Part shown: one piece after another, positions 1 through 64,000 of the stretch
Layout of the letters: each line of letters opens with the position of its first letter
Numbering within the stretch: the stretch's first letter is position 1
Assembly (NCBI GenBank): GCA_023131895.1
Contig: JAGLYZ010000002.1
Span: 176,474-240,473 of the forward strand
Direction: 5' to 3'
Origin: Candidatus Parcubacteria bacterium
Lineage (GTDB): Bacteria > Patescibacteriota > Minisyncoccia > Minisyncoccales > JAGMDC01
DNA: 64,000 nt
Notes under the pieces: generated by a model
Seen by the model: the letters and a program-made list of their open reading frames with translations, nothing else
The model's database searches: none
Told to the model about the DNA's origin: nothing
Translations under genes and position numbers: made by a program

Positions 1-348
1 AAATCCTAATAAAAAGTAAAAAATAATCGCTGCCAAAAGCACATTCATTGCTACTCCGCCAATAGTTATCAAAGCCCTTATTCTAATTGGCTTACTGGAA
101 AAACTTTTGGGGTCTTTAATTTTTTGGGTATCTATCTCGCCATAAATTTTATTAAAACCGCCAAAAGGAATAGCACCGATTGCATAAAGGGTATCACCTT
201 TTTTCTTTTGCCATATCCTTGGGGGAAAACCAATACAAAATTCTTCCACCTTTACCCCAGTAGCTTTAGCACAAATAAAATGGCCCAACTCATGGACAAA
301 TATTAGAAAACTTAGTATTAAAATGAAAACAATAACAGCAAAAATCAT
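1..348 (-). CDS. RseP-like site-2 zinc metalloprotease (peptidase M50), N-terminal part; continues past window start
   Basis: Own translation from ATG at 346-348: MIFAVIVFILILSFLIFVHELGHFICAKATGVKVEEFCIGFPP...; HExxH in a hydrophobic helix. Not in the ORF track because no stop lies in the window. Confidence 0.7.
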   Translation of the reverse strand, partial: MIFAVIVFILILSFLIFVHELGHFICAKATGVKVEEFCIGFPPRIWQKKKGDTLYAIGAIPFGGFNKIYGEIDTQKIKDPKSFSSKPIRIRALITIGGVAMNVLLAAIIFYFLLGF

Positions 349-402
349 AAAAGTTCTAAAATGTCTAATATCTAATTAACTTATTTTTATTTAATAATTA
401 TT

Positions 403-430
403 GCGAAGAAAACAGATTTTTCAAAGCAAT
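403..430. repeat. Family-3 motif GCGAAGAAAACAGATTTTTCRAAGCAAT (copy 1)
   Basis: Near-identical copies at 12315, 16882, 37355 (plus an inverted partner at 37416) and a partial copy at 37887. Lies just downstream of the frr stop. Confidence 0.7.
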
Positions 431-452
431 AATTGGTTGTTAGAAATTTATT

Positions 453-1010
453 TTATAGTTCTATTTCTTTTTTCTTCCTTTCACCTATCTCTTCAATTTT
501 TTTATTATATTCATCAATTAAATCTTGTAATTCGTCTTTTGCGCGGAATTTATCATCTTCCCTAATTTCTCCATTTTTAAACTCTTCTTGAACCTCGTCC
601 CATGCCTTCTCACGCCAATGCCTAATTGTTTTTTTTGCCTCTTCTTGCTTTTCAGAAATAAATCTTAAAAAATTTTTTCTGTATTCCTCGTTCATAGCTG
701 GCAGACTAATACGAATTATATCTTTATCAACAATAGGAGCAGCTCCTAAGGAAGATTTAGAAACAGCTCTTTCTATCGGCTCTATATATGATTTATCCCA
801 TGGCTGGATAGTAATTTTTCTTGGTTCTGGCACTGATATTGCCGCTAATTGCTTTAAAGGAAGTTTCTGGCTAAAACAATCTACTATTATATCTTCTACT
901 AAAGAAATAGAAGCGCGGCCTGTCCGAACTTTAATCATTTCTCTTTCTAAAAAATCAATTGTTCTTTCCATCTCCGGTTTAATTTGATTAATAATTTCTT
1001 TAAAATTCAT
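453..1010 (-). CDS. frr: Ribosome recycling factor
   Basis: MNFKEIINQIKPEMERTIDFLEREMIKVRTGRASISLVEDI... is typical full-length RRF. Start moved to the internal ATG (codon 13 of the track ORF). Confidence 0.9.
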   Translation of the reverse strand: MNFKEIINQIKPEMERTIDFLEREMIKVRTGRASISLVEDIIVDCFSQKLPLKQLAAISVPEPRKITIQPWDKSYIEPIERAVSKSSLGAAPIVDKDIIRISLPAMNEEYRKNFLRFISEKQEEAKKTIRHWREKAWDEVQEEFKNGEIREDDKFRAKDELQDLIDEYNKKIEEIGERKKKEIEL

Positions 1011-1046
1011 ATGTTTATATAATAACAAAAATAAAATTAAATTCAA

Positions 1047-1958
1047 TTATAAGTCTAACATTATGGTTTCTAAAGATAGCCTTGGATTGACATTGGTAGT
1101 AGAAATTAAAAGCTGTATTTTAGAAATATTCTCAATAGTTATTTTTATACTGGTTAATGAGTCAATATTTTGGGACTTAATAGCGGCCAATAACTTTTTT
1201 CTAAAATATCTCAACCAAATATCTAATACTTCTTTTAAATCATTATTTTTTTCAGTTAAATCCTTGACATACTGAAAACGATAAGACAAATCTGATTTAG
1301 TAAGCTTATCAATTTCTCTTATTCTATTTTTAAACTCTTCTAGCCTATGAGGGTTTCTTATAAGGTCTATTATTTCACCTATCCTGCCCAAAGAAAGCTC
1401 AACAACCTCTCTGAATTTCTCATTAGAGATATTTTTTGATTTAATATAATCTCCAATTTCCTCTTGTTTTGCCGGATGAAAATTAATTCTTTGAACTCTT
1501 GATAAAATAGTTGGCAAAAGCATTTCTGGATACTCGCTGATCAAAATAAAAAGAGTATTTCCTTTTGGCTCTTCCAAGGTTTTTAAAAAAGAATTTTGCG
1601 CTTCTTTAGTCATAGAATGAGCTTTATCTATAATTGCTATTTTAAATGAGGATAAAGAAGGATAAAGAGAAAAGACATTCTCCATTTTTCTTATTTGGCT
1701 AATTTTAATTTCTTTTTCCGGTTCCACTAATAAAAAATCAGGATAAGCTTTTTTTTCAATATCTTTACAGGACCGGCAAACTTGACAAGGTTTAAGAGAA
1801 GGCTTTTCCGCTTCACAGTTTAAAAATTTAACAAATTCAACAGCTAGTGTTTTTTTTCCAATATGTTCCGGGCCGGAAAATAAATAAGCATGAGAAAGCT
1901 TTTGCATCTCATAACAACTTTTTAAAAACTGCCATTGTTTTTTATGACCAATAATCAT
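1047..1958 (-). CDS. holB: DNA polymerase III delta-prime subunit (clamp-loader AAA+)
   Basis: GPEHIGKKT P-loop-like motif, CQVCRSC zinc module, LSRVQRI sensor motif, about 300 aa. Confidence 0.8.
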   Translation of the reverse strand: MIIGHKKQWQFLKSCYEMQKLSHAYLFSGPEHIGKKTLAVEFVKFLNCEAEKPSLKPCQVCRSCKDIEKKAYPDFLLVEPEKEIKISQIRKMENVFSLYPSLSSFKIAIIDKAHSMTKEAQNSFLKTLEEPKGNTLFILISEYPEMLLPTILSRVQRINFHPAKQEEIGDYIKSKNISNEKFREVVELSLGRIGEIIDLIRNPHRLEEFKNRIREIDKLTKSDLSYRFQYVKDLTEKNNDLKEVLDIWLRYFRKKLLAAIKSQNIDSLTSIKITIENISKIQLLISTTNVNPRLSLETIMLDL

Positions 1959-2042
1959 TAAAACATATTAACATATTAACATTTAAACATAAACTTAAAA
2001 TACAAAATGTTAAAATGTTTGAATGCTTAAATGTTAAAATGG
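1959..2042. repeat. Family-1 palindromic intergenic element (TTAACAT/ATGTTAA units)
   Basis: catattaacatattaacatttaaacat ... atgttaaaatgtttgaatgcttaaatgttaaaatg; fills the holB-mreB spacer. Confidence 0.8.
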
Positions 2043-3050
2043 TTACTTCTTGCTCATTATGCTCTTTTTATAAACGTCTAAATTCTCAAGCACTACTCCA
2101 GTGCCTTTAGCTACACACAATAACGGTTCTTCTGCTATAAAACAAGGAATACCTATATTTTGAGTAATAAGCTCGTCAATGTTTCTTAAAAGAGCTCCGC
2201 CTCCAGAAACAATCATTCCTTTATCCATAATATCAGCTGAAATCTCTGGCGGCGTATCCCTTAAAACTAATTTGACTACTTGAATTATTTCTTCTAAAAC
2301 ACTGAAAGTGGCATTGCAAACTTCATTTGAGGAAATTTTAATAGTCCGAGGAAGGCCTAATACTAAATCCCTGCCGCGGATTTCTAAATATTTTTGTTCT
2401 TTTTCCGGCAAGGCAGTGCCAATTTTCATTTTTATTTCTTCAGCAGTCTGCTCTCCTACTGCTAAATTATATTTCTTTTTAATATAATCAGATATAGCTG
2501 TATTCATCTTATCGCCTGCCACTCTCATTGAAGAAGAATTAACAATCCCGCCTAAAGAAATAGTTGCAACTTCAGAAGTTCCTCCTCCTATATCTAAAAT
2601 TAAGTTGCCAGAGCAGGAATTTATTGGAATACCGGCGCCAATAGCTGCTAAAATCGGTTCTTTAGCTACATAAACTGCTTTTGCGCCAGCATTCATACCT
2701 GCCTCAATTACAGCTCTTTTCTCAGTGGAAGTAACTCCTGCTGGCACAGAAATCATTAATTCTGGTTTTAGAAATCTGAAAGAACCTGCTGTTTTTTTGA
2801 TAAAATATGCGAGCATTGCCTGTGTTACCCGAAAATCAGCAATAACGCCATCTTTCAAAGGGCGATAAACTCTAATTGTATCAGGGGTGCGCCCAGTCAT
2901 TTCTTTGGCTTCCTCGCCTACAGCTAAAATTCTATTTTCATCAAGAGAAACAGCAACCACTGACGGCTCTTGCAAAACAATACCTTGCCTTGGCAAGAAA
3001 ACCAATGAATTGCATGTTCCTAAGTCAATACCGATTTTTTTTATAAACAC
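2043..3050 (-). CDS. mreB: Rod-shape protein MreB (actin-like ATPase)
   Basis: IGIDLGTCNSLVF, DIGGGTSEVA and VSGGGALLRNIDE motifs. Start placed at the GTG giving VFIKKIGIDLGT; the track ORF runs 42 nt further into a GC-rich repeat. Confidence 0.85.
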   Translation of the reverse strand: MFIKKIGIDLGTCNSLVFLPRQGIVLQEPSVVAVSLDENRILAVGEEAKEMTGRTPDTIRVYRPLKDGVIADFRVTQAMLAYFIKKTAGSFRFLKPELMISVPAGVTSTEKRAVIEAGMNAGAKAVYVAKEPILAAIGAGIPINSCSGNLILDIGGGTSEVATISLGGIVNSSSMRVAGDKMNTAISDYIKKKYNLAVGEQTAEEIKMKIGTALPEKEQKYLEIRGRDLVLGLPRTIKISSNEVCNATFSVLEEIIQVVKLVLRDTPPEISADIMDKGMIVSGGGALLRNIDELITQNIGIPCFIAEEPLLCVAKGTGVVLENLDVYKKSIMSKK

Positions 3051-3092
3051 GTTCCTTCGCCCTCGCTCCCCTTCGCTTTGTTCAGGGTTCAC

Positions 3093-3220
3093 TCGAGCTT
3101 AGTCAAGTTAAAAGTTAAAAATTAAAAATTAGAATTTAAGAAAAAAATTAAATTAATTAAACTTTTAACTTAAAACTTTAACTTTTCATTTTTAACTTTT
3201 AACTAAAGTCCAGTAATTTA
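3093..3220. repeat. Family-2 palindromic intergenic element (AGTTAAAAGT units)
   Basis: caagttaaaagttaaaaattaaaaattagaatttaag ... cttaaaactttaacttttcatttttaacttttaact. Central part nearly identical to 21569-21704. Confidence 0.8.
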
Positions 3221-4483
3221 TTAAACCCTCACTCTTTTGATGTCCGCCCCTAACTTCTGTAGTCGTTCTTCAATCCGTTCGTATCCTCTGTCAATTTGAT
3301 AAATATTATTTATAGTTGTAGTGCCTTTAGCTAAAAGTCCAGCAATAATCAAAGAAGCGCCTCCTCTAATATCCCAGCTTTCAATATTCAAACCATGCAA
3401 TGGCGTCTTGCCGAAAATAATAGCTCGATGAGGATCAACTATTTCAATATCTGCTCCCATTTTTTTTAATTCTTCAAGATAACTAAAACGGGATTCATAT
3501 AAAGGATCATGGATTAGAGTTTTGCCATTCGCTTGAGTTGACAAAACAGAAGTAAAAGGCAAAAAATCAGTAGGAAATCCAGGATAGAAAAATGTCTGAA
3601 TTCTCGCCGGCTTCAAATCAGGAGAATAGTCAACAGTAATAGAATTATTTCCTTTTTTGAACCTCACTCCTATCTCTTCTAATTTATCTAAAAAAAGATC
3701 TAAGTGATCAAGCCGAATATTTTTTAAAACAACTTGACCGGGAGTCATGCAGCCAGCTATTATAAAAGTTGCTGTTACTATTGGATCAGGAATAATTTTA
3801 TGTGAAGCACCATTCAACTTTTCTTTGCCCTTAATAATAATTGTATGCGATCCTAATCCTTGAATTTCCGCTCCCATTTTTTGAAGCATTTCTCCCAAAT
3901 CCTGGACTTGCGGCTCGCAAGCTGCGCCTTTAATAGTCGTTTCACCATCTAATAAAGAAGCAGCCATCATCACATTTTCTGTAGCTGTAACACTAAATTC
4001 TTTTAAAATAATCTCTGCAGGAAAAAGATTTTCTGATTTAAAATCATAAAAATTTTCTCTTTCTTCAATCTGAACGCCAAATCTTTTTAAAGCTTCTAAA
4101 TGAGTAGTAATAGGCCTTAAACCAATCCTATCACCGCCAGGACGAAAGAATTTAAAATCTCTAAAACGAACCAATAAAGGCCCTATTAGAAGAACTGAAA
4201 CTCTTGTTTTATAAATTTTTTCTGGATCTAATTTACTGATATCCACTTGTTCTGCCTTTATTCTTATTTTTCTTTTATCAATCCAATCTACTCGCACTCC
4301 CATATCTTTTAAAATATCAATCATTGTAAAAACATCTTCCATTAAAGGAAGATTATCAATAATGACTTCTTCTTTAGTCAAAAGAGAAGCAGCTAAAACT
4401 GCTCCAGCAGAGTTTTTATATCCCTCAATTTCTACTTCGCCGTTTAACGGTTTCCCGCCTTGAATAATAAATTTCTCTGGCAT
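3221..4483 (-). CDS. murA: UDP-N-acetylglucosamine 1-carboxyvinyltransferase
   Basis: 420 aa; MPEKFIIQGGKPLNGEVEIEGYKNSAGAVLAASLL. The active-site loop reads RPGGDRIGLRPI, with Asp where E. coli has Cys115. Confidence 0.9.
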   Translation of the reverse strand: MPEKFIIQGGKPLNGEVEIEGYKNSAGAVLAASLLTKEEVIIDNLPLMEDVFTMIDILKDMGVRVDWIDKRKIRIKAEQVDISKLDPEKIYKTRVSVLLIGPLLVRFRDFKFFRPGGDRIGLRPITTHLEALKRFGVQIEERENFYDFKSENLFPAEIILKEFSVTATENVMMAASLLDGETTIKGAACEPQVQDLGEMLQKMGAEIQGLGSHTIIIKGKEKLNGASHKIIPDPIVTATFIIAGCMTPGQVVLKNIRLDHLDLFLDKLEEIGVRFKKGNNSITVDYSPDLKPARIQTFFYPGFPTDFLPFTSVLSTQANGKTLIHDPLYESRFSYLEELKKMGADIEIVDPHRAIIFGKTPLHGLNIESWDIRGGASLIIAGLLAKGTTTINNIYQIDRGYERIEERLQKLGADIKRVRV

Positions 4484-4547
4484 ATCAGTAATTTTATCCT
4501 ATTAAAAAACTTGACCTTTGTCAAACTAAAGTTTCAAGAGGTCGTTT

Positions 4548-4576
4548 TTAAAAAAAGAACGCTCAAATGGAGCGTT
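4548..4576 (-). terminator. Rho-independent terminator after the 4579..5790 gene
   Basis: Minus strand AACGCTC-CATTT-GAGCGTT followed by CTTTTTTT. Confidence 0.7.
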
Positions 4577-4578
4577 TA

Positions 4579-5790
4579 TTACAATTTATTTTTTACTTTA
4601 AAAACAGCGAACCGCGCCGCAATTCCCGGGTTGCTGAAAAGCAATGTTGTTACCAAAGAGATAGCAGAGGCCTCCGATGAAAAATTTACATCTTTTAAGG
4701 AATGGCCCAAGTCATTATAGTCTTTGTCTGTTAAGGTCTGGGAAAACCTTCTCATTGTAAGGAACTGCTCATTATCTTTCCCGAATGCCACAAAAATTCT
4801 TCTCCTGTAATCAGCCAATCCTTTTTTGGAAGTGTCTCCTTTTGAAATAGCTGCGGCTGCTATCTCGCCTGCAATCTTCCCTGATTCCATTCCGGTTCTT
4901 AATCCTCCTCCTGATATATAATTAACAGCTCCTGCGGCATCCCCTGCTAACATTACATCATCTGCGACTATATCAGATGGCGGCGCTCCTGGAATTATTC
5001 CTGCTGTTTTTTCTATAATCTGGTATTCCTTGAATACTCTTCCAACAAAACCGTTCAAAAAGTAATCAGGAACAGAAATATCAAACTCCTTAAGTTTGTC
5101 TTCAAACATTCCTATTCCCACATTGGCAGTACTGTTTCCTTTCGAAAAAATCCAAGCATAACCGCCACCAGGGGCAATCTTGGGACCCAAAAAACACCTA
5201 ACTCTATCTAAATCTTCAAGTTCGGGCGAGTATACTAAATACTGCTGACCAAGTATTTTATCAGAAGGATTTAGTTTTGTGTCTACTCCTGCACATTTAC
5301 CTATCCTGGATTCAGGACCGTCTGCTCCGATTACAATCTTAGCAGGAAAAGAATAATCGTGCCCAGATGAAACCACCCTAACTACCACACAATCTGCTTC
5401 TTTGTTTCTTGTAAACCCAACTGCTGTGCCCTTAACTATTTCAGCTCCCGCTCTCAGCGCGCTTATTGCCAAATCTTTGTCTAAAATTCTTCTCTCTAAA
5501 ACATATCCCTTCCTATCCACTGTTATTGTAGTTCCGTCTGGAGTAATAATTTCAGCTATTTTTGCCTGCTTAGCTACCCAACGCGGAACTGCCTTTTCTC
5601 CTAAAAGAGCTTTTAATATTTCTAACCCCTCTTCACTTATTCCTTCCGCGCATTGGACCGGAATACCTATTCCGTGATGTTTTTCTACCATCAAAACATC
5701 TAATCCCTGTTCCGCTGCTGTTTTCGCCGCTACTGATCCGGACGGCCCTGCTCCAACTACTACCACGTCAAATATTCCTTTTTCCCCCAT
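4579..5790 (-). CDS. FAD-dependent geranylgeranyl reductase family oxidoreductase
   Basis: DVVVVGAGPSGSVAAKTAAEQGLDVLMVEK dinucleotide fold, GADGPESRIG and LAGDAAG motifs. Visibly GC-richer than neighbours. AAGGAGGA lies 9 nt before the ATG. Confidence 0.75.
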   Translation of the reverse strand: MGEKGIFDVVVVGAGPSGSVAAKTAAEQGLDVLMVEKHHGIGIPVQCAEGISEEGLEILKALLGEKAVPRWVAKQAKIAEIITPDGTTITVDRKGYVLERRILDKDLAISALRAGAEIVKGTAVGFTRNKEADCVVVRVVSSGHDYSFPAKIVIGADGPESRIGKCAGVDTKLNPSDKILGQQYLVYSPELEDLDRVRCFLGPKIAPGGGYAWIFSKGNSTANVGIGMFEDKLKEFDISVPDYFLNGFVGRVFKEYQIIEKTAGIIPGAPPSDIVADDVMLAGDAAGAVNYISGGGLRTGMESGKIAGEIAAAAISKGDTSKKGLADYRRRIFVAFGKDNEQFLTMRRFSQTLTDKDYNDLGHSLKDVNFSSEASAISLVTTLLFSNPGIAARFAVFKVKNKL

Positions 5791-6121
5791 TTTACATCAT
5801 CCTCCTTTTTCAATTTTTCGTGTACTTTTAATGGCTTATTTCTTCGCCATCTAATAAACCTTATTATACATTCAAATTTTTGTCAAATGTTAAATGTGCA
5901 CTTTAATAATCTTGCGACCGCAAGAAAAGTCAAGTAGACAAGTGTTAAACATTCAATGCATAACAAACCAGCACGATCGTATCAGTTTGTTATAAAGATT
6001 ATCCAAATATAAATCTTTAAAAAATCGCATAGATAAAAAAAGAACGTTCAGTCATTTTAACCAAACGCGTTTTTGTTTTTTCAGCCAAACGCTAATTAAG
6101 CAAATGTTTGCGATTATAGCA

Positions 6122-6790
6122 CTACTCCCAGCCGAATATATCTTTCACTTGCTTTATTCTCTCGACATCGCCTGTTCTTTTGAAATATCCCAATGCTCTG
6201 CTGCCGAAACTCATAGCTAAATCACCTCTGCCTTCCATTTTCCAATATTCTTCTGCCAATCTTGCTTCTGTCAAAGCGAGCCCCCTCTCGTCCTGCGCTT
6301 CTCTTCGCGCGGCCAAAGTCATTTTATAAAACAAAATGGCTTTCTCTGTATCCCCTCTCACTTGCTTAATATACGCAAGGTTTTGCATCATATTTCCAAT
6401 ATCTGCGATAGTCGCCGCGTCATCTGCCATTGCCTCTATGAGCACCATTTTTGTTTGCCGTATTTCCTCGTCAAAAATTGTAATCTTGCCGTATATCTTG
6501 CAGATGAATCGCTGGAATACAGAATACGCTTTTGCTATTGGGTCATTTTCTCTGAACGCAATTGCCATTTCTATCGCTTCGACAGCTATATCATATTTGC
6601 CCATTCTCTGCAAAGTACTCCCTCGATAATGCCATGTCAATCCCAACAAAGATTGTTGCATCTCGACTTCAGGCAAAAGATTTATCTCATCAAAAGCCAT
6701 GTTCAACTGGGCTAACGCCTCTTCGTTCTTACCAACTTTCGAAAGCCGATTCGCTTCATTCACCATTTCCCTTATCTTCTTTTCTTCCAT
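6122..6790 (-). CDS. TPR-like helical repeat protein, function unknown
   Basis: Repeated A/G/Y-patterned helix pairs (NLAYIKQVRGDTEKAILFYKMTL...). GC-richer. AGGAGGTGA precedes the ATG. Confidence 0.5.
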   Translation of the reverse strand: MEEKKIREMVNEANRLSKVGKNEEALAQLNMAFDEINLLPEVEMQQSLLGLTWHYRGSTLQRMGKYDIAVEAIEMAIAFRENDPIAKAYSVFQRFICKIYGKITIFDEEIRQTKMVLIEAMADDAATIADIGNMMQNLAYIKQVRGDTEKAILFYKMTLAARREAQDERGLALTEARLAEEYWKMEGRGDLAMSFGSRALGYFKRTGDVERIKQVKDIFGWE

Positions 6791-6896
6791 TTTTCTCTTT
6801 TTTTCACCTCCTGTTCTTTTTTCTATATTAAACTCTTATGTGCTGATGGTTTATTTTCTTACCATCAAATAAACAATATCACTTTTTTAAAGTTTG

Positions 6897-7619
6897 TCAA
6901 ATTTTTAAGCCGATGAATGAAGCAAACCTGGGCTTTTTTTCTTTGTAAATTTTTGGAAATTGTTCCTGTTTTCGGGCTGAAAAATATTTTTTGTATTTAC
7001 AAAAAGTGCAAACTTTACAATCTTCTATATTTTTTCTTTTTATCCCAGACTTTAAAAGTTCGTCAAAAGCTAACTTGGTTAAATCAAAAAATATTTTTTC
7101 TTTTCTTTTCACAAAATATTTCTTGAATTTAGTATTTTTAAGATTTTGATAACTTTTTCCTTTTAACCAATAATGACAAACCCTTATATGCGGACCAATT
7201 CCCACTAAAACATCTTTTGGATTTGTTTTAAAATTCCTAACCATTTTATCAATAGTATTTTTAATAATTCCCTTAACTAAACAATTCCTGCCGCTGTGTA
7301 AAGCGGCAATTACTTTTTGTTTTGGATCGTATATTAAAATTGGCACACAATCAGCAGAAATTGTGGCTAAAATCTGGCCGGGTATATTGGAAATTAAACC
7401 ATCAACATTTTTTACGGTTTTTCCTAAGTCTTTCTGTTTGCAGATATGAACTCTTGAACTAAAAACCTGCTGCGCCCAAATCAAATTTTTGGAATTAATA
7501 TTTTTGTAAGCTAAAAATTCTAAAAATTTTATTGCTTGCTTATTAGTTCTCATTGAACCAAAAGAATTATCTGAAACTCCATGAATTAAGTTTTTATTTT
7601 TAAAAATTTTAAACTGCAT
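6897..7619 (-). CDS. pgeF: YfiH/PgeF (DUF152) laccase-domain purine nucleoside phosphorylase family
   Basis: ISADCVPILIYD, AALHSGRNC and IGPHIRVCHY match the His-Cys-His DUF152 pattern. AT-rich native composition, no SD. Confidence 0.7.
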   Translation of the reverse strand: MQFKIFKNKNLIHGVSDNSFGSMRTNKQAIKFLEFLAYKNINSKNLIWAQQVFSSRVHICKQKDLGKTVKNVDGLISNIPGQILATISADCVPILIYDPKQKVIAALHSGRNCLVKGIIKNTIDKMVRNFKTNPKDVLVGIGPHIRVCHYWLKGKSYQNLKNTKFKKYFVKRKEKIFFDLTKLAFDELLKSGIKRKNIEDCKVCTFCKYKKYFSARKQEQFPKIYKEKKPRFASFIGLKI

Positions 7620-7650
7620 AGATTTATTTTACAATAAACCTCAAAATTTT

Positions 7651-7688
7651 CCAAAAAAACAAGCAGAGATATAAATATAATTCTCTGC
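7651..7688 (-). terminator. Rho-independent terminator after the 7718..8416 gene
   Basis: Minus strand GCAGAGA-loop-TCTCTGC followed by TTGTTTTTTT. Confidence 0.65.
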
Positions 7689-7717
7689 ATAAAACTTTTT
7701 TATATTTGTGCTATCTT

Positions 7718-8416
7718 TCACAACTTTTCCATTACTTCTCTTAATCTGTTCCTGAGTCCGCCAAGATGTCCTCTTGATGGTTCTTCTTCCTGCAAATAAT
7801 AGTCCGCTGCTAACAGCAAATCTCTCGCTCCATCTATGATATCTATGTTTCCTCTGATCCTCGCCGCTCCTCTGTTGTTGACAATATTCCCGGCGTGCCT
7901 GAAATCTTCTCTTGAAATTTCCTCGAAATCATTTATCTCATTAAAAACCTTTACTGCTCCACTGAAGTCACTTTCTTTCATCTTGCGTAGTCCTCTGGCA
8001 TTTATTTCTCTGAAAATCGACGCTGTATTTCCCGTCTTACTTGCTATCTCACGGATTTCTTTTTCTATCCTTCTGGCCTCGTCAAAGTTCTCTTCAAGCT
8101 CGCTAACAATCACTGTCAACAAATAGCCATATTTCACCTTAAGCGACGGCTCCTTTATTTGTTGATAATACTCTCCTACGCTTTCCTTAAGCATAGATAT
8201 GTGCCGGTCGGTTGTGAAAAACTTTCTAACCCAGTAATACTCTCCGAAAAAGCCATTATATATCCCCTCCGCGATCTCCTCTACTGATTTACCGCCTTCC
8301 TTCATGTCTTCCTCTAGTTTATTTGTCTTTTCCATTATTGACACGTATTCCTCTCCTCCAACAGCCTTTGCATAAAGACTGTTAATTTCCTCTATCCTAT
8401 TTTCAAATTCTCCCAT
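7718..8416 (-). CDS. Helical (TPR-like) hypothetical protein
   Basis: Start set at MGEFENR, preceded by AAGGAGGT. The C-terminal part (HAGNIVNNRGAARIRGNIDIIDGARDLLLAADYY) resembles the 6122..6790 protein. Confidence 0.5.
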   Translation of the reverse strand: MGEFENRIEEINSLYAKAVGGEEYVSIMEKTNKLEEDMKEGGKSVEEIAEGIYNGFFGEYYWVRKFFTTDRHISMLKESVGEYYQQIKEPSLKVKYGYLLTVIVSELEENFDEARRIEKEIREIASKTGNTASIFREINARGLRKMKESDFSGAVKVFNEINDFEEISREDFRHAGNIVNNRGAARIRGNIDIIDGARDLLLAADYYLQEEEPSRGHLGGLRNRLREVMEKL

Positions 8417-8451
8417 TTTTTCCTTTTTACCTCCTTTTTTACAATCACCTT

Positions 8452-8625
8452 TTATATATTCTCCCAACGATTTCCGTCGCCATCGTAACCATCAATCTCT
8501 CCATTCGGACAAATGACAGCTGTTACTATTCCTACTCCATGATTAAAGACGTTTTGGCATTCTCCAGTTATTCTAGCCTTCTCTTTCACCCTTCTAAATT
8601 GTTCTTCTATTTCTATTTCTTCCAT
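8452..8625 (-). CDS. Small hypothetical protein (57 aa)
   Basis: MEEIEIEEQFRRVKEKARITGECQNVF...; AGAGGTGA precedes the ATG. First gene of a two-gene cassette. Confidence 0.4.
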   Translation of the reverse strand: MEEIEIEEQFRRVKEKARITGECQNVFNHGVGIVTAVICPNGEIDGYDGDGNRWENI

Positions 8626-8743
8626 TTTTTTTCTTTTCACCTCTTTTTACTTTTTCTCCTTTTTTACTTCTAAATGTGCAGGTCATCGGGCTTGCTCACA
8701 CACCTAAAATTAGGTGATAATAAAAACAGCAAGCCCTCACTGA

Positions 8744-8792
8744 ATTATAAGCATAGCAAACTCTTTCCTTTTTGTCAATATTTGGATATAAT
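8744..8792. promoter_or_regulatory. Divergent promoter region
   Basis: Minus strand: TTGACA (8773-8778), 17 nt, TATGCT, then an adjacent TATAAT. Plus strand: TATAAT (8787-8792), 6 nt, then the ATG at 8799. Confidence 0.5.
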
Positions 8793-8798
8793 TAGATT

Positions 8799-10241
8799 AT
8801 GACTAATAAATTCAGGGCTATATCAATTTTTGTTTTAATATCTTCATTTTTTCTGATTACTCCTATTTTGGTTTTACACTCGCAGGGATATCGTTTTGAT
8901 TTTAATCCGCCAAGCGGCGGAATAAAAATTACCCAAACAGGGGGTTTGTTTGTGAAGGTTTTTCCTAAAAATGCTGATGTTTTTTTAGATGGAAAGATAG
9001 AAGAAAAAACAAGCTTTTTCTTTGGCTCGGTTTATATTGATAACTTGCTGCCAAAAAAATACAATATTCGGGTAGAAAAAAATGATTATAATATCTGGGA
9101 AAAAAATTTAGAAATAAAAGAAAAACAAGTTGCTGAAGCGAAAAACATTACTTTAATTCCAAAAAATTTAGAGATTAAAACTTTAACTAAAAAAGTAGAA
9201 AACTTTTGGGTTTTATCTCAAGAAAAATTAATTTTTGAAGAATCCGCTTCCGCCTTCGCTAAAGCTTCGGCGGATGAAAAAGCTACGACGGACGAGGATG
9301 AATGGGCTTTGAAAATATTTGATTTAGAAAACAATCTTAAGAACCACTTAATTAGTGAAAAAGAAATTTCTAAAAAAGAATCAGAGCTATTAAAATTAAA
9401 TATTTCTTCAGACAATAAAAAAATCCTCTTGAAACTCGGGATTAAAGAACAGCTTCAATACTATATCTTAGATTTAGAACAAAGCCCGCCTGAAATTATT
9501 CCTCTTGATTTTTTAGAATCAGACGCAGAAAGAGTTGATTTTCATCCTCAAGAGCTAAATATAATATTTTATTTTAAAGATGGTAATTTATTTGAAGTTG
9601 ATTTACTAAAACACATCGAGAATTGTTCTCGATGTGTTTTAGAAGAAATATTGACTTATAAAATTTTAGACAATAATATTTATTATATTAATCAGCGCGG
9701 TTATATTTTTAAAAATAATTTATCTTTTGATTCTGAAGAAAAAATCAATATTGTTCCTTTTTCTTTAAAAAAGGAAACTAAATATGAATTAAAAGTTGAG
9801 AATAGCCTTATTTTTATTTTAGAAAACCAAAGTTTATTTTTATTTAACTCAAAAGATAAAAACTTTGAAAAAATCTTTGAGCCAGTAAAAGAAATTAAAC
9901 TCTCTCCTGACGGCAAAAAAATCCTTTATTTTAATGAACACGAAATCTGGATTTTATTCCTGGAAAAACAAGAAAAACAGCCAAAAAAAGAAGCAATGAC
10001 CAAGCAATTTCTAAGCCGTTTTTCAGAAAAAATCAATGATGTTTCCTGGTTTAATTCTCATTATTTAATATTTGATTTAGAAAGTAAAATAAGAGTCATG
10101 GAAATCGATGACCGTGACAAAATAAATAATTATGAATTGTGTTCAGAAATAAAAAAATTCACTTGGGGTAATGAATTTAAACAACTTTACATTCTTACTA
10201 AAAAAAACGTTTTGAATTTTATTCCTCTATCTTCTTTTTAA
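8799..10241 (+). CDS. Membrane-anchored PEGA-domain protein with beta-propeller-like C-terminal part
   Basis: N-terminal TM helix; PEGA-like FVKVFPKNADVFLDGK...YNIRVEKNDY; SPDGKKILYFNEHEIWI repeats. Contains the GC-rich ASAFAKASAD insert. Confidence 0.55.
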   Translation: MTNKFRAISIFVLISSFFLITPILVLHSQGYRFDFNPPSGGIKITQTGGLFVKVFPKNADVFLDGKIEEKTSFFFGSVYIDNLLPKKYNIRVEKNDYNIWEKNLEIKEKQVAEAKNITLIPKNLEIKTLTKKVENFWVLSQEKLIFEESASAFAKASADEKATTDEDEWALKIFDLENNLKNHLISEKEISKKESELLKLNISSDNKKILLKLGIKEQLQYYILDLEQSPPEIIPLDFLESDAERVDFHPQELNIIFYFKDGNLFEVDLLKHIENCSRCVLEEILTYKILDNNIYYINQRGYIFKNNLSFDSEEKINIVPFSLKKETKYELKVENSLIFILENQSLFLFNSKDKNFEKIFEPVKEIKLSPDGKKILYFNEHEIWILFLEKQEKQPKKEAMTKQFLSRFSEKINDVSWFNSHYLIFDLESKIRVMEIDDRDKINNYELCSEIKKFTWGNEFKQLYILTKKNVLNFIPLSSF

Positions 10242-10893
10242 AATCATTCCAATCAATCTCTCCATCTCCAGCTGTTGAACAAACATCTTTAAACTGGCAA
10301 TAGTTGCACTGCCAGTTATTTGGCGATTCTGCCAATTTTGGAGGAATAAGATTATTGTCAATTTTTGTTTTTAGCGATTCAAATCCTTGTAAAAGAGATT
10401 TCACAAGATTTTCATCATAATCAAACACAAATTCTTTAATGTTTTGCTGGTCTTTATCAATATAAAGCAATATGCCTTTTTTAATTTTAAAATAATGAAG
10501 ATAAAGCTGGACTTGTTGGAGATTCTCTGGCTTTGGCTCAGTTAGGTTTCTAAAAATCATACTGTTCATACTTTTAATATCTAAAACATAAAGCTCATTA
10601 TTTAAAGAAAGAATAGCATCTGCTCTGCCGGAAATTATTTCTTGTTCAGGGATTTTTATTTCTGCCGCTACCACAATACCTAATCTAATTAAGGTATTAA
10701 TAGTGTTCATATGCATTGACTCTCCACGTTCAAATATTCTTAGAATGCGCGCATCCATCTTTTCCCTGGGTACATTTTTAAATTTAAAAAATACTGCCCG
10801 GGGACATTTGCCCGCATCAGTAATATAAAAATGATTCTGCTCTCTATTGCTTTGCTGTTCCAAATAAAATTTATCTATAAGTTCTGTTAGCAT
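10219..10893 (-). CDS. Cas4/RecB-like PD-(D/E)XK nuclease with 4-Cys cluster, not next to any CRISPR array
   Basis: N-terminal Cys (GKCPRAVFF), GRADAI...LDIKS...QVQLY nuclease motifs, C-terminal CNYCQFKDVC (CX2CX5C). Start at MLTELIDKF. Confidence 0.7.
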   Translation of the reverse strand: MLTELIDKFYLEQQSNREQNHFYITDAGKCPRAVFFKFKNVPREKMDARILRIFERGESMHMNTINTLIRLGIVVAAEIKIPEQEIISGRADAILSLNNELYVLDIKSMNSMIFRNLTEPKPENLQQVQLYLHYFKIKKGILLYIDKDQQNIKEFVFDYDENLVKSLLQGFESLKTKIDNNLIPPKLAESPNNWQCNYCQFKDVCSTAGDGEIDWNDFKKKIEE

Positions 10894-10894
10894 A

Positions 10895-10921
10895 TTATCT
10901 CTTTCTCCACTGCGGAGCGCG
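10895..10921. repeat. 27-bp direct repeat, copy A (duplicate of the rpsI 3' end)
   Basis: TTATCTCTTTCTCCACTGCGGAGCGCG is identical to 11433-11459. Confidence 0.9.
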
Positions 10922-10944
10922 CACCGCACTGGCACTCGCCACAC

Positions 10945-10985
10945 TTGACAAATTACGTGGGATTGCTATAATAAAAACAGGAGGT
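10945..10985 (+). promoter_or_regulatory. Consensus sigma70-type promoter plus SD of the 10991 cassette
   Basis: TTGACA, 16 nt, TATAAT, then AGGAGGT 5 nt before the ATG. Confidence 0.7.
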
Positions 10986-10990
10986 AAAAA

Positions 10991-11323
10991 ATGATAAACG
11001 ACAGTGGTATTCTATACATTGAACCATCGGCTCGTGTATCTCTTCATCCAATCGTCGATCAGTTGACCCGCAAGATGACTGCAGCATTTCGTCGAAGTAT
11101 TCCTGGCCCTGGATATCGTGGATTCCATGTATGTAGCTGTGGTGTATTTAGTTCTAACTGCGACTACAAGTTACCGAACGACCAGATAACTAATTCTCTA
11201 TGTATTCACTATCTGGCATTTCATCGAGAAGAAATTCCCGAAACAGAACTAAAGAAAGCGGGACGATTGGACTACGGCGAAGAAGAGCCAACCGCGGAGG
11301 AACTCAAAGCTCCACGCAGGTAA
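10991..11323 (+). CDS. Small Cys/His-rich hypothetical protein (110 aa) on a GC-richer cassette
   Basis: FHVCSCGVFSSNCDY...LCIHYLAFHREEIPETEL. Own promoter, SD and terminator. Opposite strand to all neighbours. Confidence 0.6.
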   Translation: MINDSGILYIEPSARVSLHPIVDQLTRKMTAAFRRSIPGPGYRGFHVCSCGVFSSNCDYKLPNDQITNSLCIHYLAFHREEIPETELKKAGRLDYGEEEPTAEELKAPRR

Positions 11324-11349
11324 CATTTTTTACATAAGGGCTTCGGCTC

Positions 11350-11385
11350 AAGGTTCACTTCAATGTGAACCCTTTTTATTTTCCT
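11350..11385 (+). terminator. Rho-independent terminator of the 10991 cassette
   Basis: GGTTCAC-TTCAAT-GTGAACC followed by CTTTTTATTTT. Confidence 0.7.
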
Positions 11386-11432
11386 CAAAATCCATGCCGT
11401 TATCTTCCTATCCATGCACGGCGCACACTTCC

Positions 11433-11459
11433 TTATCTCTTTCTCCACTGCGGAGCGCG
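11433..11459. repeat. 27-bp direct repeat, copy B (true 3' end of rpsI)
   Basis: Encodes ...APQWRKR-stop of S9. Identical to 10895-10921. Confidence 0.9.
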
Positions 11460-11936
11460 GCGGGCTCGCTTAAGTCCGAATTTCTTCCTTTCCCTCATTC
11501 TAGGATCCCTAGTTAAATGGCCTGCTTTCTTTAAACGTTTTCTAAAATCCGAATTAAATTTAACTAACGCGCGCGCTATCCCGTGTCTTACTGCTTCAGC
11601 TTGGGAATGAAAACCGCCTCCTTTTACTAAAACCTGAATCTTAAACTTGTCCTCACTTTTCATTTTATCTAAACTTTCACCAGCAATTTTTTGCGTTTCA
11701 AAATCAGGGAAATAATCTTTTAATGCTTTATTATTAACAAAAAACTCTTTCTCGCCTCTTGTCCAAACCCTCACTCGAGCAACTGATGTTTTTCTTCTTC
11801 CAATGGCCTCTATATAGGAGGAAGAGACCTTTTTAGGTTTTTTTTCAATTATTTTAGAAGCGCTTTTTTCCTTCTTTTTGACTTCTTTCTGCTTTTTTGG
11901 TTCTTTAGTTATTTTTTTAGGTTTGATTTTCTCCAT
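11433..11936 (-). CDS. rpsI: 30S ribosomal protein S9 with Lys-rich N-terminal extension
   Basis: IGRRKTSVARVRVW...GGGFHSQAEAVRHGIARAL...RRAPQWRKR; follows rplM. Confidence 0.9.
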   Translation of the reverse strand: MEKIKPKKITKEPKKQKEVKKKEKSASKIIEKKPKKVSSSYIEAIGRRKTSVARVRVWTRGEKEFFVNNKALKDYFPDFETQKIAGESLDKMKSEDKFKIQVLVKGGGFHSQAEAVRHGIARALVKFNSDFRKRLKKAGHLTRDPRMRERKKFGLKRARRAPQWRKR

Positions 11937-11941
11937 AAAAA

Positions 11942-12289
11942 TTATTGAATTTTTAAACGTTTTATTATCTTAGCGCGTAATCTATTTTTAGGCAGCATTC
12001 CGAAAACTGCTTTTTTTAAAACTTCTCCAGGACTTTGTTCAAAAAGATCTTTTAAGGGCGTTTCTTTTAAACCACCCATAAAACCTGTATGATGATAGTA
12101 AACTTTCTGCTCTATCTTCTTACCTGTAAATTTAATTTTATCAACATTTTTTACAATAACAAAATCTCCTATATCTTTATTATATGTAAAATCAGGTTTG
12201 TGCTTGCCACGCAAGAAAACTGCGATCTCAGTCGCTAAACGACCGAGAACCTTATTAGTGGCATCGATTGTATGAGTATTTCTCTTCAT
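11942..12289 (-). CDS. rplM: 50S ribosomal protein L13
   Basis: DATNKVLGRLATEIAVFLRGKHKP...YYHHTGFMGGLK. Confidence 0.9.
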   Translation of the reverse strand: MKRNTHTIDATNKVLGRLATEIAVFLRGKHKPDFTYNKDIGDFVIVKNVDKIKFTGKKIEQKVYYHHTGFMGGLKETPLKDLFEQSPGEVLKKAVFGMLPKNRLRAKIIKRLKIQ

Positions 12290-12314
12290 AAATTAAAAAC
12301 TAAAAAGTATTTCT

Positions 12315-12339
12315 GCGAAGAAAACAAATTTTTCAAATT
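12315..12339. repeat. Family-3 motif (copy 2)
   Basis: gcgaagaaaacaaatttttcaaatt, directly after the rplQ stop. Confidence 0.65.
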
Positions 12340-12690
12340 CTACTTAACTAATTCTATTATCGCCATCTTTGTTCCGTCTGATTTTCTAATTCCTAATTTT
12401 ATAATTCGAGTATAGCCACCATTCCTCCCCTTATATCTTGGTCCAATATCATCTATAAGTTTCTTAACTATTTTAGGAGCAAAAAACTTGGCTAATAATC
12501 TTCTTGCAGCCATTGTTCCTTTTTTTGCTTTGGTAATATTTTTCTCAACAAATTTGGAAACTTCCTTGCTTTTTACTTCAGTTGTTTTTATTTTCTCATT
12601 CAAAATAAGAGCACTTGCTAAAGTTTTTAAAAGCGCTTTCCGCTGATCTTTTTGCCTATGAAATTTTCTACCTTCTTTTCGTTTTCGCAT
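12340..12690 (-). CDS. rplQ: 50S ribosomal protein L17
   Basis: MRKRKEGRKFHRQKDQRKALLKTLASALI...GGYTRIIKLG. Confidence 0.9.
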   Translation of the reverse strand: MRKRKEGRKFHRQKDQRKALLKTLASALILNEKIKTTEVKSKEVSKFVEKNITKAKKGTMAARRLLAKFFAPKIVKKLIDDIGPRYKGRNGGYTRIIKLGIRKSDGTKMAIIELVK

Positions 12691-13468
12691 TATACTTTTT
12701 CTTTTTTATGGCTGGTTTCTTTGCCTTTGTAGGTTTCTCTTTTTTCGCTGGCTTTTCGGTTTCTAATGGCTTCGGCTTTTCTTTTTCTTGAAAAATATCT
12801 GTAAGTAAGGAAAAATGTTTCTTTAAAATTTCAGAGGACTGGAATAGGGCTTGCTCCGGAGTAATAGTCCCATCTGTCTCAATCTCTATTTTTAAACTGT
12901 CAAAATCCGTCCTTTCCTCTACCATAACATTTTCTATATGGAAGGACACTTTTCTCACTGGTGTAAAAATTGCATCAAGAGGCATTTCACCTATTTCCAA
13001 TTTCTCTTTTTTTCTCCATTCTACCGGCTCATAACCAAATCCTCTCTCAACTAAAATTTCCATTTCTAATTCTGCTTTCTTATCTGTTAAAGTAGCCATA
13101 AAAGCATCTTTATTTATTAAATCTAATTGAGCCGGCAATTTAAAGTCAGAACCTTTTACTTTTTTCTCGCCCTTTATAGAAAGAACTGCTCTTTGCGGCT
13201 CATCACTATGAATCTTAAACCTTAATTGTTTTAAATTTAATAAAATTGAAACCACATCCTCTAAAACACCTGGGATAGTTGAAAACTCGTGGGAAATTCC
13301 TCTAATTTTTACTTGAGTAACCGCAGCACCAGGCAAAGAAGAAAGTAAAACTCTCCTTAAAGCATTTCCAACAGTAACACCGTAACCAGGATAAAGAGCT
13401 TCTATTTGAAAACGAGCCCAGTTGTCTTTTTTTTCAATAATTTTTATTTTATTAGGTAAAGAAATCAT
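12668..13468 (-). CDS. rpoA: RNA polymerase alpha subunit, N-terminal domain only, with Lys/Pro-rich tail
   Basis: GYGVTVGNALRRVLLSSLPGAAVT...; 266 aa. After about residue 228 only EKEKPKPLETEKPAKKEKPTKAKKPAIKKKK. Overlaps the rplQ start by 23 nt. Confidence 0.85.
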   Translation of the reverse strand: MISLPNKIKIIEKKDNWARFQIEALYPGYGVTVGNALRRVLLSSLPGAAVTQVKIRGISHEFSTIPGVLEDVVSILLNLKQLRFKIHSDEPQRAVLSIKGEKKVKGSDFKLPAQLDLINKDAFMATLTDKKAELEMEILVERGFGYEPVEWRKKEKLEIGEMPLDAIFTPVRKVSFHIENVMVEERTDFDSLKIEIETDGTITPEQALFQSSEILKKHFSLLTDIFQEKEKPKPLETEKPAKKEKPTKAKKPAIKKKKYNAKTKRR

Positions 13469-13569
13469 AAAATCATTTTAACATCTAAACATTTAAGCAT
13501 CTTAACATATAAACATAATTTAAATTCAGAATGTTAAAATGTTAGAATGTTTGAGTGTTAGTATGCTAT
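13469..13569. repeat. Family-1 palindromic intergenic element
   Basis: aaaatcattttaacatctaaacatttaagcatcttaacat ... atgttaaaatgttagaatgtttgagtgttagtatg; rpoA-rpsD spacer. Confidence 0.8.
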
Positions 13570-14196
13570 TTATCTTGAATAATACTCAAAAATTACAGAA
13601 ATCTCGGCAGGAAAATCTGACTCATCCATTAATGGTTCTTCCTTAACTTTTGCTTCTAGCTTTTCTAAATTGAGTTCTAACCAGGCAGGAAGCTGATATT
13701 TTTTCAAAGCAGCAGGAAGTTTCTGAAAAATGTTTAGTTTCAAAGAAGAAGGATGAATAGTGATTTTGTCTCCTTTCTTTAATTTGTAAGAAGGTATATT
13801 AACTTTCTTTCCATTAATTAAAAAATGTTGATGGGAAACCATTTGTCGAGCTTGAGAACGGGAAGAAGCCCATCCTAATTTAAAAATTACATTATCAAAA
13901 CGGCTCTCTAACTCTTTCATAAGAAAGGTTCCTGCATCCTCTACTTTCCCTCTTTTTCCTAATGCTTTTTTTACGTATTTGCTGAATTGCTCTTCTTTTA
14001 GATTATACCAATTTTTAAGTTTTTGTTTTTCTTTTAATTCCTTGCCGTATTCAGAAATAGATTTTCTTCTTTTAATTCTTTTGCCAGGCGGATAAGGCCT
14101 TTTTATCATAGCGCATTTAGTAGAGAAACATCGCTCTCCTCTTAAAAAAAGCTTGACTTCAGCTCTTCTACAAATTTTACATTTTGCGTTAATCAT
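13570..14196 (-). CDS. rpsD: 30S ribosomal protein S4
   Basis: Start set at MINAKCKICRRAEVKLFLRGERC (zinc-type N-terminus); S4 domain SRSQARQMVSHQHFLINGKKV. Confidence 0.9.
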   Translation of the reverse strand: MINAKCKICRRAEVKLFLRGERCFSTKCAMIKRPYPPGKRIKRRKSISEYGKELKEKQKLKNWYNLKEEQFSKYVKKALGKRGKVEDAGTFLMKELESRFDNVIFKLGWASSRSQARQMVSHQHFLINGKKVNIPSYKLKKGDKITIHPSSLKLNIFQKLPAALKKYQLPAWLELNLEKLEAKVKEEPLMDESDFPAEISVIFEYYSR

Positions 14197-14212
14197 TTTA
14201 ACATTTATGATT

Positions 14213-14665
14213 TTATACTCTTCTTGCCTTTCTAGGCCTGCACCCATTATGAGGTATAGGTGTAACATCCTTAATAGATAAAATATCAAAACCTCTGCTT
14301 GCTAAGGCTCTTATTGCTGAATCTCTGCCACTGCCAACGCCTTTTACTATTATTTGAATTCTTTCTATTCCTATTTTTTGAGCCCGTTGGATTAATGCTT
14401 CAGCGACTTTTGAAGCGGCAAAAGGGGTAGCTTTTTTTGTTCCCCTAAAACCGATATTGCCAGCGCTTGCCCAGCTTAATATATTTCCCTGCAAATCAGT
14501 CAGTGTAATAATAGTATTATTATAAGAAGAATAAATACAAACTCTGCCTTCGTTTATTTTTCTGGAAGGTTGAATCTTTGTCTCTTTTTTTACAGCAGCA
14601 TCTACTTTTTCCTTTTCTTGAATCAGCTCTTTTTCTGTTTTTTGAATAATACGTTTCTTACCCAC
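14213..14665 (-). CDS. rpsK: 30S ribosomal protein S11 with N-terminal extension (GTG start)
   Basis: GRVCIYSSYNNTIITLTDLQGNILSWASAGNIGFRGTKKATPFAA... Confidence 0.9.
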   Translation of the reverse strand: MGKKRIIQKTEKELIQEKEKVDAAVKKETKIQPSRKINEGRVCIYSSYNNTIITLTDLQGNILSWASAGNIGFRGTKKATPFAASKVAEALIQRAQKIGIERIQIIVKGVGSGRDSAIRALASRGFDILSIKDVTPIPHNGCRPRKARRV

Positions 14666-14755
14666 AGAAGCATACTAACATATTAACATACTAACATATT
14701 AACAAAATGTAAATTCAAAATGTTAAAATGCTTAAATGTTAGAATGTTAGAATGA
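14666..14755. repeat. Family-1 palindromic intergenic element
   Basis: catactaacatattaacatactaacatattaac ... atgttaaaatgcttaaatgttagaatgttagaatg; rpsK-rpsM spacer. Confidence 0.8.
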
Positions 14756-15145
14756 TTATTTTGCTGTTGGAGGCGGTTTTCTTCCGCTACCAACTGTTTT
14801 TCTTACATTGCCGCGAACAGTCCTATTATTGCTTTTAGTTCTTTGGCCTCTAACTGGTAAATTTTTAATATGACGGATACCCTTTAAGCAACCAATGTCT
14901 TTTAAGCGCTTTATGGCAACTATTCTTTCGCGCCTAAGGTCTCCCTCAATTTTATATTTCTTTTCAATGGCTTCTCTAAGCGCGTTAATCTGCTCTGGAC
15001 TCAATTTAGAAGCAGGAATATAATGGTCAATCTCTGTTTCTGTCAAAATTTCTTTAGCCAAAGAACGGCCTATTCCATAAATATAGGTTAAAGCAATTTC
15101 TATTTGTTTGTTTTCCGGGATATTTATCCCTGCTATACGTGGCAT
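14756..15145 (-). CDS. rpsM: 30S ribosomal protein S13
   Basis: MPRIAGINIPENKQIEIALTYIYGIGRSLAKEIL... Confidence 0.9.
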   Translation of the reverse strand: MPRIAGINIPENKQIEIALTYIYGIGRSLAKEILTETEIDHYIPASKLSPEQINALREAIEKKYKIEGDLRRERIVAIKRLKDIGCLKGIRHIKNLPVRGQRTKSNNRTVRGNVRKTVGSGRKPPPTAK

Positions 15146-15149
15146 GTTT

Positions 15150-15266
15150 CTACCCTTGGCGTTGTTTATGCTTCGGATTTTTAGAACAAATAATATAAAC
15201 TCGCCCTTTTCTTCGGACGACTTTACAATCTTTACACATTTTTTTCACCGATGACCTAACTTTCAT
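15150..15266 (-). CDS. rpmJ: 50S ribosomal protein L36
   Basis: Own translation (too short for the track): [38 protein letters not shown]. Confidence 0.85.
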
Positions 15267-15290
15267 ATCTTATAAATAAACACTAATTAA

Positions 15291-15359
15291 AACCACTAAT
15301 TCTCACGAATAAGTATTTGGATATATCCGCGATTTTTATTCGTGATTCTATTAGTGGTT
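15291..15359. repeat. Unique long hairpin between infA and rpmJ
   Basis: aaccactaat/attagtggtt and tcacgaataa/ttattcgtga are two perfect 10-bp stems around a loop of about 23 nt. Confidence 0.7.
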
Positions 15360-15360
15360 G

Positions 15361-15594
15361 CTATTTCCCTCTGTATACAATCCTGCCTCTATTTTCGTCA
15401 TAAGGACCCATTTCTATTGTTACCTTATCACCAGCTAAAATTTTAATTCTATACATACGCAACCGGCCGGCAAGATAAGCAATTATTTCCCTTCCGTCAT
15501 CTAACTTTACTTTAAATTTTAAACTAGGTAAAGTTTCTAAAACTATTCCCTCTATTTTTGTTTTATTTGAATTTTTGTTATTTAAATTCCCCAT
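15361..15594 (-). CDS. infA: Translation initiation factor IF-1
   Basis: IEGIVLETLPSLKFKVKLDDGREIIAYLAGRLRMYRIKILAGDKVTIEMGPYD (S1-like fold pattern). Confidence 0.9.
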   Translation of the reverse strand: MGNLNNKNSNKTKIEGIVLETLPSLKFKVKLDDGREIIAYLAGRLRMYRIKILAGDKVTIEMGPYDENRGRIVYRGK

Positions 15595-15624
15595 CTGGTA
15601 TTAAGATTAACAAATTTTATAAAG

Positions 15625-16863
15625 CTAGTCAAGTTTAATTTCAATATCAATTTTTTCTGTATCTTTTGGAATTTTTTTAAGCCAAAAAGGCCAAAGTTCA
15701 ATCTGAAAAGCGGTAATCTCTTGCTGATTTTCTAAAAGCACCTTTGCTTCATCAAATAATTTATCGCTTAAAGCATCTTTAAAAGCTAAAATATCAAGAG
15801 CAGGATAAATATTAGCTGAAAAATCTAAGGAAAGATTAACTTTACTGGCTTCTGAATTAATCGTTTGAATAGAATAACTGATTTGCACGCTTTCATTGTG
15901 CAACTTTTTATCTGCTGAAATCTGAGAAGAAATTGTATTTTTAACAAAATCCCTAAGATTTTGCTTTTTGAATGTTAATGCCTTTGACTTTAATTTCACT
16001 TTATAATTAAATCTTTCTGCTTCTGTTTCTGCTTGAATTGATGAAGATGATTCTATGATCTCTTGCTTTAAGGTTTTCTCTAATAAATAGTATTCTGGTT
16101 CCGCCTTGAGTAATAATGTCTTTTTAGTTTCTTTTTTTAAGCTGTCCAACAAGGCCTTTTCTGCATTTTCTAAATCTGCTTCAGTAACCTGAGCAACTAT
16201 CCCTCCGCCTGCCATTGGAGAAAATGATTTAGCGTAAAAAAAAGTAAATTTGGAGGAACCGGCAAACCCAGGAATAGAGAAAGTTGTCGGCTCAATATTA
16301 TAATCTTCACCAGGCTGGTCAGCAATAATTTCAACATCAATCTGGCCAGGAACCAGCTTGCCTTTTTCGTAATGGCCTCCTGGTATTACTATTTTCTTAG
16401 GCGTGCGAAACAGCTTTCCAGACGCAGAAACAAATCTTGTTGTTGCCACTAAAACCTGTGAAGAAGTAGAATAAGCATTATAAACACGGGCTATGCCTTT
16501 TGCTTTTTTAGAAACAGAACCAGTCGCAGAAAATTCCTGAACTATTTCTTTTTCTTCTTCCATTATTTCTCCTGAGATAATCTTATTAGAAAAATCGCTA
16601 TCTTTAGTATTTAAATTTATGGTAATATTATCTTCAAAACTTAATAATTCTTTTTCCGGCCATATTTCTATTTCTGCTTTAGAAAAAGTGATGTGTATGA
16701 AAACACCTAAAAAAATAAAAGCAATTAGCAGAAATATAAGTTTTTTTGGAGACAAAAAAGCAATCTTCTCTCTCTTTTTAGATAAGCCATCTTTTTTCTT
16801 AATCAAAATGCTGTCTATACTTTCTTTTTTTGGAGGAATAATATCAAATATCTTTTTAGACAT
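15625..16863 (-). CDS. Membrane-anchored hypothetical protein (412 aa)
   Basis: Long ORF with one N-terminal TM helix (LIFLLIAFIFLGVFIHITF). No family recognised. Confidence 0.5.
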   Translation of the reverse strand: MSKKIFDIIPPKKESIDSILIKKKDGLSKKREKIAFLSPKKLIFLLIAFIFLGVFIHITFSKAEIEIWPEKELLSFEDNITINLNTKDSDFSNKIISGEIMEEEKEIVQEFSATGSVSKKAKGIARVYNAYSTSSQVLVATTRFVSASGKLFRTPKKIVIPGGHYEKGKLVPGQIDVEIIADQPGEDYNIEPTTFSIPGFAGSSKFTFFYAKSFSPMAGGGIVAQVTEADLENAEKALLDSLKKETKKTLLLKAEPEYYLLEKTLKQEIIESSSSIQAETEAERFNYKVKLKSKALTFKKQNLRDFVKNTISSQISADKKLHNESVQISYSIQTINSEASKVNLSLDFSANIYPALDILAFKDALSDKLFDEAKVLLENQQEITAFQIELWPFWLKKIPKDTEKIDIEIKLD

Positions 16864-16881
16864 AAAAATATAATTTTTTCA

Positions 16882-16909
16882 GCGAAGAAAACAGATTTTT
16901 CGAAGCAAT
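16882..16909. repeat. Family-3 motif (copy 3)
   Basis: gcgaagaaaacagatttttcgaagcaat, between alaS and the 15625..16863 gene. Confidence 0.65.
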
Positions 16910-16928
16910 AAATTATTTAAACAAACAT

Positions 16929-18701
16929 TTATTTCTCAAGAATGGCTTTTATTCTCCTGATGCCAGCGCTGCTTGATTCTTCTTTTATAATTTTAAATTT
17001 TCCCAATTCTCCAGTTCTCTTGACATGAGGGCCAGCGCAAATTTCTTTAGAAAAAACTTGTATTGAATAAACAAACACTTTTTCTGGATACTTTTCTTTA
17101 AAAAACGCTAAAGCGCCTGATTTTAATGCTTTTTCCAGCGGCATTTCTTGTTTTTTAACTTCTAAATCCTGCTTTATCTTTTGATTGACTAAATCCTCAA
17201 CTTTTTTTATTTCTTCTTTGGCCAGCTTTCTATCAAAAGAAAAATCAAATCTTAATCTTTCTGAAGTAATATCAGAGCCCATCTGCTTAACCTTATCTCC
17301 TAAAACTTGTCTTAAAGCGCTATGAAGAAGATGAGTAGCAGTATGAAGTTTTGAAGAAAATTTTCCGCCGCCGCCAAATTTCTTTTCTTTGCCAGCCCGG
17401 GAAATCTCCTGGTGGTCCTTAAGCGCTTTTTCAAAACCTTGTTTGTCAACTTTTTTATTATGCTCTTTTGCTATTTCCTCTATCATTTCAATTGGAAAGC
17501 CATAATTTTGGTATAAATCAAAAGCTTGTTTTCCTGTAATGTCTCCTTTGACAATGATTATATTAGTTTCTTTAATACCAACTTCTAAGGCTTTTTCAAA
17601 TTTCTCTTCCTCTTTTTGGATAACAGTTAAAATATCTGGTTGCTTGGAAAAAACTTCGGGATAAATGTCTTTATAAATCTCAATTGTTTTATTTGCTAAA
17701 GGAATTAAAAATCCTGGTCCTGCTTCTATTATCTTACCATAACGGATAGCTCTTCTCAAAATCCGCCTTAAAACATATCCTTGTTCTATATTGGAAGGAA
17801 AAACACCTTCGCTTATTAAAAATACAGAACCACGGATATGATCTGCTATAATTCTAAAATATTTTTTATTGTTTTCGTATTTTTTTGAAGATTGCCTTTC
17901 TATTTCTTGAATAATCGGCAGAAATAAATCTGTTTCATAAGCTGAATGTTTATTTTCTAAAATTGCCAGAACTCTTTCAAGACCCATTCCAGTATCTACA
18001 TTTTTCTGAGAAAGTTTCTGATAATTGCCATTTTTGTTTTTTAAATATTCTATAAAAACAAGATTCCATATTTCTATAAAACGCTGGCATTTAGAACAAT
18101 TAGGACCGCAATCTGTGTCTCCACAGCCAAATTCTTTTCCTCTGTCATAATGAATCTCTGAACAGGGTCCGCAAATTCCTGTCTCTCCTACTGGGCCCCA
18201 AAGATTGTCTTCTTCGCTAAATTCTTTTATTCTTTCTCCTGGAATACCTTGTTTTTTCCAAATCTTTATAGATTCCTCGTCTTTAGGAATTTCTTCGTTT
18301 CCTTTAAATATAGTAATATAAAATTTGTTTTTATCTAATTTAAGTTCATTGATTAAAAATTCCAAAGCATATTTAATTGTTCCTTGTTTAAAATAATGTC
18401 CTTTTTCATCCTGGCCAATTGACCAGTTTCCCAACATCTCAAAAAAAGTATTATGCGTATCATCGCCTATTTCTTCAATATCATCACTGCGAAAGCATTT
18501 TTGGCAATTAGCTAAGTGTCTTGTTTTAAAATCTTTTAGAACATCTTTTTCGCCAGATAAATACAAAGAAAACTGCTGCATTCCAGCAGTAGTGAATAAA
18601 ACAGTAGAATCAGAAGGCAGCAAAGAAGAAGACGATACGATTTTATGCTTTCTTTTTTTAAAAAAATCTAAAAAATTCTTGCGCAGTTTATCAGAATTCA
18701 T
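16929..18701 (-). CDS. alaS: Alanine--tRNA ligase, short form (590 aa, no C-Ala domain)
   Basis: FTTAGMQQF class II motif; editing-domain HTATHLLHSALRQVLG and CAGPHV. Ends right after the editing domain. Confidence 0.85.
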   Translation of the reverse strand: MNSDKLRKNFLDFFKKRKHKIVSSSSLLPSDSTVLFTTAGMQQFSLYLSGEKDVLKDFKTRHLANCQKCFRSDDIEEIGDDTHNTFFEMLGNWSIGQDEKGHYFKQGTIKYALEFLINELKLDKNKFYITIFKGNEEIPKDEESIKIWKKQGIPGERIKEFSEEDNLWGPVGETGICGPCSEIHYDRGKEFGCGDTDCGPNCSKCQRFIEIWNLVFIEYLKNKNGNYQKLSQKNVDTGMGLERVLAILENKHSAYETDLFLPIIQEIERQSSKKYENNKKYFRIIADHIRGSVFLISEGVFPSNIEQGYVLRRILRRAIRYGKIIEAGPGFLIPLANKTIEIYKDIYPEVFSKQPDILTVIQKEEEKFEKALEVGIKETNIIIVKGDITGKQAFDLYQNYGFPIEMIEEIAKEHNKKVDKQGFEKALKDHQEISRAGKEKKFGGGGKFSSKLHTATHLLHSALRQVLGDKVKQMGSDITSERLRFDFSFDRKLAKEEIKKVEDLVNQKIKQDLEVKKQEMPLEKALKSGALAFFKEKYPEKVFVYSIQVFSKEICAGPHVKRTGELGKFKIIKEESSSAGIRRIKAILEK

Positions 18702-18759
18702 AGCTTTATTTTATCAAATTTTACCAAAAATAAAAGACCTTACTGGCCTTAATTTTTTT

Positions 18760-18779
18760 GGTTTCTTAGAGTTGTCCCG
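18760..18779 (-). other. 3' half of the pre-16S processing stem
   Basis: ggtttcttagagttgtcccg pairs over 20 positions (one G-U) with 20365-20383, enclosing the 16S gene. RNase III-type stem is an inference. Confidence 0.65.
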
Positions 18780-18860
18780 GGTCGATCTTTAAGATGTTCG
18801 ACCAATACCTTTAAAGTTAAAGAGAGAATTCTCACCCTTCAACTTTAGTCAACACTTTTA

Positions 18861-20357
<1,497 letters not shown>

Positions 20358-20364
20358 TTTGATT

Positions 20365-20383
20365 CGGGACAACTCTAAAAAAC
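20365..20383 (-). other. 5' half of the pre-16S processing stem
   Basis: cgggacaactctaaaaaacc, complementary to 18760-18779. Confidence 0.65.
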
Positions 20384-20433
20384 CAATTTTATTATTCAAT
20401 TATCAACGAACTTTCCTTGTTCCTTCTATTTTC

Positions 20434-20462
20434 ATTGTATCAATTAATAAAATCTTTGTCAA
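20434..20462 (-). promoter_or_regulatory. Putative 16S rRNA promoter
   Basis: Minus strand TTGACA, 17 nt, TACAAT, about 75 nt upstream of the 16S 5' end. Confidence 0.55.
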
Positions 20463-20498
20463 TTAAATAATCATACTCTAAATCTGCTTTGTTCTTTC

Positions 20499-20888
20499 CT
20501 ATTCCGCAATATCGGGGTGAAAATCAACTTGATATTCTGGTATGCCAAGCGAAATACCGTAACGTTTCGCTTCGTCATGTTGTTCTTTGCTTGTTCGGTC
20601 AATGTAGAAAATTTTGTTCCGGAAAATAATATAGGCGTAAGTTTTATTTTTGAAATCGGCATACCACGAGCCGCCATGATCACGATCTAATGATTGGCTA
20701 ATTTCTTCGGCTATATCTCTTGCCTCATTTTCCGGTATCTCAACAGTGTGTAAAGTCCATTGCGAAAGCCATGGTGTTTTATGTTTGGTCGTAACTTGTT
20801 CAACTTTCGTTGAGATAATCTTTACTTTTTTAAGAACCTTCTTATTTTCAAGAGATTCTTCAATGATAACGCCTTTATAATCTGTCAT
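20499..20888 (-). CDS. Hypothetical protein (129 aa)
   Basis: Clean ORF MTDYKGVIIEESLENKK... No family recognised. The overlapping 20471..20683 track ORF is rejected. Confidence 0.5.
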   Translation of the reverse strand: MTDYKGVIIEESLENKKVLKKVKIISTKVEQVTTKHKTPWLSQWTLHTVEIPENEARDIAEEISQSLDRDHGGSWYADFKNKTYAYIIFRNKIFYIDRTSKEQHDEAKRYGISLGIPEYQVDFHPDIAE

Positions 20889-21015
20889 AATTTTTATACT
20901 ACTTGAAATTTTATTCTATAGGAAATGGACTATTCCTATATTCCCAGTTTTTTATAAATTGTGAATATTCCCTCTCAAGCTCTAAATAATCTTTTTTTAT
21001 TAGAAATTTTCAAAA

Positions 21016-21086
21016 AGCCTCCTGTCAGAATTGGACTGACGTCTATGGTTTACAAAACCATTGCTCTGCCACTAAGCTAAGGAGGC
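21016..21086 (-). tRNA. tRNA-Thr (anticodon UGU), no encoded CCA
   Basis: GCCTCCT-TA-GCTT-AGTGGCA-GAGC-A-ATGGT-TTTGTAA-ACCAT-AGAC-GTCAG-TCCAATT-CTGAC-AGGAGGC-T folds as a cloverleaf. Confidence 0.8.
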
Positions 21087-21104
21087 GAAACTTTGGTAAA
21101 ATTA

Positions 21105-21127
21105 TTCTACCGCTGAGCTACACCGGC
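21105..21127 (-). pseudogene. tRNA 5'-fragment (acceptor plus D-arm only)
   Basis: GCCGGTGTAGCTCAGCGGTAGAA followed by non-tRNA sequence, 18 nt upstream of tRNA-Thr. Confidence 0.5.
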
Positions 21128-21133
21128 ATTTTT

Positions 21134-21568
21134 TTACTCCTGACTTTTGACTTTTAGTTTTTTTTGAGTTTTGCGTTTTGAGCTGCTCGCATCGCTTCGC
21201 GGGCGAAGCGGGTGGTTTTGAACTTTGAGTTTTGAGTTTTGCGTTTGCTTTATCTCTTCCCAATAATTATCTTTCTTATAATGATCTTCATTGTCCTTCT
21301 GACGCAATCCATCTAATGTCTTACTAATTCTGTTTTCCATTTTTAAAGTTAAAATGCGAATCCGCATAAGAAGTTTCTGTAAAAAATTTTTAGAATCAAA
21401 AATTTCAGAAAAATTTAATCCTTTAATTTCTCTTTTTGCTTTTAAAAATAGGCTTTCTTCTCCACTAGTCAATGGTAAATCAACCAAAACTGGAATCTTT
21501 CGGAATACAATAATCGCCATACCAGACAAACTACCAAATAAAATTATTGTTGCGATTAGTCCTGCCAT
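21134..21568 (-). CDS. Membrane-anchored hypothetical protein; C-terminus encoded by a repeat element
   Basis: N-terminal TM helix. The last 45 or so codons run through GAGTTTTG repeats and a GC-rich palindrome. Confidence 0.45.
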   Translation of the reverse strand: MAGLIATIILFGSLSGMAIIVFRKIPVLVDLPLTSGEESLFLKAKREIKGLNFSEIFDSKNFLQKLLMRIRILTLKMENRISKTLDGLRQKDNEDHYKKDNYWEEIKQTQNSKLKVQNHPLRPRSDASSSKRKTQKKLKVKSQE

Positions 21569-21704
21569 AATAAAAACAAGTTAAAAGTAGAAAGTCAAAA
21601 GTCATAGTTAAAAATTAAAAGTTAGAATTCAAGAAAAAATTTAATAAATTAAACTTTTAACTTAAAACTTTAACTTTACACTTTTCATTTTTAACTTTTA
21701 ACTA
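21569..21704. repeat. Family-2 palindromic intergenic element
   Basis: aagttaaaagtagaaagtcaaaagtcatagttaaaaattaaaagttagaattcaag ... cttaaaactttaactttacacttttcatttttaacttttaact. Confidence 0.8.
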
Positions 21705-22289
21705 TTAAATTTCGTATCTCTTAAATTCTGATACAACGATATTTTCACCAATCCTGGCAATATATTCGTCAATCAAATCCTTTACTGTCTTTGCTTCGTC
21801 TTTTATCCAGGACTGGGATAATAATGAAATTTCTTTCTTGTATTTTGTCAGCTTTCCTTCTATTATTTCATCTATAATCTTTTTAGGCTTGCCAGAATCC
21901 TTAAATTGTTCTTGATAAATCTTTGTTTCTCCATGTAAAAATTCTTCAGGAATGTCTTCTTCTTTTAAAAATAATGGCTTGGAAGCGGCTATCTGCAGGC
22001 AAATTTCATGAGCCAGCATCTGAAATTGCTCTGATTTTGCGACAAAATCAGTTTCGCAAAGAATCTTTAATATAACGCCAATTTTTTTATTTGAATGAAT
22101 ATAACTTTCAATTATTCCCTGCTTAACTTGTCTTTCTGATTTCTTACCAGCTAAATCCTTGCCCCATTTTCTTAAAATTTCTTTGGCTGTGTTAATATCC
22201 CCATTAGCTTGCTCTAATGCCTTTTTGCATTCTGAAACAGAAACATCAGTCTCTTCCCGAAGTTGTTTGATTTGGTCAATAGAAACCAT
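21705..22289 (-). CDS. tsf: Elongation factor Ts (short form, 194 aa)
   Basis: IKQLREETDVSVSECKKALEQANGDINTAKEILRKWG UBA-like N-terminus; follows rpsB. Confidence 0.85.
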   Translation of the reverse strand: MVSIDQIKQLREETDVSVSECKKALEQANGDINTAKEILRKWGKDLAGKKSERQVKQGIIESYIHSNKKIGVILKILCETDFVAKSEQFQMLAHEICLQIAASKPLFLKEEDIPEEFLHGETKIYQEQFKDSGKPKKIIDEIIEGKLTKYKKEISLLSQSWIKDEAKTVKDLIDEYIARIGENIVVSEFKRYEI

Positions 22290-22290
22290 A

Positions 22291-23115
22291 TTATTTCTTT
22301 GTTTTTAGTATTGTCTCTTTAACTTTTTCTAATATATATTTTACAGATGATATTGCATCGTCATTGCCAGGAATAGGATAATCAACTAATGTTGGATCAA
22401 CATTAGTATCACAAATAGCAATTACTTTTATTCCTTTCATTCTCGCCTCTTTCACTGCTAAATCATCCTTTCTTATATCTAAAACAAAAATGGCATCAGG
22501 GACCCATTCAAGTTTTTTAAGTCCTTCAAATTTGGTTTTCATATTTTGAAGCTCTCTGTTCATTTTAATCCTTTCTTTTTTCGTATACTTTTCCCATCCG
22601 CCGCCTGCTTTTTTCTTTTCTATCTCTTTTAAATATTCCACTCGTTTAGAAAGCACTCCAAAATTAGTTAATGTCCCGCCGAGCCATCTTTCATTAACAT
22701 AAGGCAACGCGCATTCTTCAGCAATTTCTTTAACTAAATCCTTAATCTGAATTTTAGTGCCAGTCAAAAGTAAAACCTTGTTTTCAGAAATAAGTTCTTG
22801 AATAAATTTCAATGCTTCTTCAAATTTCTTCACGGTTTTTTCTAAATCAATAATATGAACTGTGTTTTTAACACCAGCTAAATAAGGCTCCATTTTTGGA
22901 TGAAGGCGAGATGTCCGATGGCCGAAATGAACACCGGCCGCCAACATTTCATCTACGTCAATTTTAAAATTAGTTTCCTTTTTAGAAACTTTTTTATCTT
23001 CAACTTTTTTTTCTTCCTTGCCAGCCGTAGCTTTAGCGGAGGCGGGCTTCGGCTTCTCTTTTTTAGTTTCCTTTTCCTCTTTTTGTTTCTCTTTGGTTTC
23101 TTTTTTATCCGTCAT
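22291..23115 (-). CDS. rpsB: 30S ribosomal protein S2 with a 48-aa or so Lys/Glu-rich N-terminal extension
   Basis: MLAAGVHFGHRTSRLHPKMEPYL... begins near residue 57. Confidence 0.9.
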   Translation of the reverse strand: MTDKKETKEKQKEEKETKKEKPKPASAKATAGKEEKKVEDKKVSKKETNFKIDVDEMLAAGVHFGHRTSRLHPKMEPYLAGVKNTVHIIDLEKTVKKFEEALKFIQELISENKVLLLTGTKIQIKDLVKEIAEECALPYVNERWLGGTLTNFGVLSKRVEYLKEIEKKKAGGGWEKYTKKERIKMNRELQNMKTKFEGLKKLEWVPDAIFVLDIRKDDLAVKEARMKGIKVIAICDTNVDPTLVDYPIPGNDDAISSVKYILEKVKETILKTKK

Positions 23116-23152
23116 AATAGTTTTAATATATCATCACTTTGAAAAATAATCA

Positions 23153-23186
23153 AGACATTGACTTTTTTGTCTGGTTTGGTAGAAAG
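23153..23186 (+). promoter_or_regulatory. Repeated promoter-like box, copy 1
   Basis: agacaTTGACTtttttgtctggtttggTAGAAAg; 33/34 identical to 24092-24125. Confidence 0.5.
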
Positions 23187-23258
23187 GATATACGATTTGA
23201 TGATAGGTTTCGCACCTTGAAAATTTGGTGGTATAAAAAAGAAAAGGAGGTGAAAAAA

Positions 23259-23990
23259 ATGGTAGATATCGTAGATGCATTAAAGTATGTTGAAAAAATT
23301 AGTAAAAAAAGCGGTTATATTGGAATAGAAAACACAGAAGAAGAGGGATTGCATATTATTGGATTAGACCCTACAATGACACTTCTCTATGATATGGAAA
23401 TAGATAATATAATCTTGAATGGAAAAACAGACAATATTAGTGGAGAATTAAAAATTGCTATTGAGATACCGCCAACGATTAAAAAGGGCTCTATATTAGA
23501 AATTAGAAACAGAATGTGGCCAAGAATTATCGCTGAACAATATGATGGCAAACTAAAGATAAAGGAAGGCATTGACATAATACCCAATAAACATTCTTCT
23601 GCATTAAGAAAAGCTATGAAAAACATAAAACGCCAACTTCCAGACCCTACAGAGATAATCATTGACGCCCAGATACTCAAGAGAATACTAAGGTTAACAA
23701 GTAGAAAGTGGAAGATAAAAATAAAAACAGAAAACGGTATTAGCATGGTTTTCTATAAACTAACTGGCATGAATTGGAAGACAGCAACCACTATTGGAGA
23801 AGAGATAGAATTAAAGTGTCAAACCAAAATCAAAGGTAAGATAAACGAAGATGTCGCAATAGAGTATAGATACCTAAAAAAGATAGTGCCATTATTGTCA
23901 AATCATTTATATTTGGCAACAAAACCAAACTTTTCAACATATATAGGGACAGAAACAGGAATAGATCTTTTAATAGCACCTATAACATAA
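23259..23990 (+). CDS. Hypothetical two-domain protein, possibly sliding-clamp (PCNA/beta-clamp) fold
   Basis: Start at MVDIVDALKYV after AAGGAGGTGA. C-terminus VAIEYRYLKKIVPLLSNHLYLATKPNF...GIDLLIAPIT resembles clamp C-termini. By-eye similarity only. Confidence 0.35.
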   Translation: MVDIVDALKYVEKISKKSGYIGIENTEEEGLHIIGLDPTMTLLYDMEIDNIILNGKTDNISGELKIAIEIPPTIKKGSILEIRNRMWPRIIAEQYDGKLKIKEGIDIIPNKHSSALRKAMKNIKRQLPDPTEIIIDAQILKRILRLTSRKWKIKIKTENGISMVFYKLTGMNWKTATTIGEEIELKCQTKIKGKINEDVAIEYRYLKKIVPLLSNHLYLATKPNFSTYIGTETGIDLLIAPIT

Positions 23991-23996
23991 TTTTTT

Positions 23997-24023
23997 GGGA
24001 TAATATACTTTATCCCTTTTTTA
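23997..24023 (+). terminator. Terminator after the 23259..23990 gene
   Basis: GGGAT-loop-ATCCC followed by TTTTTT. Short stem. Confidence 0.45.
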
Positions 24024-24091
24024 TTTTCAATTTTGATTTCCGATTACTTGACTTTTTATCCATATGGATATTTTTTCAAGTTTTATTGTAA

Positions 24092-24125
24092 AGACATTGA
24101 CTTTTTTATCTGGTTTGGTAGAAAG
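24092..24125 (+). promoter_or_regulatory. Repeated promoter-like box, copy 2
   Basis: agacaTTGACTtttttatctggtttggTAGAAAg. A perfect 14-bp palindrome TATCCATATGGATA lies about 25 nt upstream. Confidence 0.5.
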
Positions 24126-24168
24126 AAAATAATAAAGCAAATTTCAAAAAAATAAGGAGGTGATAAAA

Positions 24169-24351
24169 ATGGGTTCGGAAACAGAGCAAGAAATTTTACA
24201 AGTAATAGCTCAACTGAAAGAACTAAGCCAAAAAAAGGATTTTGAAAAAGCGATAGAATCATTAGAAGAACAACGCATAATTCTCGACATTAATCCACAG
24301 GCATTTTGTTCAAGAATAAATTCACTCTGTGGGAAATATGTTTTAACATAA
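24169..24351 (+). CDS. Small helical hypothetical protein (60 aa)
   Basis: MGSETEQEILQVIAQLKEL...; AAGGAGGTGA 6 nt upstream of the ATG. Confidence 0.45.
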   Translation: MGSETEQEILQVIAQLKELSQKKDFEKAIESLEEQRIILDINPQAFCSRINSLCGKYVLT

Positions 24352-24364
24352 AAAGAAAAGCTAT

Positions 24365-24395
24365 GAGGCATCTATTATTTGCCTCTTTTTTTTGG
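24365..24395 (+). terminator. Rho-independent terminator
   Basis: GAGGCA-tctattattt-TGCCTC followed by T8. Confidence 0.7.
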
Positions 24396-24454
24396 ACTCG
24401 CCCTGAGCTTGCCGAAGGGTTGATTTCTTAAAATATTTTTGTTACTATAATATT

Positions 24455-24679
24455 ATGAAGAAAGACATCCATCCAAAATACTACCCAAATGCACAAGTGC
24501 GGTGCGCGTGCGGCAATAGTTTTACTATTGGCTCAACAAAAGAACTCATTGAAATTGAGATTTGTTCTCAATGCCATCCTTTTTATACTGGCAAAGAAAA
24601 AATTATAGATACTGCTGGAAGAGTTGAAAAATTTAGAAAACGGCTTGCCAAAAAAGAAACGAAAAAAAGAAAAAAATAA
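24455..24679 (+). CDS. rpmE: 50S ribosomal protein L31 (Cys-containing type A)
   Basis: [28 protein letters not shown]...[11 protein letters not shown]. Confidence 0.9.
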
Positions 24680-24682
24680 AAT

Positions 24683-25435
24683 ATGACTGATGAGAACGAA
24701 TCAAAAATTGACTCAGTAATTATAGAAATCAGGGCTGGGGCTGGAGGAGAAGAAGCTGCTTTATTTGCAGCTAATTTATTTAGAATGTATACAAGATATG
24801 CTCAAAATAAAGAATGGAAACAAAAAATTTTAGATTCCCAAAGAACAGAACTTGGCGGATATAAACAAATAACATTTGAATTAAAAAATGAAGAGGCCTG
24901 GCCTCAAATGAAATATGAAGGAGGAGTTCATAGAGTTCAAAGAATTCCAGAAACAGAAAAAGGGGGGAGAACGCACACTTCCACGGCAACTGTAGCTGTT
25001 CTGCCAAAATCAAAAAAAACTCAAATTAAAATAGATTCAAAAGATTTAAAAATTGATATTTACAAATCTTCCGGGCCAGGAGGACAAAACGTCAACAAAA
25101 GAGAAACAGCAATTAGAGTAACCCACTTGCCTACTGGAATAATAGTCACATCTCAAACAGAAAGAAACCAGTTAGAAAATAAAGAAAATGCTTTAAGCAT
25201 TCTGGAGGCACGGCTTTTAGAAAAAAAACAAAGAGAAGAAGAAGAGAAAATTAAAGGAACAAGAAATGCCCAGATTCATGCGGCGCAAAGGGCAGAGAAA
25301 ATTAGAACTTATAATTTTCCTCAAGACCGTATTACTGACCATCGCATAAAAAAATCCTGGCATCATATTGAAAAAATTATGGATGGAGAATTAGACAAAA
25401 TGGTTAAAACTTTAGAAAAAAATCTAAAAAATTAA
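24683..25435 (+). CDS. prfA: Peptide chain release factor, RF1-type, lacking the N-terminal domain (250 aa)
   Basis: RIPETEKGGRTHTS (PxT-type codon-recognition loop) and SGPGGQNVNK (GGQ). The protein starts at the region equivalent to RF domain 2. Confidence 0.75.
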   Translation: MTDENESKIDSVIIEIRAGAGGEEAALFAANLFRMYTRYAQNKEWKQKILDSQRTELGGYKQITFELKNEEAWPQMKYEGGVHRVQRIPETEKGGRTHTSTATVAVLPKSKKTQIKIDSKDLKIDIYKSSGPGGQNVNKRETAIRVTHLPTGIIVTSQTERNQLENKENALSILEARLLEKKQREEEEKIKGTRNAQIHAAQRAEKIRTYNFPQDRITDHRIKKSWHHIEKIMDGELDKMVKTLEKNLKN

Positions 25436-25439
25436 ATTT

Positions 25440-26858
25440 TTACTTCTCGCTTTCAAGCTTAGCAATGTCTTTTTCGTATCTATCAGCTAAGGACACTACA
25501 GACCTTCCGTAAAATTCTTCATATTTAGTCCAAGCGCTTCCAGAGAAATAATGCATGGCTGCTTTAAATTCATTTTTTGTACAGCCTAATTCTGTCAGGT
25601 AAATACCAGACGCTAAAAAAGCGTCTTTTATATTCCAAGGATCAGCAGTTTTTCCAGTCACTGCTTTTATTTTATCTTTATATAAAACCCAAGTAGAAGG
25701 AATAAACTGGGCTGGACCCATTGCCCCTCCCCAGCCATAAGGTTTGCCTTTATAATACATACAGCAGGAAACAGGCGTGCTATAAGGATCTCTTCCTAAC
25801 GATTTAGTAATCTCTAAAAACTTAGGAATACTTTTAGGCCCCATTGTCTTAGGCGCTGTTCTACCAGTTTTTATGTAAATTCCATCACCGGTCTTTGTAT
25901 TTTTTAAATAGCACTGTCCAACATTCTTACCAATATTTGATTCTTGAGTTAAAATCGCCAGTAAAAATGCAGGACGAATTCCAGTGACTCCCTCAACATA
26001 TTTAGCTAATTCATATGCTTCGCCAAAAGTTGGTGCTTTAGCGACACCAACTAACTCAAAAATACGAGCTCTTATTTCAGAAGCAGTTTTATCTGTTGCC
26101 TCCTTGTCTTTAATATACTTTTGATATTCTTTTTCTGTTAATTTAAGAAAATATTCCTTCTCTGTTTTTATTTCTGCATTTTCTTGTTTTTGTAAATTAT
26201 AAACAGCAAGAGTCTTTTCTCTGTCTTCTTTTTCTCCATCTAATGATTGTTTTTGATTTTCCAAATATGTCTTCAAACTTTTAATATTTTTTAAAATTTC
26301 TTGGTTTTCAGAGTTAAGTATTTCTAATGCCACTAAATTATCAAAAAAATCAGAAAGCTCTTTTTCTGAAAGAAAAATCTCAATTAATGATTTTTGGTCT
26401 TCTTCATAAATAAGACGCAAAAGCTCTGCCATGTTTTCTTTTAAATCTTCAATTCCTAATGTGGTTTCATCTATTGATGATTCAGTGTCTGTAATTTGCA
26501 AGCCAAGGTCTTTTATTATTAAACTGCTCTGATTAATTTTATAATTTAAGTTTTGAATTTTCTTTCTTAAACTATAAATTTTGTTTTCCAGGCTTTTTTT
26601 CTCTGTTTCGGTTTTATTAATATCCTTTTCTATTTCCTCGCTTTTTTCTACAAAATATGCTTCACACTTTCTTAAAAAACTTTCATAGTCATTCTTTGAA
26701 AGCTCGCTTTCCCTTTTTTCAATATTTTCTATCTGGCATTCTTTTTCTAAGTTTTCTTCAGCCAATAGAAAAAAATTTGGCAAAGCTAAAGCCAAAATAA
26801 GTAAAATTAAAAGTATTAATTTATAAAAACGAAAAAACATATTATTTTGTTTCTCCAA
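25440..26858 (-). CDS. Secreted coiled-coil protein with C-terminal lytic transglycosylase-like domain
   Basis: N-terminal signal/TM, about 250 aa of coiled coil, then LLAILTQESNIGKNVGQC...GAMGPAQFIPSTW. Confidence 0.6.
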   Translation of the reverse strand: MEKQNNMFFRFYKLILLILLILALALPNFFLLAEENLEKECQIENIEKRESELSKNDYESFLRKCEAYFVEKSEEIEKDINKTETEKKSLENKIYSLRKKIQNLNYKINQSSLIIKDLGLQITDTESSIDETTLGIEDLKENMAELLRLIYEEDQKSLIEIFLSEKELSDFFDNLVALEILNSENQEILKNIKSLKTYLENQKQSLDGEKEDREKTLAVYNLQKQENAEIKTEKEYFLKLTEKEYQKYIKDKEATDKTASEIRARIFELVGVAKAPTFGEAYELAKYVEGVTGIRPAFLLAILTQESNIGKNVGQCYLKNTKTGDGIYIKTGRTAPKTMGPKSIPKFLEITKSLGRDPYSTPVSCCMYYKGKPYGWGGAMGPAQFIPSTWVLYKDKIKAVTGKTADPWNIKDAFLASGIYLTELGCTKNEFKAAMHYFSGSAWTKYEEFYGRSVVSLADRYEKDIAKLESEK

Positions 26859-26859
26859 A

Positions 26860-27546
26860 TTATTTTTCTTCCTTGCCCGCCGAAGCTTCAGCAGAAGCAG
26901 GTTCTTCTTTCTCCGCCTCTTTCTCCTCTTTCTCCTTCTCTCCTACTTTTTCAACTTCCTCAACTTTTTCTTCAACTGGCTTTTCTAATTCTTCTTCTAC
27001 TTTTTCAGGCGGAGTCACTAAAACTATAACTTCCTCCTGTTCTTTTAAAACTTTTACTCCTTCTGGAACTTGCAAATCTTTTACCATAATACTATCTTCA
27101 AAAGTTTTTAAACTTTCAACATTAACCTTAATACTGTGAGGAAGATTTTGTGGAAGGGCTTTTACTTCTATCTCTTTAATATTTTTCACTAATGTTCCTC
27201 CTAATTCTTTTACAGCTGGTGCTTCTCCTAAAAATTCTAAAGATACTGTTGCTTCTGTTTCTTCATCTAAAACAGGCTGGTAGAAATCAATATGGATAAA
27301 ACTACCTTTTAAGGGATCTTTTTGGAAATCGTGAATTAAAACCAAGAACTCATTTTCACCAACTTTTAACTTGATTAAAGAACTCTCGCCTGCTTCTTTA
27401 AAAACTTTTTCAAATTCTTTTTCATTAACTTGTAAAGAAAAGTTTTTAATTTTCGGACCATACAAAACCGCAGGTAAAAAACCCTCTTGCCGGAGAGTGT
27501 CTGTCTTCTCTTTTTCATCTCTAATTTCGGCTGATAAACTAAGCAT
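26860..27546 (-). CDS. rplY: 50S ribosomal protein L25/Ctc with acidic C-terminal tail
   Basis: RQEGFLPAVLYGPK...LIHDFQKDPLKGSFIHIDF. Confidence 0.85.
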   Translation of the reverse strand: MLSLSAEIRDEKEKTDTLRQEGFLPAVLYGPKIKNFSLQVNEKEFEKVFKEAGESSLIKLKVGENEFLVLIHDFQKDPLKGSFIHIDFYQPVLDEETEATVSLEFLGEAPAVKELGGTLVKNIKEIEVKALPQNLPHSIKVNVESLKTFEDSIMVKDLQVPEGVKVLKEQEEVIVLVTPPEKVEEELEKPVEEKVEEVEKVGEKEKEEKEAEKEEPASAEASAGKEEK

Positions 27547-27638
27547 AATCGCTTCGCTTTCATTTTAACATTTAAACATATTAACAAAAAATAAATTTAA
27601 AAATGTTAAAATGTTAGTATGTTAATATGCTAAAATGA
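27547..27638. repeat. Family-1 palindromic intergenic element
   Basis: cattttaacatttaaacatattaac ... atgttaaaatgttagtatgttaatatgctaaaatg. Confidence 0.8.
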
Positions 27639-27854
27639 TTATTCTTTAATATGGATACACTGCGCCGGGCATCCTTCAGCTGCTTCTTTGGCGCAATCAA
27701 TTTCTTTAATTTCTAATTCTTGTTCTTCTGAATCATCTTCAGTACCCTTAAGATGCGGTTTATTATCTTCTCCAATCTCAAAATATCTCGGGCATACTGC
27801 CTGGCATGCCCCGCATCCAACACATTTTGATTTATCTAAAATAATCTTTGGCAT
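27639..27854 (-). CDS. Small 4Fe-4S ferredoxin
   Basis: CVGCGACQAVCP ... CAKEAAEGCPAQC. Confidence 0.8.
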   Translation of the reverse strand: MPKIILDKSKCVGCGACQAVCPRYFEIGEDNKPHLKGTEDDSEEQELEIKEIDCAKEAAEGCPAQCIHIKE

Positions 27855-27903
27855 AATGCTTGTGTATTGTATCAGAATATAAGCAGAAAAGTCAAGAAAA
27901 TTC

Positions 27904-28815
27904 TTAAATGCTTTGATTGTAAATCTTTAAAGAATCATCAACTGTTTTGTTTTCAACAGTGATAGCGTAAATTGCATTGCACATTGCTACTGCTTCTTTA
28001 AATCCTTTTTGATGAATGTTTCTTCCAGTGGCATTTCCGCATGCTCCAACCTCAATTTGATCATACAACCGTTGTAAAAACACTTTAACATCTACTGAAG
28101 AACCGCCTGCACATACAACTCCTGTTCTGCCTGCTGACTGAATCGCTTCCTTTAATAATTCCTTTGATTCTTCTCCTTCCATTTTTGGATAATTAATCTT
28201 GACAAAATCACTACCCAAACAAGCAGCCACACCTGTTGCGCCTGCAATTAAATGCGGATCTTTTTCATCCTTTACTGCTTTTCCTCGCGGGTATATCCAA
28301 AGAACTGTTAAAAGACCATTTTTATGCGCCTCATAAACCATTCTCGATGCTTCCCTCAACATTTCTACTTCATATTCACTCCCTAAATAAATTGTATATC
28401 CAACAGCAACTATCTTTAAACCAGAATTTTTCTGAAATTCAATAACTTCATTAATATGAGTAATTTTTCCACTATACGGATCTCTCTGTTCTGTTTTAAT
28501 AAGATTCGTCTTTGAATTAAGTTTTACAAGATACTGAATATTTTTATAATCAGCACCATATTTAGCAATAAGTCCAAGCTGTGTAGCAAAGACTCCGATT
28601 TTTGCCTTGCTTGCAATTCGGAAAAGATGCTCTGGATTAGCATCATCAGGATGTATCCCTTCACCACAAAAATCTTTGTTCAAATGCTCTATTTTCTGAT
28701 CTCCGGCAAAAAGCATTATCCTGCCGGAATTATGTGTTATATCCAAATAATTTTGAATATATTTTTTTTGCATTGCTTTTGGAACATCCAAAGGCGCTTT
28801 AATTGTTTTTTTCAT
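27904..28815 (-). CDS. Class I fructose-bisphosphate aldolase, DhnA/FbaB (archaeal) type
   Basis: About 300 aa TIM-barrel pattern, VKLN and DFVKINYP lysine motifs. Overlaps the fbp stop. Confidence 0.65.
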   Translation of the reverse strand: MKKTIKAPLDVPKAMQKKYIQNYLDITHNSGRIMLFAGDQKIEHLNKDFCGEGIHPDDANPEHLFRIASKAKIGVFATQLGLIAKYGADYKNIQYLVKLNSKTNLIKTEQRDPYSGKITHINEVIEFQKNSGLKIVAVGYTIYLGSEYEVEMLREASRMVYEAHKNGLLTVLWIYPRGKAVKDEKDPHLIAGATGVAACLGSDFVKINYPKMEGEESKELLKEAIQSAGRTGVVCAGGSSVDVKVFLQRLYDQIEVGACGNATGRNIHQKGFKEAVAMCNAIYAITVENKTVDDSLKIYNQSI

Positions 28816-29701
28816 ATAATATTTTTTCTAAATTTTTAATGAGACCTTTGTTGCCAACATAAGTTGGAACTCTTTGATTAATGCTTTCTGGCTGAATATC
28901 TAATATTGACCCTGCACCATTAGTTGAAGAGCCACCTGCTTGCTTTATAATAAACGACATTGGATTGCTTTCAGCTAATAATCTTAATTTTCCATTTGGT
29001 TTGGTACTAAGCGCTGGATAAGCAAAAATCCCGCCATAATGAAGAATTTGATTAAAATCACCAACAAACGCGCCGCCATATCTTAATTTATATCCCTCTG
29101 CTTCTAATCCTTTAATATATTTTCTAAACCTAGGAAGCCAATCTTTGCGCAAACCGCCGATTCCATATAACTTACCTGGCTCTGGAAGTTTTATATTTTT
29201 TTTCTTAAGTATAAATCCTTTTCTGGTATGTAAAAATTCATTAACTCCATTTCTTGTTGCATAAACTAAAGTCATCACAGGACCGTATAAAATATACAGC
29301 GCACCCATCTGGTATTTTCCTTTAACTGGCAGGTCTTTTTTATATATGCCAAAAATTGTACCGACCAAATTATTGCTTTCAATGTTTGAAGAACCGTCTA
29401 ATGGATCCAGGGTAATACTAAATGTCCCTTTGTTATCAAGTTTTACCACATCTTCCTGTTCTTCTGATGTCATCATCTTGATCAATCCTGATTTTTTTAA
29501 TTCATCAGTTATAAATTCATCTGCCCATTTGTCTGCAACTAATTGTGTTTCGCCAAATACATTTTTTGTATCTGCCTTGCCTCGCCTGTACGGAAGCTCT
29601 TGGCTTATCCTTTCTGCGATATCAGCTATCTTTACAATCAAATCTGCCAGCTCTTTATCGTTTTTTTTCACATATTCTTTTAATGTAAATGTTTTTTCCA
29701 T
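28799..29701 (-). CDS. fbp: Fructose-1,6-bisphosphatase class 1
   Basis: TLDPLDGSSNIESN, GTIFGIY and RYGGAFVGD motifs. Confidence 0.85.
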   Translation of the reverse strand: MEKTFTLKEYVKKNDKELADLIVKIADIAERISQELPYRRGKADTKNVFGETQLVADKWADEFITDELKKSGLIKMMTSEEQEDVVKLDNKGTFSITLDPLDGSSNIESNNLVGTIFGIYKKDLPVKGKYQMGALYILYGPVMTLVYATRNGVNEFLHTRKGFILKKKNIKLPEPGKLYGIGGLRKDWLPRFRKYIKGLEAEGYKLRYGGAFVGDFNQILHYGGIFAYPALSTKPNGKLRLLAESNPMSFIIKQAGGSSTNGAGSILDIQPESINQRVPTYVGNKGLIKNLEKILYEKNN

Positions 29702-29716
29702 ATTTATATCATTATA

Positions 29717-32095
29717 TCACTTGTTTTTCTTTTTTGCCAAATTTAAAATTGTTTTGATTACTGTATCTGGATTTAAAGAAATGCTTTCAATCCCCTCTTG
29801 AACTAAAAATTCGGCAAATTCTGGAAAGTCGCTCGGTGATTGGCCGCAAATTCCACAGTATTTTTTCTTTTGGCAGCAAAGAGTAATTACTTTTGAGAGC
29901 ATTTTTTTTATAGTCTGGTCTCTTTCATCAGTAATATGAGCAATGCGTGCGTTGTCCCTATCCATTCCTAAAGAAAGTTGAGTTAAATCATTTGAGCCAA
30001 TTGACATTCCATCAAAAATCTCTAAAAACTCTTCTGCTAAAATAACATTGGAAGGAATCTCGCACATTATTATTACTTTTAAGCCGTCTTTTCCTTTTTC
30101 TAATCCAAACTTTTTCATTAAATCTAAAACTTTCTTCCCCTCTTCTACTGTCCGGCAAAAAGGAACCATTAAAGTAATATTTTTTAAGCCAAAAACATCT
30201 CTGGCTTTTTTTATCGCCTGGCATTCCATTTTAAAAGCTGGCTGAAACTCTTTATCTAAATAACGGCAAGCGCCCCTAAATCCCATCATTGGATTTGCTT
30301 CTTCTTGTTCAAAAAGTTCGCCGCCAATTAGATTTTTATATTCATTGGTTTTAAAATCAGAAAATCTTAAAATCACTTCTTTTGGATAAAACGCTGCCGC
30401 GATAATAGCTATCCCCTCAGCTAACTTATCAACAAAATACTGCTTTTTATCTTTATACCCAATGGTTATTTTCTCAATTTTTTTCTTTAATATTTTGTCT
30501 TTTAATTTTTTATAGTGATACAAAGCCAATGGGTGTATTCTAATTTTTTCAGCGATAATAAACTCTTGTCTGGCCAGGCCTACTCCGTCATTAGGCAAAA
30601 AAGATGATTTAAAAGCAATATCCGGAGTACCAATATTAAGCATAATTTTTGTTTTCAGTTCAGGAATCTTTTTTAAATCATATTTTTTAACTTTAAAGCC
30701 AATCTTTCCTTGATAAATCTTACCGTCTAATCCTTGTGTGCAATCAACTGTTATTTCCTCGCCTGTTTTTAAAACCTTTGTTCCGTTTAATGTTCCTACT
30801 ATGCAAGGAATCCCTAATTCCCTTGAAACAATTGCTGCATGACAAACCTTAGAACCCTCATTAGTAATAACTGCTGAAGCATTTCTAATAATCGGAACCC
30901 AATCAGGATCAGTCATTTGCGTTACTAAAACTTCTCCTTTTTTAAAATCTGAAATTCTTGCAATATCTTTAATAATATGCACTTTCCCCTGCCCGATTTT
31001 ATTTCCAACAGCAATACCTGTCAAAATAGGATTTTTTGATGTTTTTATTTGATATTCTTCATAAAATTGAATTTTTTTAGGAATATGCACTGTTTCTGGT
31101 CTTGCCTGAACAATAAATAACTCTCCTGTTTTTCCATCTTTTGCCCATTCAATATCTTGAGCCATCTTATAATGTTCTTCAATTAAACAAGCCCATTTTG
31201 CCAAAGTAAGAATTTCTTTGTCATTTAAACTAAATTTTGTTTGCTGTTTCTCTGCGACACTAATTTCTTTTAATCCTCCATTTTTATTATAGATGTATTT
31301 TTTATTCTTTCTTCCTAAATTTTTAGAGATAATTGACTTACACCCTTGTTCCAAAGTTGGCTTGAAAACATAAAATTCATCAGGAGTAATCTTTCCTTTA
31401 ACGAGCATCTCACCTATTCCAAAAATAGAGTTAATTAAAACTATATCTTTAAAACCTGTCTCAGTGTCCATGGTGAATATTACTCCAGCTGTGCCTAAAT
31501 CCGATCTAACCATTTTTTGAACACCAACAGAAAGAGCAATTTTTAAGTGATCAAAACCTTTCTCCTCACGATAAGCAATAGCTCTATCAGTAAATAAAGA
31601 AGCCATGCATTTTTTAATGGCTTTTAATAATTCTTCCTCGCTGGAAATATTCAAGTATGTTTCGTGCTGTCCGGCAAAACTCGCGCTTGGCAGGTCTTCC
31701 GCAGTAGCCGAACTTCTAACAGCTACATCAGTATTCTCCTCTCCATATTTTTGAGATAGTTTTTTATAATTTTCTAAAATCTCTTTTTTTAAATCCTGTG
31801 GAAACTCGGCTTTTGAAATAAATTGCCGAGCCATTTTCCCGGTTTCTTGAAGCGACTTTATGCTTTTTGGATTGAATTTTTGAAAAATCTCTTTTATTTT
31901 TTTGTCTATTTTATTTGCTTTCAAAAAATACCAATAGGCTTTTGAGGTTAATACAAAACCATCAGGAATATTAATTCCCTTTTTAGTTAATTGCGAAAAC
32001 ATCTCACCCAAAGAAGCATTTTTGCCGCCAACCAAAGCAACATCATCTTTAGAGATGTCCTTATACCATAAAATATATTTTTCTGACTTTTTCAT
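29717..32095 (-). CDS. ppsA: Phosphoenolpyruvate synthase
   Basis: 792 aa; ATP-grasp N-terminus, swivel His region NEGSKVCHAAIVSRELGIPCIVG, C-terminal PEP-utilising domain GSNDLTQ. Confidence 0.85.
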   Translation of the reverse strand: MKKSEKYILWYKDISKDDVALVGGKNASLGEMFSQLTKKGINIPDGFVLTSKAYWYFLKANKIDKKIKEIFQKFNPKSIKSLQETGKMARQFISKAEFPQDLKKEILENYKKLSQKYGEENTDVAVRSSATAEDLPSASFAGQHETYLNISSEEELLKAIKKCMASLFTDRAIAYREEKGFDHLKIALSVGVQKMVRSDLGTAGVIFTMDTETGFKDIVLINSIFGIGEMLVKGKITPDEFYVFKPTLEQGCKSIISKNLGRKNKKYIYNKNGGLKEISVAEKQQTKFSLNDKEILTLAKWACLIEEHYKMAQDIEWAKDGKTGELFIVQARPETVHIPKKIQFYEEYQIKTSKNPILTGIAVGNKIGQGKVHIIKDIARISDFKKGEVLVTQMTDPDWVPIIRNASAVITNEGSKVCHAAIVSRELGIPCIVGTLNGTKVLKTGEEITVDCTQGLDGKIYQGKIGFKVKKYDLKKIPELKTKIMLNIGTPDIAFKSSFLPNDGVGLARQEFIIAEKIRIHPLALYHYKKLKDKILKKKIEKITIGYKDKKQYFVDKLAEGIAIIAAAFYPKEVILRFSDFKTNEYKNLIGGELFEQEEANPMMGFRGACRYLDKEFQPAFKMECQAIKKARDVFGLKNITLMVPFCRTVEEGKKVLDLMKKFGLEKGKDGLKVIIMCEIPSNVILAEEFLEIFDGMSIGSNDLTQLSLGMDRDNARIAHITDERDQTIKKMLSKVITLCCQKKKYCGICGQSPSDFPEFAEFLVQEGIESISLNPDTVIKTILNLAKKKNK

Positions 32096-32138
32096 AAAAT
32101 TTTAAACAAACACCCGGTGTTTGTATAAATGATTTAAA

Positions 32139-32597
32139 TTAAAAAAATTGGAATATGCCTAAAGTTAATAATGTAACTAATAAACCGGCTATGAGTATTC
32201 CGATAAAGATTAAAGGCAGGGCTGTTTTAAAAGGAATTCTGAAAATAAATGCGCAGATTGAACCAGTCCAGGCGCCAGTAAAAGGAAGAGGAATAGCTAC
32301 TAAAATCACCAAAGCCAGCTCTTTCCAGTTTTTAAACTTATTACTGTGATTTTTTCTATTTCTCTCAAAAAGCCAGGCGAAAAAACGGTTAAAAGAATAA
32401 AAATGATGACTCAAATATTTTGAAATCGGTCCTAAAAACCAAAGCAGAAAAATAGCTGGAATTAAGTTGCCAATAACAGAAAAAAAATAAGCTGACCAAA
32501 CTGATAAATCATACACTTCTAATGCATAAGGGATAGATATCCGAAGTTCGCCTATCGGCGCCATTGCCAATAAAAATGTTTTTAATTCTAATATCAT
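32139..32597 (-). CDS. Small multi-TM membrane protein (COG2426-like small export protein)
   Basis: Four or five hydrophobic helices, 152 aa. By-eye family match only. Confidence 0.45.
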   Translation of the reverse strand: MILELKTFLLAMAPIGELRISIPYALEVYDLSVWSAYFFSVIGNLIPAIFLLWFLGPISKYLSHHFYSFNRFFAWLFERNRKNHSNKFKNWKELALVILVAIPLPFTGAWTGSICAFIFRIPFKTALPLIFIGILIAGLLVTLLTLGIFQFF

Positions 32598-33634
32598 TGT
32601 TTTCTTAAATACTCTGCTGCTTTTTCCGGCTCAATAGTAGAAATCTCCATTCTGGTCCCTATTTCAAATCCGGCCCAAGTTGAAGTTTTTGGCAAGATGG
32701 TCCAATGCCAGTGATAATGATCGTAATTTCTTCCATCGCAAGGAGCAGTGTGGAGATAAAAATTGTAAGCTGGATCATTTAAACCTTTATAAAGCTTGCT
32801 TAATGCTTTTTGAAATGCCTCTGCTAAATGCTGTTTTTCTTTTTCAGTAATTCTTTCAAAATAAGAAAGGTGTTTTTTAGGAGTAATAATAACTTCAAAA
32901 GCCATTTTAGAGGCAAAAGGACAAATAACTAAAAAATCATTGTTTTCAAAAACTACTCTCTTTTTATTTTTCCTTTCCCAATCGCCCATTAAACAATAAA
33001 GGCATTTTTTATGAGCTCTGAAATATTTTTTAGAATTACGGATTGCTTTCTTTAAATCAGTATCAATAAGAGGCGTAGTTATAATTTGAGAATGAGGATG
33101 AGCAATTGAAGCGCCTGATTCTATACCATGGTTATGAAAAATTGAGATATAATTGACAAACTTTTCTTTCATTAAACTTAAATATCTTTCTTGATAAATA
33201 TCTATTACTTCTTTAATCTGTTTTATTGAAAATTGAGTCATTTGTTTATTATGGTCTCGAGTAATCACTACTTCGTGAAAACCCACTGCGTTCATCTTCT
33301 CATATAAGCCCCCTTCAATATGTTTATCTATTTTTGAATTAGGAATAAAGGCAGGATATTTATTTGGTACAGAAATTGTTGTCCAATTTTTTGGAATCTT
33401 GCTCCCGGGTTTAAATTTTATTTTTTTACCATTGGAAAATAAAATTGTTGGCATCTCCTGAGTATGAATTTGGCAAAAAGGACAATCTTTTTTAGAAACC
33501 TTTTCTATTTTTCTTCTTTCTTTTTTAAAAGTTTCCGGCCTCCGCGCCCTGCCAGTCGCAATAACAACCCAATCCTTTGAAGCGAGATCAAAACGTAATT
33601 CGGAAGGAAATTTCAGTTTTTGGTTTTTAGACAT
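32594..33634 (-). CDS. galT: Galactose-1-phosphate uridylyltransferase-like (GalT, HIT superfamily)
   Basis: CPFCQ zinc motif and SIAHPHSQI active-site His-x-His-x-Q. Confidence 0.7.
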   Translation of the reverse strand: MSKNQKLKFPSELRFDLASKDWVVIATGRARRPETFKKERRKIEKVSKKDCPFCQIHTQEMPTILFSNGKKIKFKPGSKIPKNWTTISVPNKYPAFIPNSKIDKHIEGGLYEKMNAVGFHEVVITRDHNKQMTQFSIKQIKEVIDIYQERYLSLMKEKFVNYISIFHNHGIESGASIAHPHSQIITTPLIDTDLKKAIRNSKKYFRAHKKCLYCLMGDWERKNKKRVVFENNDFLVICPFASKMAFEVIITPKKHLSYFERITEKEKQHLAEAFQKALSKLYKGLNDPAYNFYLHTAPCDGRNYDHYHWHWTILPKTSTWAGFEIGTRMEISTIEPEKAAEYLRKQ

Positions 33635-34358
33635 ATTTTTTACTAATTAAATTCCATCTAATTTGAAATACTTCAATTAACATTTTTACCATTGACTTGA
33701 ATCCTACTGTACTTGCTTGATCGTTTATCCAAACAACTGGAATTTCTTTTATTTTATAACCAAGTTTTTTAACTAAAACTAAAACTTCCACATCAAAAGC
33801 AAAACGGTTGATTTTACATTTCGGAAAAATATCTTCCACTGCTTTTTTAGTAAAACCCTTAAATCCGCACTGGGTATCCCATATTCCAAAAAGTCCGGAA
33901 ATAATCTGGACAATTAAATTAAAGATATTACCAAGCATTATTCTCCACCAGGTCTGAGGGACAGTAATAACTGCTCCCTTAATATCCCGCGAACCAATTA
34001 CAACTTCATAACCATTTTGAAATTCTGGCCACATTTTTTCTATTTGGTCAATTGAGGTAGAATTATCAGCGTCAGTAAAAACTCTGTATTTCCCCTTTGC
34101 TTCTAATAATCCCTGTCTAACAACATAACCTTTGCCGTGGTTTGTTTTATTGTTAATTATTCGTAAATTCTTAATTTCAGGGATTACTTTTCTTACAACC
34201 TCTGCAGTTCTATCTGGAGAACCGTCATTAACTACAATAATTTCATAAGCATATGTCTGTTTTGACAAATACTTGTCAATTTCTTTTAATGTCTTAACAA
34301 TCCTTTTTTCCTCTTTATAAGCAGGGACTATAACTGAAAGGTAAATTTCATTGAGCAT
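33627..34358 (-). CDS. Family 2 glycosyltransferase (dolichyl/polyprenyl-phosphate hexosyltransferase-like)
   Basis: LSVIVPAYKEEKRI, VVNDGSPDRT and TDADNS (DxD). Confidence 0.8.
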   Translation of the reverse strand: MLNEIYLSVIVPAYKEEKRIVKTLKEIDKYLSKQTYAYEIIVVNDGSPDRTAEVVRKVIPEIKNLRIINNKTNHGKGYVVRQGLLEAKGKYRVFTDADNSTSIDQIEKMWPEFQNGYEVVIGSRDIKGAVITVPQTWWRIMLGNIFNLIVQIISGLFGIWDTQCGFKGFTKKAVEDIFPKCKINRFAFDVEVLVLVKKLGYKIKEIPVVWINDQASTVGFKSMVKMLIEVFQIRWNLISKKYV

Positions 34359-34394
34359 TAAATTATTTTAGCACAAAATTGAAAATAAAAACAG

Positions 34395-34471
34395 AAAAAC
34401 TACGAGAAATGTTCTCGCGTAGTTGCGTGCTGGACATACAGCACTGACGGCCGTCAGTAATATATGTCCAG
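34395..34471 (-). terminator. Nested GC-rich hairpins plus T-run downstream of map
   Basis: CTGGACATA...CTGACGGCCGTCAG...TATGTCCAG, then CGAGAA-CAT-TTCTCG followed by TTTTTCTGTTTTT (minus strand). Confidence 0.55.
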
Positions 34472-34472
34472 A

Positions 34473-35234
34473 CTATATTTCTGTCAATACTCGACAGCCG
34501 TGTTCGGTGACTGCCATTTGGTGTTCAAAATGAGCTGATAGAGAGCCATCTATAGCTTCAAAACCATTGCCATCTTCTGATTTTCTAATCTTCCAATCAC
34601 CTGCTGTCACCATTGGTTCAAGGCAAAAAACCATGCCTTGTTTTATTTTTGGACCGGCATGGCGTTTGCCATAATTCAAAATTTGAGGATCTTCATGCAA
34701 TTCTTTGCCAATGCCGTGTCCGCAAAGCTCGCGCACAACATTAAAACCTTGCGACTCAACATATCTTTGAATCGTATTCCCAATATCTCCAAATGTATTT
34801 CCAGGCCTGACTTTTTTAATTCCCCTTTTCAAAGCTTTTTTGGTTACTCTAATTAAACGTTGAGCTTCTAAAGAAATCTCTCCTACTGGAACAGTAACTG
34901 CCATATCAGCAAAATACCCTTTCCATCTTAATCCTAAATCCAAAGACAAAATATCGCCTTGTTTTAATTTGTAATAAGAAGGAACTCCATGAACAATTAC
35001 CTGATTAATAGAAGTGCATAAAGCCGTAGGAAAACCGCCATAGCCCTTAGAAATTGGACCTTTAAATCCCGGCTCTGCCCCATATTTAAAAATATGGCTT
35101 TCGGCAGCCATATTTAATTCTTTAGTAGTAATCCCTGGCTTAATCATGTCCACTAATTGTTTCATAATCTTTGCCAGGATTTTACAACCTTCAGCCATTA
35201 TCCTAATTTCTTCCGGAGTTTTTATTGAAATCAT
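34473..35234 (-). CDS. map: Methionine aminopeptidase type I
   Basis: Start set at MISIKTPEEIRIM. GDILSLDLG, ELCGHGIG and FCLEPM metal-ligand motifs. Confidence 0.9.
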   Translation of the reverse strand: MISIKTPEEIRIMAEGCKILAKIMKQLVDMIKPGITTKELNMAAESHIFKYGAEPGFKGPISKGYGGFPTALCTSINQVIVHGVPSYYKLKQGDILSLDLGLRWKGYFADMAVTVPVGEISLEAQRLIRVTKKALKRGIKKVRPGNTFGDIGNTIQRYVESQGFNVVRELCGHGIGKELHEDPQILNYGKRHAGPKIKQGMVFCLEPMVTAGDWKIRKSEDGNGFEAIDGSLSAHFEHQMAVTEHGCRVLTEI

Positions 35235-35243
35235 TAACTTTTG

Positions 35244-35324
35244 GAGAACTGTTCTCGGCTCTGCCGAGAACAGTTCTCGGTATTTTTGCCAGTCACAAAG
35301 TAGCACGATCGTGTTAGTTTGTGA
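35244..35324. repeat. Two perfect hairpins in the adk-map spacer
   Basis: gagaactgttctcggc/gccgagaacagttctc forms a 16-bp stem. The second is tcacaaa...cacgatcgtg...tttgtga, related to 5961-5992. Confidence 0.75.
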
Positions 35325-35333
35325 CGCTAATTT

Positions 35334-36005
35334 TTATTTTGATTTTGAATTTATGGCTTTTAGAATATCTTTAAAAACATCTTCAATTGGTTGCTGACCA
35401 TTGATTTTTATAAGACGGTTTTGGTTTTTATAAAATTTAGCTGTTTGAGCTACTCTATTATCATAAAAATCTAATCTACTGTTTATTGCTTCTGGACTAT
35501 CGTCAGCCCGAGTAATCAATTCTCCGCCGCATTTGTCGCAAACTTTTAATTTTTTAAATTCGCCAACCCATGGAATTAAATGCCCGCACTTTTTACAAAT
35601 TCTTCTTTTTGATAAACGGCCAAATGCTTCTTCTCTGGAAATATCAATCAATAAATTAAAACAGGTTTCTTTTCTTTCTAAAAAATCTAAATATCTGTCT
35701 AATGTTTGAGCTTCATTAACTCGGCGAGGAGCGCCATCAAGAATAAATCCATGGTTTTCTTTAAGATTATAAGCAAGTTCATGCATCCATAAAGCAGCTG
35801 CTAAATCATCAAACGGCAGACCTCCTTCTTTTATTATTTTTTGAACTCTTATGCTCGTATCTGTATTAGCTTTGGATAAATCTCTAAACAAATCACCAGT
35901 AGAAACATAAAATAGATTTCCAAAATGCTTCATCAAAAGTTTTGCTTGTGTCCCCTTTCCTGAACCAGATCTCCCTATTAAAGTAAAATTTAATGGCTTA
36001 GACAT
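35334..36005 (-). CDS. adk: Adenylate kinase (zinc-lid type)
   Basis: GRSGSGKGTQA P-loop; LID CKKCGH...CDKCGG; sits after secY. Confidence 0.9.
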   Translation of the reverse strand: MSKPLNFTLIGRSGSGKGTQAKLLMKHFGNLFYVSTGDLFRDLSKANTDTSIRVQKIIKEGGLPFDDLAAALWMHELAYNLKENHGFILDGAPRRVNEAQTLDRYLDFLERKETCFNLLIDISREEAFGRLSKRRICKKCGHLIPWVGEFKKLKVCDKCGGELITRADDSPEAINSRLDFYDNRVAQTAKFYKNQNRLIKINGQQPIEDVFKDILKAINSKSK

Positions 36006-36007
36006 AT

Positions 36008-37306
36008 TTAAAATGTATCGTAATCTCTCATTTGTAGTTGGGAATTTATTTGTTTTATAGTTTCTAAGACAACGCTCACAATAATCAACAAAGATGTTCC
36101 TCCTATTAAAAAGGAAAATGTTTGAACGCTGGTTATACCGCTTACTATAAAAGGCATTACTGCAATTAAACCTAAGAACAAAGCTCCGAAAAGCAAGACT
36201 CTGTTTAAAATATATTTCAAAAAGTTTGCAGTGGAAGAACCTGGCCTGATACCAGGCACAAATCCGCCCATTTTCTGCAAATTAGTAGCAATCGCTTTAG
36301 GGTCAAATGTTACTGCTGTATAAAAAAATGTAAATAAGACCACTAGAATAAAATAGAACATTCCATAAACTAAAAGATTTCTTTGCGGATCAAAAAGATT
36401 ACCAAGAGTTTGGGCGATATTGCCCACCATTCCTCCTACACCTCCTAAAAAACTGGCAATCATTCCAGGAAAAAGCATAATAGCAAGAGCAAAAATAATA
36501 GGAATAACACCAGCAGGATTAAGATTCAATGGCAAATAAGTAGATACGCCGCCATACATCTTCATCCCCCTTACTCTTTTAGCATAAGAGACAGGAATAT
36601 TCCTGCGCGCCTCATTAACTAAAACAACGCTGAAAATTATAACCAAAGCTAAAACAAAGAACAAGACATAAGAAAGAGTTTTCTCAGGGCTTGATTCAAC
36701 GTCAAAATAACTTTGATAAATAGACATTGGAAAAGCTGCAATAATACCGGCAAAAATTAAAAGAGAAACACCATTACCAATTCCTCTTTCAGTAATTAAT
36801 TCTCCCAGCCACATTAAAAAGACCGCTCCTGCTGTAATGCTTAAAACAGCAGCCAGCAGCAAAACTGGAGAAGCAAATTCAACTACTGGCGGACTCTGGC
36901 GCTGAAGCAGACTCAACATTGCAAATCCCTGTAAAGCGGCAAAAGGAACAGTTAATATTCTTCCGTATTGATTGAATTTCCTGCGGCCTGCCTCTCCTTC
37001 TTCTTTATACATTTTTTCCAACTGCGGAAAAATCATTGTCAAAAGCTGAAGAATAATGACTGAAGTAATATACGGGCCCAATCCCAGCATGACAATAGAA
37101 GACCTTTCCAATGCGCCGCCTGTGAATAAATTTAATAAACTTAAACTTTCATTGCTGGCAAAGAACATCTTTAGATTCTCAAGATTTACTCCAGGAACAG
37201 GAATATTTGCCATTAATCGAAAAACAGCAAAAATAAACAGAACAAAAAAAAGTTTGTTCCGCAAATCATGAATTTTAAATATTTGGATAAGCTTATTAAA
37301 CCACAT
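36008..37306 (-). CDS. secY: Preprotein translocase subunit SecY
   Basis: 432 aa, 10 TM pattern, GALERSSIVMLGLGPYITSVIILQLL. Confidence 0.9.
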   Translation of the reverse strand: MWFNKLIQIFKIHDLRNKLFFVLFIFAVFRLMANIPVPGVNLENLKMFFASNESLSLLNLFTGGALERSSIVMLGLGPYITSVIILQLLTMIFPQLEKMYKEEGEAGRRKFNQYGRILTVPFAALQGFAMLSLLQRQSPPVVEFASPVLLLAAVLSITAGAVFLMWLGELITERGIGNGVSLLIFAGIIAAFPMSIYQSYFDVESSPEKTLSYVLFFVLALVIIFSVVLVNEARRNIPVSYAKRVRGMKMYGGVSTYLPLNLNPAGVIPIIFALAIMLFPGMIASFLGGVGGMVGNIAQTLGNLFDPQRNLLVYGMFYFILVVLFTFFYTAVTFDPKAIATNLQKMGGFVPGIRPGSSTANFLKYILNRVLLFGALFLGLIAVMPFIVSGITSVQTFSFLIGGTSLLIIVSVVLETIKQINSQLQMRDYDTF

Positions 37307-37354
37307 GTTCGCTTACGCTCAAGTTAAAAATTAAAAGTGAAAAAGTAAAAAGTT
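37307..37354. repeat. Family-2 half element with GC-rich start-proximal box
   Basis: gttcgcttacgctcaagttaaaaattaaaagtgaaaaagtaaaaagtt, directly upstream of the secY ATG. Confidence 0.7.
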
Positions 37355-37442
37355 GCGAAGAAAACAGATTTTTCAAATTCTGGGGCGTGGGCGCGGCGAA
37401 GCCCGAAGGAGGGCTGAATTTGAAAAATTTTGTTTTCATAGC
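37355..37442. repeat. Family-3 complete inverted pair around a GC-rich core
   Basis: gcgaagaaaacagatttttcaaattc + tggggcgtgggcgcggcgaagcccgaaggagggct + gaatttgaaaaattttgttttcatagc. Confidence 0.75.
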
Positions 37443-37457
37443 AAATGATTTAGTTTC

Positions 37458-37886
37458 TCATATAATTGTGCCGCCGGCTTTCTCTATCTTCTCTTTTGCT
37501 GATTTTGAAACATCACATCCTTCAATCGTCAATGACTTGGTTAGTTTTCCATTGCCTAAAATTTTTACTTTCAGCGCCTTCCCTTTTATTCTACGAATTA
37601 TTTCCTTTTTAAACAAGACAGAAGGACTAATTTTGTCTCCGTCTTTAAACTGCTCTAAACTGCTAATATTAACTATTGTCGGTTTTACTTTCCATTTATT
37701 AAATTTATATCCCCTAAGTTTGGGGTATCTCTTAATTAATCCGCGGATAATCGGCTCTGAAGTTCTTCCAGCGCGCGATCTCTGACCTTTCATTCCTCGA
37801 CCAGAATAAGTACCGCGTTTACCGCCGCGGCCTATCCGTTTTTTTTGTTTTGCTTTATGTTTTGGCTTAATTTGATTTATCTGCAT
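37458..37886 (-). CDS. rplO: 50S ribosomal protein L15
   Basis: KKRIGRGGKRGTYSGRGMKGQRSRAG. Confidence 0.9.
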   Translation of the reverse strand: MQINQIKPKHKAKQKKRIGRGGKRGTYSGRGMKGQRSRAGRTSEPIIRGLIKRYPKLRGYKFNKWKVKPTIVNISSLEQFKDGDKISPSVLFKKEIIRRIKGKALKVKILGNGKLTKSLTIEGCDVSKSAKEKIEKAGGTII

Positions 37887-37904
37887 GTTTTCGAAGCAAT
37901 AAAT

Positions 37905-38372
37905 TTAGCTTTTTGGTTTTAATTTTTCTAATGCTTGAATAGTTGCTTTGGCATTGTTAAGTTTGTTTCCAGTCCTTCCAAGAATCTTTGAAGATATATT
38001 CTTTATACCGGCTAAATCACAAATTACACGGACTGTACCGCCAGCAACTAACCCCCTTGTTTTTCTTTGGGGTCTAAGTAAAACCTTAGCTGCTCCGAAT
38101 TTAGAAATAATCTCATAAGGAACAGTGCCTTCTACAATAGGAATTTCAATTAAATTTTTCTTTGCTAAACGTGTAGCCTTTTCAATCGCTTGGGCCACAT
38201 CCTTGCCTTTGGAAACACCTAATCCAACCTTTCCTTTTCTATTGCCAACAACCATAACAGCGCGAAATCTCATCCGGCGTCCGCCGGCTGTCATCCTGCT
38301 TACTCGAGTTAAATCTAATAATTTAGAATCAAACTCATCTTTTGGTTTTTCTTTTCTTATAAATCTTTCCAT
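37905..38372 (-). CDS. rpsE: 30S ribosomal protein S5
   Basis: VSRMTAGGRRMRFRAVMVVGNRKGKVGLGVSKGKDV. Confidence 0.9.
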   Translation of the reverse strand: MERFIRKEKPKDEFDSKLLDLTRVSRMTAGGRRMRFRAVMVVGNRKGKVGLGVSKGKDVAQAIEKATRLAKKNLIEIPIVEGTVPYEIISKFGAAKVLLRPQRKTRGLVAGGTVRVICDLAGIKNISSKILGRTGNKLNNAKATIQALEKLKPKS

Positions 38373-38377
38373 ATAAT

Positions 38378-38734
38378 TTAAAAATTTAGTCCTCCTTTTC
38401 TTGCTCCCTCGGCTAACGCTTTGACTCTTCCATGATATTTATATCCGCCCCTGTCAAAAACCACTTTTTTAATTTTCTTCTCAACGGCCTTTTTAGCAAT
38501 CAGTTCCCCAATTTGATTAGCAATAAAGATTTTAGTGGTTTCTTTATTTTTTGCTTTTTTAATTTCAAACTCACTTGAACTTAAAATTGTCTTACCTTTT
38601 TCATCGTCAATTAGCTGGGCATAAATATATTTATTTGAACGAAAAATACAAAGCCGCGGAATTTTAGCTGTCCCAGATATTTTAACTCTTACTTTTTTAT
38701 GCCGTCTATATCTTTTTTCTTGTTTTTTTAACAT
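38378..38734 (-). CDS. rplR: 50S ribosomal protein L18
   Basis: [34 protein letters not shown]...[23 protein letters not shown]. Confidence 0.9.
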
Positions 38735-38735
38735 A

Positions 38736-39317
38736 TTATTCTGCGGCTACTGCCTTTTTACCTACCTTTTTCCTGACTATTTCATTAATATATCTAATTC
38801 CTTTTCCCTTATACGGCTCCGGCGGTTTTACTTTTCTTATTTTAGCAGCGACCATGCCAACTAATTCTTTATCAATACCTGAAATAGTAATAATATTTTT
38901 TTCTACTGATAATTTTATGCCATCTAAAGATTTAATTTTCACTGGATGGCTAAAACCGATGTTTAATATTAAATCATTTCCATCTAAAGAGGCCTTGTAT
39001 CCCAAACCTTCTATTTGAAGCTTTTTCTCATAACCATCTTTAACGCCTTGTATCATATTGGCTAAAAAAGCTCTAGTCAACCCCCAAAAAGCATTAATCT
39101 CTTTTGCTTGCTTTCCTGATTCTTTTCTTGAAGTCGTTTTCTGGTTTTCTTTTTTAGGAAAAACGTAAACTTCTTGAGTTTTAATTTCAATATCAATTTC
39201 AGGCCGAACCTCTTTAGAAAGTTCGCCTTTAGGACCCTTAACTGTAACTTTCTGACCATCAATTTTTAGTTCGACACCATCTGGTATTTCAATTGGTTTT
39301 TTGCCTATACGACTCAT
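38736..39317 (-). CDS. rplF: 50S ribosomal protein L6
   Basis: [33 protein letters not shown]... Confidence 0.9.
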
Positions 39318-39409
39318 AAATCATTTTAACATTTTAGCATTTAAGCATTTTAACATAATAAATTAAAATTTTGTTTAAATGTTAGCATGTTTGTATGTTT
39401 AGATGAACT
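39318..39409. repeat. Family-1 palindromic intergenic element
   Basis: Right-hand 59 nt or so (cattttaacataataaattaaaattttgtttaaatgttagcatgtttgtatgtttagatg) identical to the 39800-39894 copy. Confidence 0.85.
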
Positions 39410-39799
39410 TTACCATATTTCACATATTACCTCTCCTCCTAATCTATTTTTTCTTGCTTCTCCATCAGCCATCAATCCTTTTGATGTGGAAATAATAGCT
39501 GTTCCAAATCCTCCTTTTATCTTCCTTATTTTCTGATAAGGAATATAAATTCTCTGTCCTGGCTTTGAAATCCTTTTTAACTCAGTGATAGCCGAAATAT
39601 CTTTATTATATTTAAGAGAAAGTTCTATTATTTTTTCTGTCTTTCTTTTCTTTTTTTCCGTTTTTTTAATGTATCCTGTCTTTTCTAAAATCTTTGCAAT
39701 TTCATATTTGAAAGCTGAAAAAGGAATATCAACCGTAGGCTTTAATACGGCTTGAGCATTTTTTATTCTATTAAACATATCAGTTACTGGATCAGTCAT
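39410..39799 (-). CDS. rpsH: 30S ribosomal protein S8
   Basis: MTDPVTDMFNRIKNAQAV...GGEVICEIW. Confidence 0.9.
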   Translation of the reverse strand: MTDPVTDMFNRIKNAQAVLKPTVDIPFSAFKYEIAKILEKTGYIKKTEKKKRKTEKIIELSLKYNKDISAITELKRISKPGQRIYIPYQKIRKIKGGFGTAIISTSKGLMADGEARKNRLGGEVICEIW

Positions 39800-39894
39800 A
39801 AAAATTCATTTTAACATTTTAACATTCAAACATTTTAACATAATAAATTAAAATTTTGTTTAAATGTTAGCATGTTTGTATGTTTAGATGCAAA
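39800..39894. repeat. Family-1 palindromic intergenic element
   Basis: aaaaattcattttaacattttaacattcaaacattttaacat ... atgttagcatgtttgtatgtttagatg. Confidence 0.85.
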
Positions 39895-40080
39895 CTACCA
39901 GCTTGATTTCTTTACTCCTGGGATTTGCCCTTTATTCGCCATTTCCCTGAAACAAATTCGGCATAGTCCAAATTCTCTTAAATAGCCTCTCTTTCTGCCG
40001 CATCTAAAACATCTCCTTACAATACGAGTTGAAAATTTGGGTTTTTTATTTGATTTTGCTATTTGTGATTTAGTAGCCAT
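39895..40080 (-). CDS. rpsN: 30S ribosomal protein S14, zinc-binding type Z (61 aa)
   Basis: [24 protein letters not shown]. Confidence 0.9.
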
Positions 40081-40081
40081 C

Positions 40082-40645
40082 TTATTTCTTTATTGGGAAA
40101 CCTAATAATCTTAATAATTCTAATCCTTGCTCTCTTTTTTTTGCTGTGGTTACAATAGTAATCTCAAAGCTAAAAAGGAATCTTGTTTTCTCCGGGGATA
40201 TTTCTGGAAAAGATATATGTTCTTTTATAGCAATAGTTAAATTTCCTTTTTGATCAATTGATTTAAGCTCAATACCTTGAAAATCACGTGAACGAGGAAG
40301 CGCGATATGAATTAATCTATCTAAAAAATCATGCATTTTTTGTTTTCTTAGAGTCACTTTGGCTCCAATCTCCATACCCTCACGGATTTTAAATGTAGAA
40401 ATAGATTTCTTTGCTTTAGTTAAAACTGGACGTTGTCCGCATATTAAAGCTAAATCATGGACAATTGCTGCCTTAATTTTCTTTTTTTCATCAGATGTTT
40501 TATCTGTTATCATTCTGCCAAAACCAATATTAACCACTACCTTTTCAACATTAGGAACAGCCATACTGTTTTTGTATCCGAACTTTTTTTTCATAGCCGG
40601 CACAACCTCTTTAATATATTTGTCTTTTAGTTTGACAACACTCAT
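40082..40645 (-). CDS. rplE: 50S ribosomal protein L5
   Basis: [12 protein letters not shown]...[11 protein letters not shown]. Confidence 0.9.
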
Positions 40646-40729
40646 TTTAACATTTTAACATTTAAGCATTTTAACATTTCTGATTTTATTTTTTGTTAAT
40701 ATGTTAGTATGCTTAAATGTTAGTATGAT
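40646..40729. repeat. Family-1 palindromic intergenic element
   Basis: tttaacattttaacatttaagcattttaacat ... gttaatatgttagtatgcttaaatgttagtatg. Confidence 0.8.
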
Positions 40730-41065
40730 TTAAATTTCTCCTCCGCACTTTTTACAAATTCTTATTTTAATCTTCTTCGATTTGCTGGCAGATCCTGCTT
40801 TTGGCTTTACTATTTTATATTCTATCCTTGCCGCTTTTTTACATTTAGTGCAAATCAGCTTCACATTTGAGACAGAGATTGAACCAGGCATTTCTACTAT
40901 CTGTCCTTTTTCACCAGTTTTTTTAGGCCTAACACTTTTTTTTCTTATGTTTATGCCTTCAACTAAAATTCTTTGCCCTTTAGGCAAAGCTTCAAGAACC
41001 TTGCCTTTTCTGGTTCGGTCCTTGCCTGAAATTATTAATACTGTATCGCCTTTTTTTATCTTCAT
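40730..41065 (-). CDS. rplX: 50S ribosomal protein L24 with CxxC...CxxC C-terminal segment
   Basis: MKIKKGDTVLIISGKDRTRKGKVLE (KOW); CTKCKK...CKKCGG. Confidence 0.9.
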   Translation of the reverse strand: MKIKKGDTVLIISGKDRTRKGKVLEALPKGQRILVEGINIRKKSVRPKKTGEKGQIVEMPGSISVSNVKLICTKCKKAARIEYKIVKPKAGSASKSKKIKIRICKKCGGEI

Positions 41066-41068
41066 GTT

Positions 41069-41440
41069 TTATACAAGATCCTTTGCCATTCCAGCTATTT
41101 TATCAAATCCTTTTTCTTTTAACTCTCTGGCAACAGGGCCTAAAATTCTTCCTCCTTTTGGTTCTTTAGTTTTACCCTCAAGAATTACTCCTGCATTATC
41201 ATCAAAACGAATATAAGAACCATCTGAACGCCTATATTCTTTTTTCTGCCTGATGATTACTACTCTAACTTTATCATGTTTTTTAACAATTTTCCTTGGC
41301 TCTGCTTTTTTCACTGCTGCTACTACTATATCTCCAATTTGAGCATATCTTCTCCTGGTGCCGCCGAGCACCTTAAAACACTGAGCAAGTTTGGCTCCGG
41401 TATTATCTGTTATTTTTAACATTGTTTGCGGCTGAATCAT
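41069..41440 (-). CDS. rplN: 50S ribosomal protein L14
   Basis: [17 protein letters not shown]... Confidence 0.9.
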
Positions 41441-41667
41441 ATCTTTTTAATTACTACCCATCGTTTGTCTTTTGATATTGGCCTTGTTTCTTCAATTATA
41501 ACCCTGTCGCCGACATTAAATTCTCCATTTTCATTATGGGCTTTATATTTTTTATGCATTTTATATCTTCTCTTATATTTAGGATGGACTTTTATCCTTT
41601 CTACCTCTACCACTATTGTCTTTAACATTTTATTAGAAACAACTATTCCTTTTAATTTTTTCTTCAT
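41437..41667 (-). CDS. rpsQ: 30S ribosomal protein S17
   Basis: [29 protein letters not shown]. Confidence 0.9.
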
Positions 41668-41668
41668 A

Positions 41669-41851
41669 CTAATTTTGCTTTAAAATTGTTAATATTTGAG
41701 CAATTTCTTTTTTAATTTTTCTAATCTCTCTAACATTTTTCACTTTACCAGAGACTAAATCAAAACGCAACTGTCGTAATTTCTCACGATTTTTTATTAA
41801 AATACCATGAAGCTCTGATTTTGATTTACGTTGTAATTCTGTTGCCTGCAT
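41669..41851 (-). CDS. rpmC: 50S ribosomal protein L29
   Basis: 60 aa, [18 protein letters not shown]; sits between rplP and rpsQ. Confidence 0.85.
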
Positions 41852-41861
41852 AAATTATAGA

Positions 41862-42266
41862 TTATCTTTTAATAAATTTTGTCTTTATCGGCAGCTTATC
41901 TGCCGCTCTGCTAAAAGCTTCTTTGGCCATTTCCTCTTTTATTCCTTCTAACTCAAAAATGATTCTACCTGGTTTTATTGGAAAAGCATAATATTCAACA
42001 GTTCCCTTTCCTCCGCCCATAGGAACTTCTGTTCCTTTTTTAGTTATAGGTTTATCTGGAAAAATTCTTATCCAAAGCTTCCCACCTTTTTTTAAATATC
42101 TAATAATAGCTCTGCGGCTTGCCTCAATTTGGCGGGCTGTAATCCATTTTTTCTCCAATGCTTTTAAACCATAACTGCCAAAAGACAGATCAGCTGCCCG
42201 CCTCTCTATCCCTCTTGAACGGCCTTTATGCCATTTTCTATGTTTAATTTTTTTTGGCATCAACAT
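41862..42266 (-). CDS. rplP: 50S ribosomal protein L16
   Basis: [16 protein letters not shown]...[13 protein letters not shown]. Confidence 0.9.
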
Positions 42267-42280
42267 GTTCCTTTATAAAG

Positions 42281-42961
42281 TTAAAATTTTTCGCCTTTGT
42301 ATAACCATACCTTTATTCCTATCACACCATAAGTACAATAAGCTCTTGCTGTTCCATAATCAATATCTGCTCTTAATGTTTGTCTTGGAAGACGGCCATT
42401 TTTTATCCATTCTCTACGCGCGATTTGCGCTCCATTCAAACGACCGGAAACCTCTACTCTTGCCCCTTTTATTTCTTTATTGACCATAATCTTGCTCAAT
42501 GCTTGTTTTAATACCCTGCGATAAGGCATTCTCCTTTCTATCTGCTGGGCAATCCATTGAGCAATAATATTCGAATATGTCCAAGGATTTCTAATTTCTC
42601 TAATTTCAATTCTGATTTCTTCTTTTACTTTGTTTAATGCTGTTAATTTTTGATTAATAAGTGGCTTATAGCTCTTAATGATTTTTTTCTCTAACTCTTT
42701 TTTAAGTTCTTCTGCTCCTTTGCCTCCGCGGCCTATAATAAAACCTGGCTTTGAAGTATTAATAATAATATTGACTTTACCGGGAAATCTCTCAATTTCA
42801 ATATTTTGAACCCCAGAATCCTTTAGCCTTTCTTCTAAAAAGTCTCTTATCACAAAATCTTCCTTTAAATATTTAGGAATACTCTTTTTAAACTGCCATC
42901 GAGAATCCCAATCACTTGTTTCTCTCAATCTATATGCTTTTGGATGCACTCTATGACTCAT
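42281..42961 (-). CDS. rpsC: 30S ribosomal protein S3
   Basis: MSHRVHPKAYRLRETSDWDSRW...GRLNGAQIARRE. Confidence 0.9.
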   Translation of the reverse strand: MSHRVHPKAYRLRETSDWDSRWQFKKSIPKYLKEDFVIRDFLEERLKDSGVQNIEIERFPGKVNIIINTSKPGFIIGRGGKGAEELKKELEKKIIKSYKPLINQKLTALNKVKEEIRIEIREIRNPWTYSNIIAQWIAQQIERRMPYRRVLKQALSKIMVNKEIKGARVEVSGRLNGAQIARREWIKNGRLPRQTLRADIDYGTARAYCTYGVIGIKVWLYKGEKF

Positions 42962-43068
42962 GTTCGCTATCGCTCAAGTTAAAAATTAAAAGTGAAAAAT
43001 TAAAAATTATTTATTAAAACTTTTAACTTCTAACTTTGACTTTTAACTTCTAACTTTAAACTTTTAAT
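42962..43068. repeat. Family-2 palindromic intergenic element with GC-rich start-proximal box
   Basis: gttcgctatcgctcaagttaaaaattaaaagtgaaaaattaaaaatt ... aacttttaacttctaactttgacttttaacttctaactttaaactttt. About 80 nt nearly identical to 43909-44018. Confidence 0.85.
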
Positions 43069-43578
43069 TTAGAAGGCTTTTCGCCTAAATACTCTTTTCA
43101 TGCCTTGTGTTATTTTTGGCACATATTTCTCTTTCGTATCCTTTGGCTTTGGTTGTTCTGGTTTGACAGTTGTTTTTTCTTCCTTCTCTATTTTCTCATC
43201 TACAACTTTCTTTTCTGTTTTCTTAACCTTTTTAACTTTTTTCTTTTTAATCTCGCTTAATTCTAAAGAAATATGAGAACTCTTTTTCTGAATTTCAGCA
43301 GCTCTTCCTCTTGACTGAGCATGCCATCTTTTTAGCTTCGGTCCTTCATCAACAAAAATCTTTGAGATATAAAGATTATCTTCTTCAAGCTGAAGATTAT
43401 CTTTAGCATTAGCTATACTTGACTTCAAGAGTTTTAATAACGGCTCAGACGATCTATTCGGCGTGAAATTTAAAATCCTTTGAGCTTGCTCAACTGATTT
43501 TCCCCTAATCAAATCAACCATTAAACGAACCTTTCGCGGCGCAATATGAAGATATCTTAGTTTGGCTGTAATGTTCAT
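43069..43578 (-). CDS. rplV: 50S ribosomal protein L22 with a 55-aa or so Lys-rich C-terminal extension
   Basis: AKLRYLHIAPRKVRLMVDLIRGKSV... Confidence 0.9.
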   Translation of the reverse strand: MNITAKLRYLHIAPRKVRLMVDLIRGKSVEQAQRILNFTPNRSSEPLLKLLKSSIANAKDNLQLEEDNLYISKIFVDEGPKLKRWHAQSRGRAAEIQKKSSHISLELSEIKKKKVKKVKKTEKKVVDEKIEKEEKTTVKPEQPKPKDTKEKYVPKITQGMKRVFRRKAF

Positions 43579-43590
43579 ATAAACAAAATA

Positions 43591-43908
43591 TTAAGATGAT
43601 TTATCTTTTTCGGTTTCTTGCTGTTTTGTTTTTATTTCCTGCTCTTTCTGTATTTTTCCCCCATGCCTTACAAATTTTTTTGTTGGAGCAAATTCACCTA
43701 ACTTATGCCCCACCATATCCTCTGCAACTAATACTGGAATATGCTCCTTGCCGTTATGAACGCCAAATGTAAAACCAACCATTTCTGGAGATATAGTGCA
43801 AGCTCTCGCCCAAGTCTTAATAATTACTCTGTCGCCTTTCTTGAACTTGCTTATTTTTTTTAATAATTTTTCGTCCACATATGGACCTTTTTTCAGAGAT
43901 CTAGCCAT
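43591..43908 (-). CDS. rpsS: 30S ribosomal protein S19
   Basis: [19 protein letters not shown]...HNGKEHIPV. Confidence 0.9.
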
Positions 43909-44018
43909 GTTCCTTCGCTTCGCTCAGTCAAGTTAAAAGTGAAAAATTAAAAATTATTTATTAAAACTTTTAACTTAAAACTTTGACTTTTAACTTCTAA
44001 CTTTAAACTTTTAATTTT
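43909..44018. repeat. Family-2 palindromic intergenic element with GC-rich start-proximal box
   Basis: gttccttcgcttcgctcagtcaagttaaaagtgaaaaattaaaaatt ... aacttttaacttaaaactttgacttttaacttctaactttaaactttt. Confidence 0.85.
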
Positions 44019-44852
44019 TTAGGTTTTTTTCTTCTTCTTTCGTCTCTTGATAATAAGCTTGTCTGTCCATTTTTTCTTTCTTGTTTTTACCCCTAATGCA
44101 GGTTTCCCCCAAGGCGTTTTCGGATGCTTCATTCCAATTCCGGTTCTTCCCTCTCCGCCTCCATGAGGATGGTCAACAGGATTCATTGCTGATCCTCTAA
44201 CATGCGGCCTTCTGTCCTTATAACGGCTCCTGCCTGCTTTTCCTATTTTAACATATTTATATTCAGGATTTGAAACCATTCCTATTGAAGCAAAACATTC
44301 CATTGATACTTTTCTAATTTCAGAAGAAGGAAGAACAAGATGAGTATATCCTCCTTCTTGAGCCAAAACTCTCGCTGTGGTGCCTGCTCCTTTTACAATA
44401 AGCCCTCCTTTGCCTGGCTCAAACTCAATATTATAAACTAAGGTTCCTATTGGAATGTTTTTTAATTTCATTCTGTTTCCCGGCTTAAACTCTCCTTTCT
44501 CTGAAATAACAATCGTATCATCTACTTTTAATCCCTGAGGAGCGAGAATATATCTTTTCTCCTTATCTTCATATTCTAAAAGAGCGATAAAAGCAGAGCG
44601 ATTAGGATCATATTCTAAAGCAACAACTTTTGCTGGAATATTAATTTTTTCCTGGCTGAAATCAATGTGGCGATACATTCTTTTTGCGCCGCCGCCTCTA
44701 TGCCTTATAGTAATTCTCCCTTGTAAATTCCTTCCTCCTCTTTTTTTTAATATTGAAATTAAACCTTTTTCAGGTTTTTTCTTGTTTAATTGAGGAGATT
44801 CAATTTTGGTCATGCCTCTCCTTCCCGGTGTCGTTGGTTTATACTTCTTCAT
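44019..44852 (-). CDS. rplB: 50S ribosomal protein L2
   Basis: [11 protein letters not shown]...[18 protein letters not shown]. Confidence 0.9.
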
Positions 44853-44857
44853 ATATT

Positions 44858-45328
44858 TTATCTTGGCAATAATTCTATCTTTTGGCCTTTTTTTATTTTT
44901 ACAATTGCTTTTTTATATCCTTTTTTCCAACCAAGAATTCTACCTCTCATCTTTTTTTTCCTAGGGATACTAACAGTCCTAACATCTAAAACATCAACTC
45001 CATAAATACCTTCTACTGCTTTTTTAATCTCTTTTTTGTTTGATTTGGGGAAAACTCTAAAAATATATTTATTTTCTTTAGTTAAATCAGTCGCTTTTTC
45101 AGAAATATGAGGTTGCTCTAAAACCCTCCAAGCCTGCCCGACTCCGTCTGAACGAGGTCTTGGCGGACGGGCTAAATCTACTTTCTTTTTCGGTTTTTCT
45201 TCCTTTTTTTCTTTTTCAACAACTTTAGGTTCAACTTCTTTTTTCTCTTTAACTTCCTTTTTTTCAGCAATCTTAGGTTTTTCTTCAATTTTTTTCTTCT
45301 CTTTTTTAAAAAAATCAAATAATTTCAT
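44858..45328 (-). CDS. rplW: 50S ribosomal protein L23 with a 60-aa or so Lys/Glu-rich N-terminal extension
   Basis: The core [32 protein letters not shown] starts near residue 75. Confidence 0.85.
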
Positions 45329-45329
45329 A

Positions 45330-45974
45330 TTAAGATTTTACAAATGTTTCTTTTATTACTTTTATTGACTCTTTCGGCATAATCAAATATTTATAATTTA
45401 AAATATCAAGGCAATTTAATTCTTTTGCTTGAATCGTCGCTAATTTAGGAATATTTCTTGCTGATAAAATTACATTTTTATCCATCTTTGGCAAAGCGAT
45501 TAAAACGCTCTTTATTTTTTTCTTATCTGGCTTGACTAAATTATCTCTTATGACTTTCATCTCTCTTGTTTTCGCCTTATCAATTTTTAATTCATCTAAA
45601 ATAATTAATCCTTTTACTTTTACTTTTTGGCTCAAAACCATAAAAAGAGCTTTTCTTTTCATTTTCTTGGGAATTATTTTTTTAAAATCTCTCTCTTTAA
45701 CAGGACCAAAAGTAATGCCTCCTCCTCTCCATAAAGGCGAACGGATAGAGCCTACTCTTGCCCTGCCAGTGCCTTTCTGCCTCCACGGCTTTCTGCCGCC
45801 TCCTTTAACCTCGCTTCTGTCTTTAGCGTGCGCGCTATTCTGCCGCCTGTTTGCCATTTGCGAAACAACCACCTGATGAACCAAATCAGAATTAAAAGCA
45901 ACCTCAAAAATCTCTTTTGGCAATTCAACTTCTTCTTTCTTCTCGCCTTTTTGATTGTAAAGATTAATTTTCAT
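45330..45974 (-). CDS. rplD: 50S ribosomal protein L4
   Basis: KGGGRKPWRQKGTGRARVGSIRSPLWRGGG. Confidence 0.9.
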   Translation of the reverse strand: MKINLYNQKGEKKEEVELPKEIFEVAFNSDLVHQVVVSQMANRRQNSAHAKDRSEVKGGGRKPWRQKGTGRARVGSIRSPLWRGGGITFGPVKERDFKKIIPKKMKRKALFMVLSQKVKVKGLIILDELKIDKAKTREMKVIRDNLVKPDKKKIKSVLIALPKMDKNVILSARNIPKLATIQAKELNCLDILNYKYLIMPKESIKVIKETFVKS

Positions 45975-45991
45975 AAATAACTGTTCTCGAA

Positions 45992-46606
45992 CTATACTCG
46001 GATTTCCAGCAAGGTGCCGCGATGACCTGGTATTGCGCCTTTCACTGCTAATAGATTATTATCTTTATCAATTTTGACTATTTTTAAATTCTTAACTGTA
46101 ACTCTTTCAGCTCCCATTCTGCCAGGCATTTTTCTTCCCTTAATAACCCTTTCCGGGAAAGAACTTCCTACTGAACCTAATGTTCTTTGTTCATGCTTCA
46201 CTCCATGAGTGGCATTTCTTCCATGGAAACCCCATCTTTTCACTGCTCCTTGAAAACCTTTTCCCTTGGAAATACCGGAAATTCTTACTTTATCTCCTTG
46301 TTCAAAAATTGAAACATCTATCTTATCACCTATTTTTAATTCCTGTTTGTTATCTAAAGATTTAGCGAAAGCGGGCTTAAACTCTCTGATATATTTAAAC
46401 TCTTTTCCTTTCATAGTTTTCTTAATTTTTTTTTGCTTGGTAATTTTTTCAAAACCAATCTGAATCGCTTCATATTTATCCTTTTCTTGCATTTTTATCT
46501 GTGTAATATAACAAGGTCCAGCCTCAATTAAAGTTATTGGAACCTGCTTGCCTTTTTCGTCAAAAAACTGACTCATCTCCAATTTTTTTCCTAAAATAAA
46601 TTTCAT
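45992..46606 (-). CDS. rplC: 50S ribosomal protein L3
   Basis: GKGFQGAVKRWGFHGRNATHG. Confidence 0.9.
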   Translation of the reverse strand: MKFILGKKLEMSQFFDEKGKQVPITLIEAGPCYITQIKMQEKDKYEAIQIGFEKITKQKKIKKTMKGKEFKYIREFKPAFAKSLDNKQELKIGDKIDVSIFEQGDKVRISGISKGKGFQGAVKRWGFHGRNATHGVKHEQRTLGSVGSSFPERVIKGRKMPGRMGAERVTVKNLKIVKIDKDNNLLAVKGAIPGHRGTLLEIRV

Positions 46607-46620
46607 ATTTTACTTAGATT

Positions 46621-46649
46621 TAATTAAAAACCGGGTATAGCCCGGTTTT
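46621..46649 (-). terminator. Terminator-like hairpin between rpsJ and rplC
   Basis: Minus strand AAAACCGGG-CTATA-CCCGGTTTT followed by TAATTAA. Its function (attenuator or terminator) is unknown. Confidence 0.45.
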
Positions 46650-46677
46650 CTGCCTTGGCCGATATTTTTATTTTATA

Positions 46678-47016
46678 TTACATCTTGATTTCAATTTCTA
46701 CACCAGCTGGAAGAGTCAAACTAGTTAAAGCATCAACAATTTTGGGATTTGGATTAAGAATATCAATCAAACGTTTATGAACCCTCATTTCAAACTGCTC
46801 TCTGCTATCTTTATGAATAAAAGAAGATCTATTCACTGTATATTTATGAATTTCAGTAGGTAAAGGAATGGGACCATAAACTTCAACACCATAGCGCTCG
46901 ACTGTTTCAACAATCTGCCTAGCGCTATTATCAATAACTTTATGATCATAAGCCCGCAACTTAATACGAAGTTTGGACTTAATCTCTTCTTCAACTGCTT
47001 TCTTTTTTGTAGCCAC
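46678..47016 (-). CDS. rpsJ: 30S ribosomal protein S10 (GTG start)
   Basis: [22 protein letters not shown]... Confidence 0.9.
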
Positions 47017-47050
47017 GTTTATTTTAAACTTTTAAGTTCCTGCTTTTGAT

Positions 47051-48250
47051 TTACTTAATAATCTTTGTTACTACTCCAGCACCAACAGTTTTACCTCCCT
47101 CCCTAATAGCAAATCTTTGCTTTTCTTCAAGAGCAACTGGAGCAATTAATTTAATCTTTAAGGTAACCGTATCTCCTGGCATAACCATTTCTGTCCCTTC
47201 TGGCAGAACAACATCACCAGTAACATCAGTGGTTCGAATATAGAATTGAGGCTTATAGCCAGTGAAGAAAGGAGAATGCCTTCCGCCTTCTTCTTTGCTT
47301 AAAATATAAACCTCGCCTTCAAATTCAGTATGAGGTGTTATACTGCCTGGCTTAGCCAAAACCTGCCCCCTTTCAACTTCTTCCTTTTTTAAACCCCTAA
47401 GCAAAATACCAACATTGTCACCTGCCCTTCCTTCATCCAGCATTTTATTAAACATTTCAACGCTTACTACGACTGTTTTCTGAGTAGGTTTAAAACCAAT
47501 AAGTTCTACCTCCTCATTTGGATGCACTACACCTCTTTCAATCCTGCCAGTAGCAACAGTTCCTCTTCCAGCAATAGAAAAAACATCCTCAATAGCCATT
47601 AAAACTGGCTTATCAATATCCCGGACTGGTTCAGGGAAATAATCATCTACTGCTTTGACTAAATCTAAGATGGGTTTTGCTGCCTCTTCATCAACTGACT
47701 TTACCTCTAATGATTTAATAGCTGAACCGCGAATCACTGGAACTTCATCACCAGGAAACTTATATTTCTTTAAAAGCTCCCTTACTTCTGATTCCACTAA
47801 ATCAATTATTTCAGGGTCGTCTACAGTGTCGCATTTATTTAAAAACACTACTATATTTGATAATCCTACCTGACGGGCAAGTAAAATATGCTCTCTGGTT
47901 TGAGGCATAACGCCGTCAGCCGCAGAAACAACCAAAATAGCGCCATCCATCTGCGCGGCTCCGGTAACCATATTCTTAATATAGTCAGCGTGGCCAGGAC
48001 AATCAATATGGGCATAATGCCTCTTCTCTGTTTCATACTCCAAATGAGAAATATTAATAGTTAAGCCGCGCGCTTTTTCCTCTGGAGCAGAATCAATCTG
48101 ATCTACTGCTTTTTCTGAGGCCTTGAATCCCTTTAATCTTAAAATGTGCAGTATAGCTGCAGTAAGAGTGGTCTTGCCATGGTCTACATGACCAATGGTG
48201 CCAATATTAAGATGAGTTTTTCCTCTTTCAAATTTTTCTTTCTCAGCCAT
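47051..48250 (-). CDS. tuf: Elongation factor Tu
   Basis: [18 protein letters not shown] and NKCD GTPase motifs; 399 aa. Confidence 0.95.
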
Positions 48251-48335
48251 AAATCATTTTAACATCTAAGCATTTTAACATTTTAACATTAATTTTTGTT
48301 AATATGTTAACGTGTTAGTATGTTGTTATAAGATT
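48251..48335. repeat. Family-1 palindromic intergenic element
   Basis: aaatcattttaacatctaagcattttaacattttaacat ... gttaatatgttaacgtgttagtatgttg; abuts the tuf ATG. Confidence 0.8.
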
Positions 48336-48393
48336 ATATTATATATAATATTAAAAATTAAAAAAAAGTCAACCCCCTTTATTGAAAAAAGAG

Positions 48394-48678
48394 TTAAACC
48401 GGCAAATCTTCAATCTTTAATGATTCTTCTGATTGCGGAGTTTTCTCAACTGCCTCTGTATATTCGTTATCGCTCTCTGAATTAAATTCTTGAGCTTCTG
48501 GGATTTTTTCTATAGAACTCGGATTTGATTGCCGGGAAGAAATTCTTTCAGAATTCTCCTCTATTATTTTTTTATAATCTTGAAAACTCATCACCATTAG
48601 CACTGGCTCTCCATTTTCCACAATAATAAACTTTCCTCCATCAATTTTTATTAAATTTTTGATTTCATCTAAATCCAT
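48394..48678 (-). CDS. Small acidic hypothetical protein; N-terminus reminiscent of Phd/YefM antitoxins
   Basis: GKFIIVENGEPVLMVMSFQDYKKI, then a low-complexity acidic tail. Inserted between fusA and tuf. No partner toxin seen. Confidence 0.35.
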   Translation of the reverse strand: MDLDEIKNLIKIDGGKFIIVENGEPVLMVMSFQDYKKIIEENSERISSRQSNPSSIEKIPEAQEFNSESDNEYTEAVEKTPQSEESLKIEDLPV

Positions 48679-48717
48679 AATGGTTTTATATTAGCAAACT
48701 TCTCCCAAAAAATCAAC

Positions 48718-50790
48718 TTATTTTCTCTTTCCTTCAATGATTTCTTGGGCAATGTTTTCCGGAACTGGCTCATAATGGTCAAATTCCATTGTGAAAGTTC
48801 CCCTGCCTTCTGTTAAGGAACGAAGAGAGGTGGCATATCCAAACATTCCAGCCAATGGCACCTTAGTGTTAATAACTTTCATATTTAACCTTTCCTGTGT
48901 TTCTTCAATCTTTCCTCGTCTTGAACTTAAATCTCCAATAACTTCTCCTAGGAAATCTTCAGGGATAACTACTTCTAGCTTCATAATCGGCTCAAGAAGC
49001 ATTGGTTTTGCCCTTTTAGCTCCTTCTTGAAACGCAGTAGAAGCGGCAATTTTAAAAGCTATTTCTGAAGAATCAACTTCATGGAAAGAACCGTCATAAA
49101 GGGTAACCGAAACATCTACTACTGGATAGCCGGCTATCACACCTTTATCTACTGCCTCTTTTACTCCTTTTTCTACTGCAGGGATAAACTCTCTTGGAAT
49201 CGTTCCTCCTTTAATCTCATTAATAAATTCAAAACCTTTTCCTCTTTCTTTCGGAGCTAAACGAAGCCAAACATGGCCATACTGTCCGCGGCCGCCAGAC
49301 TGCCGAATATATTTGCCTTCTGCTTCTGCTTCCGTCATGATTGTTTCTTTATAAGCAACTTGTGGCCTGCCCATTGCTGCATCAACCTTAAATTCTCTTT
49401 TCATTCGGTCGCAAAGTATATCAAGATGCAGTTCGCCCATTCCAGAAATAATCGTTTCCCCTGTTTCTGCATCTGTTTTTATTTTAAAAGTAGGGTCCTC
49501 TTCTGATAATTTCTTTAAAGCCAAACTCATCTTTTCCTGATCATCTTTTGTTTTTGGTTCAATCCTAATGCCAATAACCGGCTCTGGAAAGGTAATCTCT
49601 TCTAATATAATCGGGCTGGACTCATCGCATAGGGTATGGCCTGTACTCGTGTTTTTTAAACCAACTGTAGCGGCAATATCACCGGCGAAAAGTTCATCAA
49701 CTTCTTCTCTTTCGGCAGCATGCATTCTTAAAATCCTGCCTAATCGTTCTTTTTCTCCAGTAAAGGTATTTAAAACATAGGAACCCTTTTTTAAAGTTCC
49801 TGAATAAACTCTGAAATAAGTCAAAGTGCCTACATAGGGATCAGTAGCAATTTTAAAAGCCAAAGCAGTAAATGGTTCGTTGTCATCAGATTTTCTTTCT
49901 ACTTCTTCATTTGTTTTTGGATTCTTGCCAATTATTGGAGGAATATCTACAGGAGAAGGAAGATAATAAATAATAGCGTCTAAAACCTGCTGAACACCTT
50001 TATTTTTCAAGGCAGAACCGCAAAATACTGGAATCAGCTTATAGTCTATTGTAGCCCTTCTCAACACCTCTCTTAATTCCTGCTCTGAAATCTCTTGCTC
50101 AGCTAAATATTTTTCCAAAAGTTTTTCATCTTCACCAGCGATTTTTTCCAGCATTTTCTTTCGCCATTCCTCTGCCTCTTTTTTTATACCATCTGGTATT
50201 TCTTCTTCTACCACTTTCTCGCCAAGATCGCCTTCAAATTTTAACGCTTTCATTTTCAACAAATCAATCACTCCTTCAAGCCTATCCTCAATACCAATTG
50301 GAATCTGCATTGCGCAGGCATTAGGAGAAAGCTTCTGAATAATAGAATAAAAGCTTTTCTCAAAATTTGCGCCCATTCTATCTAACTTGTTTATAAAACA
50401 AATTCTCGGAACTTTGAACTTATCTGCCTGGCGCCAAACTGTCTCTGACTGCGGCTCAACACCAGCCACACCGTCAAAAACAACTACAGCCCCGTCTAAA
50501 ACGCGAAGAGAGCGCTGAACTTCAGCTGTAAAGTCAATATGGCCTGGCGTATCAATGATATTAATTCTATGCCCTAACCAAAAACAAGTTGTGGCCGCTG
50601 AAGTAATAGTAATCCCTCTTTCTCTTTCCTGCTCCATCCAATCCATAATAGCTTCACCTTCATGGACTTCGCCGATTTTATGTGAAATACCAGTATAAAA
50701 AAGCACCCGTTCTGAAACGGTTGTTTTGCCGGCGTCAATATGGGCAATAATCCCTATATCTCTTGTTTTTTCTATTGGATACTTTCGCAT
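48718..50790 (-). CDS. fusA: Elongation factor G
   Basis: Start at [24 protein letters not shown]; [12 protein letters not shown]. Confidence 0.95.
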
Positions 50791-50886
50791 AATTTGCAAT
50801 TATCAATTTTCAATTATCAATGAATTTTCAATGTCTTAATTTTCAAAATAAAAAATTCCTTATATATCATTTATCAAGGAATTCCC

Positions 50887-50915
50887 TTGACAAAATTTTG
50901 ATGGTATGTTATGCT
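50887..50915 (+). promoter_or_regulatory. Promoter of the small membrane-protein cassette
   Basis: TTGACA, 17 nt, TATGCT. GAGGTGA lies 5 nt before the ATG at 50934. Confidence 0.6.
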
Positions 50916-50933
50916 AATTTTGAGGTGATAGAA

Positions 50934-51158
50934 ATGGAAGATGAATACGAAAGCAACAAAAACATAACGTCAGGAATACTGTGGACATCAATCGGAAGTG
51001 CATCCTCTTTATGCTCCACAATAATAGCACTATTGCTATCGAGTATATTTTTAGGGATATTAGCATCGATAATCTTTGGAGCAACGATAGCCATTTTCCT
51101 TACAACAATAGTAGGGATAATAGCGACATTAGAAGAATCATTGAAAGAGGATGGATAG
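50934..51158 (+). CDS. Small two-TM membrane protein (74 aa)
   Basis: MEDEYESNKNITSGILWTSIGSASSLCSTIIALLLSSIFLGILASIIFGATIAIFLTTIVGIIATL. Own promoter, SD and terminator. Confidence 0.5.
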   Translation: MEDEYESNKNITSGILWTSIGSASSLCSTIIALLLSSIFLGILASIIFGATIAIFLTTIVGIIATLEESLKEDG

Positions 51159-51193
51159 AATAGTTCTTTCAAAAAACCAAAAAATATAAAATA

Positions 51194-51228
51194 GGTAGCA
51201 ATCATCGTATTGCTGCCGATTTTTTTTA
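51194..51228 (+). terminator. Rho-independent terminator
   Basis: GGTAGCAAT-catcgt-ATTGCTGCC followed by GATTTTTTTT. Confidence 0.7.
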
Positions 51229-51253
51229 TTTAATTTTGAATTTTGTGCTTAGA

Positions 51254-51502
51254 TTATTGATAATGGTCGTTCACATCAATAATTTCAATTGTATCTTTTT
51301 CTCTAAAAACAAAAATCGCCCGATATTTCTGATTAACTCTAAAACTCCAGATTCTCATTTTTCTTGGTTCAAGAAGTTCTGTTTTTAAACTTGGATGAAA
51401 TGGATTAACCTCAAAGAGGTACTTTTGTTTTTCAAATTTTTTCTCTAGTTTTCTTTTTCTAAGATATTCTTTAATTTCAGAATGAAGGGCAATTATTTTC
51501 AT
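51254..51502 (-). CDS. RelE/ParE-superfamily type II toxin
   Basis: 82 aa; ...PFHPSLKTELLEPRKMRIWSFRVNQKYRAIFVFREKDTIEIIDVNDHY matches the RelE-like pattern. 3-nt gap to the upstream small gene. Confidence 0.65.
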   Translation of the reverse strand: MKIIALHSEIKEYLRKRKLEKKFEKQKYLFEVNPFHPSLKTELLEPRKMRIWSFRVNQKYRAIFVFREKDTIEIIDVNDHYQ

Positions 51503-51505
51503 AAA

Positions 51506-51727
51506 TTATTTAAAGTATGAAGAGCGCTTTAATCCTTTTTCCAAACTCTTTAGAAATTTATCATTATATTTTCCTGTCTCTTTAAAACTCTTAATAATTT
51601 CTTTTGTATCACGAACAGAAGGAGAAGCAAATAAATTCTCTTTCATAATTTCTCGAATATATTCATAACGAAGAGCTTTTTCTAAAAGACTCTGATATTG
51701 TTTTTTTTGAATAGTTATTGTTGCCAT
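51506..51727 (-). CDS. Putative cognate antitoxin (73 aa)
   Basis: Small ORF immediately upstream of the toxin in the same operon. No family recognised. Confidence 0.45.
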   Translation of the reverse strand: MATITIQKKQYQSLLEKALRYEYIREIMKENLFASPSVRDTKEIIKSFKETGKYNDKFLKSLEKGLKRSSYFK

Positions 51728-51851
51728 ATATTTTATATATACTATAAAATTAAAATTTAATCAACCAAAACTTTTACCAGATTAGTAAAAGATATATTAA
51801 AAGTAATACTAATATAAAAGAAAAAATAAAATCTAAAGTTTCCATTATATT

Positions 51852-52313
51852 TTAGGCAAAATGGGCAAATGCTCTATTAGCTTCTGCCATACGGTGCGTA
51901 TCGTGCTTTTTCTTAATGGCCGCTCCTTCATTTTTAGAAGCCACAATTAATTCTTCGGACAGCTTTTCCTTCATTGCTTTTCCTTTTTTTGCCTTAGCGG
52001 CTAAAATAATCCAGTGCATAGCTAAACTTATTTTCCTTTCTCCCCTTACTTCTCTTGGAACCTGATAAACTGCTCCGCCAATCCTTTTTGATTTTACTTC
52101 TAATAAAGGAGAAGCATTTTGAATAGCTAAATCAAAAACTTCCAAAGGCTCTTTTTTTGTTTTTTCTTTAATAATATCAAAAGCGCCATAAATAATTTTT
52201 CTGGCAATTGTTTTTTTGCCTTTACGCATCATCTTATTGATAAACTGGGCAACCATAACATTATCATAAACAGGATCAGGCAATATTTCTCTTTTTTTAA
52301 CTGCTTTGCGCAT
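51852..52313 (-). CDS. rpsG: 30S ribosomal protein S7
   Basis: [21 protein letters not shown]... Confidence 0.9.
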
Positions 52314-52320
52314 AATTTAT

Positions 52321-52749
52321 TTAAGAAGAAGGTGTTTTGCCTTTTTCTTTTTTAGTTCCATATTTGCTTCTTCCTTGTTTTCTTCCTTCAACTCCGCCAG
52401 TATCTAAAAGACCCCTTACAACATGGTATCTTACTCCTGGCAAATCTTTAACTCTCCCTCCCCTAATTACAATCACTGAATGCTCTTGCAGGTTATGGCC
52501 GATGCCAGGAATATAAGCAGTAACTTCCGACCCATTGCTTAATCTAACACGAGCTACTTTTCTTAAAGCAGAATTCGGCTTCCTAGGGGTAACAGTAAAA
52601 ACCTTAAGACAAACACCTCTTTTAAAAGGAGAAGGATATTTTTTAGGCCTATTTTTTAAAACATTGAAACCAAAACTCAAAGCCGGCCTTTTATTGGCTT
52701 TTTTTGTAGTTTTTCTCTTCTTTTTAACTAATTGGTGTATTGTTGGCAT
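52321..52749 (-). CDS. rpsL: 30S ribosomal protein S12
   Basis: Start at [13 protein letters not shown]; [19 protein letters not shown]. Confidence 0.9.
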
Positions 52750-52791
52750 ATTGATGTTTTTAAATTTAACAGATGTTGAAGACAATGTCAA

Positions 52792-53433
52792 TCAGAAAAA
52801 TGGAACGCCGACGATTAAAGCGAATAGATAATTAATCATTGGTATAATCCAATGTAATAAAAAGAAAATAACAAAAAGTAAGATAAATAAACCATATTGA
52901 GCTAAAACAATTTTTAGATGTTCTAATCTTTGAGGTAAAAAAGCAAAAAGAATATGAGAACCGTCTAAAGGCGGAATGGGCAAAAGATTAAATACTGCTA
53001 AAAGTAAATTTACCCAGACAATGAACCCAAAAACAAAAATCAAATTTTGGGAAAATAAACCTGTGCCAAAAGGTAAAAATCTTATTAATAAACCAAAAAC
53101 TAAAGCAAGAAAAATATTAGCTGCCGGACCGGCAAGAGCTGTTTTAGCTGAACCATATTTTTGGTCTCGGAAATTATATGGATTAATAGGAACCGGCTTT
53201 GCCCAGCCAAAAATAATTCCGCCTCCTACAGCCATGCTGGTTAGAATTAAAATACCTGGCACAATGATAGAACCAAATAAATCTAAGTGCTTTAAGGGAT
53301 TTAAGGTAAGCCGGCCTGCATATTTAGCAGTCGGATCTCCTAATATATTCGCCATAGTACCGTGAGCTACTTCGTGAATCACTACAGAAAAAAGAAAAAT
53401 TATAATTATTAAAATTAAAGTTGAAGGATCCAT
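52792..53433 (-). CDS. Site-2 protease family (peptidase M50) membrane protein
   Basis: VIHEVAHG (HExxH) and NLLPIPPLDGSHI. Confidence 0.8.
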   Translation of the reverse strand: MDPSTLILIIIIFLFSVVIHEVAHGTMANILGDPTAKYAGRLTLNPLKHLDLFGSIIVPGILILTSMAVGGGIIFGWAKPVPINPYNFRDQKYGSAKTALAGPAANIFLALVFGLLIRFLPFGTGLFSQNLIFVFGFIVWVNLLLAVFNLLPIPPLDGSHILFAFLPQRLEHLKIVLAQYGLFILLFVIFFLLHWIIPMINYLFALIVGVPFF

Positions 53434-53490
53434 ATTCGCTATCGCTCAAGTTAAAAGTGGAAAATTAAAAATTAAAAATTATATATTAAT
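53434..53490. repeat. Family-2 half element with GC-rich start-proximal box
   Basis: attcgctatcgctcaagttaaaagtggaaaattaaaaattaaaaatt. Same box as upstream of rpsC. Confidence 0.7.
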
Positions 53491-53550
53491 TAGTATAGCA
53501 AATAAACTAACTATTGCCAAATTTATAAAAAGATACTAATATAAAATACG

Positions 53551-53772
53551 ATGGCTAAGCAATGCGCAATATGCGAAAAAAAAGGAATAATGGCTCGGAA
53601 ATTAAACAAGCTTCGCGGCAAGTACAATCCCAGCCCAAAAAAAAGAAAATACCCTAATCTACAATGGGTTAAAGTTCCTATGGACACAGAAAGAAAAGCT
53701 TTTAAAAAATTCGTTGGCAAAAGAATCCTTGCCTGTACCAAATGCATCAAGTCCCTTTCTAAATTAAAGTAA
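53551..53772 (+). CDS. rpmB: 50S ribosomal protein L28
   Basis: MAKQCAICEKKGIMARKLNKLRGKYNPSPKKRKYPNLQ. Confidence 0.8.
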   Translation: MAKQCAICEKKGIMARKLNKLRGKYNPSPKKRKYPNLQWVKVPMDTERKAFKKFVGKRILACTKCIKSLSKLK

Positions 53773-53816
53773 CCCGGAGTGTCGCCCTGATTCAATCCCT
53801 GTCACTCCGATCAACG

Positions 53817-53847
53817 AAAAATACTCGTTTCTACGAGTATTTTTTTA
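53817..53847 (+). terminator. Rho-independent terminator of rpmB
   Basis: ATACTCGT-TTCT-ACGAGTAT followed by TTTTTT. Confidence 0.7.
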
Positions 53848-53881
53848 GTTACTTTGTAGCTGCGTATTTATTAGAGCGAGG

Positions 53882-54145
53882 TCAGACCTCGCCGCCGCTT
53901 ATTTTATTTATCAGCATTTCCAACAAATTTTTTGCTTCTTCCTGGGCTTCGTTTTCAGTTTTGCTTTCAACAAATTTATTCCATTGGTTTAAAATTTCCT
54001 CATCGCTTAAATTTCTGACAGCGTTTTTTAATTTCAGACGAGTTTCAAAATCAACTTCGTTTTCCGCTTTTAACACTTTTTCAATAAAAAATTTTATAAA
54101 ATTCAAAACCCCGAACAATCCTGCGGATTTTACGGAGCCAGGCAC
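53882..54145 (-). CDS. Doubtful ORF or gene remnant
   Basis: No ATG start (GTG inside a GC-rich repeat); helical acidic sequence. Possibly the 3' part of a disrupted gene. Confidence 0.25.
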   Translation of the reverse strand: MPGSVKSAGLFGVLNFIKFFIEKVLKAENEVDFETRLKLKNAVRNLSDEEILNQWNKFVESKTENEAQEEAKNLLEMLINKISGGEV

Positions 54146-54150
54146 GGCGA

Positions 54151-54190
54151 GCGCGAATTACTCTCTCCTTGCCATACACCGAGCTTGCTC
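54151..54190. repeat. GC-rich direct repeat, copy 1
   Basis: gcgcgaattactctctccttgccatacaccgagcttgctc; compare 55502-55544. Confidence 0.7.
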
Positions 54191-54289
54191 CAGTGCTGGC
54201 GTCTCTCGTAATTCACAATTTGTTCAAAAATAGATTTTGTCATCTTAATAGAATTGTATCACATTTTTAGAATTAGAATAACATCTACT

Positions 54290-54553
54290 TTAATTTCTTA
54301 ACCCGTCGGTATTAGCGCAATCGGTTTCGTATTTTTTACCGTCAGACGCTTCTAATTTCAGTCCGTGACAAAATGTCACAACCTCATCACTTTCCTCTTT
54401 TAGTCGTTGTTTTAATTTCCTCCAATATGCTCCCGCATCAACGCTGTTGGTTAATACCTCGCACACATCAACAACCGAAAACCACCATTCATTCTTGTGA
54501 ATAGCTTTTCTCACTTTTTTGCCCTTGAAAATAGCAATTTTAGTATCATTCAT
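54290..54553 (-). CDS. Bro-N/antirepressor-like N-terminal fragment (87 aa)
   Basis: KVRKAIHKNEWWFSVVDVCEVLTNS...YWRKLKQRLKEE resembles N-termini of longer phage-type proteins. Probably truncated. Confidence 0.45.
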   Translation of the reverse strand: MNDTKIAIFKGKKVRKAIHKNEWWFSVVDVCEVLTNSVDAGAYWRKLKQRLKEESDEVVTFCHGLKLEASDGKKYETDCANTDGLRN

Positions 54554-54589
54554 AAATATTTAATTGTTGTAATTAACATAAAAAACCTT

Positions 54590-55018
54590 TTATTTCTCAA
54601 TAAATTTCAAAATATAGCCGCAGTATTTCGCGTATTGTTTAATCGCCTCGTCAACGCTTTTATGAACAATATGCTTATCTAAATTATTATAGTCATGAAC
54701 TACGGCATTTCTAAATCCAGCGCTCTCTGCTATTTCTTTGGCAAAATCTACCGGCAGAACGCCCATATTGGCTAATCGTAAAAATGTTTCCCTGTATTTC
54801 AATGGAGCTTCTAATTTAGCATCACCTGCTTCGGCGATAATGTGTTCGTTAATATCAATCGCCCGACCGATTATCTCCATTAAAAAATTCTTCAAGGCAG
54901 CATATTTCACATAATCTTTAGCAACTTCATTAATGGTTAAACCAGCCATTGCTTCTAATCTATTTAAATCTCGCTGGATATACTCAATTTTTACTTTAAT
55001 AAATTGTTTATTTAACAT
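54590..55018 (-). CDS. HEPN (DUF86) toxin of a HepT/MntA-type module
   Basis: RNAVVHDY (Rx4-6H motif); overlaps the upstream nucleotidyltransferase gene by 11 nt. Confidence 0.75.
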   Translation of the reverse strand: MLNKQFIKVKIEYIQRDLNRLEAMAGLTINEVAKDYVKYAALKNFLMEIIGRAIDINEHIIAEAGDAKLEAPLKYRETFLRLANMGVLPVDFAKEIAESAGFRNAVVHDYNNLDKHIVHKSVDEAIKQYAKYCGYILKFIEK

Positions 55019-55436
55019 AAGCTTCCATTAAATACTTCTGTCTCTTTTTTATGAGCTTTCCTAAAAGATAGAAAAGACTCTGGCTGTCCTGAAAATCGCG
55101 AAACGCATACGCCTTGAAAGAATAATAGTCAATAAGATTTCCATAAAGCAAAACACTATACCGCATCACTTCAAAACGAAACAAAGCATTGATCTTATGC
55201 AAAGATTTCAAATCCAGCTCTCGCTCACGATTATCGCCAAAAATATTCGCTAAATCACCATGGATTTTTAACAATTCCTCAAATTCAATCGGTTTTTTAC
55301 CAAGAACCGCAACGTCTAAATCGCTGCCGGGCTTAATTTTACCAGTAGCGTAAGAACCATGAAGTAAAATCAGCTTTAAATTATATTTTCTGCCAATTTC
55401 TTCAATTTTTTGCTTTTGTTCTTTGGTTATCAACAT
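55008..55436 (-). CDS. Minimal nucleotidyltransferase (MNT) antitoxin
   Basis: Start at MLITKEQ after TAGGAGGG; HGSYATGKIKPGSDLDVAV (GSx10SDxD). Confidence 0.75.
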   Translation of the reverse strand: MLITKEQKQKIEEIGRKYNLKLILLHGSYATGKIKPGSDLDVAVLGKKPIEFEELLKIHGDLANIFGDNRERELDLKSLHKINALFRFEVMRYSVLLYGNLIDYYSFKAYAFRDFQDSQSLFYLLGKLIKKRQKYLMEAYVK

Positions 55437-55501
55437 AATTTTTGTCCCTCCTATATTATAAGCAACAGGCCCCAAAGTAGAACAAGTTCACTACGGGGCA
55501 G

Positions 55502-55544
55502 GCGCGAATTACTCTCTCTCCTTGCCCCGCACCGAGCTTTGCTC
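55502..55544. repeat. GC-rich direct repeat, copy 2
   Basis: gcgcgaattactctctctccttgccccgcaccgagctttgctc. A weaker third piece (gcgattattctctctc) lies near 55737. Confidence 0.7.
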
Positions 55545-55555
55545 TGTGATATTCT

Positions 55556-55687
55556 TTAACTGTCTTCTTGGTAAAAAGTGTATCTAAATTTTTCAAGGGT
55601 TACTAAACCGGCCAAATTTTTTTTGGTAGCTGTCTTCTCAAACTTCTTATTTAAATATTCAATTAACTCGCTAAAATCTTTATTCAT
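55556..55687 (-). CDS. Short ORF (43 aa), probably an N-terminal gene fragment
   Basis: Own translation MNKDFSELIEYLNKKFEKTATKKNLAGLVTLEKFRYTFYQEDS. The stop lies just before GC-rich repeat copy 2. Confidence 0.25.
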   Translation of the reverse strand: MNKDFSELIEYLNKKFEKTATKKNLAGLVTLEKFRYTFYQEDS

Positions 55688-55938
55688 ATAATGATATTAT
55701 AACACAAGGATTGAATAAAACCAAAAAACTCGGTGAGCGATTATTCTCTCTCGGTTTCAGCCCTTACGGGCTGAAAATAATTATTATTTAATTTTTGCAT
55801 CTTACCTATATTATAGCATTTATTATAGTATTATAGTAAAAGCAAATTTTAAAACAAGGAAAAGTTATCCACAAAATAGGTCTTGACAACATATTAACTA
55901 AAAGTAATATAAAGATAAAAGTATAACTACTAAAAAAT

Positions 55939-57192
55939 ATGACTTTACTTGAGAGAATTATTAAACAAAATCCCTGGTGGGAGAAAAAAGAGATAGAAGA
56001 AATCAAAAATTATCAAAAAAGATTTCTTCTAAAAGAGCTCTGGCAATATCGTGACGATTCTCAGATAATCGCTGTTTTGGGAATGAGAAGAACGGGTAAA
56101 ACCGTGCTTCTTTTACAAACGATTGAAAAATTACTCAAAAATATCCCTCCTAAAAAAATTCTTTATTTTTCTTTTGATGAAATTTTAGGTAAGGACCCGG
56201 AAATTATTGAAAAAGTTATTGAAATCTACGAAAACGAAATCCTTAAAGATGAATTAAAAAATGTCTATATCTTTTTTGACGAGGTCAACCATCTAAAAAA
56301 CTGGCAGGTTATCTTAAAAAGATACTATGACCTAAAAAAAAGGATTAAGTTTTTTGTTTCCTGTTCATCAAGTATTTATTTAAAAAAAACAAAAGAAAGC
56401 TTAGCCGGAAGAATTTATGAATTTGAACTCAAACCATTGGATTTTAAAGAATTTCTTTACCTGAAAGGAATAAAAATTGAAAATCTTAACCTTCAACAAC
56501 TCACCCTAAAAAAAGAACTTAATAAATATTTTCTTTCTGGTTCTTTGCCAGAGATTATCAAAGAAAATAACTTCCTGAAAATTAAAAAATATATTAATTC
56601 AATTGTAGATAAGGTTATTTTCTATGATATTCCTAAGGTCTATGATGTTGGCGAACCAGAAGTCTTAAAGAGTATCCTTTCTTTAATCGCTCAAAAACCA
56701 GGAATGCTTTTGGAATATCGGTCTTTGGCTTCGTCTCTGGGCATAAGTTATCAAACGGTCTCAAAATATGTTGGCTATTTAGAAAAATCATTTTTAATTA
56801 ACCTTATTTATAATTTTCGAGGCAGTCCCATAGCCAGAGCAAGAAAATTAAAGAAGGCATATTTAGGAACTGTAAATTTAGCTGCTGGATTTATGGATTC
56901 TGAAAAGGAACTATTAAATCAAATTCCGTTCTTAGCTGAAAATTTGGTCTGTTCTCATCTAAATGCTAAATGGTTTTGGAAAAAATATACAGAAATTGAT
57001 TTTTATCATCAAAATACACCTATTGAAATAAAATATAGTGATACAAAACCAGAAATTAAAAATAATCTTTTAGCAGTAAAATACTTGAGATCTAAAAAAT
57101 TATTAGTTATTACTAAAAACTTTGAAGGGAAAAAAGTAATGAAAGGAGTAAGTACTGAATTTATTCCTCTATGGAAATATCTGCTTTTATAA
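55939..57192 (+). CDS. AAA+ ATPase with C-terminal DUF4143-like domain (COG1373 type)
   Basis: NPWW N-terminus, GMRRTGKT Walker A, IFFDEV Walker B, 417 aa. Confidence 0.7.
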   Translation: MTLLERIIKQNPWWEKKEIEEIKNYQKRFLLKELWQYRDDSQIIAVLGMRRTGKTVLLLQTIEKLLKNIPPKKILYFSFDEILGKDPEIIEKVIEIYENEILKDELKNVYIFFDEVNHLKNWQVILKRYYDLKKRIKFFVSCSSSIYLKKTKESLAGRIYEFELKPLDFKEFLYLKGIKIENLNLQQLTLKKELNKYFLSGSLPEIIKENNFLKIKKYINSIVDKVIFYDIPKVYDVGEPEVLKSILSLIAQKPGMLLEYRSLASSLGISYQTVSKYVGYLEKSFLINLIYNFRGSPIARARKLKKAYLGTVNLAAGFMDSEKELLNQIPFLAENLVCSHLNAKWFWKKYTEIDFYHQNTPIEIKYSDTKPEIKNNLLAVKYLRSKKLLVITKNFEGKKVMKGVSTEFIPLWKYLLL

Positions 57193-57500
57193 AATTATTT
57201 GGAGGAATAATGTCGTAGATTAATATAAAAAAAATCTGCCTCTATATTAAGACAAATTGAACACCCTGCGGCTCCTAGAAGAATCTCCGGAAAAATATCT
57301 AAGTGGGCACTTCTTGTACGATCCACAGACCACACAAATATAGTCCCCAGAAAAAACTTTTGTCCAGAATCTAATTAGAACCCAGCAGGGCTCCGTTAGA
57401 AATTATCTTATTTATAGTTTCTAATGAAGCACCGCCGAATTTCTATCCTTTCTCCACTTTCATTATATATCTTTTAAAACCTGTGTCAACCCCCACCACA

Positions 57501-58568
57501 TCAGCGAAGTTTTAGAACATCAACCATTTGAGAAATAAAAGACAGCACTACTGGCGGAGGCATCAAGCTGTAAGAAAAAAGGTTTTTTTCATCGCGGACA
57601 ATCCAGGGTTTTTCAATTATTTTTACTTTTTTCTCTTTCTCGTCCCATTGATAGCAATATTCCGGAGTGATTTCATAGTCATCAGTAAATTCTTTGGCTT
57701 TGTTTGCTGGAATAGAATTTCTCAATAAAATTTTAGGAATGCCATACAAGGAAAATGCCTTTTTAATTAATGTCTCATCTAAGTTTAAACGTTCTTTTAT
57801 CGGTCCTATGCCTGATTCGTCTCCCTCTTTTTGAAGCATTTTAGCTTTCTTGCATTTTGGATTATCGCAAATTAGGAAAAACTCTTTTTTGTCCTTGTTG
57901 TAGCCGACTTTTGAAGTAGGCAGTAGCTTTAAATTTCTTGATGTTTGACAAACAGGACAAACTCTTCTCCATTTTATTCTTTCATCAATGACTTTTTCAG
58001 GCACATCAATTAAAACAAAAATATCCGGGTCTTCCCTATAATCAACTAAATCCCGAAAAAACAAAGAAAAACTTATTTGGTCTAATTCTCTGGGAAAGCC
58101 GTCAATAAAAATAGCTTTTCCTTTTTGCCGGGCTATTTCTCTTTTGACTAAAGCTAAAATCAGTTCTGTCGGCAGCAGCCTTTTAGTGCTTCTTGACTCC
58201 AATACAGAAATTATTTCATCGAGAGACTGCCATCCTCTATAATTTTTTTCTAAAAAGCTAATCAATTTCTTTTTTCTCTTATCATCTCTTAATTCTTTAT
58301 CAATTTCTCTTATCATATCACCAATGGAAAAATGAAAAATTTTTTCTGGCGCGACAATTTCTGCGAACATTTTGGCATAAGTCCCTTTACCTGAATTTTT
58401 TTTGCCTAAAAAATAAATAATAAAAGTGTGATTATCCAAATACTTTCTTATTTTTTTTATTTCATCGCCAGCCTTTAATTCAAAATACTCGCTCCTTTGT
58501 TTTGGATCGGTTAAATCAAATTTTTTATTTGCTCCTTTTGTTTTTGTTTTAAAAATTGGAAAGTTCAC
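57501..58568 (-). CDS. Divergent adenylate-kinase-like P-loop kinase with N- and C-terminal extensions (355 aa, GTG start)
   Basis: GKKNSGKGTYA P-loop, IDGFPR, LID-like CPVCQ...CDNPKC. Confidence 0.6.
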   Translation of the reverse strand: MNFPIFKTKTKGANKKFDLTDPKQRSEYFELKAGDEIKKIRKYLDNHTFIIYFLGKKNSGKGTYAKMFAEIVAPEKIFHFSIGDMIREIDKELRDDKRKKKLISFLEKNYRGWQSLDEIISVLESRSTKRLLPTELILALVKREIARQKGKAIFIDGFPRELDQISFSLFFRDLVDYREDPDIFVLIDVPEKVIDERIKWRRVCPVCQTSRNLKLLPTSKVGYNKDKKEFFLICDNPKCKKAKMLQKEGDESGIGPIKERLNLDETLIKKAFSLYGIPKILLRNSIPANKAKEFTDDYEITPEYCYQWDEKEKKVKIIEKPWIVRDEKNLFSYSLMPPPVVLSFISQMVDVLKLR

Positions 58569-58640
58569 GAAAACATACTAACATTTAAACATACTAACAT
58601 ATTAACAAAAGATGGATTTAAAAGATGTTAAAATGATTTT
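58569..58640. repeat. Family-1 palindromic element overlapping the 3' end of the next CDS
   Basis: catactaacatttaaacatactaacatattaac ... gatgttaaaatg. The right arm encodes the last residues (ILTSFKSIFC) of 58602..59480. Confidence 0.7.
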
Positions 58641-59480
58641 TTTGCCATCAGAAACAATTTTAATATCGCCATCTCTATCCGTTCTCAATATCTCTATGCC
58701 AAGCATTCCAAGAGTTTCCAATGTTTCAAAATTAGGATGGCCGTATCTATTATCTTTACCGCACTGAATCACAGCTATTTCCGGACTGACTGCTTGTATA
58801 AACTCTTGAGACGACGATGTCTTGCTTCCATGATGCCCGACTTTTAAAACATCTGAATCTAAAACAGCGCCTCTTTCCTTTAATTCTCTTTCCACAGATT
58901 TAAAAGCATCGCCGGTAAAAATAAAAGAATTTTCTCTGAAAACTAAACGAGAAATTATAGAAGTATTATTTACATTTTTCGCTTCCCTGCCTTCTAAATT
59001 ATCAAAAGGATAAATTATATCTAAATATGCTTCTCCAGCTTTAATTTTTTGACCGGCCTGCGCTATTTTAATATCTGCTCCTTGCTCCTGAATTAATTTT
59101 TGCCATTCTTTGTACTCTCCTGTATCCCTAATAATTCCTGTCCATAAGATATAATCTATATTATATCTTTTCAAAACTTTAATCAAGCCGGCAATATGGT
59201 CATGTTCTGGATGAGTTAAAATAATTAAATCAATCGTCCTGTCATAAAAAGGCATCTCCTTAGCTAATTTTTCAAGAACAGCTGAGGATGGGCCTCCGTC
59301 AATTAAAATCTGATGCCCTTCTGGCGTTTCAATAAAAATACTATCGCCTTGGCCTACGTCAAAGAAACTTACTTCCAGCATTTGCGGCTGGTTCAGCTCA
59401 AATACAACCGAAAAAGCTAAAACATTAGCCATAACTAATATTCCCAAAATCCCAAAAACAATCTTTTGATTATTTTTCAT
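58602..59480 (-). CDS. ComEC/Rec2-related metallo-beta-lactamase-fold protein with N-terminal membrane anchor
   Basis: DVGQGDSIFIETPEGHQILIDGG, THPEHDHIAG, GHHGS. Confidence 0.75.
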   Translation of the reverse strand: MKNNQKIVFGILGILVMANVLAFSVVFELNQPQMLEVSFFDVGQGDSIFIETPEGHQILIDGGPSSAVLEKLAKEMPFYDRTIDLIILTHPEHDHIAGLIKVLKRYNIDYILWTGIIRDTGEYKEWQKLIQEQGADIKIAQAGQKIKAGEAYLDIIYPFDNLEGREAKNVNNTSIISRLVFRENSFIFTGDAFKSVERELKERGAVLDSDVLKVGHHGSKTSSSQEFIQAVSPEIAVIQCGKDNRYGHPNFETLETLGMLGIEILRTDRDGDIKIVSDGKKIILTSFKSIFC

Positions 59481-59561
59481 TAATTAATAATAGCTTAAAT
59501 CAAATATAAAGCCCAGTGTTGATAAAACACCAGGCTTGAAATTCTAGAATATTCCAAAATT

Positions 59562-59729
59562 TTACTTATTCCCCATTATTCTAAACATCTTTGTCCCGCA
59601 TTTTGGACAAGTACCAGTCATAGCTCTTCTTTTAGCTCCTCCTTTTCCTTTCATGGTAACTTCTTTTGGATCGTTTATTTCTCTTTTTGCTTTACATTTT
59701 ACGCAATAAGCAGTAATTTTTTCAGCCAT
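59562..59729 (-). CDS. Small zinc-ribbon protein (55 aa, DUF5679-like)
   Basis: Own translation MAEKITAYCVKCKAKREINDPKEVTMKGKGGAKRRAMTGTCPKCGTKMFRIMGNK. Too short for the track. Confidence 0.6.
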   Translation of the reverse strand: MAEKITAYCVKCKAKREINDPKEVTMKGKGGAKRRAMTGTCPKCGTKMFRIMGNK

Positions 59730-59848
59730 AATTAAAATTATATTTAAAGTTAATAATTTTATTCTATATTTTCGACCTTTTCTATATTATTTGTTTACTA
59801 TACTTAAGCTTAAATTAAGCAAGAGATATAGTCAAGCCCCTAAAACCC

Positions 59849-60769
59849 TTAATCTATCTTTTTAGCCAGTTTCTCATAAATCTTCTTAATCTCTTGTTTT
59901 GCTTTTAAATTTGTTTCCAAAATCGGGGTTAAGCTGGAAATAGCTTTAAATATATTTTTATCGTAAGAAATTTTACCCAAAAATTTTGGACCAGCCCATT
60001 TTTCAATTCTCTTGCTCAAGCTAGAATTAATATCCCATTTGTTTATTACTATATTATAAGGGATATTAAAATGATTTACCACCTCTAAGACCCGATTTAG
60101 GTCAGAAAACCCGGAAGGAGTTGGTTCAGTAATCAATACAACAAAATCAGCACCTTGGAGAGAAGCAATTACCGGACAGCCAGTACCCGGAGCTGAATCT
60201 ATGAGCATAATATAATTATCCGCTTGCTTGTCCGCCGAAGCTTTAGCGAAGGCGGATGCTTCTTTTTTAATCTCGGTTACTATCTTGCCAGAACCAGTTT
60301 CTCCGGGAAAAAGCTGGCCAGAAACCAAGAAAAAGCCATACTTTGTTCTTTTAATTTTTATTTCACCATTTTTCACTGGTTTCAGCTTTACTGCTTTTTG
60401 AGGACAGATAACTTGGCAAGCAGCGCATCCCTCACATAAAAAAGGATTTATGACTGGCTTGCCTTTTTCCATTTTTATAGCATTAAACCGACACTTTTCA
60501 GCGCACAAACCGCAACCAGTACACTTTTTATAATCAATTACTGCCTTAGATGATGTAGAAATCTTCTTAATTTTCTGCCAATTCCTGTCTTCATTAAGCC
60601 ATATTGCTAAATTAGGAGCATCAACATCACAATCAACTGCCGCTATAAGGGACTGTCCTTCTTCCGCGAAAAGCATAGCTAAAGCAGAAGTAAGCATAGA
60701 TTTACCCACTCCTCCTTTTCCTCCTGAAACCACTAACTTAAATTCTTTTAATTTTTTATCTTTTTTCAT
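59849..60769 (-). CDS. MinD/ParA-type P-loop ATPase with inserted 2x[4Fe-4S] ferredoxin domain
   Basis: SGGKGGVGKS P-loop; CTGCGLCAEKC and CEGCAACQVICP. Contains the ASAFAKASAD GC-rich insert. Confidence 0.75.
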   Translation of the reverse strand: MKKDKKLKEFKLVVSGGKGGVGKSMLTSALAMLFAEEGQSLIAAVDCDVDAPNLAIWLNEDRNWQKIKKISTSSKAVIDYKKCTGCGLCAEKCRFNAIKMEKGKPVINPFLCEGCAACQVICPQKAVKLKPVKNGEIKIKRTKYGFFLVSGQLFPGETGSGKIVTEIKKEASAFAKASADKQADNYIMLIDSAPGTGCPVIASLQGADFVVLITEPTPSGFSDLNRVLEVVNHFNIPYNIVINKWDINSSLSKRIEKWAGPKFLGKISYDKNIFKAISSLTPILETNLKAKQEIKKIYEKLAKKID

Positions 60770-60771
60770 TT

Positions 60772-61611
60772 CTAAATACTAACTTTAAGCATTTTTCCTT
60801 TGGAATAGGCATTAACTATTTCTTTTGAATAAGGAATCTCTTTTACTATTTTGGTTTCGTGTTTTTTGGCAATTTTTTTAATTTCCTTTTTATCCCCTAA
60901 ATCTGCTTGATTTATAATTATTTTAGCTGGCACCTTAAGTTTTTTACACAAGTTTAAAATTAAATTTAAATCATAAGCGCCCATTGGAGTTGGCTCTGTA
61001 ACAGCATAAGCAAAATCACAGCCTAATAAAGCGCTGATGACCGGACAATGGATACCAGCTGCGGTATCAAATAAAATATAATCTGCTTTTATTGTCTTGG
61101 CAAAATCCAAAACAAATTCTTTAAGCTGGGTAACAACCGGCCCTGTTTCTTCTATCCCTGGCTTAGCCATTCCAGTTATTAAGTAAAGGCTAGTTTTGAC
61201 TTTATTTAAGTATATTTTTCCTATTTCTTCTTTTTTAGGTGTAATTGCGCTATAAGGACAAACAGCCCAGCAAGCGCCGCAGGCAGAACATAAATCTTTA
61301 ATAAATACCGGATACTTTCCCGGAGGTAAAAAAATGGCATTACTTTGGCAGGTCTTAGCGCAAAATCCGCATTTCCGGCACTTTTCCTTGCTTAATTTGG
61401 GAAATTCAGCAAATATTTTTTTAACTGGTTTTTTTAATTTCTCACCAATTAGCAAATAGTCATTTGGGCACTCCACATCACAATCGCAAAGAAGGACTGT
61501 TTTGTCCTTCTTTATAAATTCATTAGCCAATAAAACAGCTACTGTAGATTTTCCAGTTCCTCCTTTTCCCCCTGTCACTGCTAAAGTTTTAGTCATTTTA
61601 TTTTTCTCCAA
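60772..61611 (-). CDS. MinD/ParA-type P-loop ATPase with inserted ferredoxin domain (paralog)
   Basis: TGGKGGTGKST; CRKCGFCAKTC and CSACGACWAVCP. Confidence 0.75.
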   Translation of the reverse strand: MEKNKMTKTLAVTGGKGGTGKSTVAVLLANEFIKKDKTVLLCDCDVECPNDYLLIGEKLKKPVKKIFAEFPKLSKEKCRKCGFCAKTCQSNAIFLPPGKYPVFIKDLCSACGACWAVCPYSAITPKKEEIGKIYLNKVKTSLYLITGMAKPGIEETGPVVTQLKEFVLDFAKTIKADYILFDTAAGIHCPVISALLGCDFAYAVTEPTPMGAYDLNLILNLCKKLKVPAKIIINQADLGDKKEIKKIAKKHETKIVKEIPYSKEIVNAYSKGKMLKVSI

Positions 61612-61655
61612 ATAATAAATATAGTAATGGATTCTTTATTCTTTCCTTTTATATT

Positions 61656-62090
61656 TTAAACCTGTCTTCCTCCTCCTGCGCCGCCGCCTATGCCGCGGCC
61701 CATTCCTCTACCAGAACCTTGACCAAACCCTCTGCCGCCGAAACGGCCAGCTGATGTAGCAATTTCTGTTAATTGATTTTTCTCAAATTTATCTAAAGCT
61801 TCCATGCCAGTCATCCCTACTCCATTATAGAGTTTAATCCCTGATTGTTGTAAAACTGAAAAAGCATTAGGGCCGACACTACCCGTGATAACAACTGCTG
61901 CGCCTTCACTTACTACTGTTTGAGCAGCAGCAATGCCAGCGCCTCTTATCGCCTGAATACCGGCATTAGGAACAGCTTTTTCCATTTTTCCCTTTTCATC
62001 AACAATTAAAAAATACTGGCATCTTCCAAAAATAGGAGAAACTTGAGAATTTAAATCAGAACCATTTGAAGTTATGAGAATTTTTGCCAT
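61656..62090 (-). CDS. NifX/NifB-C-terminal-like (dinitrogenase FeMo-cofactor-binding fold) protein with Gly/Arg-rich tail
   Basis: VSPIFGRCQYFLIVD...GAAVVITGSVGPNAF, then GRFGGRGFGQGSGRGMGRGIGGGAGGG. Confidence 0.6.
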   Translation of the reverse strand: MAKILITSNGSDLNSQVSPIFGRCQYFLIVDEKGKMEKAVPNAGIQAIRGAGIAAAQTVVSEGAAVVITGSVGPNAFSVLQQSGIKLYNGVGMTGMEALDKFEKNQLTEIATSAGRFGGRGFGQGSGRGMGRGIGGGAGGGRQV

Positions 62091-62218
62091 ATTTTGCTAT
62101 ATTTTAAAATAATAATAAAATTGACCTTTTCATTTTTATTATACATTAATTATAGCTTTATTGAAAGTTGCCAAAAAATAAATTTTGGGGTATTGTAAAA
62201 TATAACCAAACTATTTCT

Positions 62219-63994
62219 ATGTCAAGCAAAAAACAAAGATTATTTCAAGAGCTTATAAAAGACAGCACTGACCCAAGATTGATTCAAAAGGCCTATCAAT
62301 TTGCTGAGAATGCCCATAGAAACCAAAAAAGGGCATCCGGAGAGGAATTTATTATACATCCTTTGCGTACTGCTATTTGTTTAAAAAAAGCAGGGCTATG
62401 TCCAACTACAATAGTTGCCGGCTTGCTTCATGATGTAGTAGACGACACTGATATAACTAATAATGAAATCAAAAAAGAATTTGGCAAAGAAATTGCCATT
62501 TTAGTGCAGGGAGTAAGCAAGTTAGGAAAAATTAAGTATCACGGCATTGAAAGGCAAGCGGAAAATTTCAGAAAGCTGTTTTTAGCTATGGCAGAAGATA
62601 TACGGGTGATTTTCATTAAATTATGCGATCGCCTCCATAATCTAAAAAGTTTAAACTATCTAAGGCCTGATAAAGCTAAAAGAATTGCATTAGAAACCAT
62701 TGATATTTATGCTCCTCTCGCCTACCGCTTGGGTATCGGGGAAATCAAAGGCAAATTAGAGGATTTTGCTTTTCCATATGCTTACCCTGACGAATACAAA
62801 AAACTTGTATCAAGGGTTAAAGATAGATATAAAAAACGAGAAAGTTATCTAAACAAACTTGTCCCAATTATTGAAAAAGAATTAAAAAAAGAAAAAATTA
62901 AACCTATCCAAATTAACTCTCGAGCAAAGCATTATTATTCTCTTTATCAAAAACTTAAAAGATATGATGATAATTTAGATAAAATTTATGATTTAGTCGC
63001 CCTGCGAATAATTGTTAAGGATGTAGAGCAATGTTATAAAACACTGGGTATTATCCATAAAATATGGAACCCATTGCCAGACAGAATTAAAGATTACATT
63101 TCCAAGCCAAAACCAAACCAATACCGTTCCCTGCATACTACCGTTTCCTGTATAGATAATAAAATCATTGAAGTTCAAATCAGAACTCCTGAAATGCATA
63201 AAGAAGCAGAACTCGGTATTGCTACTCACTGGTATTATTCAGAACAAAAAGGGCTAAAAACCTATATTAAAAGACTGGTTTCCAAACCGCCGGAACGAAA
63301 ACTATACTGGTTGAAACAATTAAGGGAATGGCAAAAAGAAACAAAGAAATTTTCTCCAGACAGATATTTAGAATCCTTGAAAATTGATTTTTTTGGCAAT
63401 AGAATTTTTGTTTTTACGCCAAAAAACGATATTATTGATTTGCCAGAAGGAGCCACGCCAGTAGATTTCGCATATGCTGTGCATACTGAAATAGGACATC
63501 ACTGCCAGGAAGCAAAAGTAAATGGAAAAATAGTACGTTTAAATCAAGAATTGAAAACAGGAGACAGGGTTAAAATTATAATAAACAAAAATAAAGTGCC
63601 GTCGCGGAACTGGCTTGATTTTGTTAAAACAAATTTAGCCAGAATTAGAATCAAACGATTCTTTACTCCAATAATAGAAAAAAAGAGAAAAATTTCTTTG
63701 CCTAAAATTCTTTCTTTTATGCCAATGCCTACCAAAAAAGAAAGAAAAAGTAAAAAAGCAATAAAAAAAGAAGAAAAAACTGTTGTTTCTTTAGAGGGAC
63801 AAACTTTAGAGAAGCAAAGAGGAATATTAATAAATATGGCAAAATGCTGTTCTCCTAAGCCAGGAGACAAAATCATTGCTTATGTTACAAAAAATCAAGG
63901 AGCCACTATACACAAAATTGACTGTGTTAATGTTAGAAAAGAAAAAGAAAAATGGCCTCAAAGAATTATTAAAACCACCTGGAAAAGAATTTAA
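62219..63994 (+). CDS. rel: RelA/SpoT-homolog bifunctional (p)ppGpp synthetase/hydrolase
   Basis: HD domain HRNQKRASGEEFIIHPL...LHDVVDD; synthetase YRSLHTTV; TGS FTPKNDIIDLPEGATPVDFAY. Start taken at MSSKKQ; the track ORF begins at an upstream TTG. Confidence 0.85.
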   Translation: MSSKKQRLFQELIKDSTDPRLIQKAYQFAENAHRNQKRASGEEFIIHPLRTAICLKKAGLCPTTIVAGLLHDVVDDTDITNNEIKKEFGKEIAILVQGVSKLGKIKYHGIERQAENFRKLFLAMAEDIRVIFIKLCDRLHNLKSLNYLRPDKAKRIALETIDIYAPLAYRLGIGEIKGKLEDFAFPYAYPDEYKKLVSRVKDRYKKRESYLNKLVPIIEKELKKEKIKPIQINSRAKHYYSLYQKLKRYDDNLDKIYDLVALRIIVKDVEQCYKTLGIIHKIWNPLPDRIKDYISKPKPNQYRSLHTTVSCIDNKIIEVQIRTPEMHKEAELGIATHWYYSEQKGLKTYIKRLVSKPPERKLYWLKQLREWQKETKKFSPDRYLESLKIDFFGNRIFVFTPKNDIIDLPEGATPVDFAYAVHTEIGHHCQEAKVNGKIVRLNQELKTGDRVKIIINKNKVPSRNWLDFVKTNLARIRIKRFFTPIIEKKRKISLPKILSFMPMPTKKERKSKKAIKKEEKTVVSLEGQTLEKQRGILINMAKCCSPKPGDKIIAYVTKNQGATIHKIDCVNVRKEKEKWPQRIIKTTWKRI

Positions 63995-64000
63995 TATTGA

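Follow-up and report, generated by a model that had tools for sequence, protein, structure and literature searches.

A dispersed family of palindromes built from 8-nt units occupies gene junctions in Parcubacteria

REPs are single hairpins of 20 to 40 nt whose GTAG-type head is conserved and which are accompanied by a RAYT gene; they act as mRNA stabilizers or segment boundaries. The hairpins of Correia elements are cut by RNase III; outward promoters are possible in them, and TA is duplicated. RNase III also excises rRNA intervening sequences (IVSs), which are typically positioned at a hairpin tip. Rickettsia palindromic elements (RPEs) insert in frame inside open reading frames (ORFs) and are translated. 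STRR arrays are direct repeats without an obligatory inverted second arm, and we know of none that fills the gap between a stop codon and a start codon. The genomes of CPR bacteria are among the most compact known. Analysis of a 64,000-nt stretch of DNA (here called the window) from a Minisyncoccales (Parcubacteria/CPR) bacterium revealed a palindromic repeat, designated Family-1, that resembles these systems in part. Family-1 is a dispersed repeat family of Parcubacteria that has not been described before: no description was found in the searchable literature, and none is present in Rfam. In an Rfam scan of the window, the gathering score was reached by 16S rRNA and tRNA only, and the Family-1 elements gave only sub-threshold matches to a miRNA hairpin model (21 to 26 bits versus a threshold of 80).

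An earlier note on this DNA had listed nine copies of the repeat, and all nine were recovered. A covariance model was built from the copies and used to scan the whole 64-kb window with filters off at E<=1; it returned exactly these nine loci and no others. The copies are given below with their strand, their genomic context, the score of the covariance model (CM) and the z-score of the fold against dinucleotide shuffles, followed by the promoter-like site next to E8.

E1, 1959 to 2042, minus strand: between the mreB stop (2043) and the start of a holB-like gene (1958); CM match 1951 to 2042 with model polarity on the minus (sense) strand, 73.6 bits; z -3.6
E2, 13469 to 13569, minus strand: between rpsD and rpoA; CM 85.4 bits, minus; z -3.7
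E3, 14666 to 14755, minus strand: between rpsM and rpsK (GTG start); CM 90 bits, minus; z -4.7
E4, 27547 to 27638, minus strand: between a ferredoxin gene and the L25/Ctc gene; CM 72.5 bits, minus; z -2.9
E5, 39318 to 39409, plus strand: between rpsH and rplF; CM 86.5 bits, plus; z of the sense RNA -0.7
E6, 39800 to 39894, plus strand: between rpsN and rpsH; CM 89.5 bits, plus; z -3.2
E7, 40646 to 40729, plus strand: between rplX and rplE; CM 85.4 bits, plus; z -5.9
E8, 48251 to 48335, plus strand: tuf 5' leader, directly 3' of a sigma-70-type promoter; CM 80.3 bits, plus; z -4.5
E9, 58569 to 58640, minus strand: partial copy between an MBL-fold gene and an adk-like gene; CM 48.8 bits (the lowest of the nine), minus; z -0.5
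Promoter-like site TTGACT-16-TATTAT, 48345 to 48372, minus strand: predicted to place the 5' end of the tuf transcript at E8 or just ahead of it

In each Family-1 copy, roughly four NNTAACAT units follow one another every 8 nt, and an AT loop separates them from roughly four ATGTTANN units. The full layout is TCAT, three to five NNTAACAT units, an AT-rich loop of approximately 14 to 23 nt, three to five ATGTTANN units and ATGA; TCAT and ATGA thus bound an inverted repeat that takes up the whole element. Copies are 72 to 101 nt long and have a G+C content of 16 to 22%. The inverted arms described earlier as complementary are present, but their complementarity is imperfect, with blocks of about 5 to 14 bp split by internal loops of 1 to 3 nt. 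The 16-mer TTTAACATTTTAACAT, searched with up to three mismatches, occurs 46 times versus 7.3 +/- 3.1 times in shuffles (0 of 100 shuffles reach 46), and nearly all of these occurrences fall within the nine elements. The strand polarity of the nine copies is clear, with a difference of 25 to 35 bits between strands in the covariance model, and the copies form two orientation classes relative to the genes. E5 has its model polarity on the plus strand and is therefore inverted relative to its gene; E3 and E7 are inverted copies of each other. Among 57 oriented metagenome copies, the two classes comprise 16 and 24 copies, and 17 are ambiguous. Family-2 in the window and the families of loci L009 to L027 are other periodic palindromes.

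All nine copies are extragenic (nine per 64 kb) and are positioned between codirectional genes or in a leader. The flanking genes reported for three consecutive spacers (rpsH/rplF, rpsN/rpsH and rplX/rplE) were correct. The placement of the family inside ribosomal operons was too narrow, as window copies also precede the holB-like, tuf, L25 and adk-like genes and copies elsewhere precede many others. Nor does every copy fill its whole spacer: 58 nt more are present upstream of E8, 13 additional nt (AAGCGAAGCGATT) stand ahead of the ATG at E4, and E9 is partial and overlaps an ORF. The MBL-fold ORF upstream runs into E9 for its final 12 codons, so that its tail KIILTSFKSIFC is read from the element and E9 supplies its stop codon.

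Comparison of orthologous spacers revealed that the copies are present in some close relatives and absent from others and are not uniformly kept. In L001, whose L5 protein is 94% identical, three of the four comparable copies are missing and the tuf copy is kept. The L001 spacers at these junctions are unrelated to the elements and measure 12 nt at the E5 site, 29 to 32 nt at the E6 site and 104 nt at the E7 site. E5 and E6 are likewise missing from the same junctions in L002 and L003, where the genes at the E7 junction overlap, and insertion polymorphism between close relatives is thus present for E5, E6 and E7. The L002 operon is compact; its spacers are mostly 11 nt or less, with two longer ones of 65 nt before rplC and 125 nt before tuf. 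Spacers of 70 to 180 nt are found at differing junctions in the window, L001 and L003. In the distant lineage L023, an element again sits at the rpsH-rplF junction. The same spacers in relatives hold palindromes of unrelated units, and in L015 four different units occupy four neighboring spacers.

The family extends over many metagenomes. At least 120 metagenome stretches among the matches listed fit the Family-1 core pattern; of the matches inspected, most proved to be true copies and the smaller part to be due to chance. The genes downstream of these copies are unrelated housekeeping genes (clpP, recA, ymdB, pth, HU, holB, tsf and ribosomal protein genes). In L160, L176, L183, L092 and L174, copies fill the spacers between tRNA genes. 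One copy is found within the 16S rRNA gene of L132, where it replaces a hairpin loop and prolongs the stem (-36.1 kcal/mol): this gene reads CCCAGAC[89 nt]GTCTGGG at the site where the window reads CCUCG-GACAA-CGGGG, and the insert, in that copy only, folds as a single 103-nt hairpin at the helix tip. Insertions are abundant in CPR rRNA genes, and those described are mostly long and intron-like (PMC9297842); Family-1 likely explains some of the short ones. A phage origin was rejected, as blastn against a phage collection gave no match and the two pattern matches in IMG/VR were chance matches without periodic arms.

Differences were also found between strains that are about 99% identical; this organism or close relatives of it occur in the ENA samples ZHAN22-2 SAMN18200499-501. 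The E6 alleles of L202 and L203 are shortened by 16 nt and 24 nt, corresponding to two and three units of the start-proximal arm, and a single unit remains in one arm of the L203 allele. In the L202 stretch over E5 to E7, four of five differences lie inside the elements. One strain-level G-to-A change is common to E5 and E6 (concerted substitution); E2 is identical in the strain variants L205 and L206. The identity between E5 and E6, earlier put at about 59 nt, is exact over 60 nt (39346 to 39405 and 39831 to 39890). The strain alleles and the change shared by E5 and E6 support the recent spread or gene conversion that had been suggested from this identity.

Taken together, these data point, with a probability of roughly 0.55, to Family-1 as a non-autonomous REP/MITE-like dispersed palindromic repeat of a Parcubacteria clade. 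Among the three roles proposed in the earlier note, that of a MITE-like selfish element is the best supported for origin and dynamics, because copies show presence/absence, both orientations, many contexts, unit polymorphism and concerted evolution; a target-site duplication and an autonomous partner were not found. Direct repeats are missing from the flanks of all nine copies, and no duplicated bases were seen at three junctions that are filled in the window and empty in L001. Neither the 64-kb window nor approximately 0.5 Mb of element-bearing loci revealed a transposase or RAYT-like gene. Pfam scans covered most window ORFs that are about 100 amino acids or longer, together with 49 downstream proteins and the genes sandwiched between copies, and identified housekeeping functions only; no Y1 transposase matched among the scanned window ORFs, which come from an incomplete genome, or among the 49 downstream proteins. 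The genes between paired copies are rplN, rplX, rpsO, ymdB and a gene with an HTH domain (HTH_25). Since no transposase and no target duplication were seen, it is equally likely that the copies spread by transposition and that they arose at stop/start junctions through template switching or recombination.

Copies would enter, in either orientation, the gaps of a few nucleotides between neighboring genes that are transcribed together. Later loss, resizing by apparent slippage in 8-nt steps and homogenization by gene conversion with neighboring copies are documented. Such insertions may be tolerated through fold-back pairing of the ends, which would leave the flanks side by side, whether these are stop and start codons, a pair of tRNAs or both strands of a helix in rRNA. 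Owing to the 8-nt period, each of the three reading frames would also meet a TAA on the entry side and an ATG on the exit side. RNase III could plausibly accept the long, bulged A-U hairpin as a substrate, and the operon transcript may be cut into separate messages; RNase III is kept in at least 90% of CPR genomes (PMC12641178). Two observations bear on whether the repeat is a pure passenger. The tuf copy present in seven lineages and the reoccupation of the rpsH-rplF junction in L023 fit a selected function better. The conservation of the unit over many genomes, while others use unrelated units, calls for a constraint on sequence and not only on folding.

Analysis of the tuf leader showed that TTGACT-16-TATTAT is the joint-top promoter match (10 of 12) within positions 38500 to 49000. 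It is located in the 58 nt (48336 to 48393) upstream of E8, and because these promoter-bearing nucleotides precede the element, E8 constitutes the tuf 5' leader. The order promoter, element, ATG upstream of tuf is kept in seven lineages, down to 74% identity of the EF-Tu N terminus, and a conserved TTGACn with a TATAAT-like box after it is shared by L001, L002, L149, L115, L165 and L129. The tuf leaders of more distant relatives carry other hairpins. The tuf copy is transcribed, as judged from its position, and the intercistronic copies are presumably transcribed with their host genes.

A tentative explanation, drawn from sequence motifs, is that Family-1 could be a portable promoter cassette for leaderless mRNAs. 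The unit junction ATGTTANN-ATG reads T-G-T-T-A-N-N-A-T, an extended -10 (TGnTAnnnT), and the 8-nt period puts the A of the ATG two units on at the expected transcription start. Each arm would then be a phased row of outward-facing promoters, the last of which would start a leaderless message at the AUG of the neighboring gene. Such a cassette would restore expression when an insertion breaks translational coupling in a host without an anti-Shine-Dalgarno sequence. The extended -10 motif ends 5 to 6 nt before the start codon in seven of the nine copies: the last TGTTAnnAT lies 6 nt from the start codon in E1 (TGTTAATAT, before ATG), E2 (TGTTAAAAT, before ATG), E3 (TGTTAGTAT, before GTG), E7 and E9, 5 nt from it in E5 and E8, 8 nt in E6 and 15 nt in E4. 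For rplF and tuf, the start codon is the native one, as the N termini are the same in relatives without the element. The terminal motif and its spacing are spared by the E6 strain deletions, and TGTTAAAAT-N5-ATG is kept in five of the seven tuf leaders, though the 5 nt vary. In 264 element-free genes taken from the window and related contigs, TAnnnT peaks exactly 6 nt before the ATG (28 versus a background of 11.2; Poisson p = 1.6e-5). The full TGnTAnnnT occurs 8 times at the 6-nt offset, with no more than 3 occurrences at every other offset, and several TAnnnT cases have good -35 boxes 16 to 17 nt away. This putative -10 box before element-free genes suggests that leaderless messages are common in these organisms. 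The 16S tail of the window (GGAUCAUUACAUUU) lacks CCUCC, and hence the anti-Shine-Dalgarno sequence has been lost, as is already known for part of the Parcubacteria (PMC9297842).

The number of motifs per arm is slightly higher in the start-proximal arm than in the stop-proximal arm (2.49 versus 2.09; p = 0.04), but this asymmetry is weak. Moreover, tuf is already served by a strong upstream promoter, which makes the element a leader. About one-third of the units (ATGTTTAA and ATGCTTAA) give TTAAAT and are without the critical A at -11, and some copies, e.g., in L023, consist solely of these. The geometry of 5 to 6 nt was found in only 26 of 51 oriented metagenome copies, in which the start codons are ambiguous since the arm itself offers ATGs. 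The inter-tRNA and 16S copies need no such promoter, and their spacing is unfit; the palindromes of Family-2 and of L009 to L027 have no -10-like junction. A classical promoter inside the element was rejected: a two-hexamer scan of the sense strand gave nothing above chance, and the only strong site is the one upstream of E8. Of the terminator-promoter unit considered earlier, the promoter half gains support from the extended -10-like junctions, and the terminator half is unsupported, as a G+C-rich stem or T tract is missing. It is less likely than not that Family-1 is a mobile, orientation-independent plug-in promoter whose 8-nt period is set by promoter geometry and which, in Parcubacteria that are without an anti-Shine-Dalgarno sequence, would make ribosomal operons into series of leaderless single-gene messages.

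A less probable alternative to the dispersed-repeat reading is that the elements are kept because an intercistronic or 5'-terminal stem-loop works in the mRNA. Candidate tasks would be an RNase III site, a barrier to RNase J/PNPase that sets segment stability, or translational coupling, in which the start codon would be held near the terminating ribosome or unmasked. The genes rnc, rnj and pnp are kept by CPR genomes (PMC12641178). Folding against dinucleotide shuffles revealed that seven of the nine window copies fold better (z -2.9 to -5.9), the exceptions being E5 and E9. In most copies the base of the stem lies 0 to 7 nt from the stop codon and 0 to 5 nt from the start codon, and the tuf copy, conserved in seven lineages, begins at the predicted 5' end of the message. 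The insertion in 16S rRNA is at a site that tolerates only a hairpin. The palindromes at the corresponding spacers of relatives are unrelated in sequence, so that what is shared is the fold.

Arm-to-arm covariation was not confirmed. In an arm-swap analysis, native pairs folded at -17.9 kcal/mol versus -18.5 kcal/mol for swapped pairs; native arms had the advantage in 8 of 25 cases, and the outcome was negative both before and after the polarity was fixed. Pair counts showed a slight excess over shuffles (91.6% versus 90.0% paired cells; 70 versus 48.9 double changes), which relatedness could explain. A/G changes are uncompensated, giving G:U or A.C, with G:C in only 4 cells, and the pairing derives almost wholly from the unit consensus. 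Selection on the sense-strand RNA, sought as a G:U asymmetry, was likewise rejected. The sense RNA of the window copies is not more stable than the antisense RNA (summed, -152.8 versus -170.3), the 57 oriented copies gave -20.1 for sense versus -21.5 for antisense (p = 0.2), and in other palindrome families the sense strand was better in 14 of 35 spacers of relatives. Elements also occur in both orientations, the same junctions lack hairpins in close relatives, and truncated-arm alleles exist. The hairpin is not strictly maintained, because E5 and the E6 allele of L203 fold poorly. The role of an mRNA processing or stability hairpin proposed in the earlier note is retained as far as transcription (at least in the tuf leader) and the folding of most copies are concerned, and it gains nothing from covariation or strand asymmetry.

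It is rather improbable that the 8-bp units form inverted arrays bound by a sequence-specific protein, with the palindrome as a by-product. The binder would be an end-binding protein of a transposase/recombinase type, a nucleoid protein or a regulator. What is conserved is indeed the unit motif and not the arm-to-arm complementarity, the same Family-1 unit is kept in many genomes, and binding would not depend on orientation. However, the scanned neighbors of the copies yielded no candidate protein, and the unit number varies freely, even among strains. Many unrelated units are found in the same architecture elsewhere, as in the four neighboring spacers of L015, and binding would therefore require many coevolving proteins.

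An intercistronic terminator-promoter unit, or a substitute Shine-Dalgarno array pairing with the altered 16S tail, is very improbable: the elements do sit between cistrons, and the window tail (AUCAUUACAUUU) resembles the left-arm unit, so that AAAUGU and AAUGAU of the right arm could pair with it, but this explanation is largely refuted by the canonical GGAUCACCUCCUUU 16S tail of L132 and by a terminator scan that detected no intrinsic terminator in the elements. Because L132 carries both a family member and the canonical CCUCC tail, the family is not tied to an altered tail; GGAGG motifs on some element-bearing contigs and the copies in tRNA and rRNA contexts also speak against it.

In this clade, the most conserved bacterial operon is interrupted by palindromes of tandem units, 70 to 180 nt in length, at junctions that are genome specific, and Family-1 is one such family that can be traced over many samples. 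As unit number and presence vary among strains, Family-1 is a marker of very recent genome change. It also offers a handle on gene expression in Parcubacteria without a 16S anti-Shine-Dalgarno sequence. Should the elements supply promoters for leaderless messages, the cost of inserting this selfish repeat would be repaid by the repeat itself.

As a REP/MITE-like repeat, Family-1 is to be compared with several known systems. Like the REP/BIME sequences of enterobacteria and pseudomonads, its copies are dispersed, extragenic, imperfect palindromes within transcription units, in either orientation, with a species- or clade-specific sequence that is homogenized within the genome. Unlike REPs, Family-1 elements are 72 to 101 nt long, have 8-nt tandem units in both arms and span the distance from stop to start; a 20- to 40-nt palindrome with a head tetranucleotide is not present in them, and a RAYT-like gene was not found. 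Bacterial MITEs (Correia/NEMIS of Neisseria, ERIC, RUP and BOX) are also noncoding inverted-repeat elements of about 100 bp, with insertion polymorphism among close relatives and cotranscription with neighboring genes. Family-1 differs from them in having no visible target duplication or matching insertion sequence and in consisting of inverted short tandem units throughout, instead of terminal repeats around a core, with a unit number that shifts by slippage. TIGR-Tas arrays were rejected as a match, as their 36-nt period and guide structure are unlike the 8-nt inverted array. The L132 copy resembles rRNA intervening sequences in being located at a 16S hairpin tip and extending the stem, whereas Family-1 is mainly intercistronic and inter-tRNA. 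In common with RPEs, Family-1 palindromes invade compact genomes at sites of least harm, including structural RNA and protein genes; unlike RPEs, they end ORFs, as in E9, because TAA is present in all frames. With the heptamers of cyanobacterial STRR sequences, Family-1 shares intergenic arrays of 7- to 8-nt tandem units whose sequences are lineage specific.

Inspection of the window sequence revealed a copy of Family-1, a periodic AT-rich palindromic repeat, at each of the nine positions proposed in the earlier note, and this repeat is a real feature that does not arise by chance. With three mismatches allowed, the 16-mer TTTAACATTTTAACAT matched the window 46 times (7.3 ± 3.1 times in dinucleotide shuffles), and nearly all of these matches lay inside the nine copies. 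A covariance model built on the copies and run unfiltered on both window strands with a cutoff of E ≤ 1 recovered exactly E1 to E9 and no further locus. The copies are given below with the strand and identity of the downstream gene.

1959-2042, minus, E1, holB-like gene
13469-13569, minus, E2, rpoA
14666-14755, minus, E3, rpsK
27547-27638, minus, E4, L25 gene
39318-39409, minus, E5, rplF
39800-39894, minus, E6, rpsH
40646-40729, minus, E7, rplE
48251-48335, minus, E8, tuf
58569-58640, minus, E9, adk-like gene

Read in the direction of the genes, a copy begins 0 to 4 nt after the upstream stop codon and consists of (T)CAT, three to five NNTAACAT units repeating at exactly 8 nt, a 14- to 23-nt AT-rich loop, three to five ATGTTANN units and, often, a terminal ATGATTT(T); the next gene's start codon follows. 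Since 8 equals 2 modulo 3, three successive units place TAA in all frames on the entry side and ATG in all frames on the exit side. The arms are unlike: one is mostly TTTAACAT, and in reverse complement the other consists largely of ACTAACAT or ATTAACAT; the innermost part is almost invariant. One strand scored 25 to 35 bits over the other in the covariance model, and this polarity revealed both orientations relative to the genes, with E1, E2, E3, E4, and E9 lying one way and E5 to E8 the opposite way. The proposal that every copy fills its whole spacer fails for E8, which has 58 nt upstream of it. E4 is separated from the start codon by 13 extra nt, and E9 is a partial copy from which the last 12 codons and the stop codon of an upstream MBL-fold ORF are read. 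The stretch shared by E5 and E6 is indeed identical; its length is 60 nt (39346-39405 and 39831-39890), not about 59.

Besides other housekeeping genes, the window carries most of the str/S10/spc/alpha ribosomal protein genes. In the GTDB species set, a Minisyncoccales MAG (L001; L5 94% identical) is nearest, followed by other Parcubacteria. Three ENA metagenome samples contain the host species at 100% identity and strains of it at about 99%. The spc and alpha operon parts are split: map and infA lie about 19 kb apart (15625-34358) with other genes interposed, including alaS, 16S rRNA, tRNA-Thr, tsf, rpsB, rpmE, a short release-factor-like ORF, the L25 gene, and ppdK. The two parts fall on different scaffolds in one ENA assembly of the host species. 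An unlisted 38-codon rpmJ (L36) gene (15150-15266, minus) lies between infA and rpsM and is preceded by a 70-nt palindrome, CAACCACTAATAGAATCACGAATAA...TTATTCGTGAGAATTAGTGGTT (15291-15360), which belongs to neither Family-1 nor the second periodic palindrome family of the window, Family-2. Toxin-antitoxin-type genes stand amid the translation genes between fusA and tuf: a HepT-like RNase paired with an MNT nucleotidyltransferase, and a weak Phd/YefM-like ORF (54590-55475 and 48394-48678).

Comparison of orthologous spacers showed that Family-1 copies come and go among relatives. In L001, the corresponding spacers hold unrelated sequence of 12 nt (rpsH-rplF), 29 to 32 nt depending on the start codon chosen (rpsN-rpsH), and 104 nt (rplX-rplE). 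The operon is compact in a second relative, L002 (L5 79% identical), where most spacers measure 11 nt or less and the longer ones are 65 nt before rplC and a 125-nt tuf leader. Spacers of 70 to 180 nt occur in the window, L001, and a third relative (L003), at different junctions and with partly different repeat families. A covariance-model scan of 44 CPR genome loci (680 kb) revealed just four Family-1 sites: the tuf leaders of L001 and L002, and, in two distant lineages, the rpsH-rplF spacer of L023 and a site before secY in L073. A metagenome scan with the conserved core yielded at least 120 stretches from many samples, most of them full copies. Among the matches listed, the downstream genes included clpP, recA, ymdB, pilB, pth, rplN, holB, HU, pheS, tsf, and rpsJ, and no transposase; 69 of 93 copies lay between codirectional ORFs, and most of the remaining 24 lay beside tRNA genes or at contig ends. 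Several copies span the space from one tRNA gene to the next, their TCAT...ATGA ends lying a few nucleotides from either tRNA.

In locus L132, a copy replaces a 16S rRNA hairpin loop (CCCAGAC[89 nt]GTCTGGG; window counterpart, CCUCG-GACAA-CGGGG) at the counterpart of E. coli helix 40, and the insert folds into one 103-nt stem. The same 16S gene (7194-8945) contains a second insertion of 195 nt (7617-7810), another AT-rich periodic palindrome, in the 5' domain at about model position 457. Repeats of this kind may often underlie short insertions in CPR rRNA.

Copies also change between strains. The start-proximal arm of E6 lacks 16 nt, exactly two units, in strain variant L202 and 24 nt, exactly three units, in L203. 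Both strains carry an identical G-to-A change at the corresponding position of the 60-nt stretch in E5 and E6, which supports the recent spread or gene conversion suggested earlier. Four of the five differences in the E5-E7 stretch of L202 fall inside elements. In two other strain contigs E2 is unchanged, and one of them also spans an unchanged E3. The unit-sized deletions and the common change indicate resizing by slippage or unequal exchange and homogenization of neighbors by gene conversion.

A REP/MITE-like dispersed palindromic repeat is the best-supported reading of Family-1. It colonizes transcribed gaps (intercistronic, leader, inter-tRNA, rRNA helix tip) and evolves through unit slippage and gene conversion. 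The evidence establishes its family status, insertion polymorphism, occurrence in both orientations, range of contexts, strain dynamics, and capacity to fold. Its tolerance would be explained by folding out of the transcript and by carrying its own stop codons. Intercistronic copies are probably cotranscribed with their neighbors, the hairpin presumably folds in vivo, and RNase III might cleave it; rnc is kept in CPR genomes (PMC12641178). Upstream of E8 lies a promoter match, TTGACT-16-TATTAT, the joint best (10/12) in 10.5 kb, and the order promoter, Family-1 element, ATG recurs before the tuf gene of seven lineages, whose EF-Tu N termini are as little as 74% identical. This position and conservation suggest that the tuf copy is transcribed as a 5' leader and is old, which argues for some benefit or at least strong tolerance.

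One possible function, less likely than not and compatible with a selected hairpin, is that the arms act as outward leaderless promoters. The extended -10 sigma-70 consensus is TGnTAnnnT, and transcription usually starts about 6 nt after the hexamer. The unit junction, T-G-T-T-A-N-N-A-T, fits it, with conserved positions on TG, T-12, A-11, A-8, and T-7 and variable ones on -10 and -9, and the 8-nt period puts the A of the ATG two units on at 6 nt after the hexamer. The distance from the end of the last motif to the start codon is 6 nt (E1, E2, E3, E7, and E9), 5 nt (E5 and E8), 8 nt (E6), or 15 nt (E4). Both rplF and tuf use native start codons, because the N termini are identical in relatives without the element. 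An independent check on 264 element-free genes from the window, L001 to L003, and element-bearing contigs revealed a TAnnnT peak exactly 6 nt before the ATG (28 versus a background of 11.2; Poisson p = 1.6e-5). The full TGnTAnnnT occurred 8 times at this offset, no other offset had more than 3 occurrences, and several cases had good -35 boxes at 16 to 17 nt (e.g., TTGACA-16-TATAAT-6-ATG in L082). These peaks point to leaderless messages from promoters abutting the start codon, which the organisms appear to make, and suggest that leaderless mRNAs are widespread in them; the Family-1 arms mirror this geometry. The caveats are serious, however. The tuf gene is already served by its own upstream promoter, tRNA and rRNA copies have no need of a leaderless promoter, and the motif is missing from other periodic palindrome families. 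About one-third of the units read TTAAAT, without A-11, and some copies consist of such units alone. Among the matches listed, the 5- to 6-nt spacing was found in only 26 of 51 oriented metagenome copies, whose start codons are ambiguous, and the motif was only slightly in excess in the start-proximal arm (2.49 versus 2.09 in the stop-proximal arm; p = 0.04).

Among window genes that carry no element, 33627-34358, 16929-18701, 6897-7619, 8799-10241, and 58602-59480 have a -10-like hexamer ending exactly 6 nt before the ATG, in many cases preceded by TG, as do genes at many other loci; an example is TGCTAAAAT-AATTTA-ATG (34359-34373). The lone 16S rRNA gene of the window (18861-20357) lies between alaS and tRNA-Thr, unlinked from any 23S gene. 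Its 3' tail (18861-18880, minus) reads GGAUCAUUACAUUU, compared with GGAUCACCUCCUUA in E. coli; it lacks CCUCC, and the anti-Shine-Dalgarno sequence is therefore absent. This loss has been reported for about half of Parcubacteria (PMC9297842). GGAGG precedes few window genes.

Selection for an RNA hairpin, which could coexist with promoter activity, is likewise less likely than not. Seven of the nine sense RNAs folded better than shuffled controls (z = -2.9 to -5.9), and E5 and E9 folded no better. The sense strand had no stability advantage in any set tested: window sums were -152.8 (sense) versus -170.3 (antisense), the sense strand was more stable in 14 of 35 members of other families in relatives, and 57 oriented copies among the matches listed gave -20.1 versus -21.5 (p = 0.2). 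Swapping arms between copies with polarity fixed did not weaken the fold (native, -17.9 kcal/mol; chimera, -18.5 kcal/mol; native better in 8 of 25). In the model-fitted alignment of 147 hits, 91.6% of cells were paired, versus 90.0% with shuffled partners; the A/G position was uncompensated (G:U or A.C, with G:C in 4 cells), and double changes occurred to some extent at a single T/A position only. The arm-swap and pair-count results indicate that pairing is almost entirely a product of the shared unit consensus. The arms keep their inverted arrangement, with no independent sign of selection preserving base pairs.

Family-1 exemplifies a general tendency in the clade. In many Parcubacteria the same operon junctions are filled by palindromes of 70 to 150 nt with 7- to 9-nt tandem units of unrelated sequence, as between rplX, rplE, rpsN, rpsH, and rplF in L009, L011, L012, L015, L016, L024, and L027; in L015, each of four adjacent spacers has a different unit, and L024 has one family across three. 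Family-2 is built of AAAAGTTA/TAACTTTT units and carries the conserved tail ACTTGAGCGNNAGCGAAC ahead of the ATG. Its copies all have the same orientation and end in ACTTGAGCG-NN-AGCGAAC (or GACTGAGCGAAGCGAAGGAAC) directly before the start codons of mreB, rpsC, rpsS, secY, an M50 protease gene, and a gene of unknown function. A third hairpin family (stem GAAAACAAAATTTTTCAAATTC...GAATTTGAAAAATCTGTTTTC, G+C-rich center) lies before secY in both the window and L001; only L001 has it at further junctions.

3093-3220, Family-2
21569-21704, Family-2
42962-43068, Family-2
43909-44018, Family-2
37307-37457, partial Family-2 copy; also third hairpin family
53434-53522, partial Family-2 copy
L001 10993-11166, 11596-11766, and 13066-13164, third hairpin family

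Genes in L001, L011, and L016 are preceded by tails resembling that of Family-2, and L176 has a Family-2-like element between tRNAs (1116-1205).

Rfam contained no family matching Family-1, and literature searches revealed no description of such repeats in CPR bacteria. The repeat is of interest to CPR genomics, mobile-element biology, and translation initiation without Shine-Dalgarno pairing. Its closest known counterparts are REP/BIME, MITEs such as Correia elements, rRNA intervening sequences, Rickettsia RPEs, and cyanobacterial STRR repeats. Family-1 departs from REPs in size, and no RAYT gene was found among the window ORFs scanned or 49 downstream proteins; it departs from MITEs in lacking a target duplication, and no partner element was found in the window or in about 0.5 Mb of element-bearing loci. 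For these reasons it is not filed under any of these families. Family-1 works like the known families, and its build from periodic units is distinctive.
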